A stretch of DNA of 53,532 bases, counting the filler, from Jimgerdemannia flammicorona (Eukaryota): NCBI GenBank assembly GCA_003990765.1. It is 2 parts of 2 records of this genome, joined end to end, with 100 filler letters (N's around TTAATTAATTAA, not from the genome) between each part and the next. Parts side by side here need not be neighbours in the genome. Positions count along the whole stretch, not along the records: positions 1 to 26,718 come from RBNJ01000700.1; 1 more part is not named here. The stretch is one strand, 5' to 3'. The translations under genes were made by a program, and so were the position numbers. Positions 1 to 53,532 of this stretch are shown here, piece by piece. The notes under the pieces are model-generated. The model ran no database searches. It was not told the DNA's origin and saw nothing but the letters and a program-made list of their open reading frames with translations. Numbering within the stretch: position 1 is the first letter of the stretch; each line of letters begins with the position of its first letter.

Positions 1-1140
1 AAAAAAAAAAAAGAGATAATTTTAGTTATAATAAAGAAAATTACTATATATGTATAATTTTATAATTTTATATAAATTTTATAATAATAAGTTAATTATT
101 ATTCTCAATAATTAAATAATTAAAATAGATAAATTATAAGATAGATAAATTGAGATAAATTATTAAAATAAATTATTAAGATAAATTATTAAAATCTTAC
201 TATTTATTTATATTATATTTATATTATTATATTAAGAATTTATATATAATATTTTTTTATATCTATATATAGTATAAAATAAAATAGAAAATATATATTT
301 AATCATAGACTAAAAGTCTGATTTCTCAATTTAGTATAGCTGATATAATGTAAAAATTATAATCTATATAATAATACTCATTTTTAAATAGTATTAAAAT
401 AAGTTACAGAACTATTTTTATAATATTTATATACTTAACTATATACTTAGCTATCTTATAATATAGTAAACTTATATAAACAATTTAAAATTATATATAA
501 CTTTATTTTATTTTAAATTAGTTTTATAAATAGTATCTATAATATCTTATATTGATTATTTATATCAATCTCAAGTACAGTATATGGATAGTAGTATATG
601 TTTGTCTGTTTATGAAGATAAAGATGATATTATCAAATTCTAATCAATGAGATCGATTATATCATATAAATCATATGGCAAAATTTATCTATATATTATT
701 AATAATACATATAAAAGATTGTTATTAAAAAATAAAGTTTCAAGTGAGATTATCTATCATTTGAGTAAAATAATTAGTAAAACCTAGTACTTTAAATAGA
801 TTTAATTTATCTAGATAAGATTTGATTCAGATTTATCATATGATAGATTCAAATTAACTTAGATTGGTCTTATGATCTGATAGATTGATTTAAATTACTT
901 GAAATCTTTAATAATATTACTCTTTCTATATTATTTTCTTTTTCTAATACTTTTTTTTTTTTCTACTATATTATAAATAAATAAATAGTAGCTCTTAATT
1001 ATATATTAGTCTACTTATTTTTTTAACTATTTAATAATTATCAAAAGAGAGAATATTTAAGATGAAAGAGTACTCTCTACTGATAATGTTAAATTTTTTC
1101 TCATATAGATAGCTTATAAGCTACTTATTAAGAGTCAAAA
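1..1140. repeat. Extremely AT-rich, heavily eroded repeat debris; family not assignable
   Basis: Near absence of CpG with TA excess; possible decayed hAT-type end (tagtactttaaa) near 785; poly-T near 950-962. Confidence 0.4.
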
Positions 1141-1162
1141 TAGTAGTAATAATAGTAATAAT

Positions 1163-1757
1163 TAGTACTCCAAATGAGTCAATCCAGATGGGATTTGGAT
1201 GGGATTTAAATCTCATCTGGATTAACTCAGATGGAATTTGAATCTCATCTGGATAGATTTCGAATCAACAATTGTTTTGATTTCCAAATTAGATAATTAA
1301 ATGTTTACATCAATAACTCAATGAATAATCATCCAAATTTAATGATCTTGATGTCATTTAAAAGCCCTTAATAAGGCCTTTCTAATGATATTGAGAATAT
1401 TAAAATCAGATTACACATTGCCAAGATATTAAGGAAACTGTTCTATTTGATGAAATTTCCAAAATTGGTAAATCAAATAATTTCCAAAATTAGTGATTCA
1501 GATGTTTTCCTTCATAACTCAGCAATGCATGATCCAATTTCAATATTCTTAATATAATTAGATAGGCCTTATTAAGGGCTTTCAAATGATACCAAGATTA
1601 TCAATTTTGGATGATTATTCATCAAGTTATTGATATAAATATTTAATTGTCTAATTTGGAAATCAAAACAATTATTGATTCGAAATCCATCCAGATGGGA
1701 TTCAATCTGAATCAATCCAAATCTCATCTAGATTAAATTGACTCATTAGGAGCACTA
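1163..1757. mobile_element. hAT-family foldback MITE, copy 1
   Basis: Ends tagtactccaaatgagtcaa ... ttgactcattaggagcacta are inverted repeats; long internal inverted arms (aagcccttaataaggcct / aggccttattaagggctt); 8-bp TSD gtaataat / gcaataat. Confidence 0.88.
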
Positions 1758-1794
1758 GCAATAATAGTGATAGTAATAATAATAATAATAATAA

Positions 1795-2351
1795 TAGTGC
1801 TCCAAATAAGTTAATTTAATCCAGATTAAATTCAGATTGGATTTGGATTAAATCTCATTCAGATCAACTCAGATGTGATTTGAATCTCATTTGGATTAAT
1901 TTGAATCAACCATTGTTTTGATTTTCAAATTAGACATTAAATATTTATATTAATAACTTAATAAATAATTATTTAATTTTAATAATCTTAGTGTTATTTG
2001 AAAGTCCTTAATAAAGTCTTTCTAATAATATCAAGAATATTAAATTCAGATTACATATTGCCAAGTTATTAAAGAAAATGTTTTTTTGAAAAAATTTCCA
2101 AAATTAAGTTAAATAATTTTCAAAATTGGTAAGTTAGATGTTTTTCTTGATAACTTAGCAATATATAATTCAATTTTAATGTACTTGATATCATTAGAAA
2201 GGCCTTATTAAGAGCTTTTAAATAACACTAAGATTATTAAAATTAGATGATTATTTATCAAGTTATTAATATAAATATTTAATTATCTAATTTGGAAATC
2301 AAAATAATGATTGATTCAAATCTGATCTAGATCAACTTATTCAGAGCACTA
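1795..2351. mobile_element. hAT-family foldback MITE, copy 2 (more eroded)
   Basis: tagtgctccaaataag ... cttattcagagcacta; colinear with copy 1; 8-bp flanks aataataa / gataatag differ only by G>A. Confidence 0.85.
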
Positions 2352-2519
2352 GATAATAGTAATAATGAGAATAAGAGGGAATTCTAGTAGTAATTCTTTA
2401 GATCTCAAAATTTATAGATCTCATAGTTATATATATAGTAGTTTTTTTTAGAGTAGCTAATAGTAGATATAGATTATCTTTTCACTACTATATTTAAATT
2501 CTACAGTATGATCAAATTC

Positions 2520-3644
2520 TTTTTTTTTTTTTTTTTTTTATAGACTTAGAGTCTTATAGATTTTTATTGGAAGAAAACCTAGACTATATATATATATAGG
2601 CCAAAACTCTCTCCTACTACTCATCAAGCACTACTCTCTCATTAAACTTAGACTAACTATTGTCTAGTAGCTCAACTATACCAGATATAGTAGAGTCTAA
2701 TATAGCTTACACCTCATTCTATATACCATGTTCTCTCTACTATCAGAGAGAAATCAGCTATATACTAATAACTGAAAGTATATATCTAAAACTCTAATAT
2801 ATATATAAGGCTATATCTGAGCCAAATAGAATAGCTCCTACTACCCCAAGTAGAATGATAGATAAATAAAAACCCTTGTTGCCTCTTTCTCTACTACCTT
2901 ACTGGTCACAAGGTTTGGTAAGTGATCTTCTGAGTCCCCTTTTCCCTAATATTACCCCCTCTATCTCAGGTTGGTTTGCTGTGCCTACAGGGGCATAGTG
3001 GGAGGAGGGCAATAGTAGTGAGTTGCCTCTTTATCGGTGTCAGATCAGTGCTTCCTCCACTTTTTTGTGGATTCTGATGCCTTCAGCTGTGTCTGGAGTA
3101 TACCTGTTTTGGTGCAGTGCCTTCTTCCTTTTGCCATCACCAATAAGAAGTTGTCTCAGTGTGTCTCAGGCTACATAGGGAGTCAGCTGACCTTGGGCAT
3201 CAAGTGCTCAGTGTAGGTTACCTGCAGGTCTTTGGTACCTGTGGTAGGGCCCTCTGGCTTTGGTGAGCTTCTTGGTAAGTGCAGTTCTGATATAGGTGAC
3301 TGTTTTTCAGGTATTGTCAGGATGGAAGGAGAGATGGCCATTACAGATAGGAGGAAGGGTGATAACGGTGAACCAATAGGGTGCCAGGCTGGGGGTGGTC
3401 ATCAGGGCTGGGGCAGGTGCTGCTTCAGTGGGGCCTTTTGATTGGTACGGCATGGTTAGGTAGTAGGTATCACTCTCAGCTTCTTTTGGCAGTTAGGAGT
3501 TGGGCCCCAGTCATCAGAGGGGGTCAGGAGGCCTGAGGCTACCCATTTCAGGCATCTTGGCTGCACTCAACTGGAACCGGGAGCTGATATGGCAACATGA
3601 TCAAGGCCCACAGGCTTGAGTAGTGGGGTATTGGGGGCTTTTTT

Positions 3645-3694
<50 letters not shown>

Positions 3695-4105
3695 GGCTTC
3701 CTCTCACCTTACATGTAAGTCCTTTACTCATCTTGACTGGGAGAACCAGGCCCTACCCACCATGTTGTGCTTTGACAAGGGTTTTTCTTTGCCTGTCATT
3801 CTCTTTAGGGTGGTAGGGGCTATTCTATTCAGCTCGAGTATGGCCTTGTACATATATACATTGGGTTCTCGGGCATGTACTTTTAGTTGTTGGTGTATGG
3901 TTGGATTTCCCCTGGTGGTAGGGAGAGCATGGTGTGTAGAATGAGGTGTAGACCAACATAGGCCCTACTATATCTAGTATGGTTAAGCTGCTGGACAATA
4001 GCTAGCTTAGGTTAATAGAGGGGCAGTGTTTGGTGGGTGGTGGGGGAGGGTTTTGGCCTATATAGTCTAGGTTTCCTTCCAATAAAATTCCACAGGACAT
4101 GAGTC

Positions 4106-4154
<49 letters not shown>

Positions 4155-4780
4155 AAAACTCTCTTCAAAATACAGAACAATAGATAGGATCTAGTTCTCC
4201 CAAGTGAGATGAGTAGAAGACTTATATGTAAGATAAGAGGAGACCTCTAATATCTTATTACTTAAGCTTATAGGCCTCAATCATATTACTACATCAGCTC
4301 TCAGTTCTAGTTGAGTATAGCCAAGATATCTGATCTAGGTAGTCTTAGGTCTCCCAGCCACCCCCAATAATCAGAGTCTAATCTCACAAATTATCAAAAG
4401 TAGCCAAGAGTGATATCTACTATCTAACTACTCTATATTAATCAAAAGACCTCACCAAAGTAGCAGTTGCTCTAGCCCTGATGACTACTTCTAGTCTAGT
4501 ACCCTATTGGTCTACTGTTATTACCCTTCCACCTATCTGTGATAGCCATCTCTTCTTCCATCCTAACTTTATCCAAAAAGCAGTTGCCTATACTAGAACT
4601 GTACTTATCAGAAAGCTTACTAAAGCTCAGAAGGCCCTACTATAAGTACTGAAGATCTATAAGTAATCTATACTAGCACTTAATGCCTAAGGTTGACTGA
4701 CTCTATATATAGCCTATAATATACCAGATGATACCTTATTAATAATGGTAAAAGAAAGAAGATACTATACCAAAATAAGT
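2520..4780 (-). mobile_element. Non-autonomous poly(A) retroposon, copy A (old; interrupted by copy B at ~2884-4152)
   Basis: Poly-T at 2520; 2540-2880 and 4153-4780 are colinear with the best-preserved copy at 7106-8290. Confidence 0.8.
2884..4152 (+). mobile_element. Non-autonomous poly(A) retroposon, copy B (full length)
   Basis: Starts ctttctctactaccttactggtcacaagg; ends aataaaattccacaggacatgagtctgtt + poly(A); flanked by approximate TSD aaataaaaac. Confidence 0.85.
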
Positions 4781-5063
4781 TTATTTTATTTTATTTTATT
4801 TTTTTTATAGTCTCTTGAACTTTACTATTTATTATCAGTTATACTTATAATTACATTATCTCCTCTCACTACCTAATCTCTATAGAGGAACTCCCCCTCT
4901 CTACTCTTTTATATTTGAAAATCATCCTATCCCCTATTACTCTAACTCTCTCTACCAGATAATACTGCTAACTACTCTGTATACTCCAACCAAGCCACCA
5001 ACTCAACAGAGTGTCCTTTATCAACCCTTTTCATTATCATAGTTATATCTCTAAGCTCAGATA
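4781..5063 (-). mobile_element. LINE 3' fragment
   Basis: Reverse strand ends aataaaatagtaaagttcaagagactat + A-rich tail, matching LINE 3' ends at ~36215-36240 and ~52241-52266. Confidence 0.7.
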
Positions 5064-7105
5064 TAGTGCTCTGAATAAGTCAATTTAAATCAAATCCAGA
5101 TTTGATTCATTACATAATGGTTTGATCCAAATCTCAAATTCAAAGCCATCCAAATTAACTCAGATTAATCTGAATCACCTCATTCAAATTGCTCTATTTA
5201 AATTATCCATCTGAACTACCCCAATCTGAATCACTCAATCTGAATCACTTAATCCAAATCACTCAATCTGAATTCTCTAATTTGAATCCTTCAATTTGAA
5301 TTCTCCAATTCAAATCCTTCAATCTGAATCCTCATTCAAATCCTTCAACTAAATCCTTCAATCCAAATTCTCTACATAACTCATATACCAGACACATCTA
5401 TATATACAATATATATATCAACAGATCAGTCTTAAATAGTTCACAGTACTGACGATGCTTTAAGTCAAATATCTCTGATATATAGTTCCACACCTTCTAT
5501 ACAATTCTTACTCTGAAATCTGACAATATTGTACTAAGATAGGAGATAATGTTATTTGTAATTATTGTAGATAAAAAATTAAGATATACCTATTGATACT
5601 TTTTGTTTAACACATATATGATATTGTTTCATCTACTCTCATAAACTGCATTAGTTAGAAGTTCAAAATACTTAGTGGTACAACTTTGAACATATATTGA
5701 TACATAAAAGACAAGTACTCTGACAAAATCAAAAAGAATACAGAGACAAATAAAATCAACATCCAAGCTGTGGTAAGTATATTTATCTAATTGCCTGACC
5801 ATTTCTATATCAACAATGCCATTTAATCAAAAATATTTAGCCATACTCTTTGACAGAATTTTGAAATCAGCTCATTTGCTAGATTGTATGCATAGATCAG
5901 CCATTTACAACTATTGAGAGTGATCAATTATATAGTATCTTTAGTCTCCTCAAGTATGATTTATATTTGCCAAGTATCAATACTATTTACAAAGATGTCC
6001 TAGAGGCCTATAGGAAGGAGCATAATAATCTCTACCAGATACTTTAGATAAAATAAGGGCAGTACTGTGACCTTTGCAAGCTGAATTATATAAAAATAGC
6101 TCACTAATTTAACCTCACATTCAATAAGTAGAATTCAGCAGGCAAAATTTCATTTACAATTAATACATAGATATTCCCTAATATAATTTCATTTCTGGGC
6201 ATTACTGGTTATTGGATTGATCTCAATTGGCAGCTTAAATCTCTCACCCTTGACTTTATCAAACTTGCTGGTCCTTATTCTGGAGACAACATTGCAGATG
6301 CTTTTATTAGTTGTATCTAGGAGCTTGGGATTACAACCAAGATAAAAAAAGGGGGCTTATCATCAGATTGATATTTTGAGAGAGATCCTAAAATAAATCA
6401 AATTTTATTAGTTATTTATTTTTGTATAAATTCACCAACCAAATATTTCAAGTATAGATTTTGACCATTACAATGAACAATGCTATAAATAACTCAATAT
6501 TTTTTCAAGTTTTAGCAGTTAGTCTTAAACAGGAAAATGTAGCCTTTAGTATAGAAAGCTATCATGTGTAATATCAGGCCCACATACTGAATCTCACTGT
6601 TCAGGACTATCTTATGTATATAGACAAAACATCCAAGAGAGGGGGGGCTCTGAGTATAATTTCCAAGCTGTGCAAACTGGTTGTGTCAGTCTGATCATCT
6701 CTACAATGATGAGACAAATTCACTATATAGTATAGGGCAATTAGTTTAGTCCCAAAAGAGCTTATATTGGACATCTATATATATTGGAACTCAATATTTA
6801 CAATGATTTAGTGCATACTGGAGTTTGTTATAGTATGTATTCTTTTTTTCTTCAGTTGGCTAAAGCAACTTATTTCAAATAATTAAAGATTTATTTTTTA
6901 AAAAAAAAAAAAAACAAAAAAAGCCAATAGATTCAACAGTGGCTGCCAATAAGGAAATACAGACTGAGGCTCTAGGTGAAAGTGAGTGAGATATACTTAG
7001 AAATATTGTCAGAGTTTGGGAAATAAGTAGTGATTGCTCTGGCTCTATACTCATTTTATCTGCCTCTATACTTATTTTATCTGCCTCCATACAATGTAAT
7101 ATCTC
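5064..7105 (+). mobile_element. hAT transposon relic (left TIR, subterminal repeats, decayed transposase)
   Basis: TIR tagtgctctgaataagtcaa matches the MITE ends; aatc(c/t)gaat repeats at 5160-5370; BED-finger remnants (CNYC ~5557); hAT motifs FLGITGYWIDLNWQLKSLTLDF...GPYSGDNIA (~6190-6300) and WNS (~6785); many in-frame stops. Confidence 0.85.
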
Positions 7106-8290
7106 TTTTTTTTTTTTTGTTTAACGGACTCTATGTCCCGCAGAATTTTATTGGAAGAGAACCTAGACTATTTAGGCCAAACCCCTCCCCCACCACCCAT
7201 CAAGCACTGCCCCCCCATTAATCTAGGCTAGCTATTGTCCAGCAGCTCGACCATGCCAGGCGCAGCAGGGCCTATAGTGGCCCGCACCTCGTTCTGCGCT
7301 CCATGCTCTCCCTACCACCAGGGGAAACCCAGCCATATGCTAACGACCGAAAGTGCATGCCCAAGAACCCAACGTATGTACAAGGCTATGCCCGAGCTAA
7401 ATAGAATAGCCCCTGCCACCCTAAAGAGAATGACAGGCAAAGAAAAAACCCTCATCAAAGCACAACTCGGTGGGTAGGGCCTGGTTCTCCCAGTCGAGGT
7501 GAGTAAAGGACTTACACGTGAGGTGGGAGGAAACCTCCAATACCCCACTACTCAAGCCTGCAGGCCTCAATCACATTGCCGTGTCAGCTCCCGGTTCCAG
7601 TTAAGTACAGCCAAGACGCCTGAAATGGGTAGCCTCGGGCCCCCTGACCCCCCCTGACGACTGGGGCCTCACCCCACTACCCGCCAAAAGAAGCCGAGAG
7701 TGTCACCTACCACCTAACCATGCCGTACTAATCAAAAGGCCCCACCGAAGCAGCACCCGCCCCAGCCCCAACAACCACCCCCAGCCTGGCACCCTACTGG
7801 TCCACCGTTATCACCCTTCCTCTTATCTGTGATGGTCATCTCCCCTCCCAACCTGACAATACCCGAAAAGCAGTCACCTACGCCAGAACCGCACTCGCCG
7901 GGAAGCTCGCCAAAGCCAGAGGGCCCCACCACAGGCACCGAAGACCTGCAGGTAACCTACACTGGGCACTTGATGCCCAAGGTCGGCCAACTCCCTACAT
8001 AGCCCGAGATACACCGAGACAACTCCTTGTTGGCGATGGCAAAAGGAAGAAGGCACTGCACCAAAATGGGTACACCCCAGATGCAGCTGAAGGCACCAGA
8101 ATCTGTGAAAAAGTGGAGAAAGCACTGATCTGACACCAATAAAGGGACAACTCATCACCATTGCCCTCCTCCCACCATGCCCCTGCAGGCACAGCAAACC
8201 AACCCAAGGTAGAGGGGGTAATATTAGGGGAAAGGGGACTTGGAAGGTCGCCTACCAAACCTTGTGACTGGTAAGGTAGCGGAGAAAGGA
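7106..8290 (-). mobile_element. Non-autonomous poly(A) retroposon, copy C (youngest, CpG-rich)
   Basis: Poly-T at ~7106-7118; AATAAA on the minus strand; 5' end cctttctccgctaccttaccagtcacaagg shared with copies B and D. Confidence 0.88.
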
Positions 8291-8305
8291 GCTGTATTCC
8301 ATCCT

Positions 8306-11300
8306 GGGTCCAATTCTTCTAGCATAGAGTTTCTTAGCTGGTTGTTGTGCTAGGGTGTCTGGGTAGAGGTTGTCTGTTCTAAGCATGACCATGTCACCAA
8401 TGTTATAGAAGGCTTCTCTTCACTTCAAGTTCATGTACTTGATCTGGTAGTCTTGTACTTCTATGAGAGTATTTCTTGTCATTTGGGTAAGGTCAGAAAT
8501 GGTCTCAGCCAGATCTTGGGCTGCTGGGACTACTGATTTTACAGTAGTACTTAGAGTCCTTGGGTATTGACCATGGTTCAGGAAGAATGGAGTCTTTTTT
8601 GTGGAGGTTTACTGACTGTTGTTGTAGGCAAACTCGGCATGGGCTAGGTACTTGTCCTAATCATTTTGCTTGTAACAGTAGAAGATACTAAGCATCTGTT
8701 TGAGAGTCCTGTTGGTTCACTCGGTTTAGCCACCAGTCTGAGGGTAGTAGGCAGTAGAGAACTTCAGCTTGGTTCCATGGAGAGAGAAGAATGTCTTCCA
8801 GAAGTTGCTTATAAACTTGGCATCTTGGTCAGATACAATAATACTAGGCATGCCATGTAGTCTGAATACTTGATTGAGAAAAATCTTGGCAATCTCTGGT
8901 GCTGTAGCAGTGGTCTTGGTGGGTGCAAAATGGACTTATTTACTTAGGCAGTCCATGAATACCATGATGGTATCCCATCCTGCCTTGGTCTTGGGGAGTT
9001 GGACAATGAAGTCCATTGCAATCTAATTCCAGGTGTGACTTGGGATAGGCAAGAGTTGTAAGAGTCCTGCTGGTAGCTTGTTACTACTTTTGAATCTTTG
9101 ATACATCTTGCATGAGACCACAAAGTCTTTGATGTCCTTGGTCATCTTAGATCAGTAGAACTCTCTTGAGAGGAGGTTGTAGGTCTTTTTGAAACCAAAT
9201 GTCCTGCTGCAGAGATATCATGAAGTTGCTGCATGATCTTAAGTTGCAAAGTATCATTATTGGGTACAACCACTCTGTCATCGTCCCTGTAGATAAGTCC
9301 ATCATGGTAAGTGAATCTCTTGGACATTTGCCTCATGGGTTCTGGAATCTCAGCTTCTGGATCTTGGCAGAATTGGAGGAATTTCATCAGGGGGCTGTCC
9401 TGCTGATAGCCATCCTTGATCATTTGGGTAAGGTCTCCAATTATCTCGACCATGAAGACAAGTTCATCTTCTATGTATCTGGAGAAACCATCAGCCACAT
9501 GGTTGGTTTTGCCTGAGATATACTTGATTTCTATATCAAAGTTGGCAATGATTTCCATCCAGTGGGCTTGTCTGTGGATCAGTATAGGCTGTATGTAAAT
9601 ATACTATAGGGTATGGTAATCAGTATAAGCTACAAATAGTTGTCCTAGAAGGAAATGGCACCATTCCTAGAGTATAGTAACAATAGCCAGAAGTTCCTTC
9701 TCATGGGTGGTATACTGGGTCTCAGCTGGCTTGAGCTTTTGGGAAAGGTAGGCCACTGGGTGGTCCCCTTGACTGAGTACTGCTCCAATAGCAATGTCAG
9801 AGTCATCTGTAATCAGAGTGAATAGCCTGGTAGGGTCAGGTGCAATTAGCACTGGAGTAGCTTGAGGGTTGTGGAGATAGGGATATCCTTAAGGGCTGAT
9901 ATCTTTTGGGGGTCTACATTGATATCTTCAGCAGAGATGATATGTCCTAGGTACTCAATCTGGTCTTGATAGAACTTGCATTTGCTCATCTTGGTATAGA
10001 GCTGGTATTCTTGCAAGAGGGTCAGTACTTGTCTGAGATGGGTGTAGTGTAACTCTACTGTTTCACTGTAGATTAGTATATCATCAATATACACAAAGAC
10101 ACAGATGTTGAGGAGTGGTCCAAAGATGTCATTCATCAGATACTGGAATATTGCTGGTACATTGGTCTATCCAAAAGGCATGACTCAGAACTGGTAGTAT
10201 CTAAATCATATTTGGTAAGCTGTCTTCTCAATGTCCTTCTCATCAATGAGAATCTGATGATAGCCATTTTGCAAGTCCAGTAGGAAAAAGGTCTTGGCCT
10301 TGAAGATTTGGTATAGTAACTCATCAATCCTGGGCAAGACATACTGGTTCTTGATTGTAATATTGTTGAGGGCTCTGTAGTCAATACACATTCGCAGAGA
10401 GCCATCCTTCTTCTTGATAAATAGAATGGGGGCTCCAAATGGAGAGTGGCTGAGTTCAATGTATCCTTGGGCCAGTAGTTTGGTCAATTCACTCCTGAGG
10501 GTCTTGAGCTCAGGTTGGGCTAGTTGGTAAATACTCTTATAGGGGGGTTCAGATTCTGGAATAAGATCAATTCCATGTTGGATTTGGTGCTTGGGTGGAA
10601 GTCCTTGGGGGTCTTGGAATATATCTTGGAATTCTTCAAACAGTTCTTGAGCTTCTGTTGGGATTGGGCTACTTGTAGCTTCAGTGACATCTTGTACTAT
10701 ACAAATGAAGTAGGTTTTCCCCTTTTTTCAAGAGAGTCTCTTCATTTAAATGGTAGAGATGATTTTGATTCCTTGGTAGTTGGTACCTTCCTGGGGTGTC
10801 AGGATGATCTTTCTGCCTTCATGGGTAAGATTAACCTTGTTGGTTCTCCAGTTGATGTCTGGGTTATGCTGGGTCAACCAGGCTTTTCCTAGGATAATGT
10901 CTTATCCTGGGAGGTCTACGATGCTGAAGTCTAACTTCTCTTGGTATTTACCAATCTTGAGCAAAAGATCTTCACAGATATTAGTCAATGGTGTAGTTTT
11001 GCCATCCCTGAAGGTAATACTTCTTTTCTCAGTGGCTGGTCTACTTCAGGCTCCAATCCTCTTGGTGGTCTTGGTGCTGATGTAGTTTCCAGTAGCACTA
11101 CTATCAAGCAAGGCATTGACATTCTGTTTGTGGACTTGGCCTGTGAACTTGATGCAACTGTCCTCCTTCTTGATGGTGTTGAGCTCTTCATCCTCATTGT
11201 TGTCCCAATTGCTGTCAGTCTCCTTGAAGTCAGTTTCTCCCCATCCTTCATAAGGAGGGTTATCTTGTTTGGGTTCCTCAGTCTGTTGGGCTTGGTGCTT

Positions 11301-13709
11301 CTTGGATTGAATTTTGAAAATGTTGGAGAGGCATGCATGGTATTCACCAACATGTTCTATGTAGTACATTCAAATAGAATGAGGGTATTGTCCACATGGT
11401 GCATAACCATCTACAATTCTCTTATACCAGTTTTCATCATCTTCCTTCATCATAGTGATCTTTTGACTGGGGGGTTTGTTGGTTGAACCAAACTCTTTCT
11501 TGCCACAGTCTGTCTGGGAGAGCTCAGGGACTTCTTTGATAGTGAGATCTTGATGGATTTCTTCAATGATTGCTTGGACAATCCTTTGGCCTGTTTTGAC
11601 TTCAAATGATGTGTCTTAAAAATTTTGCAAGATGACATGGATTTCACTAGTAAATCCTTGGTCAACTACTCCTCCTCCTAGCCCAATGTTGAACTCTTTG
11701 GCTAGACTGCTTTACTCAGCAAGACAGATATATATACCTTTGGGAGCTTGTATTGCAATCCCTGTTCACACTATAGCATTGGTACTTGGTGGAATGGTGA
11801 GGTCTTGGCTACTGTAGAGATCATATCCAGTATCAGTTGGGTGGGCTTTAGTAGAGATGGTAGCCTTGTACCATATCTTCTATACTTTGATAACATTCTT
11901 GGGGTTCTTCTTTCCTGGACCTTCTTCAATGATAGTAATGTTCTGGTTACTGGATTTGCCTGATCTGTTTCTCTTCTCAGGGTATTTGAATGAGATATGT
12001 CCTGCCTTCTTGCAGATGAAGCACAATCCCTTTTCATGGAGCTGCTTCTTTTCATCCTCAGTGGGAGGTCTGGGTCCTCTGGGGTTTTGCTGATTCCTTT
12101 GATCATTTCTCCTGGTAGAATTTCTCCTATCTTGGTTATTCTTCTTGTATTCTTGATTTCATAGAGCTTGCACAGCAAGGATTTCATGGGCTCTTCTTTG
12201 TACTTGGGCAAAGCACTATGAGTAGTGGGGGCATCCTTGGGGAAGACCTTGTTCCTTGATCTTCTGGGTGAGCCAGTCTGGTAGGGCTGCAAAAAGGTGA
12301 TTGGCTCTGGTACCATTTATGGCCAAATTGTTCTCCTGATAGGTAAGTCCAACAGTTTTGAGATAGGTGTCCATTCTGGTAGCAAAGGTCTTTAGATCCT
12401 CCTTGCCATTTTTGTGGGACTTCATCTGGGACAGTTTGTTCTAAGTTTCTTATATGTAGACTGCATTTCGGAATTTGGTCAGTAGCAAGACCTTGAGTTC
12501 TGGGCCTACTTCATAGTCATCCCAACCTGGTCTATTGTTGGCAGGTACTTGTCCATTAACTTGAGGGCAGTCTTCCCAGGTTACTGAGTGTTGTTCCAAG
12601 GTATGCCAGAATTCAGCTGCTATTCCAGTGAAGAATGTGGCTACTGTTTCCACTTGTACTGCTGATGTGGCAAACAGCTGTTGATGGGTGCTGTCCTAGT
12701 TATTGGTAAGCATTCTTATAGACACTCGGTTGTTATTCCATTGGTTTGCTTGGTAGCCTATATTAACTGCATTGATGAAGTTTTCAATATCGCTGTTTTT
12801 TCCACTGAATGTTGGGATTTGCAGGGTCTTGGTTGATTTGTTCTGTTCAGCAATCTGTCCTACTATCCCTACTAATACTGCTAGCTGGGTAGTTAGTGCT
12901 GCAATGTTGGTATCTACCATTGTGTTGACTATTGGTAGTAGTCCTGTTGGAGTAGATTCTCCTGAAGATTGTTCTGCTTGGTGGGGTTGTAGTGCTGTAT
13001 GACTTAGAGTCACTTGATTTCCAGATATCAAGTCAAAGAGTCCTGTGAGAGAGGGTAAACCAAATCTCTGTATAGGTGGCTGGGTTGGCTCTGGGGTCTG
13101 GTCTTCTTGACCTGTAGTTCCTTGGTAAATTCCTAGGCCTGCTATTCCTCATTGGCTATCATCAGACTGGTAACCTGTAGAGTCTTCATCTGACTTCCTT
13201 CCCTGATGAGAAAGTGCATCCTCATACCGACTAGGTCCTTCAAAGAGGATATCAGTCTTTGGCTAAGTAGATGGGCCTACTTCTTGTTCAGCAGTAGGGG
13301 ATGGGTGGCCTGCTTGCTCATTCTCATATCTGGTTATGGCAGAGACATAGTATACAACTAGCCTATAGTAGAGGGATGTCTTGGTAGGGGTATGATGATA
13401 TCTGTCAGAGGTAATCTACTTGACAGCTACTTCTCTTGCAGCAGGGGGTGTGATATAATCTAGAAAATCCTGGGTGGCTGCAGCAGTAGATTCTGGGGTC
13501 CTAGTGATTCCAATATATCCTTGGAGGAGTTCATAGAATCTATGGTGGCTGACAATATTCCTAAGTCCTGGGTGGTAAGTCCTAAAGGCCTGGTATAGAT
13601 CCTTGTAAGCCTGGTCAATTACAAGCTAGTGGGTCCTTGGGTCTGTGGTTTCCTGGTACCATCTGGTCCTAATGGTAAGGGCTTCTCTGGCTCTGGTTTG
13701 AGGATCCAT
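8306..13709 (-). pseudogene. gag-dUTPase-protease-RT-RNaseH-integrase polyprotein (decayed)
   Basis: ATG at 13709 is in one frame with ORF-track pieces starting 13031, 11369, 10487 and 10136; the stops I read are TAG/TGA/TAA derivable by C>T or G>A; frame break near 9855. Confidence 0.9.
11481..11891 (-). pseudogene. dut: Trimeric dUTPase domain inside the Gypsy polyprotein
   Basis: Minus-strand translation has all five motifs in order: HPTDTGYDL, E*SSLA, GGGVVDQGFTSEI, GQRIVQ, TDCGKKEFGST. Confidence 0.92.
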
Positions 13710-13794
13710 AGTTGGTTCTGGGTGTTACTCCTGTCTAAGGTTGGTCTTGTCTAACTTCAGGAGTGTGTTCTTTGATGTCTTCTTGGCTGGTAAT

Positions 13795-13806
13795 CTGCTG
13801 CTACCA
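13795..13806 (-). promoter_or_regulatory. Primer-binding site, probably initiator tRNA-Met
   Basis: TGGTAGCAGCAG begins 3 nt after the LTR terminal CA; TGGTAGC matches the start of iMet-type PBSs. Confidence 0.75.
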
Positions 13807-13809
13807 AGT

Positions 13810-14606
13810 TGTAATAACTCTCACTTCTACCCCTCTCTTATTCTTTGGATAATTAGGGAAGTGAACCATTACTTAGAGACTTAGTACACAATGTATACCA
13901 AGAAGCCTTTAGTTGAGAAAGTGCTCGCTTATAAGTAGTTGTAGCAGCAGTGCCTTCTATTTCAAAGGTCTTTCTCTGGTTTGCCTTCTATTTCAAAGGT
14001 CTTGTTCTTTACTATATATAGACAGAATTTGCTTTAGAATTCAGATTCAATGGGTTTACTTAAGTCTTTGGGGATTTATATACCAGTCTCAGTTCTGGCA
14101 GAAGTTAGCTAGGCTTCTGGAGTTTAGTCAGAAACACTAGAGTCACTTAGATGTCATTACTAGGACTCAGAGGAATGTGTGAGTGTGGGGGGGACTTGAT
14201 TCTTATATCAAGGACTGAACTAAAACTGCTTTATTTTGGATGGAAACTGGGGGGTATTTATATAAGTTGGTTTGCAATTTCTGACTAAGTATGAGTGACT
14301 AATTTGGTAACTATAATGAGGTTTGTGATCATGACCTTTGTCAGGTGGTTTTTGGCAAAAACAACTTTGTGATCAGGACTTCAATTACTAGGCAATGATC
14401 AGCTACTGTGGCAACTGTTGCTGTAGCACTGATTGTCAGAAATAAGCTGAATATCATTTTTCACATTGTTTTTGCATCATTCGTTCATTCATCACTTGCT
14501 ATTCATATGCTGCACTTGATTGTATGATGACATCATTGCCGCTAGGTCATGTGATCACTTGTCTCATCACATTCCATCTGTTTGCTTATTTGTTTGTTCT
14601 ATTACA
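13810..14606 (-). repeat. 5' LTR (~797 bp)
   Basis: TGTAATA...TATTACA termini; homologous to 17072-17845 and 18192-18955. Confidence 0.92.
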
Positions 14607-15950
14607 TATGGGTACCATTCACACTACCACAGAAGCCATCCACTTGCTCAGATACTACCTTCCTGATATCAGCCATGTGGGCCTCATCTACCTCATACCC
14701 TTTATCATCCAGAAGTGCTGCCACCATTGCTGTCACCAACTTTGGCCCCTGTATTGCCACATTGAGGAATCCTTCCCAGGTCTTCTGAGATCTATTAAAC
14801 ATATTGACTTCCTTGATATCCTCCTCTGCCAGTTCCTCAAGCACTGCCTGATATCAGTCATTAGCCATCATCACCAGAGAGTCCAGAGTGGCAGGCCTTG
14901 GGGTCCTACTCAGCTCCTATAGCATCTCTCTATCTGCTAATACATCAGAGGCCATATCCACCAGATCATTCTCCTCAGCCCCCTTCTTCAGCCACACCAC
15001 CTTGCCTGCCTCTGACTCCCAATGCACATTTGCTGCTTCTGCTATGTGAATATCCTCCAACTGAGTCTCTGGTACTACCTCAATAACCTCCTTGAAACCT
15101 CCTCCATTCAACTCCTCCTTATCAGCCCACTTTCCCTTTACTGGCACATAAGCTGAGGTCTCCACACCCCCCAGTTGTGAAAAAGACACCTTGACTATCT
15201 CCACCTCTTCCACCTAACTCTTGGCCATCTCTGCCCTTTCCTCTTCCTCTGCTTTCAAGCTCTGGAGGACTGTCTGCAGGTATTCCCAGTTCATTCTCTG
15301 CCACCTCTTCCTCCTCTTATCTCCTCTTTTACAATTCCTTCACAGCCTCTCTCTCCTTCAGAGCAAGCAACAATTCTTTCTCCTTCTGTTCAGATTCTTT
15401 CCTCCTCCACACCTTATACTCCTATCCTCTAACATAAATCACTTCTGGCTAGTCCCTCTCTATCCCTATGGCCTTCTTACCCTCCAGCCTCACCATAATC
15501 TCACAATTGCCATTCCTCAGCTTAGTCCACTTCCAGAACATGAACCTGAAGTTGACCATCTTACTTAATCCCCCCAGTGCCTCCACCACTATTCCTTTGG
15601 TCTCCTGTCTCCCAAGAGTCAGCAATCCTTCTACCACCAGATGGATGGCATGTGGATCCCACCTCAGGTACTTCACTATACCAATCTTGATGCTCTTGAT
15701 CACTAATCCTTTCTCCAGAGCCTTCACCATCTCCTCCTCCTCTACAAAGCTGATCTCTACTGCCTCTATAAATGGGATAAACTTTAGAGACTCTGCACCA
15801 GCAATCTCCTCACCCACTAGCCACAAAACTTCCCTGGCAGACAAACCCAGCCCCAGAAAATTTGCTGAGATCACCTATGTCGATACTGATTTATAGAAAA
15901 AGAGATGCACCACTAGTTTGCCAGAGCCTGCTGCCATTGTCATCTTCCCA
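14607..15950 (-). mobile_element. Divergent LINE ORF1 relic, cut by the Gypsy LTR
   Basis: VKYLRWDP and GYEVDE...VVSEQ segments align with ORF1 of the LINEs at 19-23 kb (VWYLR*DP; SYEVDE...IVSEQ). Confidence 0.8.
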
Positions 15951-16018
15951 AGGATGGCCAGTCCTCACAAATACACCAACCAGATAAAAAAAAAGAGAAC
16001 CAAGACCTGCTAACCCTG

Positions 16019-17845
16019 TGTAACCACAACTACAAGTGATAATATCTTTGAGATCACGATTTTCTCATATGACTAGCACATGCTGACTTACAGCAACAGG
16101 TCACACATTTTGTTAGAAAGCATGACCAAAAGAAGATCACACCAGATGGGTGAATAAGTATAAATATCTAAGGCAATAATGCTCTACAACTCTTATCCCC
16201 CTCTCCTTACAAAGAAAAAAACAAAGACAAGAATATCTGCTACCTGCTGCCAAACTGCCCACCATAGCCAGCCCCTCTCAAGCCAGGTTGACTGCCTTTT
16301 TGGACACATCCAGGTTGCTATCCAAGAAAGGAACTGCTGCTCTGAGGCCCTTAACCTCTCCAGCCTGGACCTAGGACAGTATGTTCTTAACTGCTATAAA
16401 CTTATTAAAAGGGCCTACCTTGCTATCAGCTGCCTAGAGATCTAGCATAAATATAAAATCAGTCACCAACTCCTCCAATGAGCAAAGAACCTACCCACTG
16501 ACCAGAGCTCAGACTAGACCCACCTGGATAGGTATGAGCAAAGACTTGCTAAGAAGGTCTATCAAATCTTGTGCCATGCACTCTTTGCAATCTCCAACCT
16601 CAACTATGTCCAACTGAAGGATTTCCAGACCCTCTCTTTTCCTGAGATTGATGAGCTAGATATCAAGGTTATCCAAGAAGCCAACTCCTGAATTACCCTC
16701 AAGTCTACTGACTGCAAACTCCACTGGAGTCCTCTTCTGAATGACAACCCAGACCAATATCTCCAAGGCCTCTCTGACCTCTTTGAAGAACCACCTATCT
16801 GAATGGATATCCTCAGACATAAGAATCAAGAACCCTACTTAGATGGTCCCAACTATATCAGATGGAGAACTCCTACACCAGTACCCATCCCAATGTAAGA
16901 ACTATTTGCAGACCTCATTGACTTCTCTATCCTGGGCAGCAAGCCATTAGTAACCATTCTCTCTGCTACTAAAGAAAATGGCAACAATACTGAAGAAGGC
17001 TCTCCACCTTTCTCTCTCCTAGTTCTCAATTTTTTAATCAACAAGGATGTTGATTTCTAAGGAGAGAAGGATGTAATAGAATGAGTGACATGATGAGTGA
17101 TCATGTGACCTGGTGATGATTTCATTATATGATCAAGTGTGACATATGAATAATGAATGACAAATGAATGAACAATGCAGAAAATGATACAAAAAATGAT
17201 ATCTAGTTTATCCCTGACAATTAGTGTCATAGTAACTATTACTATAGTAGCTGATTATTGTCTAGTAATTGAGATCCTGATTATAAAGTTGTTTTTGCCA
17301 AAAACCACCTAATAAAGATTGCAATCACAAACCTCATTATAGTTACCAAATTAGTCACTCATACTTAGTTAGGAATCATAGACCAACTTGTATAAATACC
17401 CCCCAATTTCTATCCAAAATAAAGCAGTTTTGGTTCAGTCCTTGATATAAGAATCAAGTCCTCCCCACACACACACATTCTCCTGAGTCTTAGTAATGAC
17501 ATCTAAGTGACTCTAGTGTTTCTGACTAAACTCCAGAAGCCTAGCTAACTTCTGCCAGAACTGAGACTGGTATATAAATCTCCAAAGACTTAAGTAAACC
17601 CATTGAACCTGAATTCCAAGGCAAATTCAGTCTGTGTACAGCAAAAAATAAGACTCTTGAAAGATAGGGCAAATCAGAGAAAGACCTTTGAAACAGAAGA
17701 TACTATCACTACAATTACTTATAAGTGAGCACTTCCTCAAACTGAAGGCTTCTTGGTATACATTATATACTGGGTCCCTAAGTAATAGTCTTACTTCTCT
17801 AATTATCCAAAGGATAAGAGAGGGGTAAAAGTGAGAGTTATTACA
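16019..17845 (+). mobile_element. 3' part of a Gypsy element of the same LTR family: extra ORF, PPT and LTR
   Basis: Decayed ORF from 16179; PPT aaggagagaagga at ~17059-17071; LTR 17072-17845 (tgtaata...tattaca). Confidence 0.85.
16179..17060 (+). pseudogene. Additional ORF of unknown function upstream of the 3' LTR (~290 codons)
   Basis: Single frame with only transition-type stops; C-terminus (DGPNYIRWR...LIDFSIL) repeated at 17959-18156. Confidence 0.65.
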
Positions 17846-18955
17846 GGAGCCCCCTCTTGAATGACAACCCAGACCATTGGCTCCAAGGCCTCTCTGACCT
17901 CTTTGAAGGACTACCTATCTGAATAGATATCCCCAGGTATAAGGATCAAGAACCCTACTTGGATGGTCCCAACTACATTAAATGGAGAATACCTATACTG
18001 GTACTCATACCAATACAAGAACTATTTACAGACCTCATTGACTTCTCTATTCTGGACAGTAAGCCATCAGCAACTACCTTCTCTGCCATTGAAGGAGAAG
18101 ACAACAATACTGAAGAAGACTCCCCACCTTTCTCTCCCCTGGTTCTCAATTTCTAAATCAATGAGGATATTGATTTCTAAGAGAGGAAGAATATAATAGA
18201 ATGAGGCATGAGGAGTGATCATGTGACCTAGTAAGCAATGACATCATATGATCAAGCATGATATATAAACAATGAATATAACAAATAATATAAAATAATG
18301 TGAAAAATAATATCCAGCTTATCTCTGACAATTGATATTACAGCAACTATTACTATAGTAGCTAATCATTGCCTAGTAATTGAGATCCTGATCATAAAGC
18401 TGTTTTTATCACAAACTACCTAACAAAGGTCATGATCACAAACCTCATTATAGTTATCAAATTAGTTACTCATACTTAGTCAGAAATTGTGGACCAACTT
18501 GTATAAATACCCCCCAGTTTCCATCTGAAATAAAGTAGTTTTCGTTCAGTCCTTGATACAAGAATCAAGTTCTCCCTCTATACACACATTCTCCTGAGTC
18601 TTAGTAATGATACCTAAGTAACTCTAGTATTTCTGACTAAATTTCAGAAGTCTAGCTAACTTCTGCCAGAACTGCAACCAGTATATAAATCTCCAAAGAC
18701 TTAAGTAAACCCATTGAACCTGAATTTCAAAGCAAATTCAGTCTATGTACAGCAAAGGACAAGACTCTTAAAAGATAGGGCAAATCAGAGAAAGATCTTT
18801 GAAAGATAAGACACTACCACTATAATTGCTTTCAAGTGAGTACTTCTTCAAACTGAAGGCTTCTTGGTATATATTATATACTAAGTCCCTAAGTAATACC
18901 TTATTTCCCTCAGTATCCAAAGGATCAGAAAGGGGTAGAAGTAAGAGTTATCACA
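17846..18955 (+). mobile_element. Second Gypsy 3' end (extra-ORF tail, PPT, LTR 18192-18955)
   Basis: 17846-18191 is a diverged copy of ~16726-17071, followed by a third LTR copy. Confidence 0.85.
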
Positions 18956-18985
18956 TTATTCTTAAAAAGCAGTAGTACTATAACA

Positions 18986-20988
18986 GATACCTTTCTTAGT
19001 TATCACTCACATTATACACACTTTTATAACATACTTTCTAAGTATTTATTGGAGAAAGATACTAAGCTTATGGCAACCAATAAGCAAGCTAACATGTATA
19101 CTAAGTTGGGTGGACCTAGAGCCTTTGACTGGCAACATATCAGACAAGAGTATAGACTAGAGATGGGGTCCTTTGGTGGTCTGAGTGGGCAGGGCAGTTC
19201 AGGTAGTGGTAGTGGTACTAGAGGAGAGGTAGGAGGGCAGAAGGAGAGGAGCTTTGTGGATACTCTGAAGACTGGAGATTGGCCTGTGGGTACTTGTAGT
19301 AGGTAGGCAGATGGGCCCAAAGAGGAAGGGGAATCTGGCTGATGGTGTAACAGGGCTGGCAGTAGCACTGTTACTCAAGAAGTCAATCTTGGAGTTCACA
19401 GCAACCTTGTGCTTCAGGGGCTTAGCAGTAACAGTAAAGATGGTTCTGGGGATTATCTTGAAGCAAGTGGCTGGAGCTGTCTTGGTGAAGTTCCTGAAGG
19501 GATTGGAGGGAGTTGAATTGGGTTTTGAGGAGGTGGGTCTGCTGAAGAAAACATTGAAATCTGGAGTAACTGTTGATGAGATAGTGATCCTATGATATGG
19601 TATTTAAAATGAGACCCCAGAGTGATTTAGTTACTAGTGAAGAGAGTACCTATGGTGATGAAGGTTGAGACTAGGAGGAGGGTGGAGAAGGTGATGGTAG
19701 AGTATAGTAATATAGTCAATATTGGTTTCCAGATGTGGGAGGAGACCACTTTCAGGATGAGTAATATAGATGTCAGGATTAGACTAGCTGGGAGAGAGGC
19801 CACAGAGAAGGTAAGTGACTGGCCTTTAGTGATGATGTGGGGGACTTTTGTCTGTAAGGTATTGAGGGTAAAAGAGAGTGAAGTGGAGGAGGAAGACTTG
19901 TTGGGGGCTCTGGAGGAGATGAGTGGAGCAGTAGAGTGGAGGGTGAAGACCTGAAAGTTGTATATAGAGTTAATACATTTGGAGATTGTGGATGAGAAAT
20001 ATATTCACACTGATAAGAGGCAGTGGAAGAGAGCTCAGGGGTGCAAGAAGCAGAGAGAGTTGCTGGTGAGTATAGAAGTAGGGGTGAAGAAGAATATTGG
20101 GGGCACTGAGAAGTCTAGGGGTGTGGAGGTGAGTGTCTGGGCTAGTGAGGGAGGAGGGGATGCAGAGGAGGGCCTGGATGGGGCCAGAAAGATGCCACAC
20201 AAGGACCCATTTGTGGATGGTACATTCAAAGTCTGGGAACCAGTCTTGGCAACACACTCTCTTCAGTCAGGTAAGGTCCTGCTGTGAGGGGCCAGGCAGC
20301 AGAGGATGAGCTAATGTGGGGTACTCAGTGAGTACACTTTGGAGTTCCTGATATGGTGAAAGGAGGACAGGTAGTGGCAGTTGGCAAGGATGAGCTGGTG
20401 GATGTCCCAGAGGAGAGGTGGGATGAGACTACAAGTATAGGGGCTGATATCATAATGCTGGATACAGGAAGACCAGGGACACTGAGAGGGAAGAAGGTGG
20501 AAAACCTGCTGTAGATGAGCCAGATGATAGATAACTTTACAGCAGAAGAGTTGAGAGAAGTGGACCTGAGAGTGATGAGTGAGGAGTATTGGGCATGGAT
20601 CCTATGTAGAGATAGGGTGGTAGAGACACTGAAGGCAGAGGTACTTGCAATTTTTCTGGAGGAGGAGAGTTATGAGGTTGATGAGGAGAGGAGGGCTGAG
20701 CTGATAGTTATTGTCAGTGAGCAGGCTACCTACTGTTGGACAGAGCATCATGGTTTGCAACTCTAGCAGGAGGTATGTCTGGAGTATCATGAAGACTTCA
20801 AGGAAAAGGTGGATGGGGAGATGGCTGAACTTCTGATTAGACTGGAGGCAAAGATGGCTGAAGAGAAGAGATTGACTGCTGAACATAACTTGGACTTGGC
20901 AAAGGAGGGAATGAATGTAGATTTGTAGAGGATGAGCTTGATAATTAACATTATTTCTTATGAACAGTACAATAAACATTTTCTCTCT
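18986..20988 (+). mobile_element. L1-like LINE, 5'UTR + ORF1 only (ORF1 ~19070-20928)
   Basis: Colinear with 20989-23125; breaks just inside the ORF2 start (ttttctctct). Confidence 0.85.
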
Positions 20989-23900
20989 GACACCTTTCTC
21001 AGTTACCACTCACATTATACACACTTTCACAACATACTTTCAAGCATTTATTGGAGAAAGGTACTAAGGCAATGGCAACCAACAAGTAAGCCAACATGTG
21101 TACTAGGTCAGATAGACCTGGAGCCTTCAACTGGAAACATGTTAGATGTGGATATGGATTGGGGATGGGGTTGTTTGGTGGTCCAAGTGGGCAGAGCAGT
21201 TCAAGCAATAGTAGCAGCACTGGGAGAGGAGCAGGAGGACAGCAGGGGAGGAGCTTTATGGATACATTGAAGAATAGTAGATGGCCTATTGGATCTTGTG
21301 GTAGACAGATGGAGGGGAAGGGAAAGCAGAAGGAAGGAGAAGAGAGAGGTGCTGGACCTCAGCCAGTGGGAAGAAGGGCTAGTGGAGTGGCAGCTGGGAG
21401 TAGGGGGGGGATTGCTGATGGTGGCATGACTGAGAATCTGGAAAAAAATCCAGATATGACTGCTGATGAGAGGGCTGGACAGATGGGCCCAAAGAGGAAG
21501 GGGGACCTGGTGGATGGTGTGATAGGGCTTGCAGTGGCACCATTACTCAAGAAGTTGATCTTAGAGTTTATAGCAACCTTTTGCTTCCAGGGTCTGGTGG
21601 TAATGGCAAGGATGGTTCTGGGAATTATCTCAAAGCAGGTAGCAGGAGCTGCCTCTGTAAAGTTTCTGAAGAGATTGGAGGGAGTGGAGGTGGGTTTTGA
21701 GGAGGCAGGTCTGCTGGAGGAGGTATTGAAGACTGGTGTAGCTGTAGGAGAGGTGGTGGTATCTATGGTATGGTACTTGAGGTGAGACCCCAGAGTGGTT
21801 CAGCTACTAGTGAAGGGGGTACTAACAGTGATGACTGTGGAGATCAGGAGGAGGGTTGAGGAGGTGATAGCAGAGTATGGTGATGTGGTGGATATTGGAT
21901 TTCAGATGTGAGAGGGGACTACTTTCTGGACAGAAGATGTAGATGTCCAGATTTGGCTGGCTGGGAAAGAGGCCACTAGGAAGACAAGCAACTGGCCTTT
22001 AGTTATGCTGTGGGGGCTTTCATCTGTAAGGTATCAAGGGTGAAGGGGAGTGAAGAGAAGGAGGAGGATCTGTTAGAGGCTTTGAAAGAGAGAAGTGGAG
22101 CAGTCAAGCAGAGGGCTAAGGCCTGGAAGGTGTATGTGGAATTGATGTATTTGAAGATTGTGGATGGTAAATATATCTATACTAACAAGAGGCAGAGAGA
22201 GTTGTTGGCAAGCATGGAAGAAGAAGTGAAGAAGAATTGTAGGAGGTATTGAGAAGTCTGGGGGCACTGAAGCAAGTGCCTAGGCCAGTAAGGGGGGAGT
22301 ATATCAAGGAGGGTTAGGATGGAGCAGAGAAGCTACTGCACAATGACCTTTATGTAGATGGTACATTTGAAGTCTAGGAATAAAACTTTGATAGCACCCC
22401 CCCTCTTGTTAGTCAGGTCCTACTGTGAGGAGCCAGGCAGTAGAGAATGTGCTGATACATAGAGCCCAGTAGGTATATTTTGGAGTTTCAGATCTAGCAA
22501 AAGGAGAACAGATAGTGGCAGTTGGTGAGGATGAGCTGGTGGATGTGATGGAGGAGGAGTGGGATGAAACTACAAGTGCAGGAGCCAATACCATGATGCT
22601 GGATACTGGAAGGCCCATGATGCCAGGGAGGAAGGAGGTGGGGAACCTACTGTGGTTATACCAGATGATGAACAACTTTGCAGCTGAAGAGTTAGGAGAA
22701 GTAGACCTGTGAGTGATGAGTGAGGAGCATTGGGCATGGATCTTACAGAGTAATGGGGTAGTAGAGGTACTGAAGGTAGAGGTGCTTGCAATTTTTCTGG
22801 AGGAGGAAGGATATGAGATTGATAAGGAGAGGGAGACCGAGCTGGCAGTGGTTGTGGGTGAGTGGGCTGCCTTCTGTTGGATAGAGCATCATGGGCTGAG
22901 ACTCTGGAAAGAGACCTGTCTAGAGTACCACAAGGACTTCAAGAAAAAGGAGAATGAACTTCTGGTGGGTTTGGAGGCAAAGGATGCTGAAGAGGAGGAT
23001 TTGGCTGTTGAACATGACTTGGACTTGGTACAGGAGGAGAGGTATGTGGATTTGTAGAGGATGAGTAGAGTATTTCTTCTAAAAAACATTATTCCTTATA
23101 AACAGTACAACTAATATTTTCTCTCTAAATGTGAATAGACTACAGGGATCTGAGCAGTATAAGAACATTTTTACTTGGCTTAAGAGTTTGGAGGCTGACC
23201 TCTTTTTGCTGCAGGATGTCCATTGTGAGGATGATGAGGATCAGGAGACTTAGACTAGAGAATGGGGAGAAGCTGTAGCTTGGATTAACAAAGTGGCAAT
23301 TTTGGTGTAGAGTAATAAAGGGGACTTAGGTGGAATAAAAAGCTGGGGGACTGTTGGGTGTAGGGGGAATGACATAGGCCTGGGTGGGTGCCAGTAAAGT
23401 TTAGGTCTTGCTATTGCCTAGCAGTTAGGGGTGAGAGGATTACATGGATTAAAGGTTTTTTGAAAGAGAGCACTCTTCTGGAGGAGGGGGTCAATATTCT
23501 GGGAGGAGACTTTAATATGGTACAGGATATTCAGTTGGATAGAACTGATGGAGAGAGGAGTGCTGGTGGAAGGAGTGGTGGCCTAGACATATGGGAGGAG
23601 GTGGAGAACCTTAGCTCCCTGGGAGATATGGGCAGGATAGAGTGGGGAGACAGGAGGATCTACACACACTGGGTGAATGGACTGGGTATAAGAATTGACT
23701 GATCCTGACAGCCAAATGCTGGGGAATCAATGTTTAGAAGACTCTGGAGTTAGAGTGGTGCCCATGGTCTGATCATTGGGGTCTCTTGGAGCAGGAGCAG
23801 TTTGGGGGGAGTGGAGATGGACCTGGACATTGGTATCTTAACTTCTCTCTGCTGGCTGAGAAGGTTTTGTAGGACCCATGAGTGGAGGACATCCAAGTGA

Positions 23901-26718
23901 AGATTGCTGACTGGATATGTGAGGGCTTGCCAGTGGGTGTCCAATAGATAAGATTGAAAGAGACTACACAGGTTCACTGGGGAGAGGCTGGTAGAGAGGC
24001 AGAGAAGTAGATCAGGAAAAGAGTGAGGTGTGCTTCCAATCAGTTGATTAGATTGCAGATAGAATGAGCAGATTTGATATATTCTGGTAAGGTGGATGAT
24101 TGGAGGTTGGCATGAGCAAAATTGGAGATGATGGAGCTGCAACAGGTGTTGAGAGAGGAGGAGGAGATATATATGAAAGGAATGGCAGCTAGGCTGAGAT
24201 GGCAGAGACTTGAGGAGGGGGAGAGGCCTACTAGGTACTTGTCAAGGCTTCTCCAGGCTAGAAGGGTATGGCATAGATGGGATGGAGATCTGGATGCCAA
24301 TGGAGAAATGGTACATGACATACAACAGATTTTGGAGTTACTGAAGGAGCAGTGGAGGGGTCTGTAGAGTGAGAAGGGGGTACTAATGAAGAAGTAATTG
24401 AAGGTATGTTTGAGGATTGGGAACTGCCACAAGTGGAGGGCCTGGGGGATTTGATCCTGCCAGTCCAAGAGGAGGAGATCCAGAGAGTCCTGGTAGCAAC
24501 TAAGCTTGGAATAGTACTAGAAGAGGATGGGTTACCTTGGAACTTTCGGAAGAAGATGGTGAAGATCCCTGGAGTATTAGGAGAGATGGTAGCCCTCTGT
24601 GACTAAGTTCTTCTAAATGGTGAGTGGGTTGGAGGGCAGGACCTAGGGCTGGTGGCCCTGTTGTATAAAGAAAAGGGAAGGAGGGAGGATTGGAAGAACT
24701 GGAGACCAATTATACTTCTGGATATAGACAGGAAGATAGTGACTAAGGTGATTATTGCAAGGCTACAGAAGATTGCTCAACAAGTGCTGAGTGAGGAGCA
24801 GTGGGGCTTTGTTGGAGACAGGCTAATTAGAGATGGGACAGTCTGGATTTATAGCATCATTGAAGGAGTAAGAGCTTGTGGATTGAATGGGAGACTGGTC
24901 TTTTTAGACCAGGAGAAAGCCTATGACTGCATTTGGCAGATATGACTGAGCAAGGTGCTGGATAGAATTGGTGTTCCTCCATGATTTCAGATTTCTATGT
25001 TGAATCTGTTGGAGGGTAGTAGGGCAGCTCTGATGTATAATAGTCACTAGGGTCTGGCATTTCCCTTGGGAAGAGGAGTTCCTCAGAGAGATCCACTATC
25101 ACCTATTCTTTACACCCTTTCATTAGAATCTTTGATAGATAGGATTTGATGGAAGGTGGTAGAGCTCTCTATATATAGAGTAGTGTGGAAGGTGGGGGCC
25201 TTTGCCAATGACATGGTAGTTAGACTTGGCTCAGTGGTAGATGTTGAGATATTTAAAGAGATGGTGGAATGGTATGAGGTATACTCTGGGGCAAAAGTTA
25301 ACTAGTATAAGTATGAGACAATAGTGCTAGAGAATGAGCTAGTGGGTGGGGACATCATTAGAACAATTGTCTCTACAGGAGAGGTGGTGTAGTATCTGGG
25401 TATCTTCCTTTCTATATATGGATCTGTCTTGCCATGGGTGTGGTGGGAGAGGAGGGTGGCCATTTGGGGAGAGGCTCTTAGAGGTTGGGGAGGTCACCAT
25501 ATCTCTCTAGTAGACTGGGTGTTGATTCTAAATGTCTACTGGTTCCCCAAGCTATAGTATGTTGCTTATCACTTAGACTTTCTAGCTTGGGTGGTGAAGA
25601 GACTGATGAAACTGGCTAGAGATTGGATTTGGATAGAGAGGTGGTCCCAGATTAGTTGGGATACTCTTGCAATACTGGTGGTTAGAGGAGGGCTAGGTCT
25701 AGTTGATTTTTCTAAGAGGCTGTACTGCCTACAAGCTTGGTGGTTGAGAAGGACTGTTGAACTACAGGGTCGGGGTTGGGTGCTGCTGATACAGAAGGTG
25801 TGGAAGATGAGATTCTCCCCTCAAGAGTCATTGGGAGATTTGCTATCTCTGGTGGACCTGAATGGAAGCTAATGACTATGGTATAAGGGCTTCTGGTAGG
25901 GGGTGGTAGATGGAGCACACCACATTGGCCTGTACTGGTGGAGCAATGAGGGGGAGATGCTGTGGGGACCAGCTATATAGAGATGGGACAGACTGCTTCT
26001 GGGAGGTATTCCACTTGCTGAGTTTGACATTGGTGATGGAGTGAAGTGTCAGAGGGGGCTTGGTCAGGATATTTGGCCAAGTAGTTGGCAGGCAGTGAGG
26101 ATTGGCAATGAGTGGGACTGGGCAGGAGTCTGGTCATAGAGTACTGAAGTGCAGAGATGGCTTCCTCCCAAGTTCTGAGTGGTGTGGTGGTGGATGTTGC
26201 AGAGGAATGTCATATTGAATTTCCATGCTGGTTATCTGATATATGGTGGACAATTAGATTGTGAGAAGTGTTACAATGTTAAGCAAGTTGGGGGATTTAT
26301 GCAGATGCCAGAACATTGGCTGAGAGAGTGTGAGATTCTGAAGGACTTTTGGATAGCAGTGGGGGACCAGTTGGGTGTGAAGAAGAGGCCAGATGGAGAG
26401 CAAGGGTGCTGGGAGGATTTGAAATCTAGGCTAGTAGGTGGTGTGGGCAATGGATGGCTCACTATAGAGTGGGTTTTAGCTGTATGGGTAGGGCTGGCTG
26501 GACATTGGCTTTTTGTATTTGAGGGGCAACAGATGAGTTTATAAGAGAAGTTGTTAAGATAGAAGGGGTTGATGGGAGATTTGCTGACAGGGTAGTGGGT
26601 TGGTTGGGGTCTCCAGAGTGGGTATCATCACTATCTGGTAGAAGAGATCTGTAAACAGAGTGGTGGGTGGGTGGTAATAGTGAATAAGAAAGTGGTCTTT
26701 CATCAAGAGGGAGTTGGG
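20989..26718 (+). mobile_element. Near full-length L1-like LINE (ORF1 21072-23057; ORF2 ~23061-26718), mutated
   Basis: APE endonuclease (SLNVN, ILGGDFN, RID, SDH); RT (NWRPIILLDID, DQEKAYD, FAND for FADD); C-terminal CEKC...EHWLREC zinc finger; runs into the gap. Confidence 0.93.
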
Positions 26719-26818
26719 NNNNNNNNNNNNNNNNNNNNNNNNNNNNNNNNNNNNNNNNNNNNTTAATTAATTAANNNNNNNNNNNNNNNNNNNNNNNNNN
26801 NNNNNNNNNNNNNNNNNN
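26719..26818. other. Assembly gap with artificial TTAATTAATTAA six-frame stop spacer
   Basis: N runs flank ttaattaattaa. Confidence 0.97.
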
Positions 26819-26833
26819 AAAAAAAAAAAAAGC

Positions 26834-29006
26834 TCAATCTTTTAAGAAATCGCCAAACAACTTGTTCTTGAGCTCGGCGTAACTAATGTGTGCAACATCA
26901 GGGAGTCTTTGAACCAAACGACTGTGGTTGGGAGCACCGGGACTGCCCTGGATATAAACGATGCGGAAGTCTTTCACGGGTTGGCCATTTTGAGTGACTA
27001 CAAAGTGTTTATCGTCGTCGATATGAGCCTGGTGTGTACCACCAAACACTTCATCCAGGTATCTTTCAATTTGGTTTCTCTTCTCTTTGCTTTTGTGCGT
27101 TTTGTGCTGTGGGAGTTCAAAAGCCTTCTCGATGCTTGCTGACTTTTTGTTGTGGCCACCGAAAGTGCTGATTGATACCTGAATGAACATGCGTCCGAGC
27201 ATGAAGTCGAACCGTGGATACCCTGGGTAACCGCGTACAAAAGACTCAGCATAGTGGGGTCCAGGAGTGAACTGTTTCGGCTCGAGGTAGACAAAGTGCT
27301 TGAACTGGATATGCACGGGCGCCATTTTCTTTCCGGCGATGTTATTCGCGTCGAATGTTACTTGACCGAATTGCAATAGTCGATGGAATAGCACATCCTC
27401 AAAGTCGTCACCAGACAGAGTACCTTTGAGAGAGGCCACTTTCATATCTATTGGTAGTGGACAGTTCCGGTATAAGTCCAAGAGGGCGTCCAATGCAGCT
27501 GGGCACAGTGGTTTGTGCAGCACTTTGTCATTTTCTCTCAACCGATACACCAGTCCAGCATCCAAAAACTGCCATGAAAAATCTATGGTGGGTTCACCAA
27601 GCGTTGACCGCAAGAACATGGATGAAAGAGCCTTTCGGTATAAGGTTTGCTCCATCTCGGTGAGGTTGTTGAAATCGTAATAATTCGATGCGTCCTTCAA
27701 AAATCTACGGCGCTGGTCATTACGGAAGTCCTGAAGTTTCTGATCGAAGGACGTTGAATTTCCATCGCCGAAGTGATCTTTGACTAGCCGTACGAGCTCG
27801 CGCGGTACGCAGTTGGTAATCTCCCTCACTTTAACTGCATTGTCCGGGTTTCTCAGTTCCGGATGAAGCCACAGCAGCTTGTCGAATACAGTTTGTGATA
27901 ATGGGCCAACGAAGATCACACAATCCTCCATGTCACTCCGAAGGTATTTCTTCTCAAACTTTGCGTGTGCAGTACCAGTTAGGACCACACGCGTTCCGTT
28001 CTCCTGATTCCACCAGTTAAGATTCGTCAGGGAGTCCAAAATATTTTTCCGTGGGGTTATCGGGGATTTCCTATTGAACAGAACGCCGTGCTCGTCGACG
28101 ACAAGTAAAGTTTTGCAGGCATGGCGCTTCAGTAGTGTGCCCATAATCTGTCCAGCACAGGCATCGACGACAGGAAATGTATTATCAACATAGGTCACCA
28201 GGATTTCAAGATCGGTGGAAGTGAGAATGTCTTTGTTGAGCGCCAAAAACCGCTTGCAAATCTCCTCACATGTTTTCGAAGATAAATATTGATCCAGAGC
28301 GGCCGCATCGGATATGTACAGCAGGGGCCACGCTTCGGCATACGCCATGGCTGCAAGAAACATGGCGAGATATGATTTGCCCACACCCATTGGACCCGAC
28401 AGGAGACGTATGATCGAGTGCATGGTATCCGCCGCTAGTTCTCCCCAAACCTCCTCCATTTGCTCTGTAACGACGAATGTGAAGCCCTGGTAGCCCGATC
28501 CATAATGCTTGGGCTTCTGACCAAGTGAAGGGAGAGTAATTACGTCGCCGGGTTTCACTATCTGCAGCATTTCTTTGAAGGATGAGCGCGGTGCTGGTGC
28601 GAAACTGTTGTCGCCGTTGAGCATACTGATTATTTCAGGCGGAAGGAGCACCCCCTTGCCATCAGCGGCGATATACGTGATCCAGCCATCTGTCCGGCGT
28701 CTCTTGGCGACAGGACTTTCCTCTGAAAAGGCGACAGGACTTTCCTCCGAAAAGGCGACAGGACTTTCCTCTGAAAATGTATGGAAAATAATTTTAGTCG
28801 GGCAATGACGGAAAGCAGTGTAATGAACTGTCAGATAAAGAGCATAATACCGGTGTGAGATCTCTTGGTAACACGTTTGCCCTCTATAAAAGGACAACCA
28901 AAACGAAAAGCAAGAAATGTTAATATTCTCCCTTCACATTTGTTTGATGACTTGCTCTGTGTCGAAGTTCGAAGGTTGTAAACGCACTTGATTTACTTGA
29001 TTTCAT
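26834..29006 (-). CDS. Crinkler-type P-loop NTPase + PD-(D/E)xK-like REase protein, paralog 1 (~662 aa)
   Basis: Predicted exons 29006-28988, 28883-28851, 28770-26834 (GT-AG, in frame: MKSSKSKGKRVTKRSHTEESP); Walker A GPMGVGKS; Walker B LLVVDE; VPREL; DDFE...YPRFDF...FIQVS. Confidence 0.85.
28706..28777 (-). repeat. 3 x 24-bp tandem repeat spanning the splice acceptor
   Basis: ggcgacaggactttcctcYgaaaa x3, encoding (FSEESPVA)n. Confidence 0.97.
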
Positions 29007-29367
29007 TGTGACTTTGGTGCGAAGAGGGGAGGAGAGGGAGGTAGTACGTTGGTCATTTTGATTTTGAAACGACAGCTGCTTCTCAGAGTTCGTGGAGTGC
29101 CACAGAAAAATATTGGGGTTACTCCGTATCGGAAGAGTCTTAATTGCCACCGGCCCAGCATCGAGTGTATCTAAATTTGGAAGATACAAAGCTAATTCCG
29201 TGTGTAGTGATACAGCCCCCGTGTGTGTCTGTTTAAAGTGTCTGTGTGATACGGCCGCGTATATCGTGAAACAGGGACGTGTCGAGGACAAACAACAAAT
29301 TTATTTTCTATACAAAGCCACTAAGGCTTCACTCAAAACACAACAATACCCTTGCTTTTCTATCCGA
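29007..29367. promoter_or_regulatory. Putative bidirectional promoter
   Basis: Only ~360 bp separate the divergent predicted start codons. Confidence 0.55.
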
Positions 29368-31901
29368 ATGCCCCCAAAATCGCACCCCGCTTCCGGTGCG
29401 CGCCCGAAGCCAAATGCGAGAAGCAGGGCAGAGAAACCCCAGGAGAATGTTGTCACCGGTCATGCAATGAAAACAAGGAGCCAAACGAAGAGGGAAGAAA
29501 CGTCCCTGACGTCCAGCTTTAAGGGTAAAATGCGTAAGCCGAGCCAAAAATCTTTAGGAGTAGAAGTCACATCACTGAAAGGTATATGTTTTGCCCGAAC
29601 GCATTCGCGAGATTCTCGTGTTTCAAGCGGTGGTAAAAACATGCACTGAGTATTCATGCTTACGCAGGACGTCGCGACCATCAACGTAAGGCAAAAAAGC
29701 CAAAGACATCCGGTAAGTGAACATACAATGGAATAAATAGTTTTTTGATATCCAACCTCTCAGTCGTGCAAACACTCTCCATCACAGACAACGGTCCCAC
29801 CATCCCCGAAAACCTCCAAACGAAAAACGAAGGACTTGTCAGCGAACATGGTAAGTGGTGCACGTTACGGTGGTGGACGCGTTAAAAAAGTACCATAGGA
29901 ATGTTCCGAGGTTTCCGTACATGCTGCCTGCGTTCACTGCCATAATTCAAATTTCTGACTTGTACCTCACTGACTGAATTCTAAATCGCTTCCATTTATT
30001 CATCCATACCAATTTTAGAGGAACGACCTGCGAAGAGACGCCGGGTAGATGGCTGGCAGCCATACACCGCCGCTGACGGCCAGACCCTGTACCTTCCACC
30101 TGAAATGATCAACATGCTCAACGACGACAGCAGTTTCGCACCAGAACCGCGCTCCTCCTTCAAAAAAATACTGCAGGTGAAACCCGGCGACGTAATTACT
30201 CTCCCTTCACTTGGTCAAGAGCCCAAGCATTATGACTCGGGCTACCAGGGCAAGAGATTCGTCGTCACAGAACAAATGGTGGAGGTTTGGCAGTTGCTAG
30301 CGGCGGACAGCAAGCACTCGATCAAACGAATACTGTCGGGTCCAAGGGGCATTGGCAAGTCGTATCTTGCCCTGTTCCTCGCGGTAATGGCGTACGCCAA
30401 TGCGTGGCCTCTGCTGTACATATCCGATGCGGCCGCCCTGGACCAACCAACAGGTTCGAAGTCATCAGAGGAGATTTGCAAGCGATTTTTGGCGCTCAAC
30501 AAAGACATTCTCACTGCTGTCGAGCTGCAGAGGCTGGTGAAATACACTGATACAAATCCTGTCGTTGACGCCTGTGCCGGAGAGATTATGAGCGGACTAC
30601 TGAAGCAACGCGATCACAAAACTCTCCTGGTCGTCGACGAGCACGGCGCGCTGTTTAATGTTGAACCTCCGGCACCTGATCGACTCCCGATTTTGGGTCC
30701 CCTGAAGAACCTTACCGCGTGGGATGAGGCGATGAATGGAACGCGAGTGGTCCTGACCGGTACGGCGCATGCAAATTTTGAGTGGAAGCACCTTCGAAGA
30801 GATATGGATGGATGGCTGATCTTTGTCGGCCCGCTGACGCAAGCCATCTTCGACAAACTTCTGCAGCTTCACGAGGAACTAAGAGACCCAAATAATGCGT
30901 CAAGAGTGAAGGAGATTACCAACTGTGTGCCGCGTGAGCTGGTGCTCCTTATCGATCACTTGTTTGGCTCAGGCAATCTCATTTCCGAGTCCTTTGAAGA
31001 GGAGCTGCAGAACTTCCGCCGAAAGCGCCACGAGGAATTTTTGAAAAACGCGAAGAATTATTACCAAACCCTCGACGGGCACAACAAAGATTTCTATCGA
31101 AGAGCCCTTTCGAACATGTTTCTGAGATCATCACTGGGTAAACAGCCCGCAGACTTTGATGGGAGGTTTATGGACACTGGAATGGTGTATCGGTTCATAG
31201 GCGACCACAACGGTGTGCTGAAAAAGCCGCTATGCCCACCTGCATTGGACGCGCTCTTGGATGTGTACAAGACGTGCGAGCTGCCGAGGAGTGTGAAAGT
31301 GGCCTCTCTCGAAGGTATTCTGCCTGGCGACGACTTTGAGGATATACTTTTTCTGGGGTTATTGAAGCATTCCAATATAATTTTCAAAGCGACAAACCTT
31401 GCAGGAAGGCCGACGAACCCCGTGCATATCGAGTTCGAGCACCTCATTTGTCTTGAGCAGAACCAGTTCACCCCTAAAAGACAACACGCCAAGTCTCTGG
31501 TACGTGGCTACTGGAAGTATCCGCGGTTCGACTTTATTCTCGGACGTATGTTTATCCAGGTGTCAGTCAGCACTTTCAGCGATCACAACAGCCACGCAGC
31601 GAACATTAAGAAGGCTTTTCACCGTCCGATGCCGAATGCACCGTATTTCGATGGGGAAAGAAATCAAATCGAGATTTACCTGGACGAAGTGTTTGGTGGT
31701 CACCACAAAGCCGATATCAATACGACCACTGGTGGCTTCACTGTCACTCGAAATGGCAAAATGGTGCCAGACTTTCGCATCGTTTTCATCCAAGGCAGTG
31801 GCGGCATTCCTAACGATACTAGTTTAGTTAAAGAACTTCGTGATGTGGCACATGTTGGTTATGATGAGATCAAAGCCAAGCTGTTCGGTGATATGATGTG
31901 A
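29368..31901 (+). CDS. Crinkler-type P-loop NTPase + REase protein, paralog 2 (~742 aa)
   Basis: Predicted exons 29368-29581, 29668-29712, 29764-29850, 30019-31901 (all phase-1 GT-AG, in frame); GPRGIGKS, LLVVDE, VPREL, DDFE...YPRFDF...FIQVS; basic disordered N-terminus. Confidence 0.87.
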
Positions 31902-32309
31902 ATAGGTATTTGTTATGAAATTTCTCGATGTTCCAAATTAGTATATTTGAGAATGCACTTTTTTTTTTTGAGTAAAGTCTCATGTGGTATAGCAACGCGT
32001 TTTGGATTTTGATGGTGACGGAATGCCAGGCAGGGGCTCGGCGAAGAAGGAAACGGTGGGAATGGCCGAGAAGGGTGGACCGGGGCCGATTGGAAGACCG
32101 AAAGAGGATTGGAAGGCAAAAACAAAATACCAACACCAACAAACGAAGTGGTATCGTGCCTTGGGTGAGGATTAGGTTCCTGGTATTTCAAATTTTCATA
32201 AACCCTATATAGCTCGCTATTGTAGGATAGTGGCAGTAGGCCCATTATGGCTGGTTCGATTCTAGCCAGCGGCGACGTCTCATTTTTATTATTACTTTGA
32301 ACTATCCTT

Positions 32310-32755
32310 TCTACAAAAATGTGTTTTCCAGACGGGGTCCGGAATCGTTACGATAAATAGTACAACTGTTAGTATTGCTTGCCGCCAGGTTGAACCAAAT
32401 ATTGCGATTGGCCGTCGAATAGCAAGCCTTGCAACAAGAATTGGCGTCTTTAATGTTGGCATGGTAATCGATGCTTCCGGTGGGCGGGGACGTGGTGGTG
32501 CCTCCACCAATAACTTTTGGTATCGATTACTCGGGTCGCAAGAGTTGACGGTAGCTGTTGCTGTGGCCGAGGTGGTAGTGATGTCTGTGATGATGATGGT
32601 TCGTGGGATAGTGACCGCTTCGGTGACGATAACACTGGTGACCTCAGTAGACGTGAATGGTAGTGGTTGTGACCGTCTGGGTAGCAACTTTCGTGGTGAC
32701 ATTTGTGGTTGTCTTGGTCGCTTCAACGGAAATGGTTTTCGTTCTGCTGTTGTCC
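32310..32755 (-). pseudogene. Frameshifted Thr-rich protein with a Cys-rich (PAN/apple-like) tail
   Basis: Thr/Val-rich stretch over two frames, then in another frame IKDANSCCKACYSTANRNIWF...SCTIY. Confidence 0.5.
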
Positions 32756-32859
32756 TTTTAGTCAGTAAATTTGACTACGAAAGAAACCAACAAGAGCTCT
32801 GAGAAATTCCTCAAGTGACGGGAGTTGGAGTTGTCCGGATTTGCGAGCACCGTTAATGC

Positions 32860-34170
32860 CAGAGGTGCATGATAATCATGTACGCGCTTATGGAGGCACT
32901 GGAGGAAATGGCTGAGAAAGCATTCCGACCGCGTCTAGATTATCAAGAAGGATGAGATCATCAATCTCATCCAGGACGCGAACAAGGAGTCGGGTGGATC
33001 ATCACGGGGAAACCAGATCAGGTGTTCAAGGAGGTTGCATTGGTTACTGGTGGGTATGCCGCGGATTTCACCGAGCATTCGTTGCTAAAGCATAGTCCTG
33101 GACCTGCGTATAAGCTCTCTCGTTTAGCATCACTTTTTTTTTTTTTTTGAGCTTGTTCGCACACAAACATCGCCCAATCAACTCTCTTCCATCTACTTTT
33201 GACCCTTCCCCCCCAAAAGAAAAAACTCCACCACCAATGGCGACCACTGCACAGGCGGCAATAACAAAATGTCCGCCGCGATCAGGGTCAAGACGATCGA
33301 CCTCGAGAAGGTTTAGGTTTACCCTATGGTCTCGTTGGCCCGAAGGAGCCCAACGCGTAAGTAAAGTTCCTTGCCGCGAGGTTCTCCATGGCGTAGGTGC
33401 ACACCGCCGCCTCCGGCGGATTGAGTGGCACTGCAAACATTACACCGGTACAGGACTGGTGAGGAAATTCGTGAATGGAGAGGTCCTCGCGAAGGAGATT
33501 GGAATTAACCCTAAGAAGCATGAAGAAGTATATACAATGAAATCGCGGCCAGGAAGAGGAAAGATCCCTGGGGCAAGAAAATTTTCAGGATGTCGCCATC
33601 ATGATGGACAATTTCTATGTCGCGTTGATATAACCCGTGCTGCATTATACTATGCTACCCTTTACTTTATATTTTCTTTCTCGACTACTACATTAACCTA
33701 ACTAACCTCTATTTCCACAAGGTGGCGTTGAAATTACCCCTGATTTCGAGATCAATTCAACCTCCGGTAAACCTATTCCCTTTTCGCTGCCGGCGAGATG
33801 TGCGGTACCAACCTTCTTGGTTGCTCATCTCTCCTACGCTGCGTTGTTTCGGCCACGTTGCCAGCAACTCTGCATCACCTATTTTCACGCCTGATGAACA
33901 GCACGCGAGTCGCGCAGGAACATCGTGCTTCCCACGTCTCCGGCCCATTGTGATGTCGTTCGACGGCCAGGGTGGCACACCTATTATCTCTGCCGGTCAG
34001 GCTGGGTTGATGCGTCTTCCGCCACCGCACCCGTCACGTTTACTGAGCCTAGAAGTAGGATGGCGAGTATTTCATTCGAGGATGTCGCTAAGCATAATAC
34101 TGAGAGTGATGTGACGAAGTTATTGCCTGAGCATTCCGGTGATCCTGCTGTACGCTGGAGAAGTACGTTT
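32860..34170 (+). pseudogene. Flavocytochrome c / soluble fumarate reductase (Osm1-like) with C-terminal cytochrome b5, fragmented
   Basis: Ordered motifs YALMEALEEMAEK, TGGYAADFTEHSLLKH, IDLEKV*V, KFLAA, IEWHCKHY, DPWGKK, VLHYTM, GGVEIT, FAAGE, EDVAKHNTESD; frameshifts and deletions. Confidence 0.85.
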
Positions 34171-34734
34171 TGAAATCATTTTGCTTTAAGTTTGGTTCGC
34201 GAAGGTAGCGATTCTGACGATTGTGCGTTGTGGGATAGTTAGGTTTCTTGCTTATATATTCTCCGCAAGCCTGACGAACGTACCCTCTGTCACCATTGAA
34301 GTGGTCGAGTGTGTCTTATTTGCTTTTGTGAATACAGTGGATTTTCGCGCGGGATTTATGCGATGGAGCACATGCCTCTTATGATAATTGCTTGGATATA
34401 AACAGTTGCTCGAATGGATTGAGTCAGTTAACTGTATCAAACATTATAGTTAGAGTTGACCGAAGGTTATTAAGAATGATTTGACCTGTCAGGTGATGGC
34501 AATGTCCCCAAGAACCATTACCAAACATGTCCCCCTAAACCGCCAACAGGACCTACTACCCCTACTCCAGCCCTTCGAACACCTGCACACATCCCACTAA
34601 ACTGAAATCTTGGCCTGGAAGAATGATTATTCCAGATACGACGAAGAACTCTGTGCATGCCTCGACACCTTGGCCATGCCGCAGCTGGAGCCATACCTTG
34701 TCTGGATTCTGTCCAACTTGCCGAGCAATGGGTG

Positions 34735-36336
<1,602 letters not shown>

Positions 36337-36871
36337 ATAACAGCAAGAATATAGTTATGCTATCTGACAATAGTAGTAATTAATATAAATATAAGAATAT
36401 CAAAAGTAAATAAGAAGAATAAAGTGAAAGAAAGTGACAACATCATAAATATATAAATAATAAACTCAGTTACACACATTTACATATATATAAGCCACAG
36501 AAAATGTGGTTGCCAAGGAGATTAGGGGCTCAGATTCTCAAAAAAGGCCCTCATCTGGGCCCAGTTAGTAATGATGTCAAGGTAGTCATGTGAACTTCAA
36601 AATCTTTTTTTACAGCCAAATCGGCGTCAAGAATTACTGCACTATGATCTTAGAGATATATTTTTTTATATACTAACAGACCTCAGTTACATTTCATACC
36701 ATATAATAATCCACCTAGTAGCAATCCTCCATCTGAGGTTTCACCCACTCTGTATGGAATAGTTTAGAGCGCCAAACGGATGTATTCTGTCGCCAAGGCT
36801 TATTTTCCATTGTTTTTAACTAAGCCTCCGTTGTATAAACCGCCTTACAACCTGTTTTTGCGACCGAGACC

Positions 36872-38757
36872 ATGTCCGACCCTGCTCAAATTACTCTTCT
36901 CCTTGGCCCTCTCCGTGGTGCAGTCCACCCGTCACATCGTGTCTTCTACAATATCCCGTATGCCCAGGTTCGTTGAAATGGCTACCTTTCTTTCCTGTCA
37001 TGAAGCGAGTTCTCAACCGACGGACCTCACCATGACACATTCACAGGCTCCCATTGGAGAACTCAGATGGAGACCACCCAAGAAATTCGAGCAGAGGTGG
37101 GATAAAGTTAGGGATGCGACAAAGCCTGGGTGGGTATTTCAATCATTCCGGTGCTTGTTTACAGACAAATAATTCAGACTTTTAAAATGTCGTTGACCAT
37201 AAATCTTCCGACGTTCGCATTTTACTCCGTCCAGCCCCAAATGCCCGCAGCCCGGAGCATGGTATAAACTCGACCCCAATCCCGAGACCGTAAGCGACGA
37301 AGACAACTGCCTGCACCTGAATGTCTGGACACCGCCTATCCAGACACAACCCAAGGAAGGCTGGCCGGTCATGGTCTATGTCCACGGCGGAGCGTTTAGG
37401 AATGGAAACGGAAGTGCACCCTCTCATGGTACATAGTTTGATTAAATTGCATGGCTTCGATTGTTTGATAATACTCATACTAATTTTCGGGTGTCATTTG
37501 CCTTCAATGCATTCTATATTGTAGATGGATCAAACTTAGTCAACTCGAAGCCAATCGTTCTTGTCACGATCAACTACCGTATTAATATTTTTGGATTCTT
37601 GGCGTCCAATGAACTCGCCGAAGATTCTGGAGATGGAAGCGCCGGAAACTACGGACTCCTGGATCAGCGACTGGCATTTGAATGGGTAAGTCAGAGAACG
37701 TACTTTGCAGCCACACTCTGAAAATTAAGCGAATCTAATCAATGAGATTTCTCGTATTCTGCTCCATTGATGTCAGGTGAAAGAAAACATCCATCATTTT
37801 GGTGGTGATTTCTCCCGCATTACGGCATTCGGCAATTCCACCGGGTCTATGTCGATCCTCCTTCACCTCTTCATATCGCGCAACCTCTTCCACCGCGCGA
37901 TCCTCCAGTCCGGCATCAACTTCTATACACCTACGCCCAAGATTTCGGATCAACAACGCATTTTCGACCTCGTCTGCGACGAGCTTGGTATCAAATCCCC
38001 CAATCGCCTGGCCCAGCTCCGCCACGTCCCAAGCAACAAGCTCGTCGAGATCATCTGTCACCTCGAAACGAGCACCAACCCCAAAATCAACTGGAACAGT
38101 ACCATGGACGGTGTTACTGTCCATAAAGAGGTTCGTACGCTCCTGAACGAGGGGGACATTGACCCAAATGTACTAGAGATCATCGTCGGCAACACCACAG
38201 ACGAGGGAACGCTCTTTTTGACTGGCAATCAGATCGCAGAGACATACTACGACTCCCTCGCGAAGGCCTTCCCAGCCATAGCAGGCAAACTCGAGACGCT
38301 GTACCCGATCACCGAATTTCGTGACAACCAAAGTCTCGCTCTTGCATGCATTCACGGCGACCACGCCATCTCGGGCCCGGTGCGGTACGCGGCGCGACAG
38401 CTCGCGATGCATGGTCGCAAGGTATACTACTACCGTTTCAACTCCTTGCTCGAGATAAGCTCCGGGCACCTTGGTGTCCATCATGGAATCGAGCAGGCGT
38501 TCGTGTTTAAACGGAGCGAGAAGCTGACGGATGTGGAGAGCAGGACGTCGGATCGTGTCGTCGAGGCGTGGACATCGTTTGCGGCGAACGGCGTGCCGCT
38601 CTTGGGTGAAGCGATGGTAGAATGGGAAAGGTTTGCGGGAAGGGGGGGGAAGGTACTGGTGTTTGAAGAAGGTGGTATGACGAGGTACGAGACAGATGAC
38701 GGTGAGGTTAGGGATAAGAGGTTGACGTTTTGGGATGCGTTGGAGGATCAGGAGTAG
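36872..38757 (+). CDS. Type-B carboxylesterase (alpha/beta hydrolase), 5 exons, apparently intact, no signal peptide
   Basis: FYNIPYAQ|APIGELRWRPP, EDNCLHLNVWTP, VMVYVHGGAF, INYR, GNYGLLDQ, nucleophile GNSTG, TTDEG, GVHHGIE; canonical GT-AG introns. Confidence 0.93.
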
Positions 38758-39739
38758 ATAGCGCAGCGATGCAATATCAAAGCTTTGGGGTGGATATACA
38801 ATAAAGTCAACGCGCAAACCAATATGAAAAAACATGGGCATAACACACACAATAGGTCAAAGGACATAAAAGCTAAACAAAAATGGAAATAGGATTGAAT
38901 GACCCGCTTGTACCAATGTTCCCAAATTATATCCGCCCGAAGCAATGAACGCGAACGCATGCCTTCGTTCGTCGTTGGACCTGAAAAATCGCCAGAATGG
39001 CAAGTTGTCGCTCACATGCAAATCGCCCACTGGCAAGTCACCAGGTAAGGTCGGTCCATGATGTTTATGGTTGCAAATGTGATTGTGATGGAGTGGGAAA
39101 AGAACGGGGGTTGACATTCGGGTAGACGTATTGTGTCGATTTAGCAAAATGGGAATGGACAGAATTTCGGTTTTAGGAAATGCTTTTTGAGCGATTTGAA
39201 TTTGCTCGTTTCTCACTCGGACACGTTACAAGTATAATAATCCTAATTTTATTTTTCCTTATTTATTTTTATGACCGCTACCTAAAACTGAAAATTAGAC
39301 CTGATGAACGGCCGCTTCATATCCAAAACAATTTCGAATATACCTGAGTAATTGGGAAGTAATATGTGTATATTTCAATTTTATTTTATTTGTATAGACA
39401 ATACTTACTGCTACTAAGAACATACATGAAACTTCTAAAGCATTACTGTAAGATGATACCATTATACAGTATAACTTCAGCCTTAGATCTATGCACCAAC
39501 ATGCATTATTTCTATTATAAAAAATATGCAAAATTCTTAATTGATGAGTGGAAGAATCAGCTGGAATATTCTCAGAAAGAGAGTATAAATCTGTTAATAC
39601 TGTCATTATATTTCCAAATATCTTATAATGTCAATAATTTCATAAACTCAAACTATGAGAGGAAACAGCACATCAATGTAGATAATAAGCTTAAATAGTA
39701 GACATTATTATTGTTGTTGTTGTTATATTTTTTGATTAG

Positions 39740-42700
39740 TACTACATATTGATAAAGACTATAAGCTAATAGCTTTCTTAATTATACTGACTTCCTCTAT
39801 CTACTTGATCTTCACTCTAAGCTATTCTCAATATACTGATAGAATTGATCTTACTTTTAGATAAATTGGCTTAGTATTTTCTATATTAAATAATATTAAA
39901 AAAAAAAATACTATAATACTATTATAATATTAAGAATATTCTTAAATTTATAAAGTAGCTTTTTGAGTTCCTTCTTAAGTAGAAATTCATTTTCAATAAT
40001 ATGTATAGCTATACTTATTACTAGTTGTCTCTTTTTTATAATCTAATTTAATAATCTTAATACTAATAAAGTCTCTTCTTTATATAGATCTAAATTCTTT
40101 CTTTTCTCTCTTCATTTATTTCAGCTTCTTAACTTTTATAATCTTAGATTATAATACTGAAAAAACTAATATTTATATCAGTCAATTCTTCTTCTTAACT
40201 ATAAAAGAGATTATGGTATAGTTTTTAATAATAAGTAAAATTTCTCTAATATAATCTAAATCAATAACTTCTTCTTCAATAGAGATTTTGCTCTTAGCTA
40301 GACTACTCTTTGTCTTGAGAATTCTGATATAGTTCTTTAGAATGATCATTTTAGACTAGTTATAAGTAGGGTTATTCTCTAAAGTTCAAGAACTATCTCT
40401 ATAACTATGATAATATCTATTCTAGTAATATTTTTCAATCTATATTCTGGTAAGACTTTATCTGAATAGATTCTCTGAATTTTAATCTTATTTCTTTTTC
40501 ATTATTATTATCTTTCAAAAGAGCTAGTAATTCACCCTCTTAGTTTTTTACTTCTATCTTTATATCTTCTTTAGAAACTTTCTTCTTTTCTTAGCAATTG
40601 ATCTTCTTGGTCTTAATGGTATATTGATAGTAATCATCAATATACTTAATATAGTATATTTGAATTTCATATAAGCAGATTACTTAAGAAGTATATTCTT
40701 TAGCAATCTTATTATATTAATTTTCTTTATTAATTATTTAATATTTTTCTTCTTCTTTTAAGTAATTACTATATAAACTTCATTATATTATTTACTGGCT
40801 TCTTTCTCTATTTCAGAAAATACTTTTTTATTAATATTAATTAAGATTTATATCTTCTATTCTTAGTAGACAATTTACATTCTCTATACATTTATGTCAA
40901 TTATTATTCTAGTCTTATGAAGTCACTTATTGCTGATCAGGATATTATAGTTAGTAGTATTGGTAATAATTATATTTATTAAAATGGTTACTCTTTTAAA
41001 CTAAATAGAGATAATTTGAATTTTTTTCAAAAATACAGCTCTAATACTATTAGCTATAATAAATATAAGTTTTGTAGCTTCTTTGATTTCTCAACCTAAG
41101 TAGTCTATTGCTTTCTTACTGAGAAGATATTCTTTAGCTCTTGTATCAATAATAGCTTCAAAGATCCTATCTTTAATTTGGTAGAAGATATAGATAGAGA
41201 TCTTGTAATTATCTTCACTCTCTTTACCAGAGTCTTTTTAAGCATTATTGGCTTCTACTATCTTCCAGTCTAGGTCTCTAATAGTTTCAGCCAGTACTAG
41301 TTTTATTTGCTATCTAAAGATAAATATTTCTACCAACTGTTTAAAGATTATATTAACTTTTATTAACTTAAATTCTTGAAGACATTATACTTAAAAGTCT
41401 TACTCTTATGTAGCTTTCTTTCTTTTTCTCCTTTTAAGCTTTATACATATCTGGATTTATTTCTTAGCTATAGTTCTACTTTTTATAACTATCTCTAGTT
41501 GTCCTTCTACATATAAGTCTTTTAACAGAATTCTTCTTGGATCTTCCTGGTAATCTCTTATAGAGTTTCTTGTAGATATTTTTTTTAGATATCTGAGTAA
41601 GATAAACTTTCTATTTTTATTCTTTATCTGATTATTCACTACTCTTATAGGTGATAATGTTGATCTATTTCTAATTTCTTATAGTATTATTTAACTAGAT
41701 CTTATATTTGATCTCATATATATATTTATAAAAGTAGAAATCTTTTTCTTTATAGATATAGTAGATATATATCTCTCTTTTTATCTGAGATAGTAGCAAA
41801 CTTCTAAACTAGAGTGTGATCTCTTTCTCAGATTTTCTTTACTATATCTTCTAGATATATAGTTATTTTAGTAAACTTCTTAGCAAGTTCTCCATAGAAT
41901 TACTATTTCTTTACTATTTTATAGTTTTGAACTAGAGTATATTTCAATTGATTAGAGTAGTGAGAATTATACTAGTTATCTTAGATACTTTAATTTTAAC
42001 TTCTATAATTTTCTCTATTATATAGTCTTGAAAGTATCAGACTTTCTAATATTGCTAGATATATATAAGTCATTTTCTATTACAAATTAAGAGCTATTAG
42101 TAATAATTAGATAATAAGAACTATTTTAAAATAAACTTTCTTCATAAAGGTCATTTTAGCTATTTGATCTCTAATAGCATTAGTATAATTAGCTAAGATT
42201 ATCTGATAGCAGATTTAGATAAAAAGATATTTGGGTCTTTATTTATTTCTTAGTAAGTTATATTGAGTTGATTCTTCAGATTCTACTTGATTTTATCTAT
42301 ATAGTATAATATACTGACTTAATAGAGACAAATTATAAGATTGGAGCAACTATGTAGATTGGCTTGAAACTCTAGTTACTTTGTCAAAAAGTAATAAAAT
42401 ATTCAAAAATAGATACAAGTTTTATTATTTATATAATATGAATAATTTTAGTAATTTTCTATTTAAGTATAGATTTAGCAAACTTCTTAAATAGTACAGT
42501 TTCTATATAATGAGACAAATTTAGTAAATTTTCTGAATAATACAGATTCAGTAGACTTCTTTTCAATAAATAAAGTTATATCAGTTGACTGTTTTATTCA
42601 TATAAACAAGTTTACTGCAAAGGTATATCTAACTGACTAGCTTAGTTATATCAAAATATGGTAGACTTCTTATATTAAAAAGTAGACCAGAGTGGAAAGA

Positions 42701-43116
42701 AAGCTCACAACTTCTTAATAGTAGCTTATTAGCAGGAGTTCTCCTCCTAAGTATACTAGACTATTAACTTTTACTTTTTGAACTTTTCAGACTAAGGTTT
42801 ATTCACTCTTATCACTGGGGTATTTTATATAAGTGTGGTTGCTATCTGGTCGCTATCTGGATAATTATAGAATATATAATAATACTGATTTAGACAGGTA
42901 TGACCTGCTGTTCATAAGTGAGAATATCATTTCAGAGTATGAACAGTATTCTAGAGTATGAACAGTATTCCAGAGTGTTAACAGTGTTCCAGAGTATGAA
43001 CAGTGTTCTAGAGTGAGAATGGTGTTTTCCTAATTTAGTATGTCAGGCTATTTATGTTATTGGTAGTGCAAGGGGTAACTATGTGGGGTAACTATGCTAA
43101 GTGTTCTGTTTGTACA
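39740..43116 (-). mobile_element. Severely eroded Ty3/Gypsy relic (putative LTR ~42353-43116, gag, protease, RT start)
   Basis: EAIIDTRA (DTGA-like) near 41140; KPIYLK / IIKKA.S RT-start remnants at ~39760-39880; TG...CA ends followed by decayed PBS tagttgctcc. Confidence 0.65.
42932..43015. repeat. ~20-bp tandem repeat (cagagtatgaacagtattc) x4 within the putative LTR
   Basis: Directly visible. Confidence 0.85.
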
Positions 43117-43599
43117 TTATCTAGCTATATTATAATGTTCGCTCGTCACACTATCCTTGATGAAAAACAATCCATTTGTATATCACGAACATCTTTACCT
43201 ACTGGCATTTGGTCTGCCAGTCCAATTTGTAATTTTTCGCATGTGTGTCTTGAACATGAAATAAATGAATCACAGTGTTGAGTTATAAGAGCGGGAGTCA
43301 AGACGAGGGATAGTGCGACGAACGGGACGTTTGTCAGCTTTGTCAACTTCAATATTTCTAACACAGTGGCACAAGCCAAAAAGACATGCCATTGCCCGTC
43401 GATTATGCGCATACAAACAACGTCATTGATGCGATACCAGGGCAACGTTGTGAAGACGATATGGTAACTTGATGGCCAGGAAGGTTTCGACGCAAAAGAT
43501 ATTTTATTAATGCGAAATATATATAAACAATTTTGGATTTATTATGAAGAGCCATCAGATACTATCATATCGAGTATATTATTTTCTCGTCGAAGGCGT

Positions 43600-44152
43600 C
43601 ATCATTTGGCTTTAGTATTCCCAAAATCCATCTGCGCTACACACGACCATACCCATTACTGGCCACTTCTACAGATTGTCGATCATTGGCACGTTCTAGG
43701 TGTGACGGCTGCCCTTCGGCACAGCACCGGATGCTGCTCCAGGCAAGAGTCACAGGGTGTCACCTAGCAGTCTACGATGTAACCCATAGAGTTGTGCAAA
43801 CGCTTCGAGACCATCAGTTTCGCACCCGTATTTGTTCTTGTGCATTGGAATCTCATTTGGGTGGAAATCATCATTTGGCGTTTACTTACGTTTGTCTGCA
43901 TCAATCTGCGCTACACACAACCATACCCATTGTTGGTCACTACTACAGATCGTCTATCATTGGCACGTTCTAGGTGTGACGGCTGCCCTTCGGCACAGCA
44001 CCGGATGCTGCTCCAGGCAAGAGTCACAGGGCGTCACCTAGCAGCCTACGATGTGACCCATAGAGTTGTGCAAACGCTCCAAGACCATCAGCTTCGCACC
44101 CCGCTTTTGTTCTTGAGCATTGAGAGCTGGTTTGGGGGGGAATAATCATTTG
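43600..44152. repeat. Tandem duplication, ~270-bp unit x2, with an identical 76-bp core
   Basis: 43682-43757 is identical to 43956-44031; flanks are diverged. Confidence 0.95.
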
Positions 44153-44189
44153 ACATATCGTACGTTCTTGACTAGCCTTGACGGGTCTT

Positions 44190-44720
44190 GATGAGGGGAT
44201 GGTCAGGGCCAGGCGAGGTTCGGATAATCTAGACGGACGTCGGAGGATGGACACGACAAATGATGAATGTTGGAACGATGGAGGATGACAGACATGTTCT
44301 CCGCAAAAAGCAAGAAAAATGTTACCTTGAATAGCCGCTGGTTGAATAATGAAAAGGTCCTTTGCAATAGCTGGCCTTTGGTTGCTCGGCGACATCGAGC
44401 CACAAACGAGGCAAGGGCTGGGTAATCTAGACTACTCTTGCGAGGATGTCAGCCAGGGCTAGGCTGAGAATCGGACAGTCTAGATGAATGTTGGGGAATG
44501 GACAATATGAATGATGGATAATGAACAATGAAACGATAAACGAATATGGATGTTGGATAGATCCCTCAGAATGTGCTCTCGAATGCAGAGGTCGATATTA
44601 AGTCAAAAGAAAGGTCCTTCGCAATAGCTGGCCTTTGGTTACTCGGCGACGTCGAACCACGAACGAGGCAAAGACTGGGGAATCGTGACGAGTTTTGGCG
44701 AGGGTGTTAGCCCGGCCAGG
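44190..44720. repeat. Second diverged tandem duplication (~260-bp unit)
   Basis: aaaggtcctt(t/c)gcaatagctggcctttggtt(g/a)ctcggcgac at ~44353 and ~44610. Confidence 0.85.
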
Positions 44721-44749
44721 TTCAACTGGGATCTAGGGTGAGTTTGTGA

Positions 44750-45030
44750 AAGAGCGTTCGACAGAGGAGGCGTCCGACGGAGACGTTCGACGGAGGAGGC
44801 GTTCGAGGAGAGTTTTCGAGTTCGAGTTCGAAGGGTTAGATTTAATACGCTTGTAGAAGGCAAGAAAGGCTTTCGAATGCGAAAAATGTGGAAGTGTGGA
44901 ATGAAGAATACTTTGTGTGGAAGGTAGAATACTTTGAGCGGACGAAGGATGGAAGGAAGAATACTTTGAGCGGACGAAGGGCGGAAGGAAGAATACTTAC
45001 GATGTGGAGTGGTGGAAGGACGATGTATTT
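44750..45030. repeat. Short minisatellites (ggcgttcgacgga-like; 32-bp gaatactttgagcggacgaagg unit)
   Basis: Directly visible. Confidence 0.8.
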
Positions 45031-46410
45031 GCGGGGGCGAGCACATGTGTGTGCGTGTAATGAAACCATCACGTCATACTGGATACCCCACGCTGCGTAT
45101 ATTAGCTTCCAGTCAAATTCCTGCATGAAAGGGCGTTTTACTTGCGCCGATAGCGCTTACCCGATCCGCTCCGTCTTAAATATAATATAATATAATATAA
45201 TAAAAGTAGCAAGGGTGGGAAACCCGAAAAACATGCATAGGGGCAGGATCTGTATAATATGTATTTTTAAACGCCCGACACGATGGCTTAGAGCCAAGTG
45301 GCTTTCCATCTTCAGAATCTTCCGGCGTAAGTTGAATAATATCTCAGTCATTTCTCTGAGCCCCCTTTTGTCATTCCACTTCCCCTTTATTCCATTTTTT
45401 TTTTTTAATATATATTTTCAAATTCTACACATTCCCGGACCTTCCTAACTCACAAATATCAGCATGCGCTCAAAGTCCTTGGCTGTCGGCGCCAGCCGGC
45501 CGAGAACGTAGGTGGGTCTCCTGTTTTTGCACGTTGGCCAGTCGATGAGCGTGACGAGTCAAAGTTGAGGTTGTCGGAGGTCGTCAAAATTGATTTATAT
45601 AGGGTTAATCGACAGATATATTTTCGCCAGGTCCTTCCTCACAGACGCCTCGATACCACGGCCATCCCCAACAATCAAGCGATAAAAATAAAAAAAATCC
45701 CATGACAGATGACGGATATTCTCAGAAGACGACAGCGATTAAGCGCAGCATGGTAATGAACGATGAATAAGAGCAGAATGATAACAACGCTCTTCAGGGT
45801 CAACCTAGAAGACCAACCACTGCAAAGTACTCACGAAGCGATTTCAACGGTTGTCAGCACAGGGGTCTCTTTGGTGTGTCAATTTCGTTGGTGGGAATCG
45901 AATTACAGGAGCGGGGATTGGTAGTTGAAGTCGGCAAGAATCTCGTTGAGCGGATATCAGCTGACGGCCGGAATGTGATATGGAATAACCATCAATATAG
46001 TTGGGATAAAAATATAAAAGTTAAAGCATCTGAATTACTAGCTAGAGATCTTACAGATATGGTTATAATAATTAATCCAGATGTGGAGAAGAATCCTGTG
46101 GGCTATCTGACTATCAATTCTGCTATCTAACTAGCTGTAATAAAACTATATGCTGATAGAATTAATATTTTGCAGATAGTCAATGGTGACTATCAGCCCT
46201 AAGTTCTGAGTTCTTGAGGAAGTACTAAGTTCCAAAGTGCCTATAGTGTAGGTCTTGTCCAAGTATCACTTTCAATAGAGTGTTAGAAAAATACCATACT
46301 TGTATCCCAAGTTGATCAGGCTTAGAATTATTAACAAGTCAGGTCTGGAGGTTCTTGGGTAAGAATACTGGTTTATTCTTGAGAGAGGAAAGTGGAGCTG
46401 AGGTTACAAC

Positions 46411-46704
46411 TAGTGCTCTGCAACTCAAGCTGACCTGTATATACATTTAATCTAATTTGAAATTATATATAATCCATCTTTAACTCAATCTAGAAATATA
46501 TATCACCCATCTTTAATCTGATATAGAATAAGATATCACTTGTCTTTAATCCAACTTAGAAATATATATCACTCATCTTTAATCTGATCTGGAATTATAT
46601 ATTACCCATCTTTAATCTGACCTAAGAAAAAAATATGACCCAACTCTGATCTATATTTAATATGACCCAGACTCATATTTAATCTGCCTTTAAGCTATAA
46701 GATA

Positions 46705-46778
<74 letters not shown>

Positions 46779-47543
46779 ATATCTAAGATATATTTAGAAT
46801 AAATAAACAGAAATATAGTTAGAAATCAGAAATTAAAATGAAATTGAAAATAAATAAGAAATAAATTAGAAAAATAAAGAACTTACTAGTATAAATATAT
46901 CTTACTCTTTATTACTATAAACTAACTAATCCTCCTCCTTCTTATATTCTGAATTATCTTCTATATTCTCTTTTATATATTTCTTATCATATTCTGAACT
47001 ACTTTCCTCTATATTCTTCTCCTCTATATTCTTCTCTGAGCTGACCTCCTCTGCACCAATCTCTCTATATTTCTTTATATAAATATCTATATATTCCTTT
47101 ATACTAATATTTATATATTTCTCTATACTAATCTTCCTCACACTAATCTCTCCACTAATACCAACCTCTTCTATCTCTCTATCTCTCTTACTATTATCCT
47201 TCTCTTTCTCAATATTAATTAAATATACTAGTCTACTATCTATTAGTTATATATATATAAAGTAGTTTGTCATTCTTTACTAGTATTTATCCATAATGAT
47301 AATTCTATCTGAATAACCCGACTTATTCTATACTTTAGTATTTATCTTAAAACCAGTATAGTATGATGAGTATTTTACAGTTTTTATATAGTTTTCTATT
47401 ATTCTTATAATTTCTTTTCTTAGTTGATCATCTTGTACTTTTTTTATATATTTATTAGCTATAGTGAGAGTATGCCAAATGTTCAAGTTATATGGTCTTT
47501 TTTCTATAAGATTTGGAGTATCTAGAAATTTGACTTAGTAATA

Positions 47544-47545
<2 letters not shown>
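46411..47545 (-). mobile_element. Second hAT-like relic (terminus, subterminal repeats, BED-finger remnant)
   Basis: tagtgctctg terminus at 46411; ~40-bp catctttaatctga repeats at 46440-46690; minus-strand TxNIWH-like remnant near 47480. Confidence 0.55.
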
Positions 47546-47546
<1 letters not shown>

Positions 47547-47582
<36 letters not shown>

Positions 47583-47606
47583 TTTTTTTGTTTAAGAAAT
47601 TTTTTT

Positions 47607-47656
<50 letters not shown>

Positions 47657-48096
47657 GACTCAGAGTCTTGCAGATTTTATTAGAAGAGAACCTAGATTAT
47701 ATAGACCAAAAATCTCTTCCACCACCTATCAAGCACTATCCCCCCATTAACCTAGACTAGCTTTTGTCTAGCAGCTTGACTATACTAGGTATAATAAGGC
47801 CTATAGTGGCCTGTACCTCATTCTACATACCATGCTCTCTCTACTACTAGGGAGAACTCAGCCATATGCTAATGACTGAAAGTGTATGTTCAAAACTCCA
47901 ACATATGTACAAGGCTATACTCAAGATAAATAGAATAGCCCCTACTACCTCAAAGAGAATAACAGGTAAAGAAAAAATCCTCATCAAAGTATATCATAGT
48001 GGATAGGGCCTAGTTCTCTCAGATGAGATAAGTAAAGAACTTACACATAAGGTAGGAGGAGATTCTCAATACCTCACTACTCAAGCCTACAGACCT
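47547..48096 (-). mobile_element. Non-autonomous poly(A) retroposon, copy E (3' half)
   Basis: Long poly-T, then colinear with 7120-7566; abuts the LTR end at 48097. Confidence 0.88.
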
Positions 48097-48776
48097 TGTA
48101 TAAGAGGGTTACTTTTTAGAGTAACTGTTACATAGTTCTGAAAGAGTTTTCTGGGAGTTCTGGGTTTTCTGGAAGACCATTTTCTTATGGTCAGAATCAA
48201 TTTCATATAGAGTATATCCTCTATGCTTATTGATTTCAAGTTTGGGTTGACATCTCAACCAAAGTCCTTTTTTGGACTAGTTTTGGATATTCAGGATTTT
48301 CCATATTTCAAGAAGTTTAAGAAACTAAGATCAGCTTAGTTGAATTGGCATATTACTACAGACAATACTCAATTATGAAATTTCATAATGGGGTTAGGAG
48401 TGGGACCTAACAGGAAGAGAATTTACTTAAAAGTAATTTGTGGGTTATTAAATAGGTTTATTTGCTATTTATGATATTACTATACTAGGAGTAGTTGTGT
48501 AAAGGGATATTGTGGGGAAGTGCTCAGGAGTTATGTTTGGATTGTTTAGGTCTAAGATTCTGAGGTCTGAGAGAGGGGATATTTATACTAGTGAGGGGCT
48601 ATCTGGACTATATTAAATATGGATATAGCACTAAGTGTCTTGCTGAGTCAGAATGCAGTCATGTAGTACAAGAGTGATCTAATATATCAAGGGATCATCT
48701 GACTGCTGAGTCAGTTTACAGTCACATCATATAAGGCTAATCTAACTATACTATGACTGCTAAGCTATCTATAGAT

Positions 48777-49388
48777 TTAGATACTATCTGGGTAGTCTTT
48801 GATGACATCACCATTGATGATATCGTCTCTGATGAAGTAGTTGTCTAGGAAGAGTGATTTGCAGATTACTTCTCCTTGTTCACTGAGATAGTAATATATT
48901 GGGACTTTATTGCCATCTTATAGGATAACATCATCTGTCTCATATGCTGGGTATAGAGTTGGTGGGTAAAGGAGTAGTATATCATCTTCACTTTCATTGG
49001 ATTCACTGTCTGCATATCTTCTATAGATTACAACACTATGAGTTGCAGGGTTATAGTAATCTAGTGGCTATGGTTCATGTCATTTGTACTCAAGTGGTAG
49101 AGTGGTTGGTTCAATCTTGAGGGTTGTCTGAAGATATAGGTTATATTCTCCAGTCTCTTCATTATAGTTGAAGTAATCAGAGATGAACACAGGTTGGTAT
49201 TTATACCAGTGATCATCATCCCAATAGGTCTCATAGGTAGTTATGAACTGTTGTAGGTTCATTGGAAGAGTTGGCAGTATGATCAGAGTTGGCAGAGATT
49301 CTTGGCTTGAGGTCATGTCAGTGTCAGAGAGATTATTGTCTTCTGCTTCATCTTCATCAAATCAAATTATATTGTAGACATCCTTCAT
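48777..49388 (-). pseudogene. LTR-internal ORF B (203 codons, acidic and Tyr-rich, unknown function)
   Basis: MKDVYNII...YETYWDDDHWYKY...IKDYPDSI*; includes ORF-track 49080-49316; four transition-type stops, no frameshift. Confidence 0.65.
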
Positions 49389-49873
49389 TATATATCTGAC
49401 TTGAGGCATTTGTAAAATATGGTCATCAGGGTGCAAGAAGGTTCTGTCTGTGGTCTGAAAATATTTGAGATACTTGTAATTGAGTTCTTATATCATGTAT
49501 TGATTTGGCCATAGGACAGAGTAGTAACCATTTTGCTAATAGTAACTTGGAGATGGGAAATAAAGGTGCTATACTTGTAGAAGAGTTCTCAATGTTTGCA
49601 AGCAATGAGCTTCTAGTGTTGAGATATCTGGATAATGTCTGTATCATGGTAGTGTTCAACTATATCTTCTAGGAGATGGCCAATCTGGTAGTAGCTTGAG
49701 ATTTGTCTGATCTGGTTGGCTTCACTAAGTATGTTCAGGGCATTCCATCAGGCTTCCACAAAGTAGAGAGGTACTAGACTATGGATATTCATGAGGGGCA
49801 GAGGGAGTGTGGCTCAGTTAACAATAGTATTCCAAATATCAGCATGGATGTAGTTGTAGATCTCAGTGGTCAT
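49388..49873 (-). pseudogene. LTR-internal ORF A (161 codons, unknown function)
   Basis: MTTEIYNYIHADIWNTIV...KCLKSDI*; no frameshift; internal stops are TGA/TAG revertible to CGA/TGG/CAG. Confidence 0.65.
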
Positions 49874-51738
49874 ATTTATATATATTCAGAAGTTGTGGTT
49901 GTTGTTTGTTTTGGTTCTCTATTTCAACATATCTCAGTGCTCAGTATATATATATATGGTCCTGATTGGTAAGATTCTGTTTGTGTAAATCTTGTATTTC
50001 ATGACTTTGTATTGACTCAGCTTTGTGTGCTGTGACTTTAGTTTGACTCAGCTTCATAATTATGTAGGTGATTTCCAGATTTGTTCAGAGGTCATATGTG
50101 ATTTCGGTGGCTTGTTCAGAGGGTGACATGTGATTTCAGTGGCTTGTTCAGAGGGTGATGTGTGATTTCAGTGACTTAGAGGTTGTGTACTTACAACTCT
50201 CCCCTTTTTAGCTTTCGACATCCTCATCAGGGGCCTTCTAATTTTGTTCTAGTATTGTTACACTATTTGGAAGGTCAAAAGTCCAGTGAAGTCCATTTTT
50301 CTCAGAAAATGGCATACTTGTAGTACAGTTGCCTAACACATTGGATTTACATATTAAAGAGTCATGTGTTTAATGCCATGCACCAGAAGTGATTCTGACA
50401 TCATTCATTGCTGGAGAATTTTCTCTAAGAAATCTTCTTAAATGTCTATGCCTCATTTCCCACCAGTGGTACAGGGAGAATAGGCTTGCTTTCAGTTTTG
50501 CTATTTTTCCAGAGGGTTGGTATTCTTTTATCTTGACTTGCTGAGTTCTTGATTTTATTCATGATAATTATAACATTCAGGAGAGTAATATATAGTATGT
50601 ACTGATAGGTATCAGATATTCATTTTTAGTTGTTCAAGGAATCATATTCCTGAACTAAGTCAATGGTATTCTGGATATTGGTCTTGGGTTCCTATGTTAC
50701 ATCATAGATTGAGTAACCTTTCCATTTGACAAGATACTCAGGGCAATTCTTGTGGCCATGTTTGTTGAGGATTTGTTCAACTTCATACTCTTCTTGGTCA
50801 TTAATTATGACAGGTGTAGGTGGTTCTATGGTTTGGTTTGGGAATAGTTCATCACCATTTTCATTATATTACTTGAGACATTGAACATTAAAGACTAGAT
50901 AGACCTTAATGGTGTTTAGTAGCACCAATTTGTAGGAGGTTGGAGAGACTTGTGCAATGACTTCAAATGGTCCAATAAACTTGCTGTTCAGCTTTGTAGA
51001 TAGTCTGTGCTTGAGGTTGTCAACTCGATATCCTTGGATGTCCAGTAGAACTTTTTCTCCAATATCAAAGGTTTCTTCTTAGTGGTGTTGGTTAATATAC
51101 TGTAACTATTGTTCTTGAGCTCATGATAAATTCTCAATTGTGATCTGGCTTAGATTGCACATTTGGAGCAAGAATTCTTCAATAGCTTTGACTGTGGAGA
51201 ATTCATCAGTTGTTTGGATAAGTGTCAGAAGGGTGTTCAGGTTTCATTCTGTATTGGCAAAAAATGGAGTCATTCTAAGGGAGGCTTGCTTGCTGTTGTT
51301 ATAGACAAACTTGACTGCAGTGAGGTGTTCATATCAATCATCTTATCTGTAGAAAACATAGTTTCTTAGTCTTTATTCTAGAGTTCAGTTCATTCTTTCA
51401 GTTTGGCCATCAGTTTCAGAGTGAAAGGCTGTAGATAGTACAAGTTTTATTCCAAGGTATGCATAGAGAACTTTTCAAAAATAGCTGGTGAATTTTGGGT
51501 CTCAGTCACTAACAATAATTTTAGGAAGACTATGATAGCAGAAGATGTTGTCAAACAAGAGTGTGACTATATCTGGTGCTGTTGTAGTAGTAGTAGTTGG
51601 CATGAAGTGGGCTTGTTTGCTGAGATAATCTACAAAGACAACAATTGCATCTTTTCTATTCTTGGTTTGGGGTAGTTATATAATAAAGTCCATGGAGATT
51701 TGTTTTCAATTAGTGGATGGTACTGGGATAGAGTGGAG

Positions 51739-52282
51739 ACAGGAAGGGGGATTGGTACAGATGCCGGAACATTAGCTAGGGGAGTGTGAGGTGTTGGGAG
51801 ACTTTTGGCAGACTATTGGGGACCACTTGGGGGTAAGGCGTAGGGGTGATGATGTGCAGGAGAGGTGGGAGGACCTGAGGGATCGATTGATAGGAGGGGT
51901 AGGGGAAGAGTGGATTATGCTTGGCTGGGCATTGGCTATTTGGGTTGGGCTGGCTGGCCACTGGCTATTTGTATTTGAGGAGGAGGAGTGACAGAGCTTG
52001 GGGAGCCATTTAGCAAGGTGGCAGTTCCTTATGGAGGATATCTTGATAGGCTGGTGGCTTGGTTGGGGGCTGCAGGGGGATCGGAGGCGCCACTTGGTGG
52101 TGAAAATCTGTGATCAGAGTGGTGGGAGAATTGGAGTTGTTGGTGAGAGGGTGGTCTTTATACATGAAGAGGTGGGGTGGGGCCCCCCGATGGGGATCGG
52201 TTAGTGGGTGGTGATATTGTATACTTATTCATAGACTAGTAATAAAGATGGAGTCCAAGGGACTATAAAAAAAAAAAAAAAA
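51739..52282 (+). mobile_element. 5'-truncated LINE inserted in the chromovirus integrase
   Basis: Homologous to 26290-26718; AATAAA and poly(A); 14-bp TSD gggatagagtggag (51725-51738 and 52283-52296). Confidence 0.95.
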
Positions 52283-52977
52283 GGGATAGAGTGGAGTACC
52301 AGGTTTTGCTAGTATTGAGGACTTATTGTATTGGCAGATATCACAGGAAGTAATGTAGGTCTTTAGCTGATCTGCCATACAGGGCCAATAGAAGTTTTGG
52401 GAGATAACTTCATAGCATTTGTCAAATCCTAAATATCTGGTAATAGGGACATCATGATACTCAAATAGGATAGTCCTTTAGAGGTCTCAGTTGTTTGGGA
52501 TATACAGTCTGTCCTTATAGTAAATAGCATTGTCCTTGAGTTGATAATGATAATACTGGGTGTACTTGTCAGCATCATTACTATTCAGAATTTCTCAGAG
52601 TACTTGAGCTTCTTTATCATCAGCACATGCTGTGATAATTTGTTCCATGATAGAGTTTGTAACCAGAGTGAGAGTTTGGATAACTTCTTTGATTGGTGAT
52701 CTGGAGATTGCATCAGCAACAATATTTTCCTTGCCAGGGCAGTATTGGATTTTATAGTCAAAGTTAGTGAGGACTTTCATCCATCTGGCTTACTTTCGAG
52801 AAAGAGTAGCCTAGGTCTTGATGTTGACTAATGACTTGTGGTCAGTCAATATAGTGAAGTGTGCTCCTTTTAGGTATAGTCACCATTTGATCAGAGTATC
52901 TACAATGGCTAGCATTTCTTTCTTATGGATTGTGTAGTTGATTTCAACATTATTGAATTTACAAGAGTGATAGGTGA

Positions 52978-53532
52978 CCGCAACCCTTCCTCCGGTACAA
53001 TTCACGTTACACAAGACTTCAAGCAACAGTTTTTCGACACTACTAGAAGAAAAGGTACTATCAACATGTCTTCGAACAAGAGTTCCGACAGGTGTACTGG
53101 GTCGGGGGGAGCTGGGGCTTTCGGCTGGCAGGAGGTGGGGAGGGGTTTTGGCCTGGGGATGGGGGCCTTTGGAGGATCGAAGGGCGGGGTGGGCTCTGGA
53201 GGAGGACCGGTGTCAGGTGGTAACAGGGGAAGGGCTGGCCCCTCCAGCTTTGCTGACAAGGTGAAGGGGAGTGGATGGCCGGTTGGAGACAGAGCTGGAG
53301 ACAGGGCTGGTGCTGCTGTGGGGAAGGGCAAGGCGAGCCTGGGGAGGGGGGGTGGTCCTCAGGTTGGCGGTGTGAGCGTAGGGTCTGGAGGAGCTGTGGC
53401 TGGGGGTGGGACTGCTGATGGGGGTGTGACGGCGAATCTGGAAAAAAAAAGAGATGTGACGGCTGATGGCCAGGGGGGTCAGGGGTTCCCGATGCGGAAG
53501 GGGGACCTGGCGGATGGTGTGACGGGGCTGGC
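52978..53532 (+). mobile_element. 5' end of a young LINE (ORF1 start ~53066) inserted in the chromovirus RNase H
   Basis: ADGGVTANLEK...KGDLADGVTGL matches ORF1 at ~21400-21530; CpGs retained. Confidence 0.88.

Follow-up and report, generated by a model that had tools for sequence, protein, structure and literature searches.

A decayed Gypsy retrotransposon of Jimgerdemannia flammicorona with a dUTPase between the Gag zinc knuckle and the protease

A Gypsy element of the fungus Jimgerdemannia flammicorona appears to carry a dUTPase domain between its Gag zinc knuckle and its aspartic protease, which raises the question of whether this domain belongs to the element's lineage, where it came from and what it would do. 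Our reading of the window, by which we mean the whole stretch of 53,532 nucleotides that was analysed, is that minus-strand positions 8306-14559 are a dead, 3'-truncated copy of a multi-copy, chromovirus-type Ty3/Gypsy LTR element, whose dUTPase is stable in the lineage and derives from a cellular eukaryotic source. We hold this reading to be highly probable; its chromovirus placement is drawn from relatives, the window copy having neither chromodomain nor 3' LTR. Relatives are given below as P-numbered proteins, which come from metagenome records.

Layout of the element

The intact element would have had a single gag-pol frame in the order Gag, CCHC knuckle, dUTPase, Cys/His module, acidic spacer, protease (PR), reverse transcriptase (RT), RNase H and integrase (IN). 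The window contains the following parts.

13810..14559, minus strand: 5' LTR of about 750 bp, with its CA end at 13811-13810 (self-comparison)
13795..13806, minus strand: putative primer binding site TGGTAGCAGCAG, 3 nt past the LTR end (read directly)
12024..13709, minus strand: Gag-like region, from an ATG at 13709 to the knuckle
11982..12023, minus strand: zinc knuckle C-x2-C-x4-H-x4-Y, CFICKKAGHISFKY, with Y as fourth ligand (C in P0015)
11481..11864, minus strand: trimeric-type dUTPase, five motifs in order, 3 in-frame stops, motifs 1-5 all damaged
11301..11432, minus strand: linker module W-Y-x3-D-G-x2-P-x-G-x-C-P-H-x-I-x-M-Y-x7-C-x2-C, conserved in relatives
10818..11177, minus strand: aspartic protease of retroviral type, residues 842-961 of P0001 (RVP_2, 28.3 bits against a cut-off of 20.3)
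9936..10418, minus strand: reverse transcriptase (RVT_1, E 9.1e-33; P0002 residues 268-557 align on 10664-9819 by tblastn)
9199..9858, minus strand: RNase H, in a frame different from that of RT (P0002 residues 593-816, tblastn)
8306..9196, minus strand: integrase, H2C2 finger and core, in a third frame, stopping within the SH3-like part
7106..8293, no strand assigned: unrelated repeat adjoining the broken 3' end of the element, also at 2517-4158, 35007-35570 and 47603-48096 (self-comparison)

Translation of the minus-strand frame with codon starts at 13700-3k, covering window positions 10101-13700 and with X placed at stops, gave P0001. Here Gag, knuckle, dUTPase, linker, protease and RT follow one another in one frame with no frameshift, and the in-frame passage from knuckle through dUTPase and linker to protease that the initial annotation had described is thereby confirmed. 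In-frame stops take up 21 of the 1200 codons of this stretch and 4 of the 187 codons of 11481-12041. The Pfam dUTPase family PF00692 matched residues 613-740 of P0001 at E 1.3e-24 (86.8 bits against a cut-off of 22, profile positions 3-128 of 129), and the 187 codons of 11481-12041 alone gave E 6e-26 and 91.2 bits. Alignment to P0015, P0024, P0021 and P0020 made all five trimeric dUTPase motifs recognisable in order, again as had been claimed. The RVT_1 match begins at residue 1095 of P0001, in the same frame as the dUTPase and RVP_2.

The Pol order of PR, RT, RNase H and IN is that of Ty3/Gypsy elements (Metaviridae; Pfam, tblastn). The integrase matched Integrase_H2C2 at E 4e-09 and rve at 32.3 bits, slightly under the cut-off of 32.6, and aligns with residues 818-1117 of the 1239 of P0002 (tblastn), the copy ending ahead of the position of the chromodomain (PF00385) that the nearest full polyproteins carry. 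Other copies have one extra A after 9196, so that the window copy has a 1-nt deletion at this place, and their loose ends at 9774-9855 (contig comparison) indicate a local rearrangement in it.

Copies of the LTR also lie at 17096-17845 (85%) and 18214-18955 (82%), in opposite orientation (window self-BLAST). Self-comparison found no 3' LTR in the window, and a repeat search likewise returned no LTR pair around the element, which is cut at about 8300. The assignment of TGGTAGCAGCAG as a putative primer binding site follows from its position and its TGG start, with no tRNA matched. The Gag-like region (12024..13709) matched none of the Pfam gag families; its identity is 83-85% to residues 1-238 of P0015 and 31% to the gag part of P0027. 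The knuckle alone scores 12.4 bits with zf-CCHC, under the Pfam cut-off of 20.8; the shortfall is due to its fourth ligand, a Y in the window and a C in P0015, the relative with 84% identity. An intact CCHC stands upstream of the dUTPase in P0078 (Pfam, 21.9 bits) and in P0024 (alignment).

The dUTPase as a feature of the family

The dUTPase could have entered this single Gypsy copy by accident, as a host gene or pseudogene or through a chimeric assembly, and the window does hold the internal region of the element only once (self-comparison). However, knuckle, dUTPase and linker recur with 84% identity in P0015, an open frame of 485 aa, and contigs from four sequencing runs, belonging to four studies, bridge both dUTPase junctions. 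Single contigs pass from the knuckle into the dUTPase (11619-12050 and 11769-12065), and another, at 11100-11522, takes in motif 5, the linker and the active site of the protease. Moreover, the dUTPase stands before PR in 11 further clusters among the best 150 of 1.84 billion representatives. Because of P0015 and the contigs bridging the junctions, we regard the one-off insertion as refuted and give it virtually no weight; the dUTPase is a feature of the family, as the initial annotation required of its reading. In each of the four runs, contigs that are 80-99% alike reach every one of the 30 bins into which 8300-14560 was divided (contig pieces: X1, 1542; X2, 166; X3, 198; X4, 64).

Several distant relatives keep the arrangement, or parts of it, in open frames: P0078 (CCHC, dUTPase, PR), P0063 (dUTPase, PR, RT, RNase H), P0027 (gag, dUTPase, PR), and P0021 and P0020 (dUTPase, linker, PR). 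The position of the motif 5 arginine is occupied by H in P0015, and P0015 may therefore also be a decaying copy.

A metagenome scan with P0015 gave 48 pattern matches, none of which was confirmed. The scan with a smaller alignment, A3, gave 75 loci; in 10 of them the dUTPase has a retroelement domain as its neighbour, and in none does it precede PR. Among the loci found, only L002-L005, which are other Gypsy loci from metagenomes, have the dUTPase in a lentivirus-like position; this element does not. Seven sequencing runs are among the matches listed, all with small shares (0.05-0.11), and no RNA run is among them. For a host carboxylesterase, comparison with the protein atlas pointed to nothing narrower than Eukaryota, Ascomycota or Bacillota being commonest.

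Source of the dUTPase and its place among known systems

The best sequence matches of the dUTPase are cellular eukaryotic enzymes (yeast Dut1, E 3e-32; human, 2.6e-31) rather than those of retroviruses (EIAV, 6e-18; FIV, 1.5e-13), and the dUTPase of M-PMV is absent from the 60 best. Since the domain is closer to cellular eukaryotic than to retroviral enzymes, we conclude that the betaretrovirus-like layout is convergent, and the earlier proposal of an independent capture is supported in the sense of an acquisition apart from retroviruses.

The match in layout itself, also proposed from the start, is borne out. The betaretroviruses (MMTV p30, M-PMV) have the order NC-dUTPase-PR, with the dUTPase at the Gag-Pro junction, a presumed role in uracil exclusion and an enzyme that probably exits the precursor joined to or beside NC (Hizi and Herzig 2015, PMC4531489). 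This identical order, and a fold match of M-PMV dUTPase to P0021 (Z 16.7, 32% identity), could be taken as a sign of homology, through shared ancestry or through transfer between retrovirus and element. We think this very improbable, not only on account of the far closer cellular enzymes. The betaretroviral dUTPase is a gag/pro transframe product of ribosomal frameshifting (PMC4531489), whereas knuckle, dUTPase and PR share one frame here and also in the open P0078 and P0027, and PR, RT and IN of the element are closest to those of chromodomain-bearing Gypsy proteins. The PR tree, furthermore, scatters the rows with dUTPase before PR; 8 changes are needed, a figure as low as this arising in 66 of 500 shuffles, and at least 4 are imposed by the starred branches. 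This tree has 37 rows, PRs of fewer than 85 residues having been dropped, and P0037 was scored as lacking a dUTPase although its sequence begins within the linker. The same rows are unclustered in the dUTPase domain tree, with 10 changes for 11 rows (124 of 500 shuffles as low). That tree keeps 155 of the 162 rows with the domain (those under 110 residues and P0165-P0168 were dropped), and with only 13 of 152 branches starred it identifies no donor and does not tell how often the domain was acquired. The element also differs from the betaretroviruses in what fills the gap from dUTPase to PR, namely the conserved Cys/His module and an acidic spacer of about 100 residues.

Fungal Gypsy elements with a dUTPase have been in print since 2008-2010, with Phanerochaete, Tuber (Tmt1) and Postia as hosts and including the Phanerochaete chrysosporium elements of Novikova and Blinov 2008; the placements reported are the Pol amino-terminus (PosPlaTy3-3), the Pol carboxyl-terminus and between PR and RT (PMC2864245). 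Compared by description only, PosPlaTy3-3 of Postia placenta is likewise a chromovirus-type Gypsy element with its dUTPase in gag-pol upstream of the protease, which is the position found here, and PosPlaTy3-4, PosPlaTy3-5, the Phanerochaete elements and Tmt1 also have it in gag-pol according to their descriptions (PMC2864245). The novelty implied in the initial annotation is thus not sustained, given these published elements and the 11 clusters in which the dUTPase already precedes PR. The layout is real but not new: it is one more example, and a decayed one, of a fungal Gypsy class known since 2008, and it leaves current understanding unchanged.

Outside the fungi, the dUTPase is conserved within lineages of LTR retrotransposons in bdelloid rotifers (Juno, Vesta and TelKA; PMC5408684) and in giant Gypsy elements of planarians (PMC6431247). 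Both differ from the present element in having animal hosts and a dUTPase between PR and RT, but Juno has an extra zinc knuckle after its dUTPase that resembles the Cys/His module described here (PMC5408684). The lentiviruses FIV, EIAV and CAEV have an enzyme of the same family, with the same role as proposed below, but unlike this element they place it between RNase H and integrase (PMC4531489).

The survey of public data shows that elements with a dUTPase are no great rarity among environmental sequences and that there are at least three positions for the domain. These are knuckle-dUTPase-protease as in betaretroviruses (this element and the 11 other clusters), RNase H-dUTPase-integrase as in lentiviruses (the loci L002-L005), and protease-dUTPase-RT. 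One may tentatively suppose, though we would not count it as probable, that Gypsy chromoviruses shifted a cellular dUTPase, or gained one anew, on several occasions and ended up with the few polyprotein positions also used by retroviruses, in the present case with a small, hitherto undescribed zinc-binding module (C-P-H-x12-C-x2-C) that may hold the enzyme on nucleic acid or regulate how the precursor releases it. The findings lend support to the Gag-Pol junction as a tolerated dUTPase slot, in retrotransposons and betaretroviruses alike.

Proposed role, linker module and decay of the window copy

Limiting uracil in cDNA is the role commonly ascribed to such a dUTPase. By analogy with retroviral dUTPases (PMC4531489), the enzyme would be synthesised as a segment of the Gag-Pol precursor and would enter the particle, perhaps without having been separated from the nucleic-acid-binding knuckle. 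Its trimer would then hydrolyse dUTP near the reverse-transcription complex and so lower the uracil content of the cDNA, an effect that would be most important where host dUTPase is scarce. Experimental support for a role of this kind comes from lentiviruses, in which loss of the dUTPase leads to more G-to-A changes in non-dividing cells (PMC4531489). The element at hand supports uracil exclusion from cDNA as a recurrent need of retroelements.

The domain could instead have ceased to work as an enzyme in this lineage and act as a spacer where Gag meets Pol, with a structural or regulatory part in, for example, the timing of protease release or the binding of a host factor. Some phage dUTPases act in signalling. 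The histidine at the motif 5 arginine of P0015 would fit such a spacer, as would the F that replaces the usual motif 3 tyrosine of dUTPases in P0015 and in the window, the conserved extra module after the domain, and the low catalytic efficiency reported for the M-PMV NC-dUTPase (title of reference 47 in PMC4531489). We nevertheless judge a spacer unlikely, as P0024 and P0021 retain the five catalytic motifs although they are only 32-34% identical to the window, and the relatives score high with the dUTPase Pfam family (106-133 bits). The window dUTPase itself has neither intact catalytic residues nor an open frame.

The AlphaFold2 model of P0021 (mean pLDDT 87, dUTPase part 97) shows the dUTPase jelly-roll fold, which is thus a prediction for this relative and not for the window copy itself. 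The dUTPase part of the model matches human dUTPase with Z 18.5 and an rmsd of 1.2 A over 119 residues (Foldseek: E 2.3e-11, TM 0.89); for the PR part the matches are Ddi1 and EIAV protease (Z 11.8).

The C-P-H...C-x2-C module after the dUTPase is the sole part of the element that we found undescribed within the portions of the literature at hand; it goes unmentioned for PosPlaTy3-3 and its fellow elements in the available part of PMC2864245. Its motif is present in P0015, P0020, P0021, P0024 and P0039 and partial in P0037 (alignment), and in the window two of its Cys are replaced by Y and one codon is a stop. In the P0021 model the linker is predicted to fold as helix, hairpin and helix (pLDDT 85-91). 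The matches from fold searches with the whole model were filled by dUTPase and protease, and a comparison of the P0024 linker with the protein atlas gave no usable match. The conserved module is a small, testable addition.

The window copy is incapable of the proposed role, with its 21 stops, two frame changes and damaged motifs. Against the residues of relatives, it has T (ACT) for A in motif 1, TAA for R in motif 2, S (AGT) for G in motif 3, and C (TGT) for R and E (GAG) for G in motif 5; motif 4 is also substituted (alignment, codons). The protease active site reads D-S-S (AGT) where relatives have D-S-G. Each of the motif defects listed is one or two transitions away from the residue of the relatives, in agreement with the initial annotation, which had named these defects as C>T and G>A changes, and for motif 1 the change is also seen as DNA. 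At 11831 the window has T and all other covering copies have C (8 contigs of X1, 4 of 4 of X3, 1 of X4; X2 gives no cover). The damage to the knuckle, the five dUTPase motifs and the protease site consists almost entirely of C>T and G>A transitions accrued after integration. The TAA at about 11616-11618, where P0015 has G, is a stop for which transitions alone do not account.

The X1 contigs differ from the window at 586 transition places and 48 transversion places, and at 385 places a G or C of other copies is A or T in the window. The observed/expected ratio of CpG is 0.04 in the element as against about 1.0 in gene blocks. Classical RIP was considered as a cause of decay and rejected, the indices (TpA/ApT, 0.84; (CpA+TpG)/(ApC+GpT), 1.43) showing no RIP signature. 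A comparison of the three LTR copies nevertheless shows C>T most often before A and G>A most often after T, these contexts making up 26 of 42 such changes in copy C and 16 of 25 in copy B. The 26 places listed at which the window has T or A for C or G are of mixed context, namely CpG (4), CpA/TpG (8), CpC/GpG (12) and other (2).

Anatomy of the Gypsy copy

By reading the minus strand with codon starts at 13700-3k and stops as X (window 10101-13700, 1200 codons) we recovered the gag-pol frame of the element, which is interrupted by 21 stops. Pfam returned four matches in this frame, to a dUTPase, the RVP_2 protease, RVT_1 and, weakly, a dCTP-deaminase-like domain that is an echo of the dUTPase fold. 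The element and its LTR copies are laid out as follows.

Features of the Gypsy copy (window positions)
13810-14559, minus: 5' LTR, matching two more LTR copies in the window
17096-17845 and 18214-18955, orientation opposite to the element: the further LTR copies (window self-comparison)
3 nt past the terminal CA of the 5' LTR, minus: PBS-like TGGTAGCAGCAG (sequence reading)
13709, minus: ATG opening the Gag-like region
11982-12023, minus: zinc knuckle CFICKKAGHISFKY (read from codons)
11481-11864, minus: dUTPase PF00692, residues 613-740, profile 3-128 of 129 (Pfam E 1.3e-24; 86.8 bits, cut-off 22)
11301-11432, directly after the dUTPase: Cys/His module C-P-H/Y-x12-C-x2-C (alignment with relatives)
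Residues 842-961 of the 1200-codon frame, minus: RVP_2 protease (Pfam)
From residue 1095 of the same frame, minus: RVT_1 (Pfam)
9936-10418, minus: reverse transcriptase (RVT_1 E 9.1e-33)
9199-9858, minus: RNase H, in a frame other than those of RT and integrase
8306-9196, minus: integrase, in a frame other than those of RT and RNase H

The dUTPase match is far beyond chance, and it recurs (E 6e-26) when the noted interval is searched by itself as 187 codons. Knuckle, dUTPase, Cys/His-rich stretch and protease had been described in the initial annotation as one frame without frameshift, and both the 1200-codon frame and the Pfam search it proposed bear this out. The knuckle scores 12.4 bits, under the Pfam cut-off of 20.8, because its fourth ligand is Y. 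Contigs from public runs place an extra A after 9196 in other copies, which differ also around 9774-9855, and this marks the frame changes as lesions private to the window copy. The integrase aligns as far as residue 1117 of P0002, a chromodomain-bearing Gypsy polyprotein of 1239 residues, and an unrelated repeat (7106-8293) starts where the alignment breaks off; the window copy has no 3' LTR and no chromodomain.

The dUTPase in the family and in other Gypsy elements

The knuckle-to-protease stretch matched 19369 proteins among 1.84 billion representatives (E up to 0.001). The best match, P0015 (E 1.2e-133, 84% identity), is an open 485-residue frame with Gag, intact CCHC, dUTPase and linker. 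We drew contigs of 80% or more likeness from four public runs, each of a different study (three soil metagenomes, one coded organism). They covered all 30 bins of 8300-14560 in every run, with 1542, 166, 198 and 64 pieces. Single contigs bridge the junction from knuckle into dUTPase (11619-12050 and 11769-12065), and another joins motif 5, linker and protease active site (11100-11522). The initial annotation had named absence of the segment from other family copies, as a one-off insertion, as a finding that would count against it; P0015 and junction-bridging contigs in all four runs carry it, and the dUTPase is part of the element family and no one-off insertion.

About 108 residues separate dUTPase and protease in the window. 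P0015, P0020, P0021, P0024 and P0039 share the first part of this linker, and P0037 some of it, with the pattern W/F-Y-x3-D/E-G-x2-P-x-G/K-x-C-P-H/Y-x-I/V-x-M-Y-x7-C-x2-C; the window copy has Y (TAC) in place of two pattern Cys, and a stop at one codon. An AlphaFold2 model of P0021 (40-row alignment, mean pLDDT 87.1, pTM 0.45) predicts helix, hairpin and helix for the module (pLDDT 85-91); the dUTPase (pLDDT 97) and the protease on either side are both modelled with confidence, and a disordered acidic spacer comes after the module. The module has a Cys, a His and two further Cys in the arrangement of small zinc knuckles, and we infer that it binds zinc. The module had no match in Pfam or in a protein atlas search, and a literature word search found no description of it in the text it covered. 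In other clusters with dUTPase before protease the linker is only 10-55 residues long and lacks the Cys/His motif.

The dUTPase-before-protease arrangement is wider than the window's own family. Using custom protease and RT profiles on 162 dUTPase-domain proteins (the best 150 of the 19369 matches and a few others), we found it in at least 11 further clusters (P0020, P0021, P0024, P0027, P0029, P0030, P0063, P0078, P0118, P0120 and P0130), and the reverse order in about 14. In Pfam, the open frames of P0078, P0063 and P0027 read CCHC, dUTPase, protease; dUTPase, protease, RT, RNase H; and gag, dUTPase, protease, respectively. Many of the best-scoring representatives (P0016-P0019, P0022, P0026 and others) have two or three tandem dUTPase domains per chain and no retroelement domains. 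Among metagenome loci retrieved with a three-protein alignment, L001, L006 and L051 have the order protease, dUTPase, RT, and L005 (958-2595) and L002-L004 have RNase H, dUTPase and integrase in one open frame, the slot that the dUTPase occupies in non-primate lentiviruses. The latter four are Gypsy elements with chromodomains, in which the dUTPase follows RNase H and precedes the integrase zinc finger.

The novelty implied in the initial annotation was overstated, since dUTPases in fungal Gypsy elements were already published. Novikova et al. 2010 (PMC2864245) describe them in Postia placenta at the amino-terminus of Pol (PosPlaTy3-3), at its carboxyl-terminus (PosPlaTy3-4) and between protease and RT (PosPlaTy3-5), cite prior reports from Phanerochaete chrysosporium and Tuber melanosporum, and propose that the domain was acquired independently. 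Betaretroviruses and various fungal chromoviruses have it in common according to Llorens et al. 2009 (PMC2774666). It is also reported in bdelloid Juno, Vesta and TelKA, Juno having an extra zinc knuckle after it (Rodriguez et al. 2017, PMC5408684), and in planarian giant elements (Arkhipova and Yushenova 2019, PMC6431247); dUTPase, protease and CCHC domains are jointly enriched in Entomophthora muscae (preprint, 10.1101/2023.09.13.557621). For fungal elements the published passages give only three other positions, none between RNase H and integrase, and a word search of the literature found, in the text it covered, no description of that order in Gypsy elements. The window element is a dead copy belonging to an already known class.

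Origin and likeness to retroviruses

Among its best 60 structure-entry matches (worst E 8e-11), the P0015 dUTPase is by sequence closest to cellular eukaryotic enzymes: 3f4f, S. cerevisiae Dut1p, and 3p48 with identical aligned residues (E 3e-32), human 1q5h (2.6e-31) and Arabidopsis 4oop (1.2e-30), against 6e-18 for EIAV 1duc and 1.5e-13 for FIV 1f7d; M-PMV is absent from these 60. The P0021 model matched human (Z 18.5), M-PMV (16.7) and EIAV (16.1) folds, all as expected. Since the domain is by sequence nearer to cellular than to retroviral enzymes, the order that the element shares with betaretroviruses is convergent. Of the earlier interpretation, anatomy and a capture independent of retroviruses thus stand, and novelty does not. 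Few branches of the dUTPase tree are starred (13 of 152), and Gypsy lineages may have acquired the domain once or several times. In the protease tree (110 columns) dUTPase-before-protease rows are scattered and starred branches force at least 4 changes, a pattern that fits repeated gain or shuffling of the domain among Gypsy lineages.

Domain identity, order and conservation are observed and the fold is predicted; activity, a trimer, processing and a benefit to the element are putative, by analogy with retroviruses. The dUTPase would be translated within Gag-Pol, as described for retroviruses (PMC4531489), and incorporated into the particle, and the protease would cut it free, perhaps with the knuckle still attached. 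Acting as a trimer, it would hydrolyse dUTP near reverse transcription, leaving less uracil in the cDNA and a lower G-to-A load, chiefly where a cell has little host dUTPase.

Decay of the copy and its surroundings

Compared with its relatives, the window has T (ACT) for A in motif 1, TGA for R before motif 2, TAA for R in motif 2, S (AGT) for G and H (CAT) for R in motif 3, V (GTC) for A in motif 4, C (TGT) for R and E (GAG) for G in motif 5, D-S-S for D-S-G at the protease active site, and Y for the last Cys of the knuckle. Each lies one or two transitions from the relatives' residue, in agreement with the C>T/G>A-type changes first noticed for the motifs; the exception is a TAA stop that stands in place of a G of P0015. 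Public run X1 differs from the window by transitions at 586 places and transversions at 48, the window having A or T against G or C at 385 places and the reverse at 201. The element has an observed/expected CpG of 0.04, against 0.94-1.17 for gene-bearing blocks. Classical RIP indices were negative for the element, and CpA-to-TpA was the commonest change context among the three LTR copies. A RIP-like process or another kind of deamination may have acted, with RIP indices and LTR contexts pointing different ways. As noted earlier, an element-encoded dUTPase would not shield integrated DNA from deamination.

CpG has a bimodal distribution over the whole window: repeats lie at about 0-0.2, and the gene blocks (27-34 kb, 37-39 kb, 43-46 kb) at about 1.0. 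AT-rich blocks apart from these, with GC of 14-27% (1-3 kb, 40-43 kb, 46-48 kb), are poor in CpA and TpG as well and look RIP-like. A tandem duplication at 16723-18955 (period about 1120 bp, 84% identity) has units of one LTR copy of the element's family plus about 370 bp, opposite in orientation to the element. A second repeat family with homopolymer A/T runs of about 50-100 nt lies at 2517-4158, 7102-8293, 35007-35570 and 47603-48096, the copy at 7102-8293 adjoining the element's broken 3' end. An 8-kb block (19000-27000) has very strong GC skew (+0.38 to +0.48), observed/expected CpG near 0 and 1.7-kb internal repeats (19308-20988 and 21480-23126, 75%); the single ORF tested there had no Pfam match. 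Paralogous long ORFs of 699 and 638 residues form an inverted pair at 26849-28728 (minus) and 30013-31892 (plus), with 72% DNA identity, observed/expected CpG of about 1 and weak P-loop/STAND NTPase matches under Pfam cut-offs. Another Gypsy fragment, from a family other than the element's, lies at 50629-52990 (minus) and runs towards the window end; it comprises RNase H, integrase and chromodomain region.

Follow-up and report, generated by a model that had tools for sequence, protein, structure and literature searches.

A conserved orphan gene behind the canonical polypurine tract of a decayed, probably fungal chromovirus

Extra genes, whose roles are mostly unknown, are to our knowledge seldom carried by LTR retrotransposons other than those of plants, insects and rotifers. 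The fungal chromoviruses that we know to have been described encode only gag and pol and have LTRs a few hundred bp long. Foamy viruses possess an internal promoter with the Tas/Bel ORFs, while HIV nef overlaps the polypurine tract (PPT) and U3. MMTV sag is a gene encoded in U3 of the retroviral LTR, according to the cited part of PMC12548423. Sense additional ORFs (aORF-3S or ORF3) occur in LTR retrotransposons of plants, insects and bdelloid rotifers (cited parts of PMC7264820 and PMC5408684); in these excerpts the rotifer ORF3s are described as separate transcriptional units, and the stretch between pol and the 3' LTR is given as the commonest position of such ORFs (PMC7264820).

The locus described here lies on the minus strand of a 53,532-nucleotide stretch of Jimgerdemannia flammicorona DNA (the window). 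Its known theme is the additional ORF; what is new is a conserved orphan gene behind the canonical PPT of a probably fungal chromovirus, and a search of the literature, which was not exhaustive, found no example of an additional ORF in a fungal chromovirus. The likeness to aORF-3S/ORF3, as the cited excerpts characterise them, is that of an extra conserved ORF in gag–pol orientation, 3' of pol and in most family copies, often orphan or with an unclear role; the present ORF is likewise sense, downstream of pol and conserved in several copies. The known examples, again in these excerpts, lie upstream of the PPT and 3' LTR, whereas this ORF begins 320 bp downstream of the canonical PPT/TG, the only canonical PPT present; a weaker purine run at 48881-48869, taken together with a step in contig depth, would make the ORF internal. 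The element is moreover a chromovirus, its host probably a fungus, and the product, unlike env-like ORF3 proteins, has neither a transmembrane segment nor an enzymatic domain, the absence of the former indicating that it is not env-like. If the 2.1 kb behind the PPT are one LTR, the arrangement resembles MMTV sag in that each LTR copy would bring with it a complete ORF located in a long U3; LTR membership is, however, putative here, neither sequence nor fold is similar, and the type II membrane glycoprotein Sag contrasts with a product predicted here to be soluble and acidic. A 3' accessory gene with a putative promoter of its own upstream recalls foamy viruses, and, were the LTR short, the 3' end of the ORF would run across the PPT into the beginning of U3, as that of HIV nef does; TGACTCA pairs in both promoter-like regions of this element add to the likeness. 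Those are nonetheless vertebrate retroviruses without homology to this element, and promoter activity and transactivation are putative here.

A CpG-decayed, truncated Ty3/gypsy chromovirus has its 3' end here (Table 1); it is so identified because an RNase H domain is followed by an integrase with a C-terminal chromodomain. The order RNase H, integrase H2C2, rve, SH3_Tf2-1, chromodomain and then PPT is that of fungal Ty3/gypsy chromoviruses as given in the cited part of PMC3248453, from which this family differs by its third conserved gene. RT_RNaseH, Integrase_H2C2, SH3_Tf2-1 (E 2.5e-12) and Chromo (E 1.1e-9) all exceed their Pfam cut-offs, and the rve match falls below (E 4.4e-5, 24.1 bits vs a cut-off of 32.6). 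The earliest stops 3' of the chromodomain lie at 50628-50620, and the distance from the pol stop to the PPT is ~410 bp, or ~125 bp in an X3 copy without 50251-50536.

Table 1. Features of the chromovirus remnant and its surroundings (window coordinates)
Feature	Position	Strand	Basis or remark
RNase H domain remnant of Ty3/gypsy pol	52760..52990	-	Pfam RT_RNaseH, E 2.2e-19
Integrase zinc-binding (H2C2) domain	52316..52489	-	Pfam Integrase_H2C2, E 1.4e-14
GC-rich 572-bp insertion within integrase, foreign to family sequence	51732..52303	-	GC 0.55
Integrase core (rve), Tf2-type SH3 domain and C-terminal chromodomain	50641..51705	-	Pfam
Polypurine tract AAAAAGGGGAGAG	50197..50209	-	then T, then TG at 50195-50194 (TGTAAG from 50195)
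32-bp tandem repeats, 3.1 copies, 89% matches	50081..50177	-	TRF
Promoter-like stretch 5' of ORF: two TGAGTCA/TGACTCA sites and (TA)n run	49945..50050	-	putative function
N-terminal part of accessory ORF (former ORF A, frame 1), 125 codons, 4 in-frame stops	49499..49873	-	start MTTEIYN
Frameshift: window copy one base short vs other family copies	49496..49499	-	tblastn frame change
C-terminal part of same ORF (frame 0, includes former ORF B), 239 codons, 5 in-frame stops	48780..49496	-	tblastn
Terminal segment with LTR-type signals: TGACTCA x2, TATAAA 48582-48587, AATAAA 48457-48462, end ...TACA	48097..48880	-	motifs
Copy of other repeat family, interrupted by chromovirus insertion	47603..48096	.	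~80% identity to 7106-7567, 3699-4158

An earlier note on this DNA had proposed an accessory coding region 3' of the PPT, and such a region is real and family-conserved, as borne out by the two intact relatives P0004 and P0003, by shuffled sequences and by contigs. The same note divided it into two tandem ORFs, A and B, free of frameshifts and perhaps coupled by termination–reinitiation at a TAATG stop–start junction, and this division does not survive alignment of the relatives. In tblastn, residues 1-125 of P0004 (intact, 128 aa) match 49873-49499 in frame 1 at 75% identity (94/125) with no gaps and the same start, and residues 13-247 of P0003 (intact, 247 aa) match 49496-48780 in frame 0 at 57-59% identity (58.6% over 239 aa) with in-frame gaps only. 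By these alignments A and B are a single ORF of ~364 codons, from the ATG at 49873 to the stop codon at 48782-48780, which in this copy is broken by the lack of one base at 49496-49499. Six X1 contigs carry one extra base behind 49498, and an X4 contig keeps the frame open across 49496-49499, where it reads ...DDMIQELNHK.... P0003 begins 48 residues upstream of the supposed ORF B start codon and continues through the TAATG, which is thus inside a continuous frame (...QMPQVRYIMKDVY... in the window, ...QMPQVSYTMEDIY... in P0003). Because the reading frame of P0003 and of metagenome contigs is unbroken at the A/B junction as well as at the TAATG, there is no stop–start coupling to explain: a frameshift in a decayed copy had mimicked a translationally coupled ORF pair. 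That the stops are of transition type, also remarked upon in the note, is trivial for any stop codon, but it is borne out at all four stops covered by P0004, which has R, R, Q and R at these positions. The window and the P0004 contig have in common a stop at 49490-49488, so that in some of the family the gene may be split.

A low-confidence prediction suggests a helical N-terminal part of ~120 residues, and the C-terminal part of ~240 residues, two thirds of the product, is acidic and rich in aromatic residues (pI 4.05). The maximum 19-residue Kyte–Doolittle hydropathy is 0.57-1.27 in four sequences, giving no membrane segment, and AlphaFold2 returned no confident fold (pLDDT 51 for P0004, 31 for P0003). 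The product had no Pfam match and 0 matches in a PDB sequence search; an Atlas search gave no usable feature match, all structure rows standing at TM 0.30 or below. Among 1.84 billion representative proteins only the query itself was returned, with no homologue beyond the fragments P0003 and P0004, and 0 of 49 candidates among short protein fragments were relatives. Pattern scans of DNA produced 430 and 92 stretches in metagenome contigs, 164 in genome contigs (one scan, another giving 0 matches) and 346 and 38 in viral contigs (three other scans giving 0), with 0 confirmed as related DNA in any of these collections. A further scan of viral contigs yielded two stretches, one of them scored as a relative, with 0 loci returned and none recovered by later scans; it is taken as a pattern-only match. 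Scanning with pol found three loci at 32-35% identity, in which there was no relative of the accessory ORF (best tblastn E-value 0.042).

The signals that the earlier note had listed around the gene were recovered where it placed them. The PPT–TG junction, with a single T between the tract and TGTAAG, is present, and the tract is the sole pure-purine run of at least 13 nt in the element; six runs of at least 10 nt are listed for 53532-47500, two of them flank poly-A, and between 50195 and 48097 there are none. What the note called ~30-bp tandem repeats are the 32-bp units found by TRF, whose copy number differs among family members (joints from 50054 to 50144, 50060 to 50123, and 49988 to 50069). 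The TGACTCA pairs (50044-50050 and 50013-50019; 48707-48713 and 48644-48650), the TA run (49957-49945) and TATAAA (48587-48582) are likewise in place on the minus strand, as are AATAAA (48462-48457) and TAATG (49390-49386). The 2.1-kb segment holds four of the eight TGACTCA sites of the window where ~0.38 are expected (Poisson p ~6e-4), the whole-window count of eight not being above chance (shuffle mean 9.58, at least eight in 73 of 100 shuffles). Sequence motifs thus support a promoter-like region preceding the accessory coding region; it has no similarity to the terminal promoter-like region (score 24 vs 22.4 ± 2.5 in shuffles), and the terminal segment, which combines the highest contig depth with a lower ex-CpG signal, may be apportioned to U3, R and U5 on its motifs. 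The CA end is also confirmed: the element terminates in ...CTTATACA at 48097, adjoining the interrupted repeat, and this terminus is certain to ~3 bp because the flanking repeat remains homologous to its copies at 7420-7640 and 3600-3850 as far as ...CCTTG. The repeat copy at 7106-8288 extends beyond the point equivalent to the chromovirus insertion.

The accessory ORF sits between the PPT and TATAAA, and is in U3 only if that PPT is functional. Favoured by the canonical PPT/TG, the reading of 50195-48097 as one long LTR is held here with about even confidence: the segment starts with TG after the PPT and a T, and ends with ...TACA at the insertion boundary. Contig depth drops across ~50195 (X1 681 to 378 to 271, X2 48 to 15 to 6, X3 27 to 7 to 0), and bins at 49520-50125 stand ~1.5-2.5 times above pol bins. 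No second copy of the segment was found within the window by BLAST or by transition-tolerant Smith–Waterman alignment (best 65, 58 and 57 vs shuffle maxima of 60, 72 and 55), and neither a solo LTR nor a full-length element turned up in the window or among the short contigs examined. Terminal inverted repeats are weak (TGTA/TACA only), a scan for them singled out no LTR start, and 2.1 kb is long for an LTR of a fungal chromovirus. Also considered was a short LTR (50195 to ~49900) with gag of a tandem element behind it; it was rejected because neither PBS nor pol follows the ORF and because 48097 marks an integration boundary.

It is also conceivable, though we think it rather less probable than its negation, that the true 3' LTR measures only ~770 bp (~48865 to 48097), with 50195 to ~48870 internal and the gene a sense additional ORF after pol; its last ~30 codons, with the embedded purine tract 48881-48869, would then overlap the start of U3 like HIV nef, leaving the purine run at 50209-50197 as a second PPT or an ancestral one. 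Depth over 48106-48913 is 2.5-6 times that over 48914-50125 (X1 1214-1542 vs 172-681, X2 128-219 vs 9-48, X3 113-138 vs 12-72), a measure that sums short contigs (Logan) of many diverged copies and is hence a poor gauge of copy number, and the two sets of bins never overlap. The step is sharp in X1, X2 and X3, falling between 48857 and 48928 (local X1 depth 1505 at 48692, 710 at 48857, 126 at 48928), where it coincides with the 12/13 purine run. LTR depth well above internal depth is usual once solo LTRs exist, and is what a short LTR would lead one to expect. The sense-strand TG observed/expected ratio agrees, being 1.88 in 48881-50195 (2.19 in the non-coding 49874-50195), which is like pol (1.6-1.7) and unlike the 1.24 of 48097-48880, and the internal position would be the commonest one for additional ORFs according to the cited part of PMC7264820. 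Yet the candidate tract is broken by a C, TAATC precedes the first TG, 48857-48928 offers no TGT...ACA-type start, and the tract need not be purine-rich in the P0003 lineage, which reads E-N-G-D there. The G-rich 13-nt tract with TGTA at 50209-50192 would, moreover, be a coincidence, estimated from composition at <1% in 1.7 kb. Depth also tracks conservation, returning to 770-896 in X1 at 49806-50039 and in X3 to 168 at 49806, the level of the terminal segment (170 at 48692), and dips where the ORF encodes its variable acidic half; as a measure it is confounded by divergence. Overall it is three-tiered, the stronger break lying near 48860-48930 and a weaker one near 50195.

The discontinuity of composition and depth near 48900, and an ORF with no relative among retroelement proteins, might also be produced by a foreign insertion from 50195 to ~48900, another element or a transduced host gene, in this copy or a small subfamily. 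We consider this improbable, since both junctions recur in other diverged copies: an X4 contig (loose end at 50145) has TGTAAG attached to a diverged PPT region of its own, and 48739-48961 is covered by an X3 contig of 223 bp. P0003 is 57% identical and shares the ...YPDSI stop, which makes the arrangement an old one; neither a target-site duplication nor a TG...CA pair brackets the stretch, and capture of a known cellular gene is unsupported because the 1.84 billion representatives include no host-gene homologue. Comparison of copies thus shows the ORF to be conserved family-wide and no nested insertion of this copy alone. That there is no gene at all, the open stretches being a chance product of a G-poor strand, is extremely unlikely. 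The sense strand has 13-14% G, which lowers the frequency of TAG and TGA, and the window copy is dead, carrying nine stops besides its one-base frameshift; but nine in-frame stops in 364 codons compare with 22.0 ± 4.4 in 2000 composition-matched shuffles (fraction with nine or fewer 0.001) and with 14-42 in the other five frames. P0004 and P0003, intact and independent ORFs of other origin, align at 75% and 57-59% identity, respectively, with no frame-breaking gaps, the 247-codon frame staying open in P0003.

On the long-LTR reading, the PPT at 50209-50197 would act as plus-strand primer, and TG (50195) to CA (48097) would therefore be one 2.1-kb LTR with the gene in its U3. Three 32-bp repeats, two TGAGTCA sites and the TA run would lead to the ATG at 49873 and the stop at 48780, beyond which would come the element's own TGACTCA-TGACTCA-TATAAA promoter, its AATAAA signal and, at 48097, the ...TACA terminus. 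Transcription from the gene's own promoter would give an mRNA of ~1.5 kb ending at the LTR poly(A) signal, and the most likely target of the protein would be a host factor or expression of the element itself. The full proposal, to which we give slightly less than even credence, is that with a functional PPT this promoter–ORF–poly(A) unit makes every LTR, solo ones included, a self-contained gene for an orphan acidic protein, a counterpart of sag and possibly a transactivator or host-factor antagonist working in trans on the entire family. An acidic-aromatic tail is typical of transcriptional activators; such a role for the protein is proposed with low confidence. The locus is a concrete case in which to ask by what route LTR elements gain accessory functions and how these are expressed. 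Were the gene to lie in the LTR, solo LTRs arising by recombination would each still bear a complete gene, and the annotation of LTR remnants in such genomes would change.

Upstream, the element is interrupted or cut off at ~52985-53000, the window ending at 53532, and a 710-bp X2 contig and loose ends part from the window sequence at ~52974-52985. Across the GC-rich insertion in the integrase, one X4 contig (n=1) connects 51731 to 52304 with 16 other letters in between. Part of this insertion (51746-51980) is similar to 26290-26524 by BLAST within the window.

The two tandem reading frames, ORF A and ORF B, that the earlier note had reported behind the PPT without a frameshift are halves of a single accessory ORF of ~364 codons, as follows from alignments to its intact relatives P0003 and P0004 and from contigs of sequencing runs X1 and X4. 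In word-indexed searches ORF A returned one of three candidates, P0004 (128 aa, E 2e-54), and ORF B one of 33, P0003 (247 aa, E 1e-65). P0004 starts with the same MTTEIYN as the window ORF and aligns to it gaplessly with 75% identity over 125 residues; where the N-terminal part has its four stops, P0004 has R, R, Q and R. Of P0003, which starts 48 residues upstream of the supposed ORF B methionine, residues 1-12 correspond to the end of ORF A and all later ones to frame 0. By tblastn, P0004 residues 1-125 fall on 49873-49499 and P0003 residues 13-247 on 49496-48780, six X1 contigs have one extra base behind 49498, and an X4 contig shows an open frame across the ORF A/B junction, with Q at the window's TAA. 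The window copy is broken by this one-base frameshift and nine stops. The stop within TAATG is a frame-1 stop, out of frame, and its ATG codes for a Met within the continuous frame, which passes through, so that the proposed termination-reinitiation is neither needed nor supported; tested as a coupled two-ORF system, the accessory ORF failed. Judged from sequence, its coding nature is solid, with nine in-frame stops where composition-matched shuffles average 22.0 ± 4.4 and the other frames hold 14-42, and a 247-codon frame open at 57% identity with gaps all in-frame. The stop at codon 49490-49488 is common to the window and the P0004 contig, with Q in P0003 and the X4 contig; part of the family may descend from a split version of the gene, or the mutation may be parallel.

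The ORF belongs to the 3' part of a Ty3/gypsy element on the minus strand, with Pfam domains in the order RT_RNaseH, Integrase_H2C2, rve (below cut-off), SH3_Tf2-1 and Chromo from 52990 to 50641, a chromovirus on every testable count. It is truncated or interrupted near 52985-53000, where, within 52913-53532, it is cut by a GC-rich repeat carrying a Gly-rich plus-strand ORF that has no Pfam family and resembles ORFs at 21090-21785 and 18893-19306. In the related block at 19-27 kb, GC skew is +0.38 to +0.48 along 8 kb and the CpG observed/expected ratio is 0.03, and the block contains internal direct repeats (19308-20988 and 21480-23126, 75% identity). The integrase is interrupted by a GC-rich (0.55) 572-bp insertion at 51732-52303, absent from one X4 contig (n=1) joining 51731 to 52304; its portion at 51746-51980 is similar to 26290-26524. 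The reading frame of pol ends at 50628-50620, and 286 bp between this stop and the PPT (50251-50536) are missing in one X3 contig (joint 50250>50537), making the 3' untranslated spacer length-variable in the family. The whole element is CpG-stripped (observed/expected 0.03 in 48097-50195 versus 0.97 at 27-35 kb, a gene-like region), and the window has A/T where X1 contigs have G/C at 330 + 180 places, compared to 168 + 112 in the reverse direction, identifying this copy as a transition-decayed relic. Two decay signatures occur in the window: a RIP-like one at 40-43 kb (GC 0.22-0.26, CpA and TpG depleted, TpA enriched), and that of the chromovirus (48097-53000), with CpG loss, TpG excess and no CpA loss.

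All landmark features listed in the earlier note are in place (see table), including the TA run ahead of the accessory ORF. TGACTCA, which we take to be a putative AP-1/Gcn4-type site, occurs four times in the 2.1 kb, half of the window's eight and against an estimated expectation of ~0.38; the count is ordinary over the whole window, that in the 2.1 kb is not.

Landmarks of the accessory region
Feature	Position	Strand	Remark
PPT	50209-50197	minus	followed by T, then TG at 50195
32-bp repeat	50081-50177		3.1 copies
TAATG	49390-49386		
TATAAA	48587-48582		
AATAAA	48462-48457		

The element's end at 48097 is well supported by sequence comparison. Next to it, 47603-48096 belongs to a different repeat family; this copy is homologous to two others right up to the boundary, and the one at 7106-8288 runs on past the equivalent point; thus, the chromovirus inserted into that repeat. 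The target repeat (also at 2517-4158 and 7106-8288) contains a run of 106 identical nucleotides, read as T on the plus strand (47547-47652), and its copy at 3600-3850 a long A run; the family may represent retroposons with a poly(A) tail.

Three soil metagenomes from a single study, plus a run labelled 'organism A', were aligned to the window. Short contigs of at least 80% identity over 47500-53532 numbered 3836, 515, 496 and 55 in the four runs, so that the family is both abundant in some soil and diverged. The two junctions of the ORF segment recur in other copies, since one X4 contig joins a diverged PPT region of its own to TGTAAG and a 223-bp X3 contig bridges 48739-48961, ruling out a nested insertion private to the window copy.

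The claim that 50195-48097 constitutes a ~2.1 kb LTR stands at about an even chance, while a short LTR with the accessory ORF overlapping U3 is a lesser, though serious, possibility, and mosaic histories take what remains. This assessment balances the canonical PPT/TG/TACA geometry against the strong prior expectation that extra ORFs are internal. Specifically, the element's only canonical G-rich PPT lies ~410 bp past the pol stop, the place expected of a 3' PPT (~125 bp in the X3 copy without the 286 bp); it precedes a T and TGTA, the element ends in ...TACA, and no pure-purine run of at least 10 nt occurs downstream of the PPT in the element. The drop in contig depth across ~50195 in all three informative runs was also counted for the long LTR. 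No second copy of the segment was found in the window, beyond which the element's 5' end lies, and scans of sequence collections yielded no relatives of the ORF or the terminal segment (48097-48880), and three distant loci for pol.

A short LTR would be consistent with a 2.5-6-fold greater depth in 48106-48913 than across the ORF region, including a local X1 step (710 at 48857 to 126 at 48928) coinciding with a 12-of-13 purine run (48881-48869) within the ORF's last ~30 codons, and with a shift in the ex-CpG signal at that point, the TG observed/expected ratio being 1.88 upstream (pol-like) versus 1.24 in the terminal segment. However, depth adds up unitig-like contigs from many decayed copies and tracks conservation; it is low over the variable acidic ORF half but back up to 770-896 (X1) at 49806-50039, X3 depth at 49806 (168) equals that of the terminal segment (170), and a lower ancestral CpG content would alone render the latter more alignable.

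Corrected from the two-ORF claim, the accessory ORF is a variant of the known additional-ORF theme. It fits the description of conserved sense additional ORFs (PMC7264820, PMC5408684), apart from its position behind the canonical PPT. It would also resemble MMTV sag, an LTR-encoded gene (PMC12548423), if the 2.1 kb are an LTR. A non-exhaustive literature survey found no fungal chromovirus with a comparable gene.

The accessory protein has no Pfam family or PDB relative, no match other than P0003 itself among 1.84 billion representative proteins, and no usable match in an Atlas search. The AlphaFold2 model of the N-terminal 120 residues, of low confidence (pLDDT 51), has five helices, and that of the remainder shows no predicted structure (pLDDT 31). 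No segment reaches membrane-span hydrophobicity, so that the protein is not env-like, and it failed the env-like test. Its C-terminal 240 residues are acidic (pI 4.05, 19-20% D+E), with 15% aromatic residues and 7-10% Pro, a tail that might suit a transcriptional activator, an unlikely though conceivable role, or a host-factor decoy; nothing specifically supports the anti-silencing role once proposed. Repeats, two TGAGTCA sites and the TA run precede the ORF, and the element's own TGACTCA pair, TATAAA and AATAAA follow it; from these promoter-like and downstream motifs, a monocistronic mRNA of ~1.5 kb would start near 49920 and be polyadenylated near 48440.

A second, unrelated Ty3/gypsy remnant (9142-13148, minus strand) has RVT_1 and integrase-like ORFs, and tblastn detected no counterpart of the accessory ORF in it. 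A fungal host is probable, although the signs are weak: the window has long intronless ORFs, a RIP-like, AT-rich block at 40-43 kb, and a carboxylesterase ORF whose nearest Atlas clusters are eukaryotic, Ascomycota being commonest. Two divergently oriented, intronless paralogs of 699 and 638 aa (26834-28933, minus, and 29985-31901, plus) occupy an inverted repeat whose arms share 72% DNA identity, with normal CpG; each has a P-loop and weak, sub-cut-off matches to STAND NTPase models (nSTAND3).
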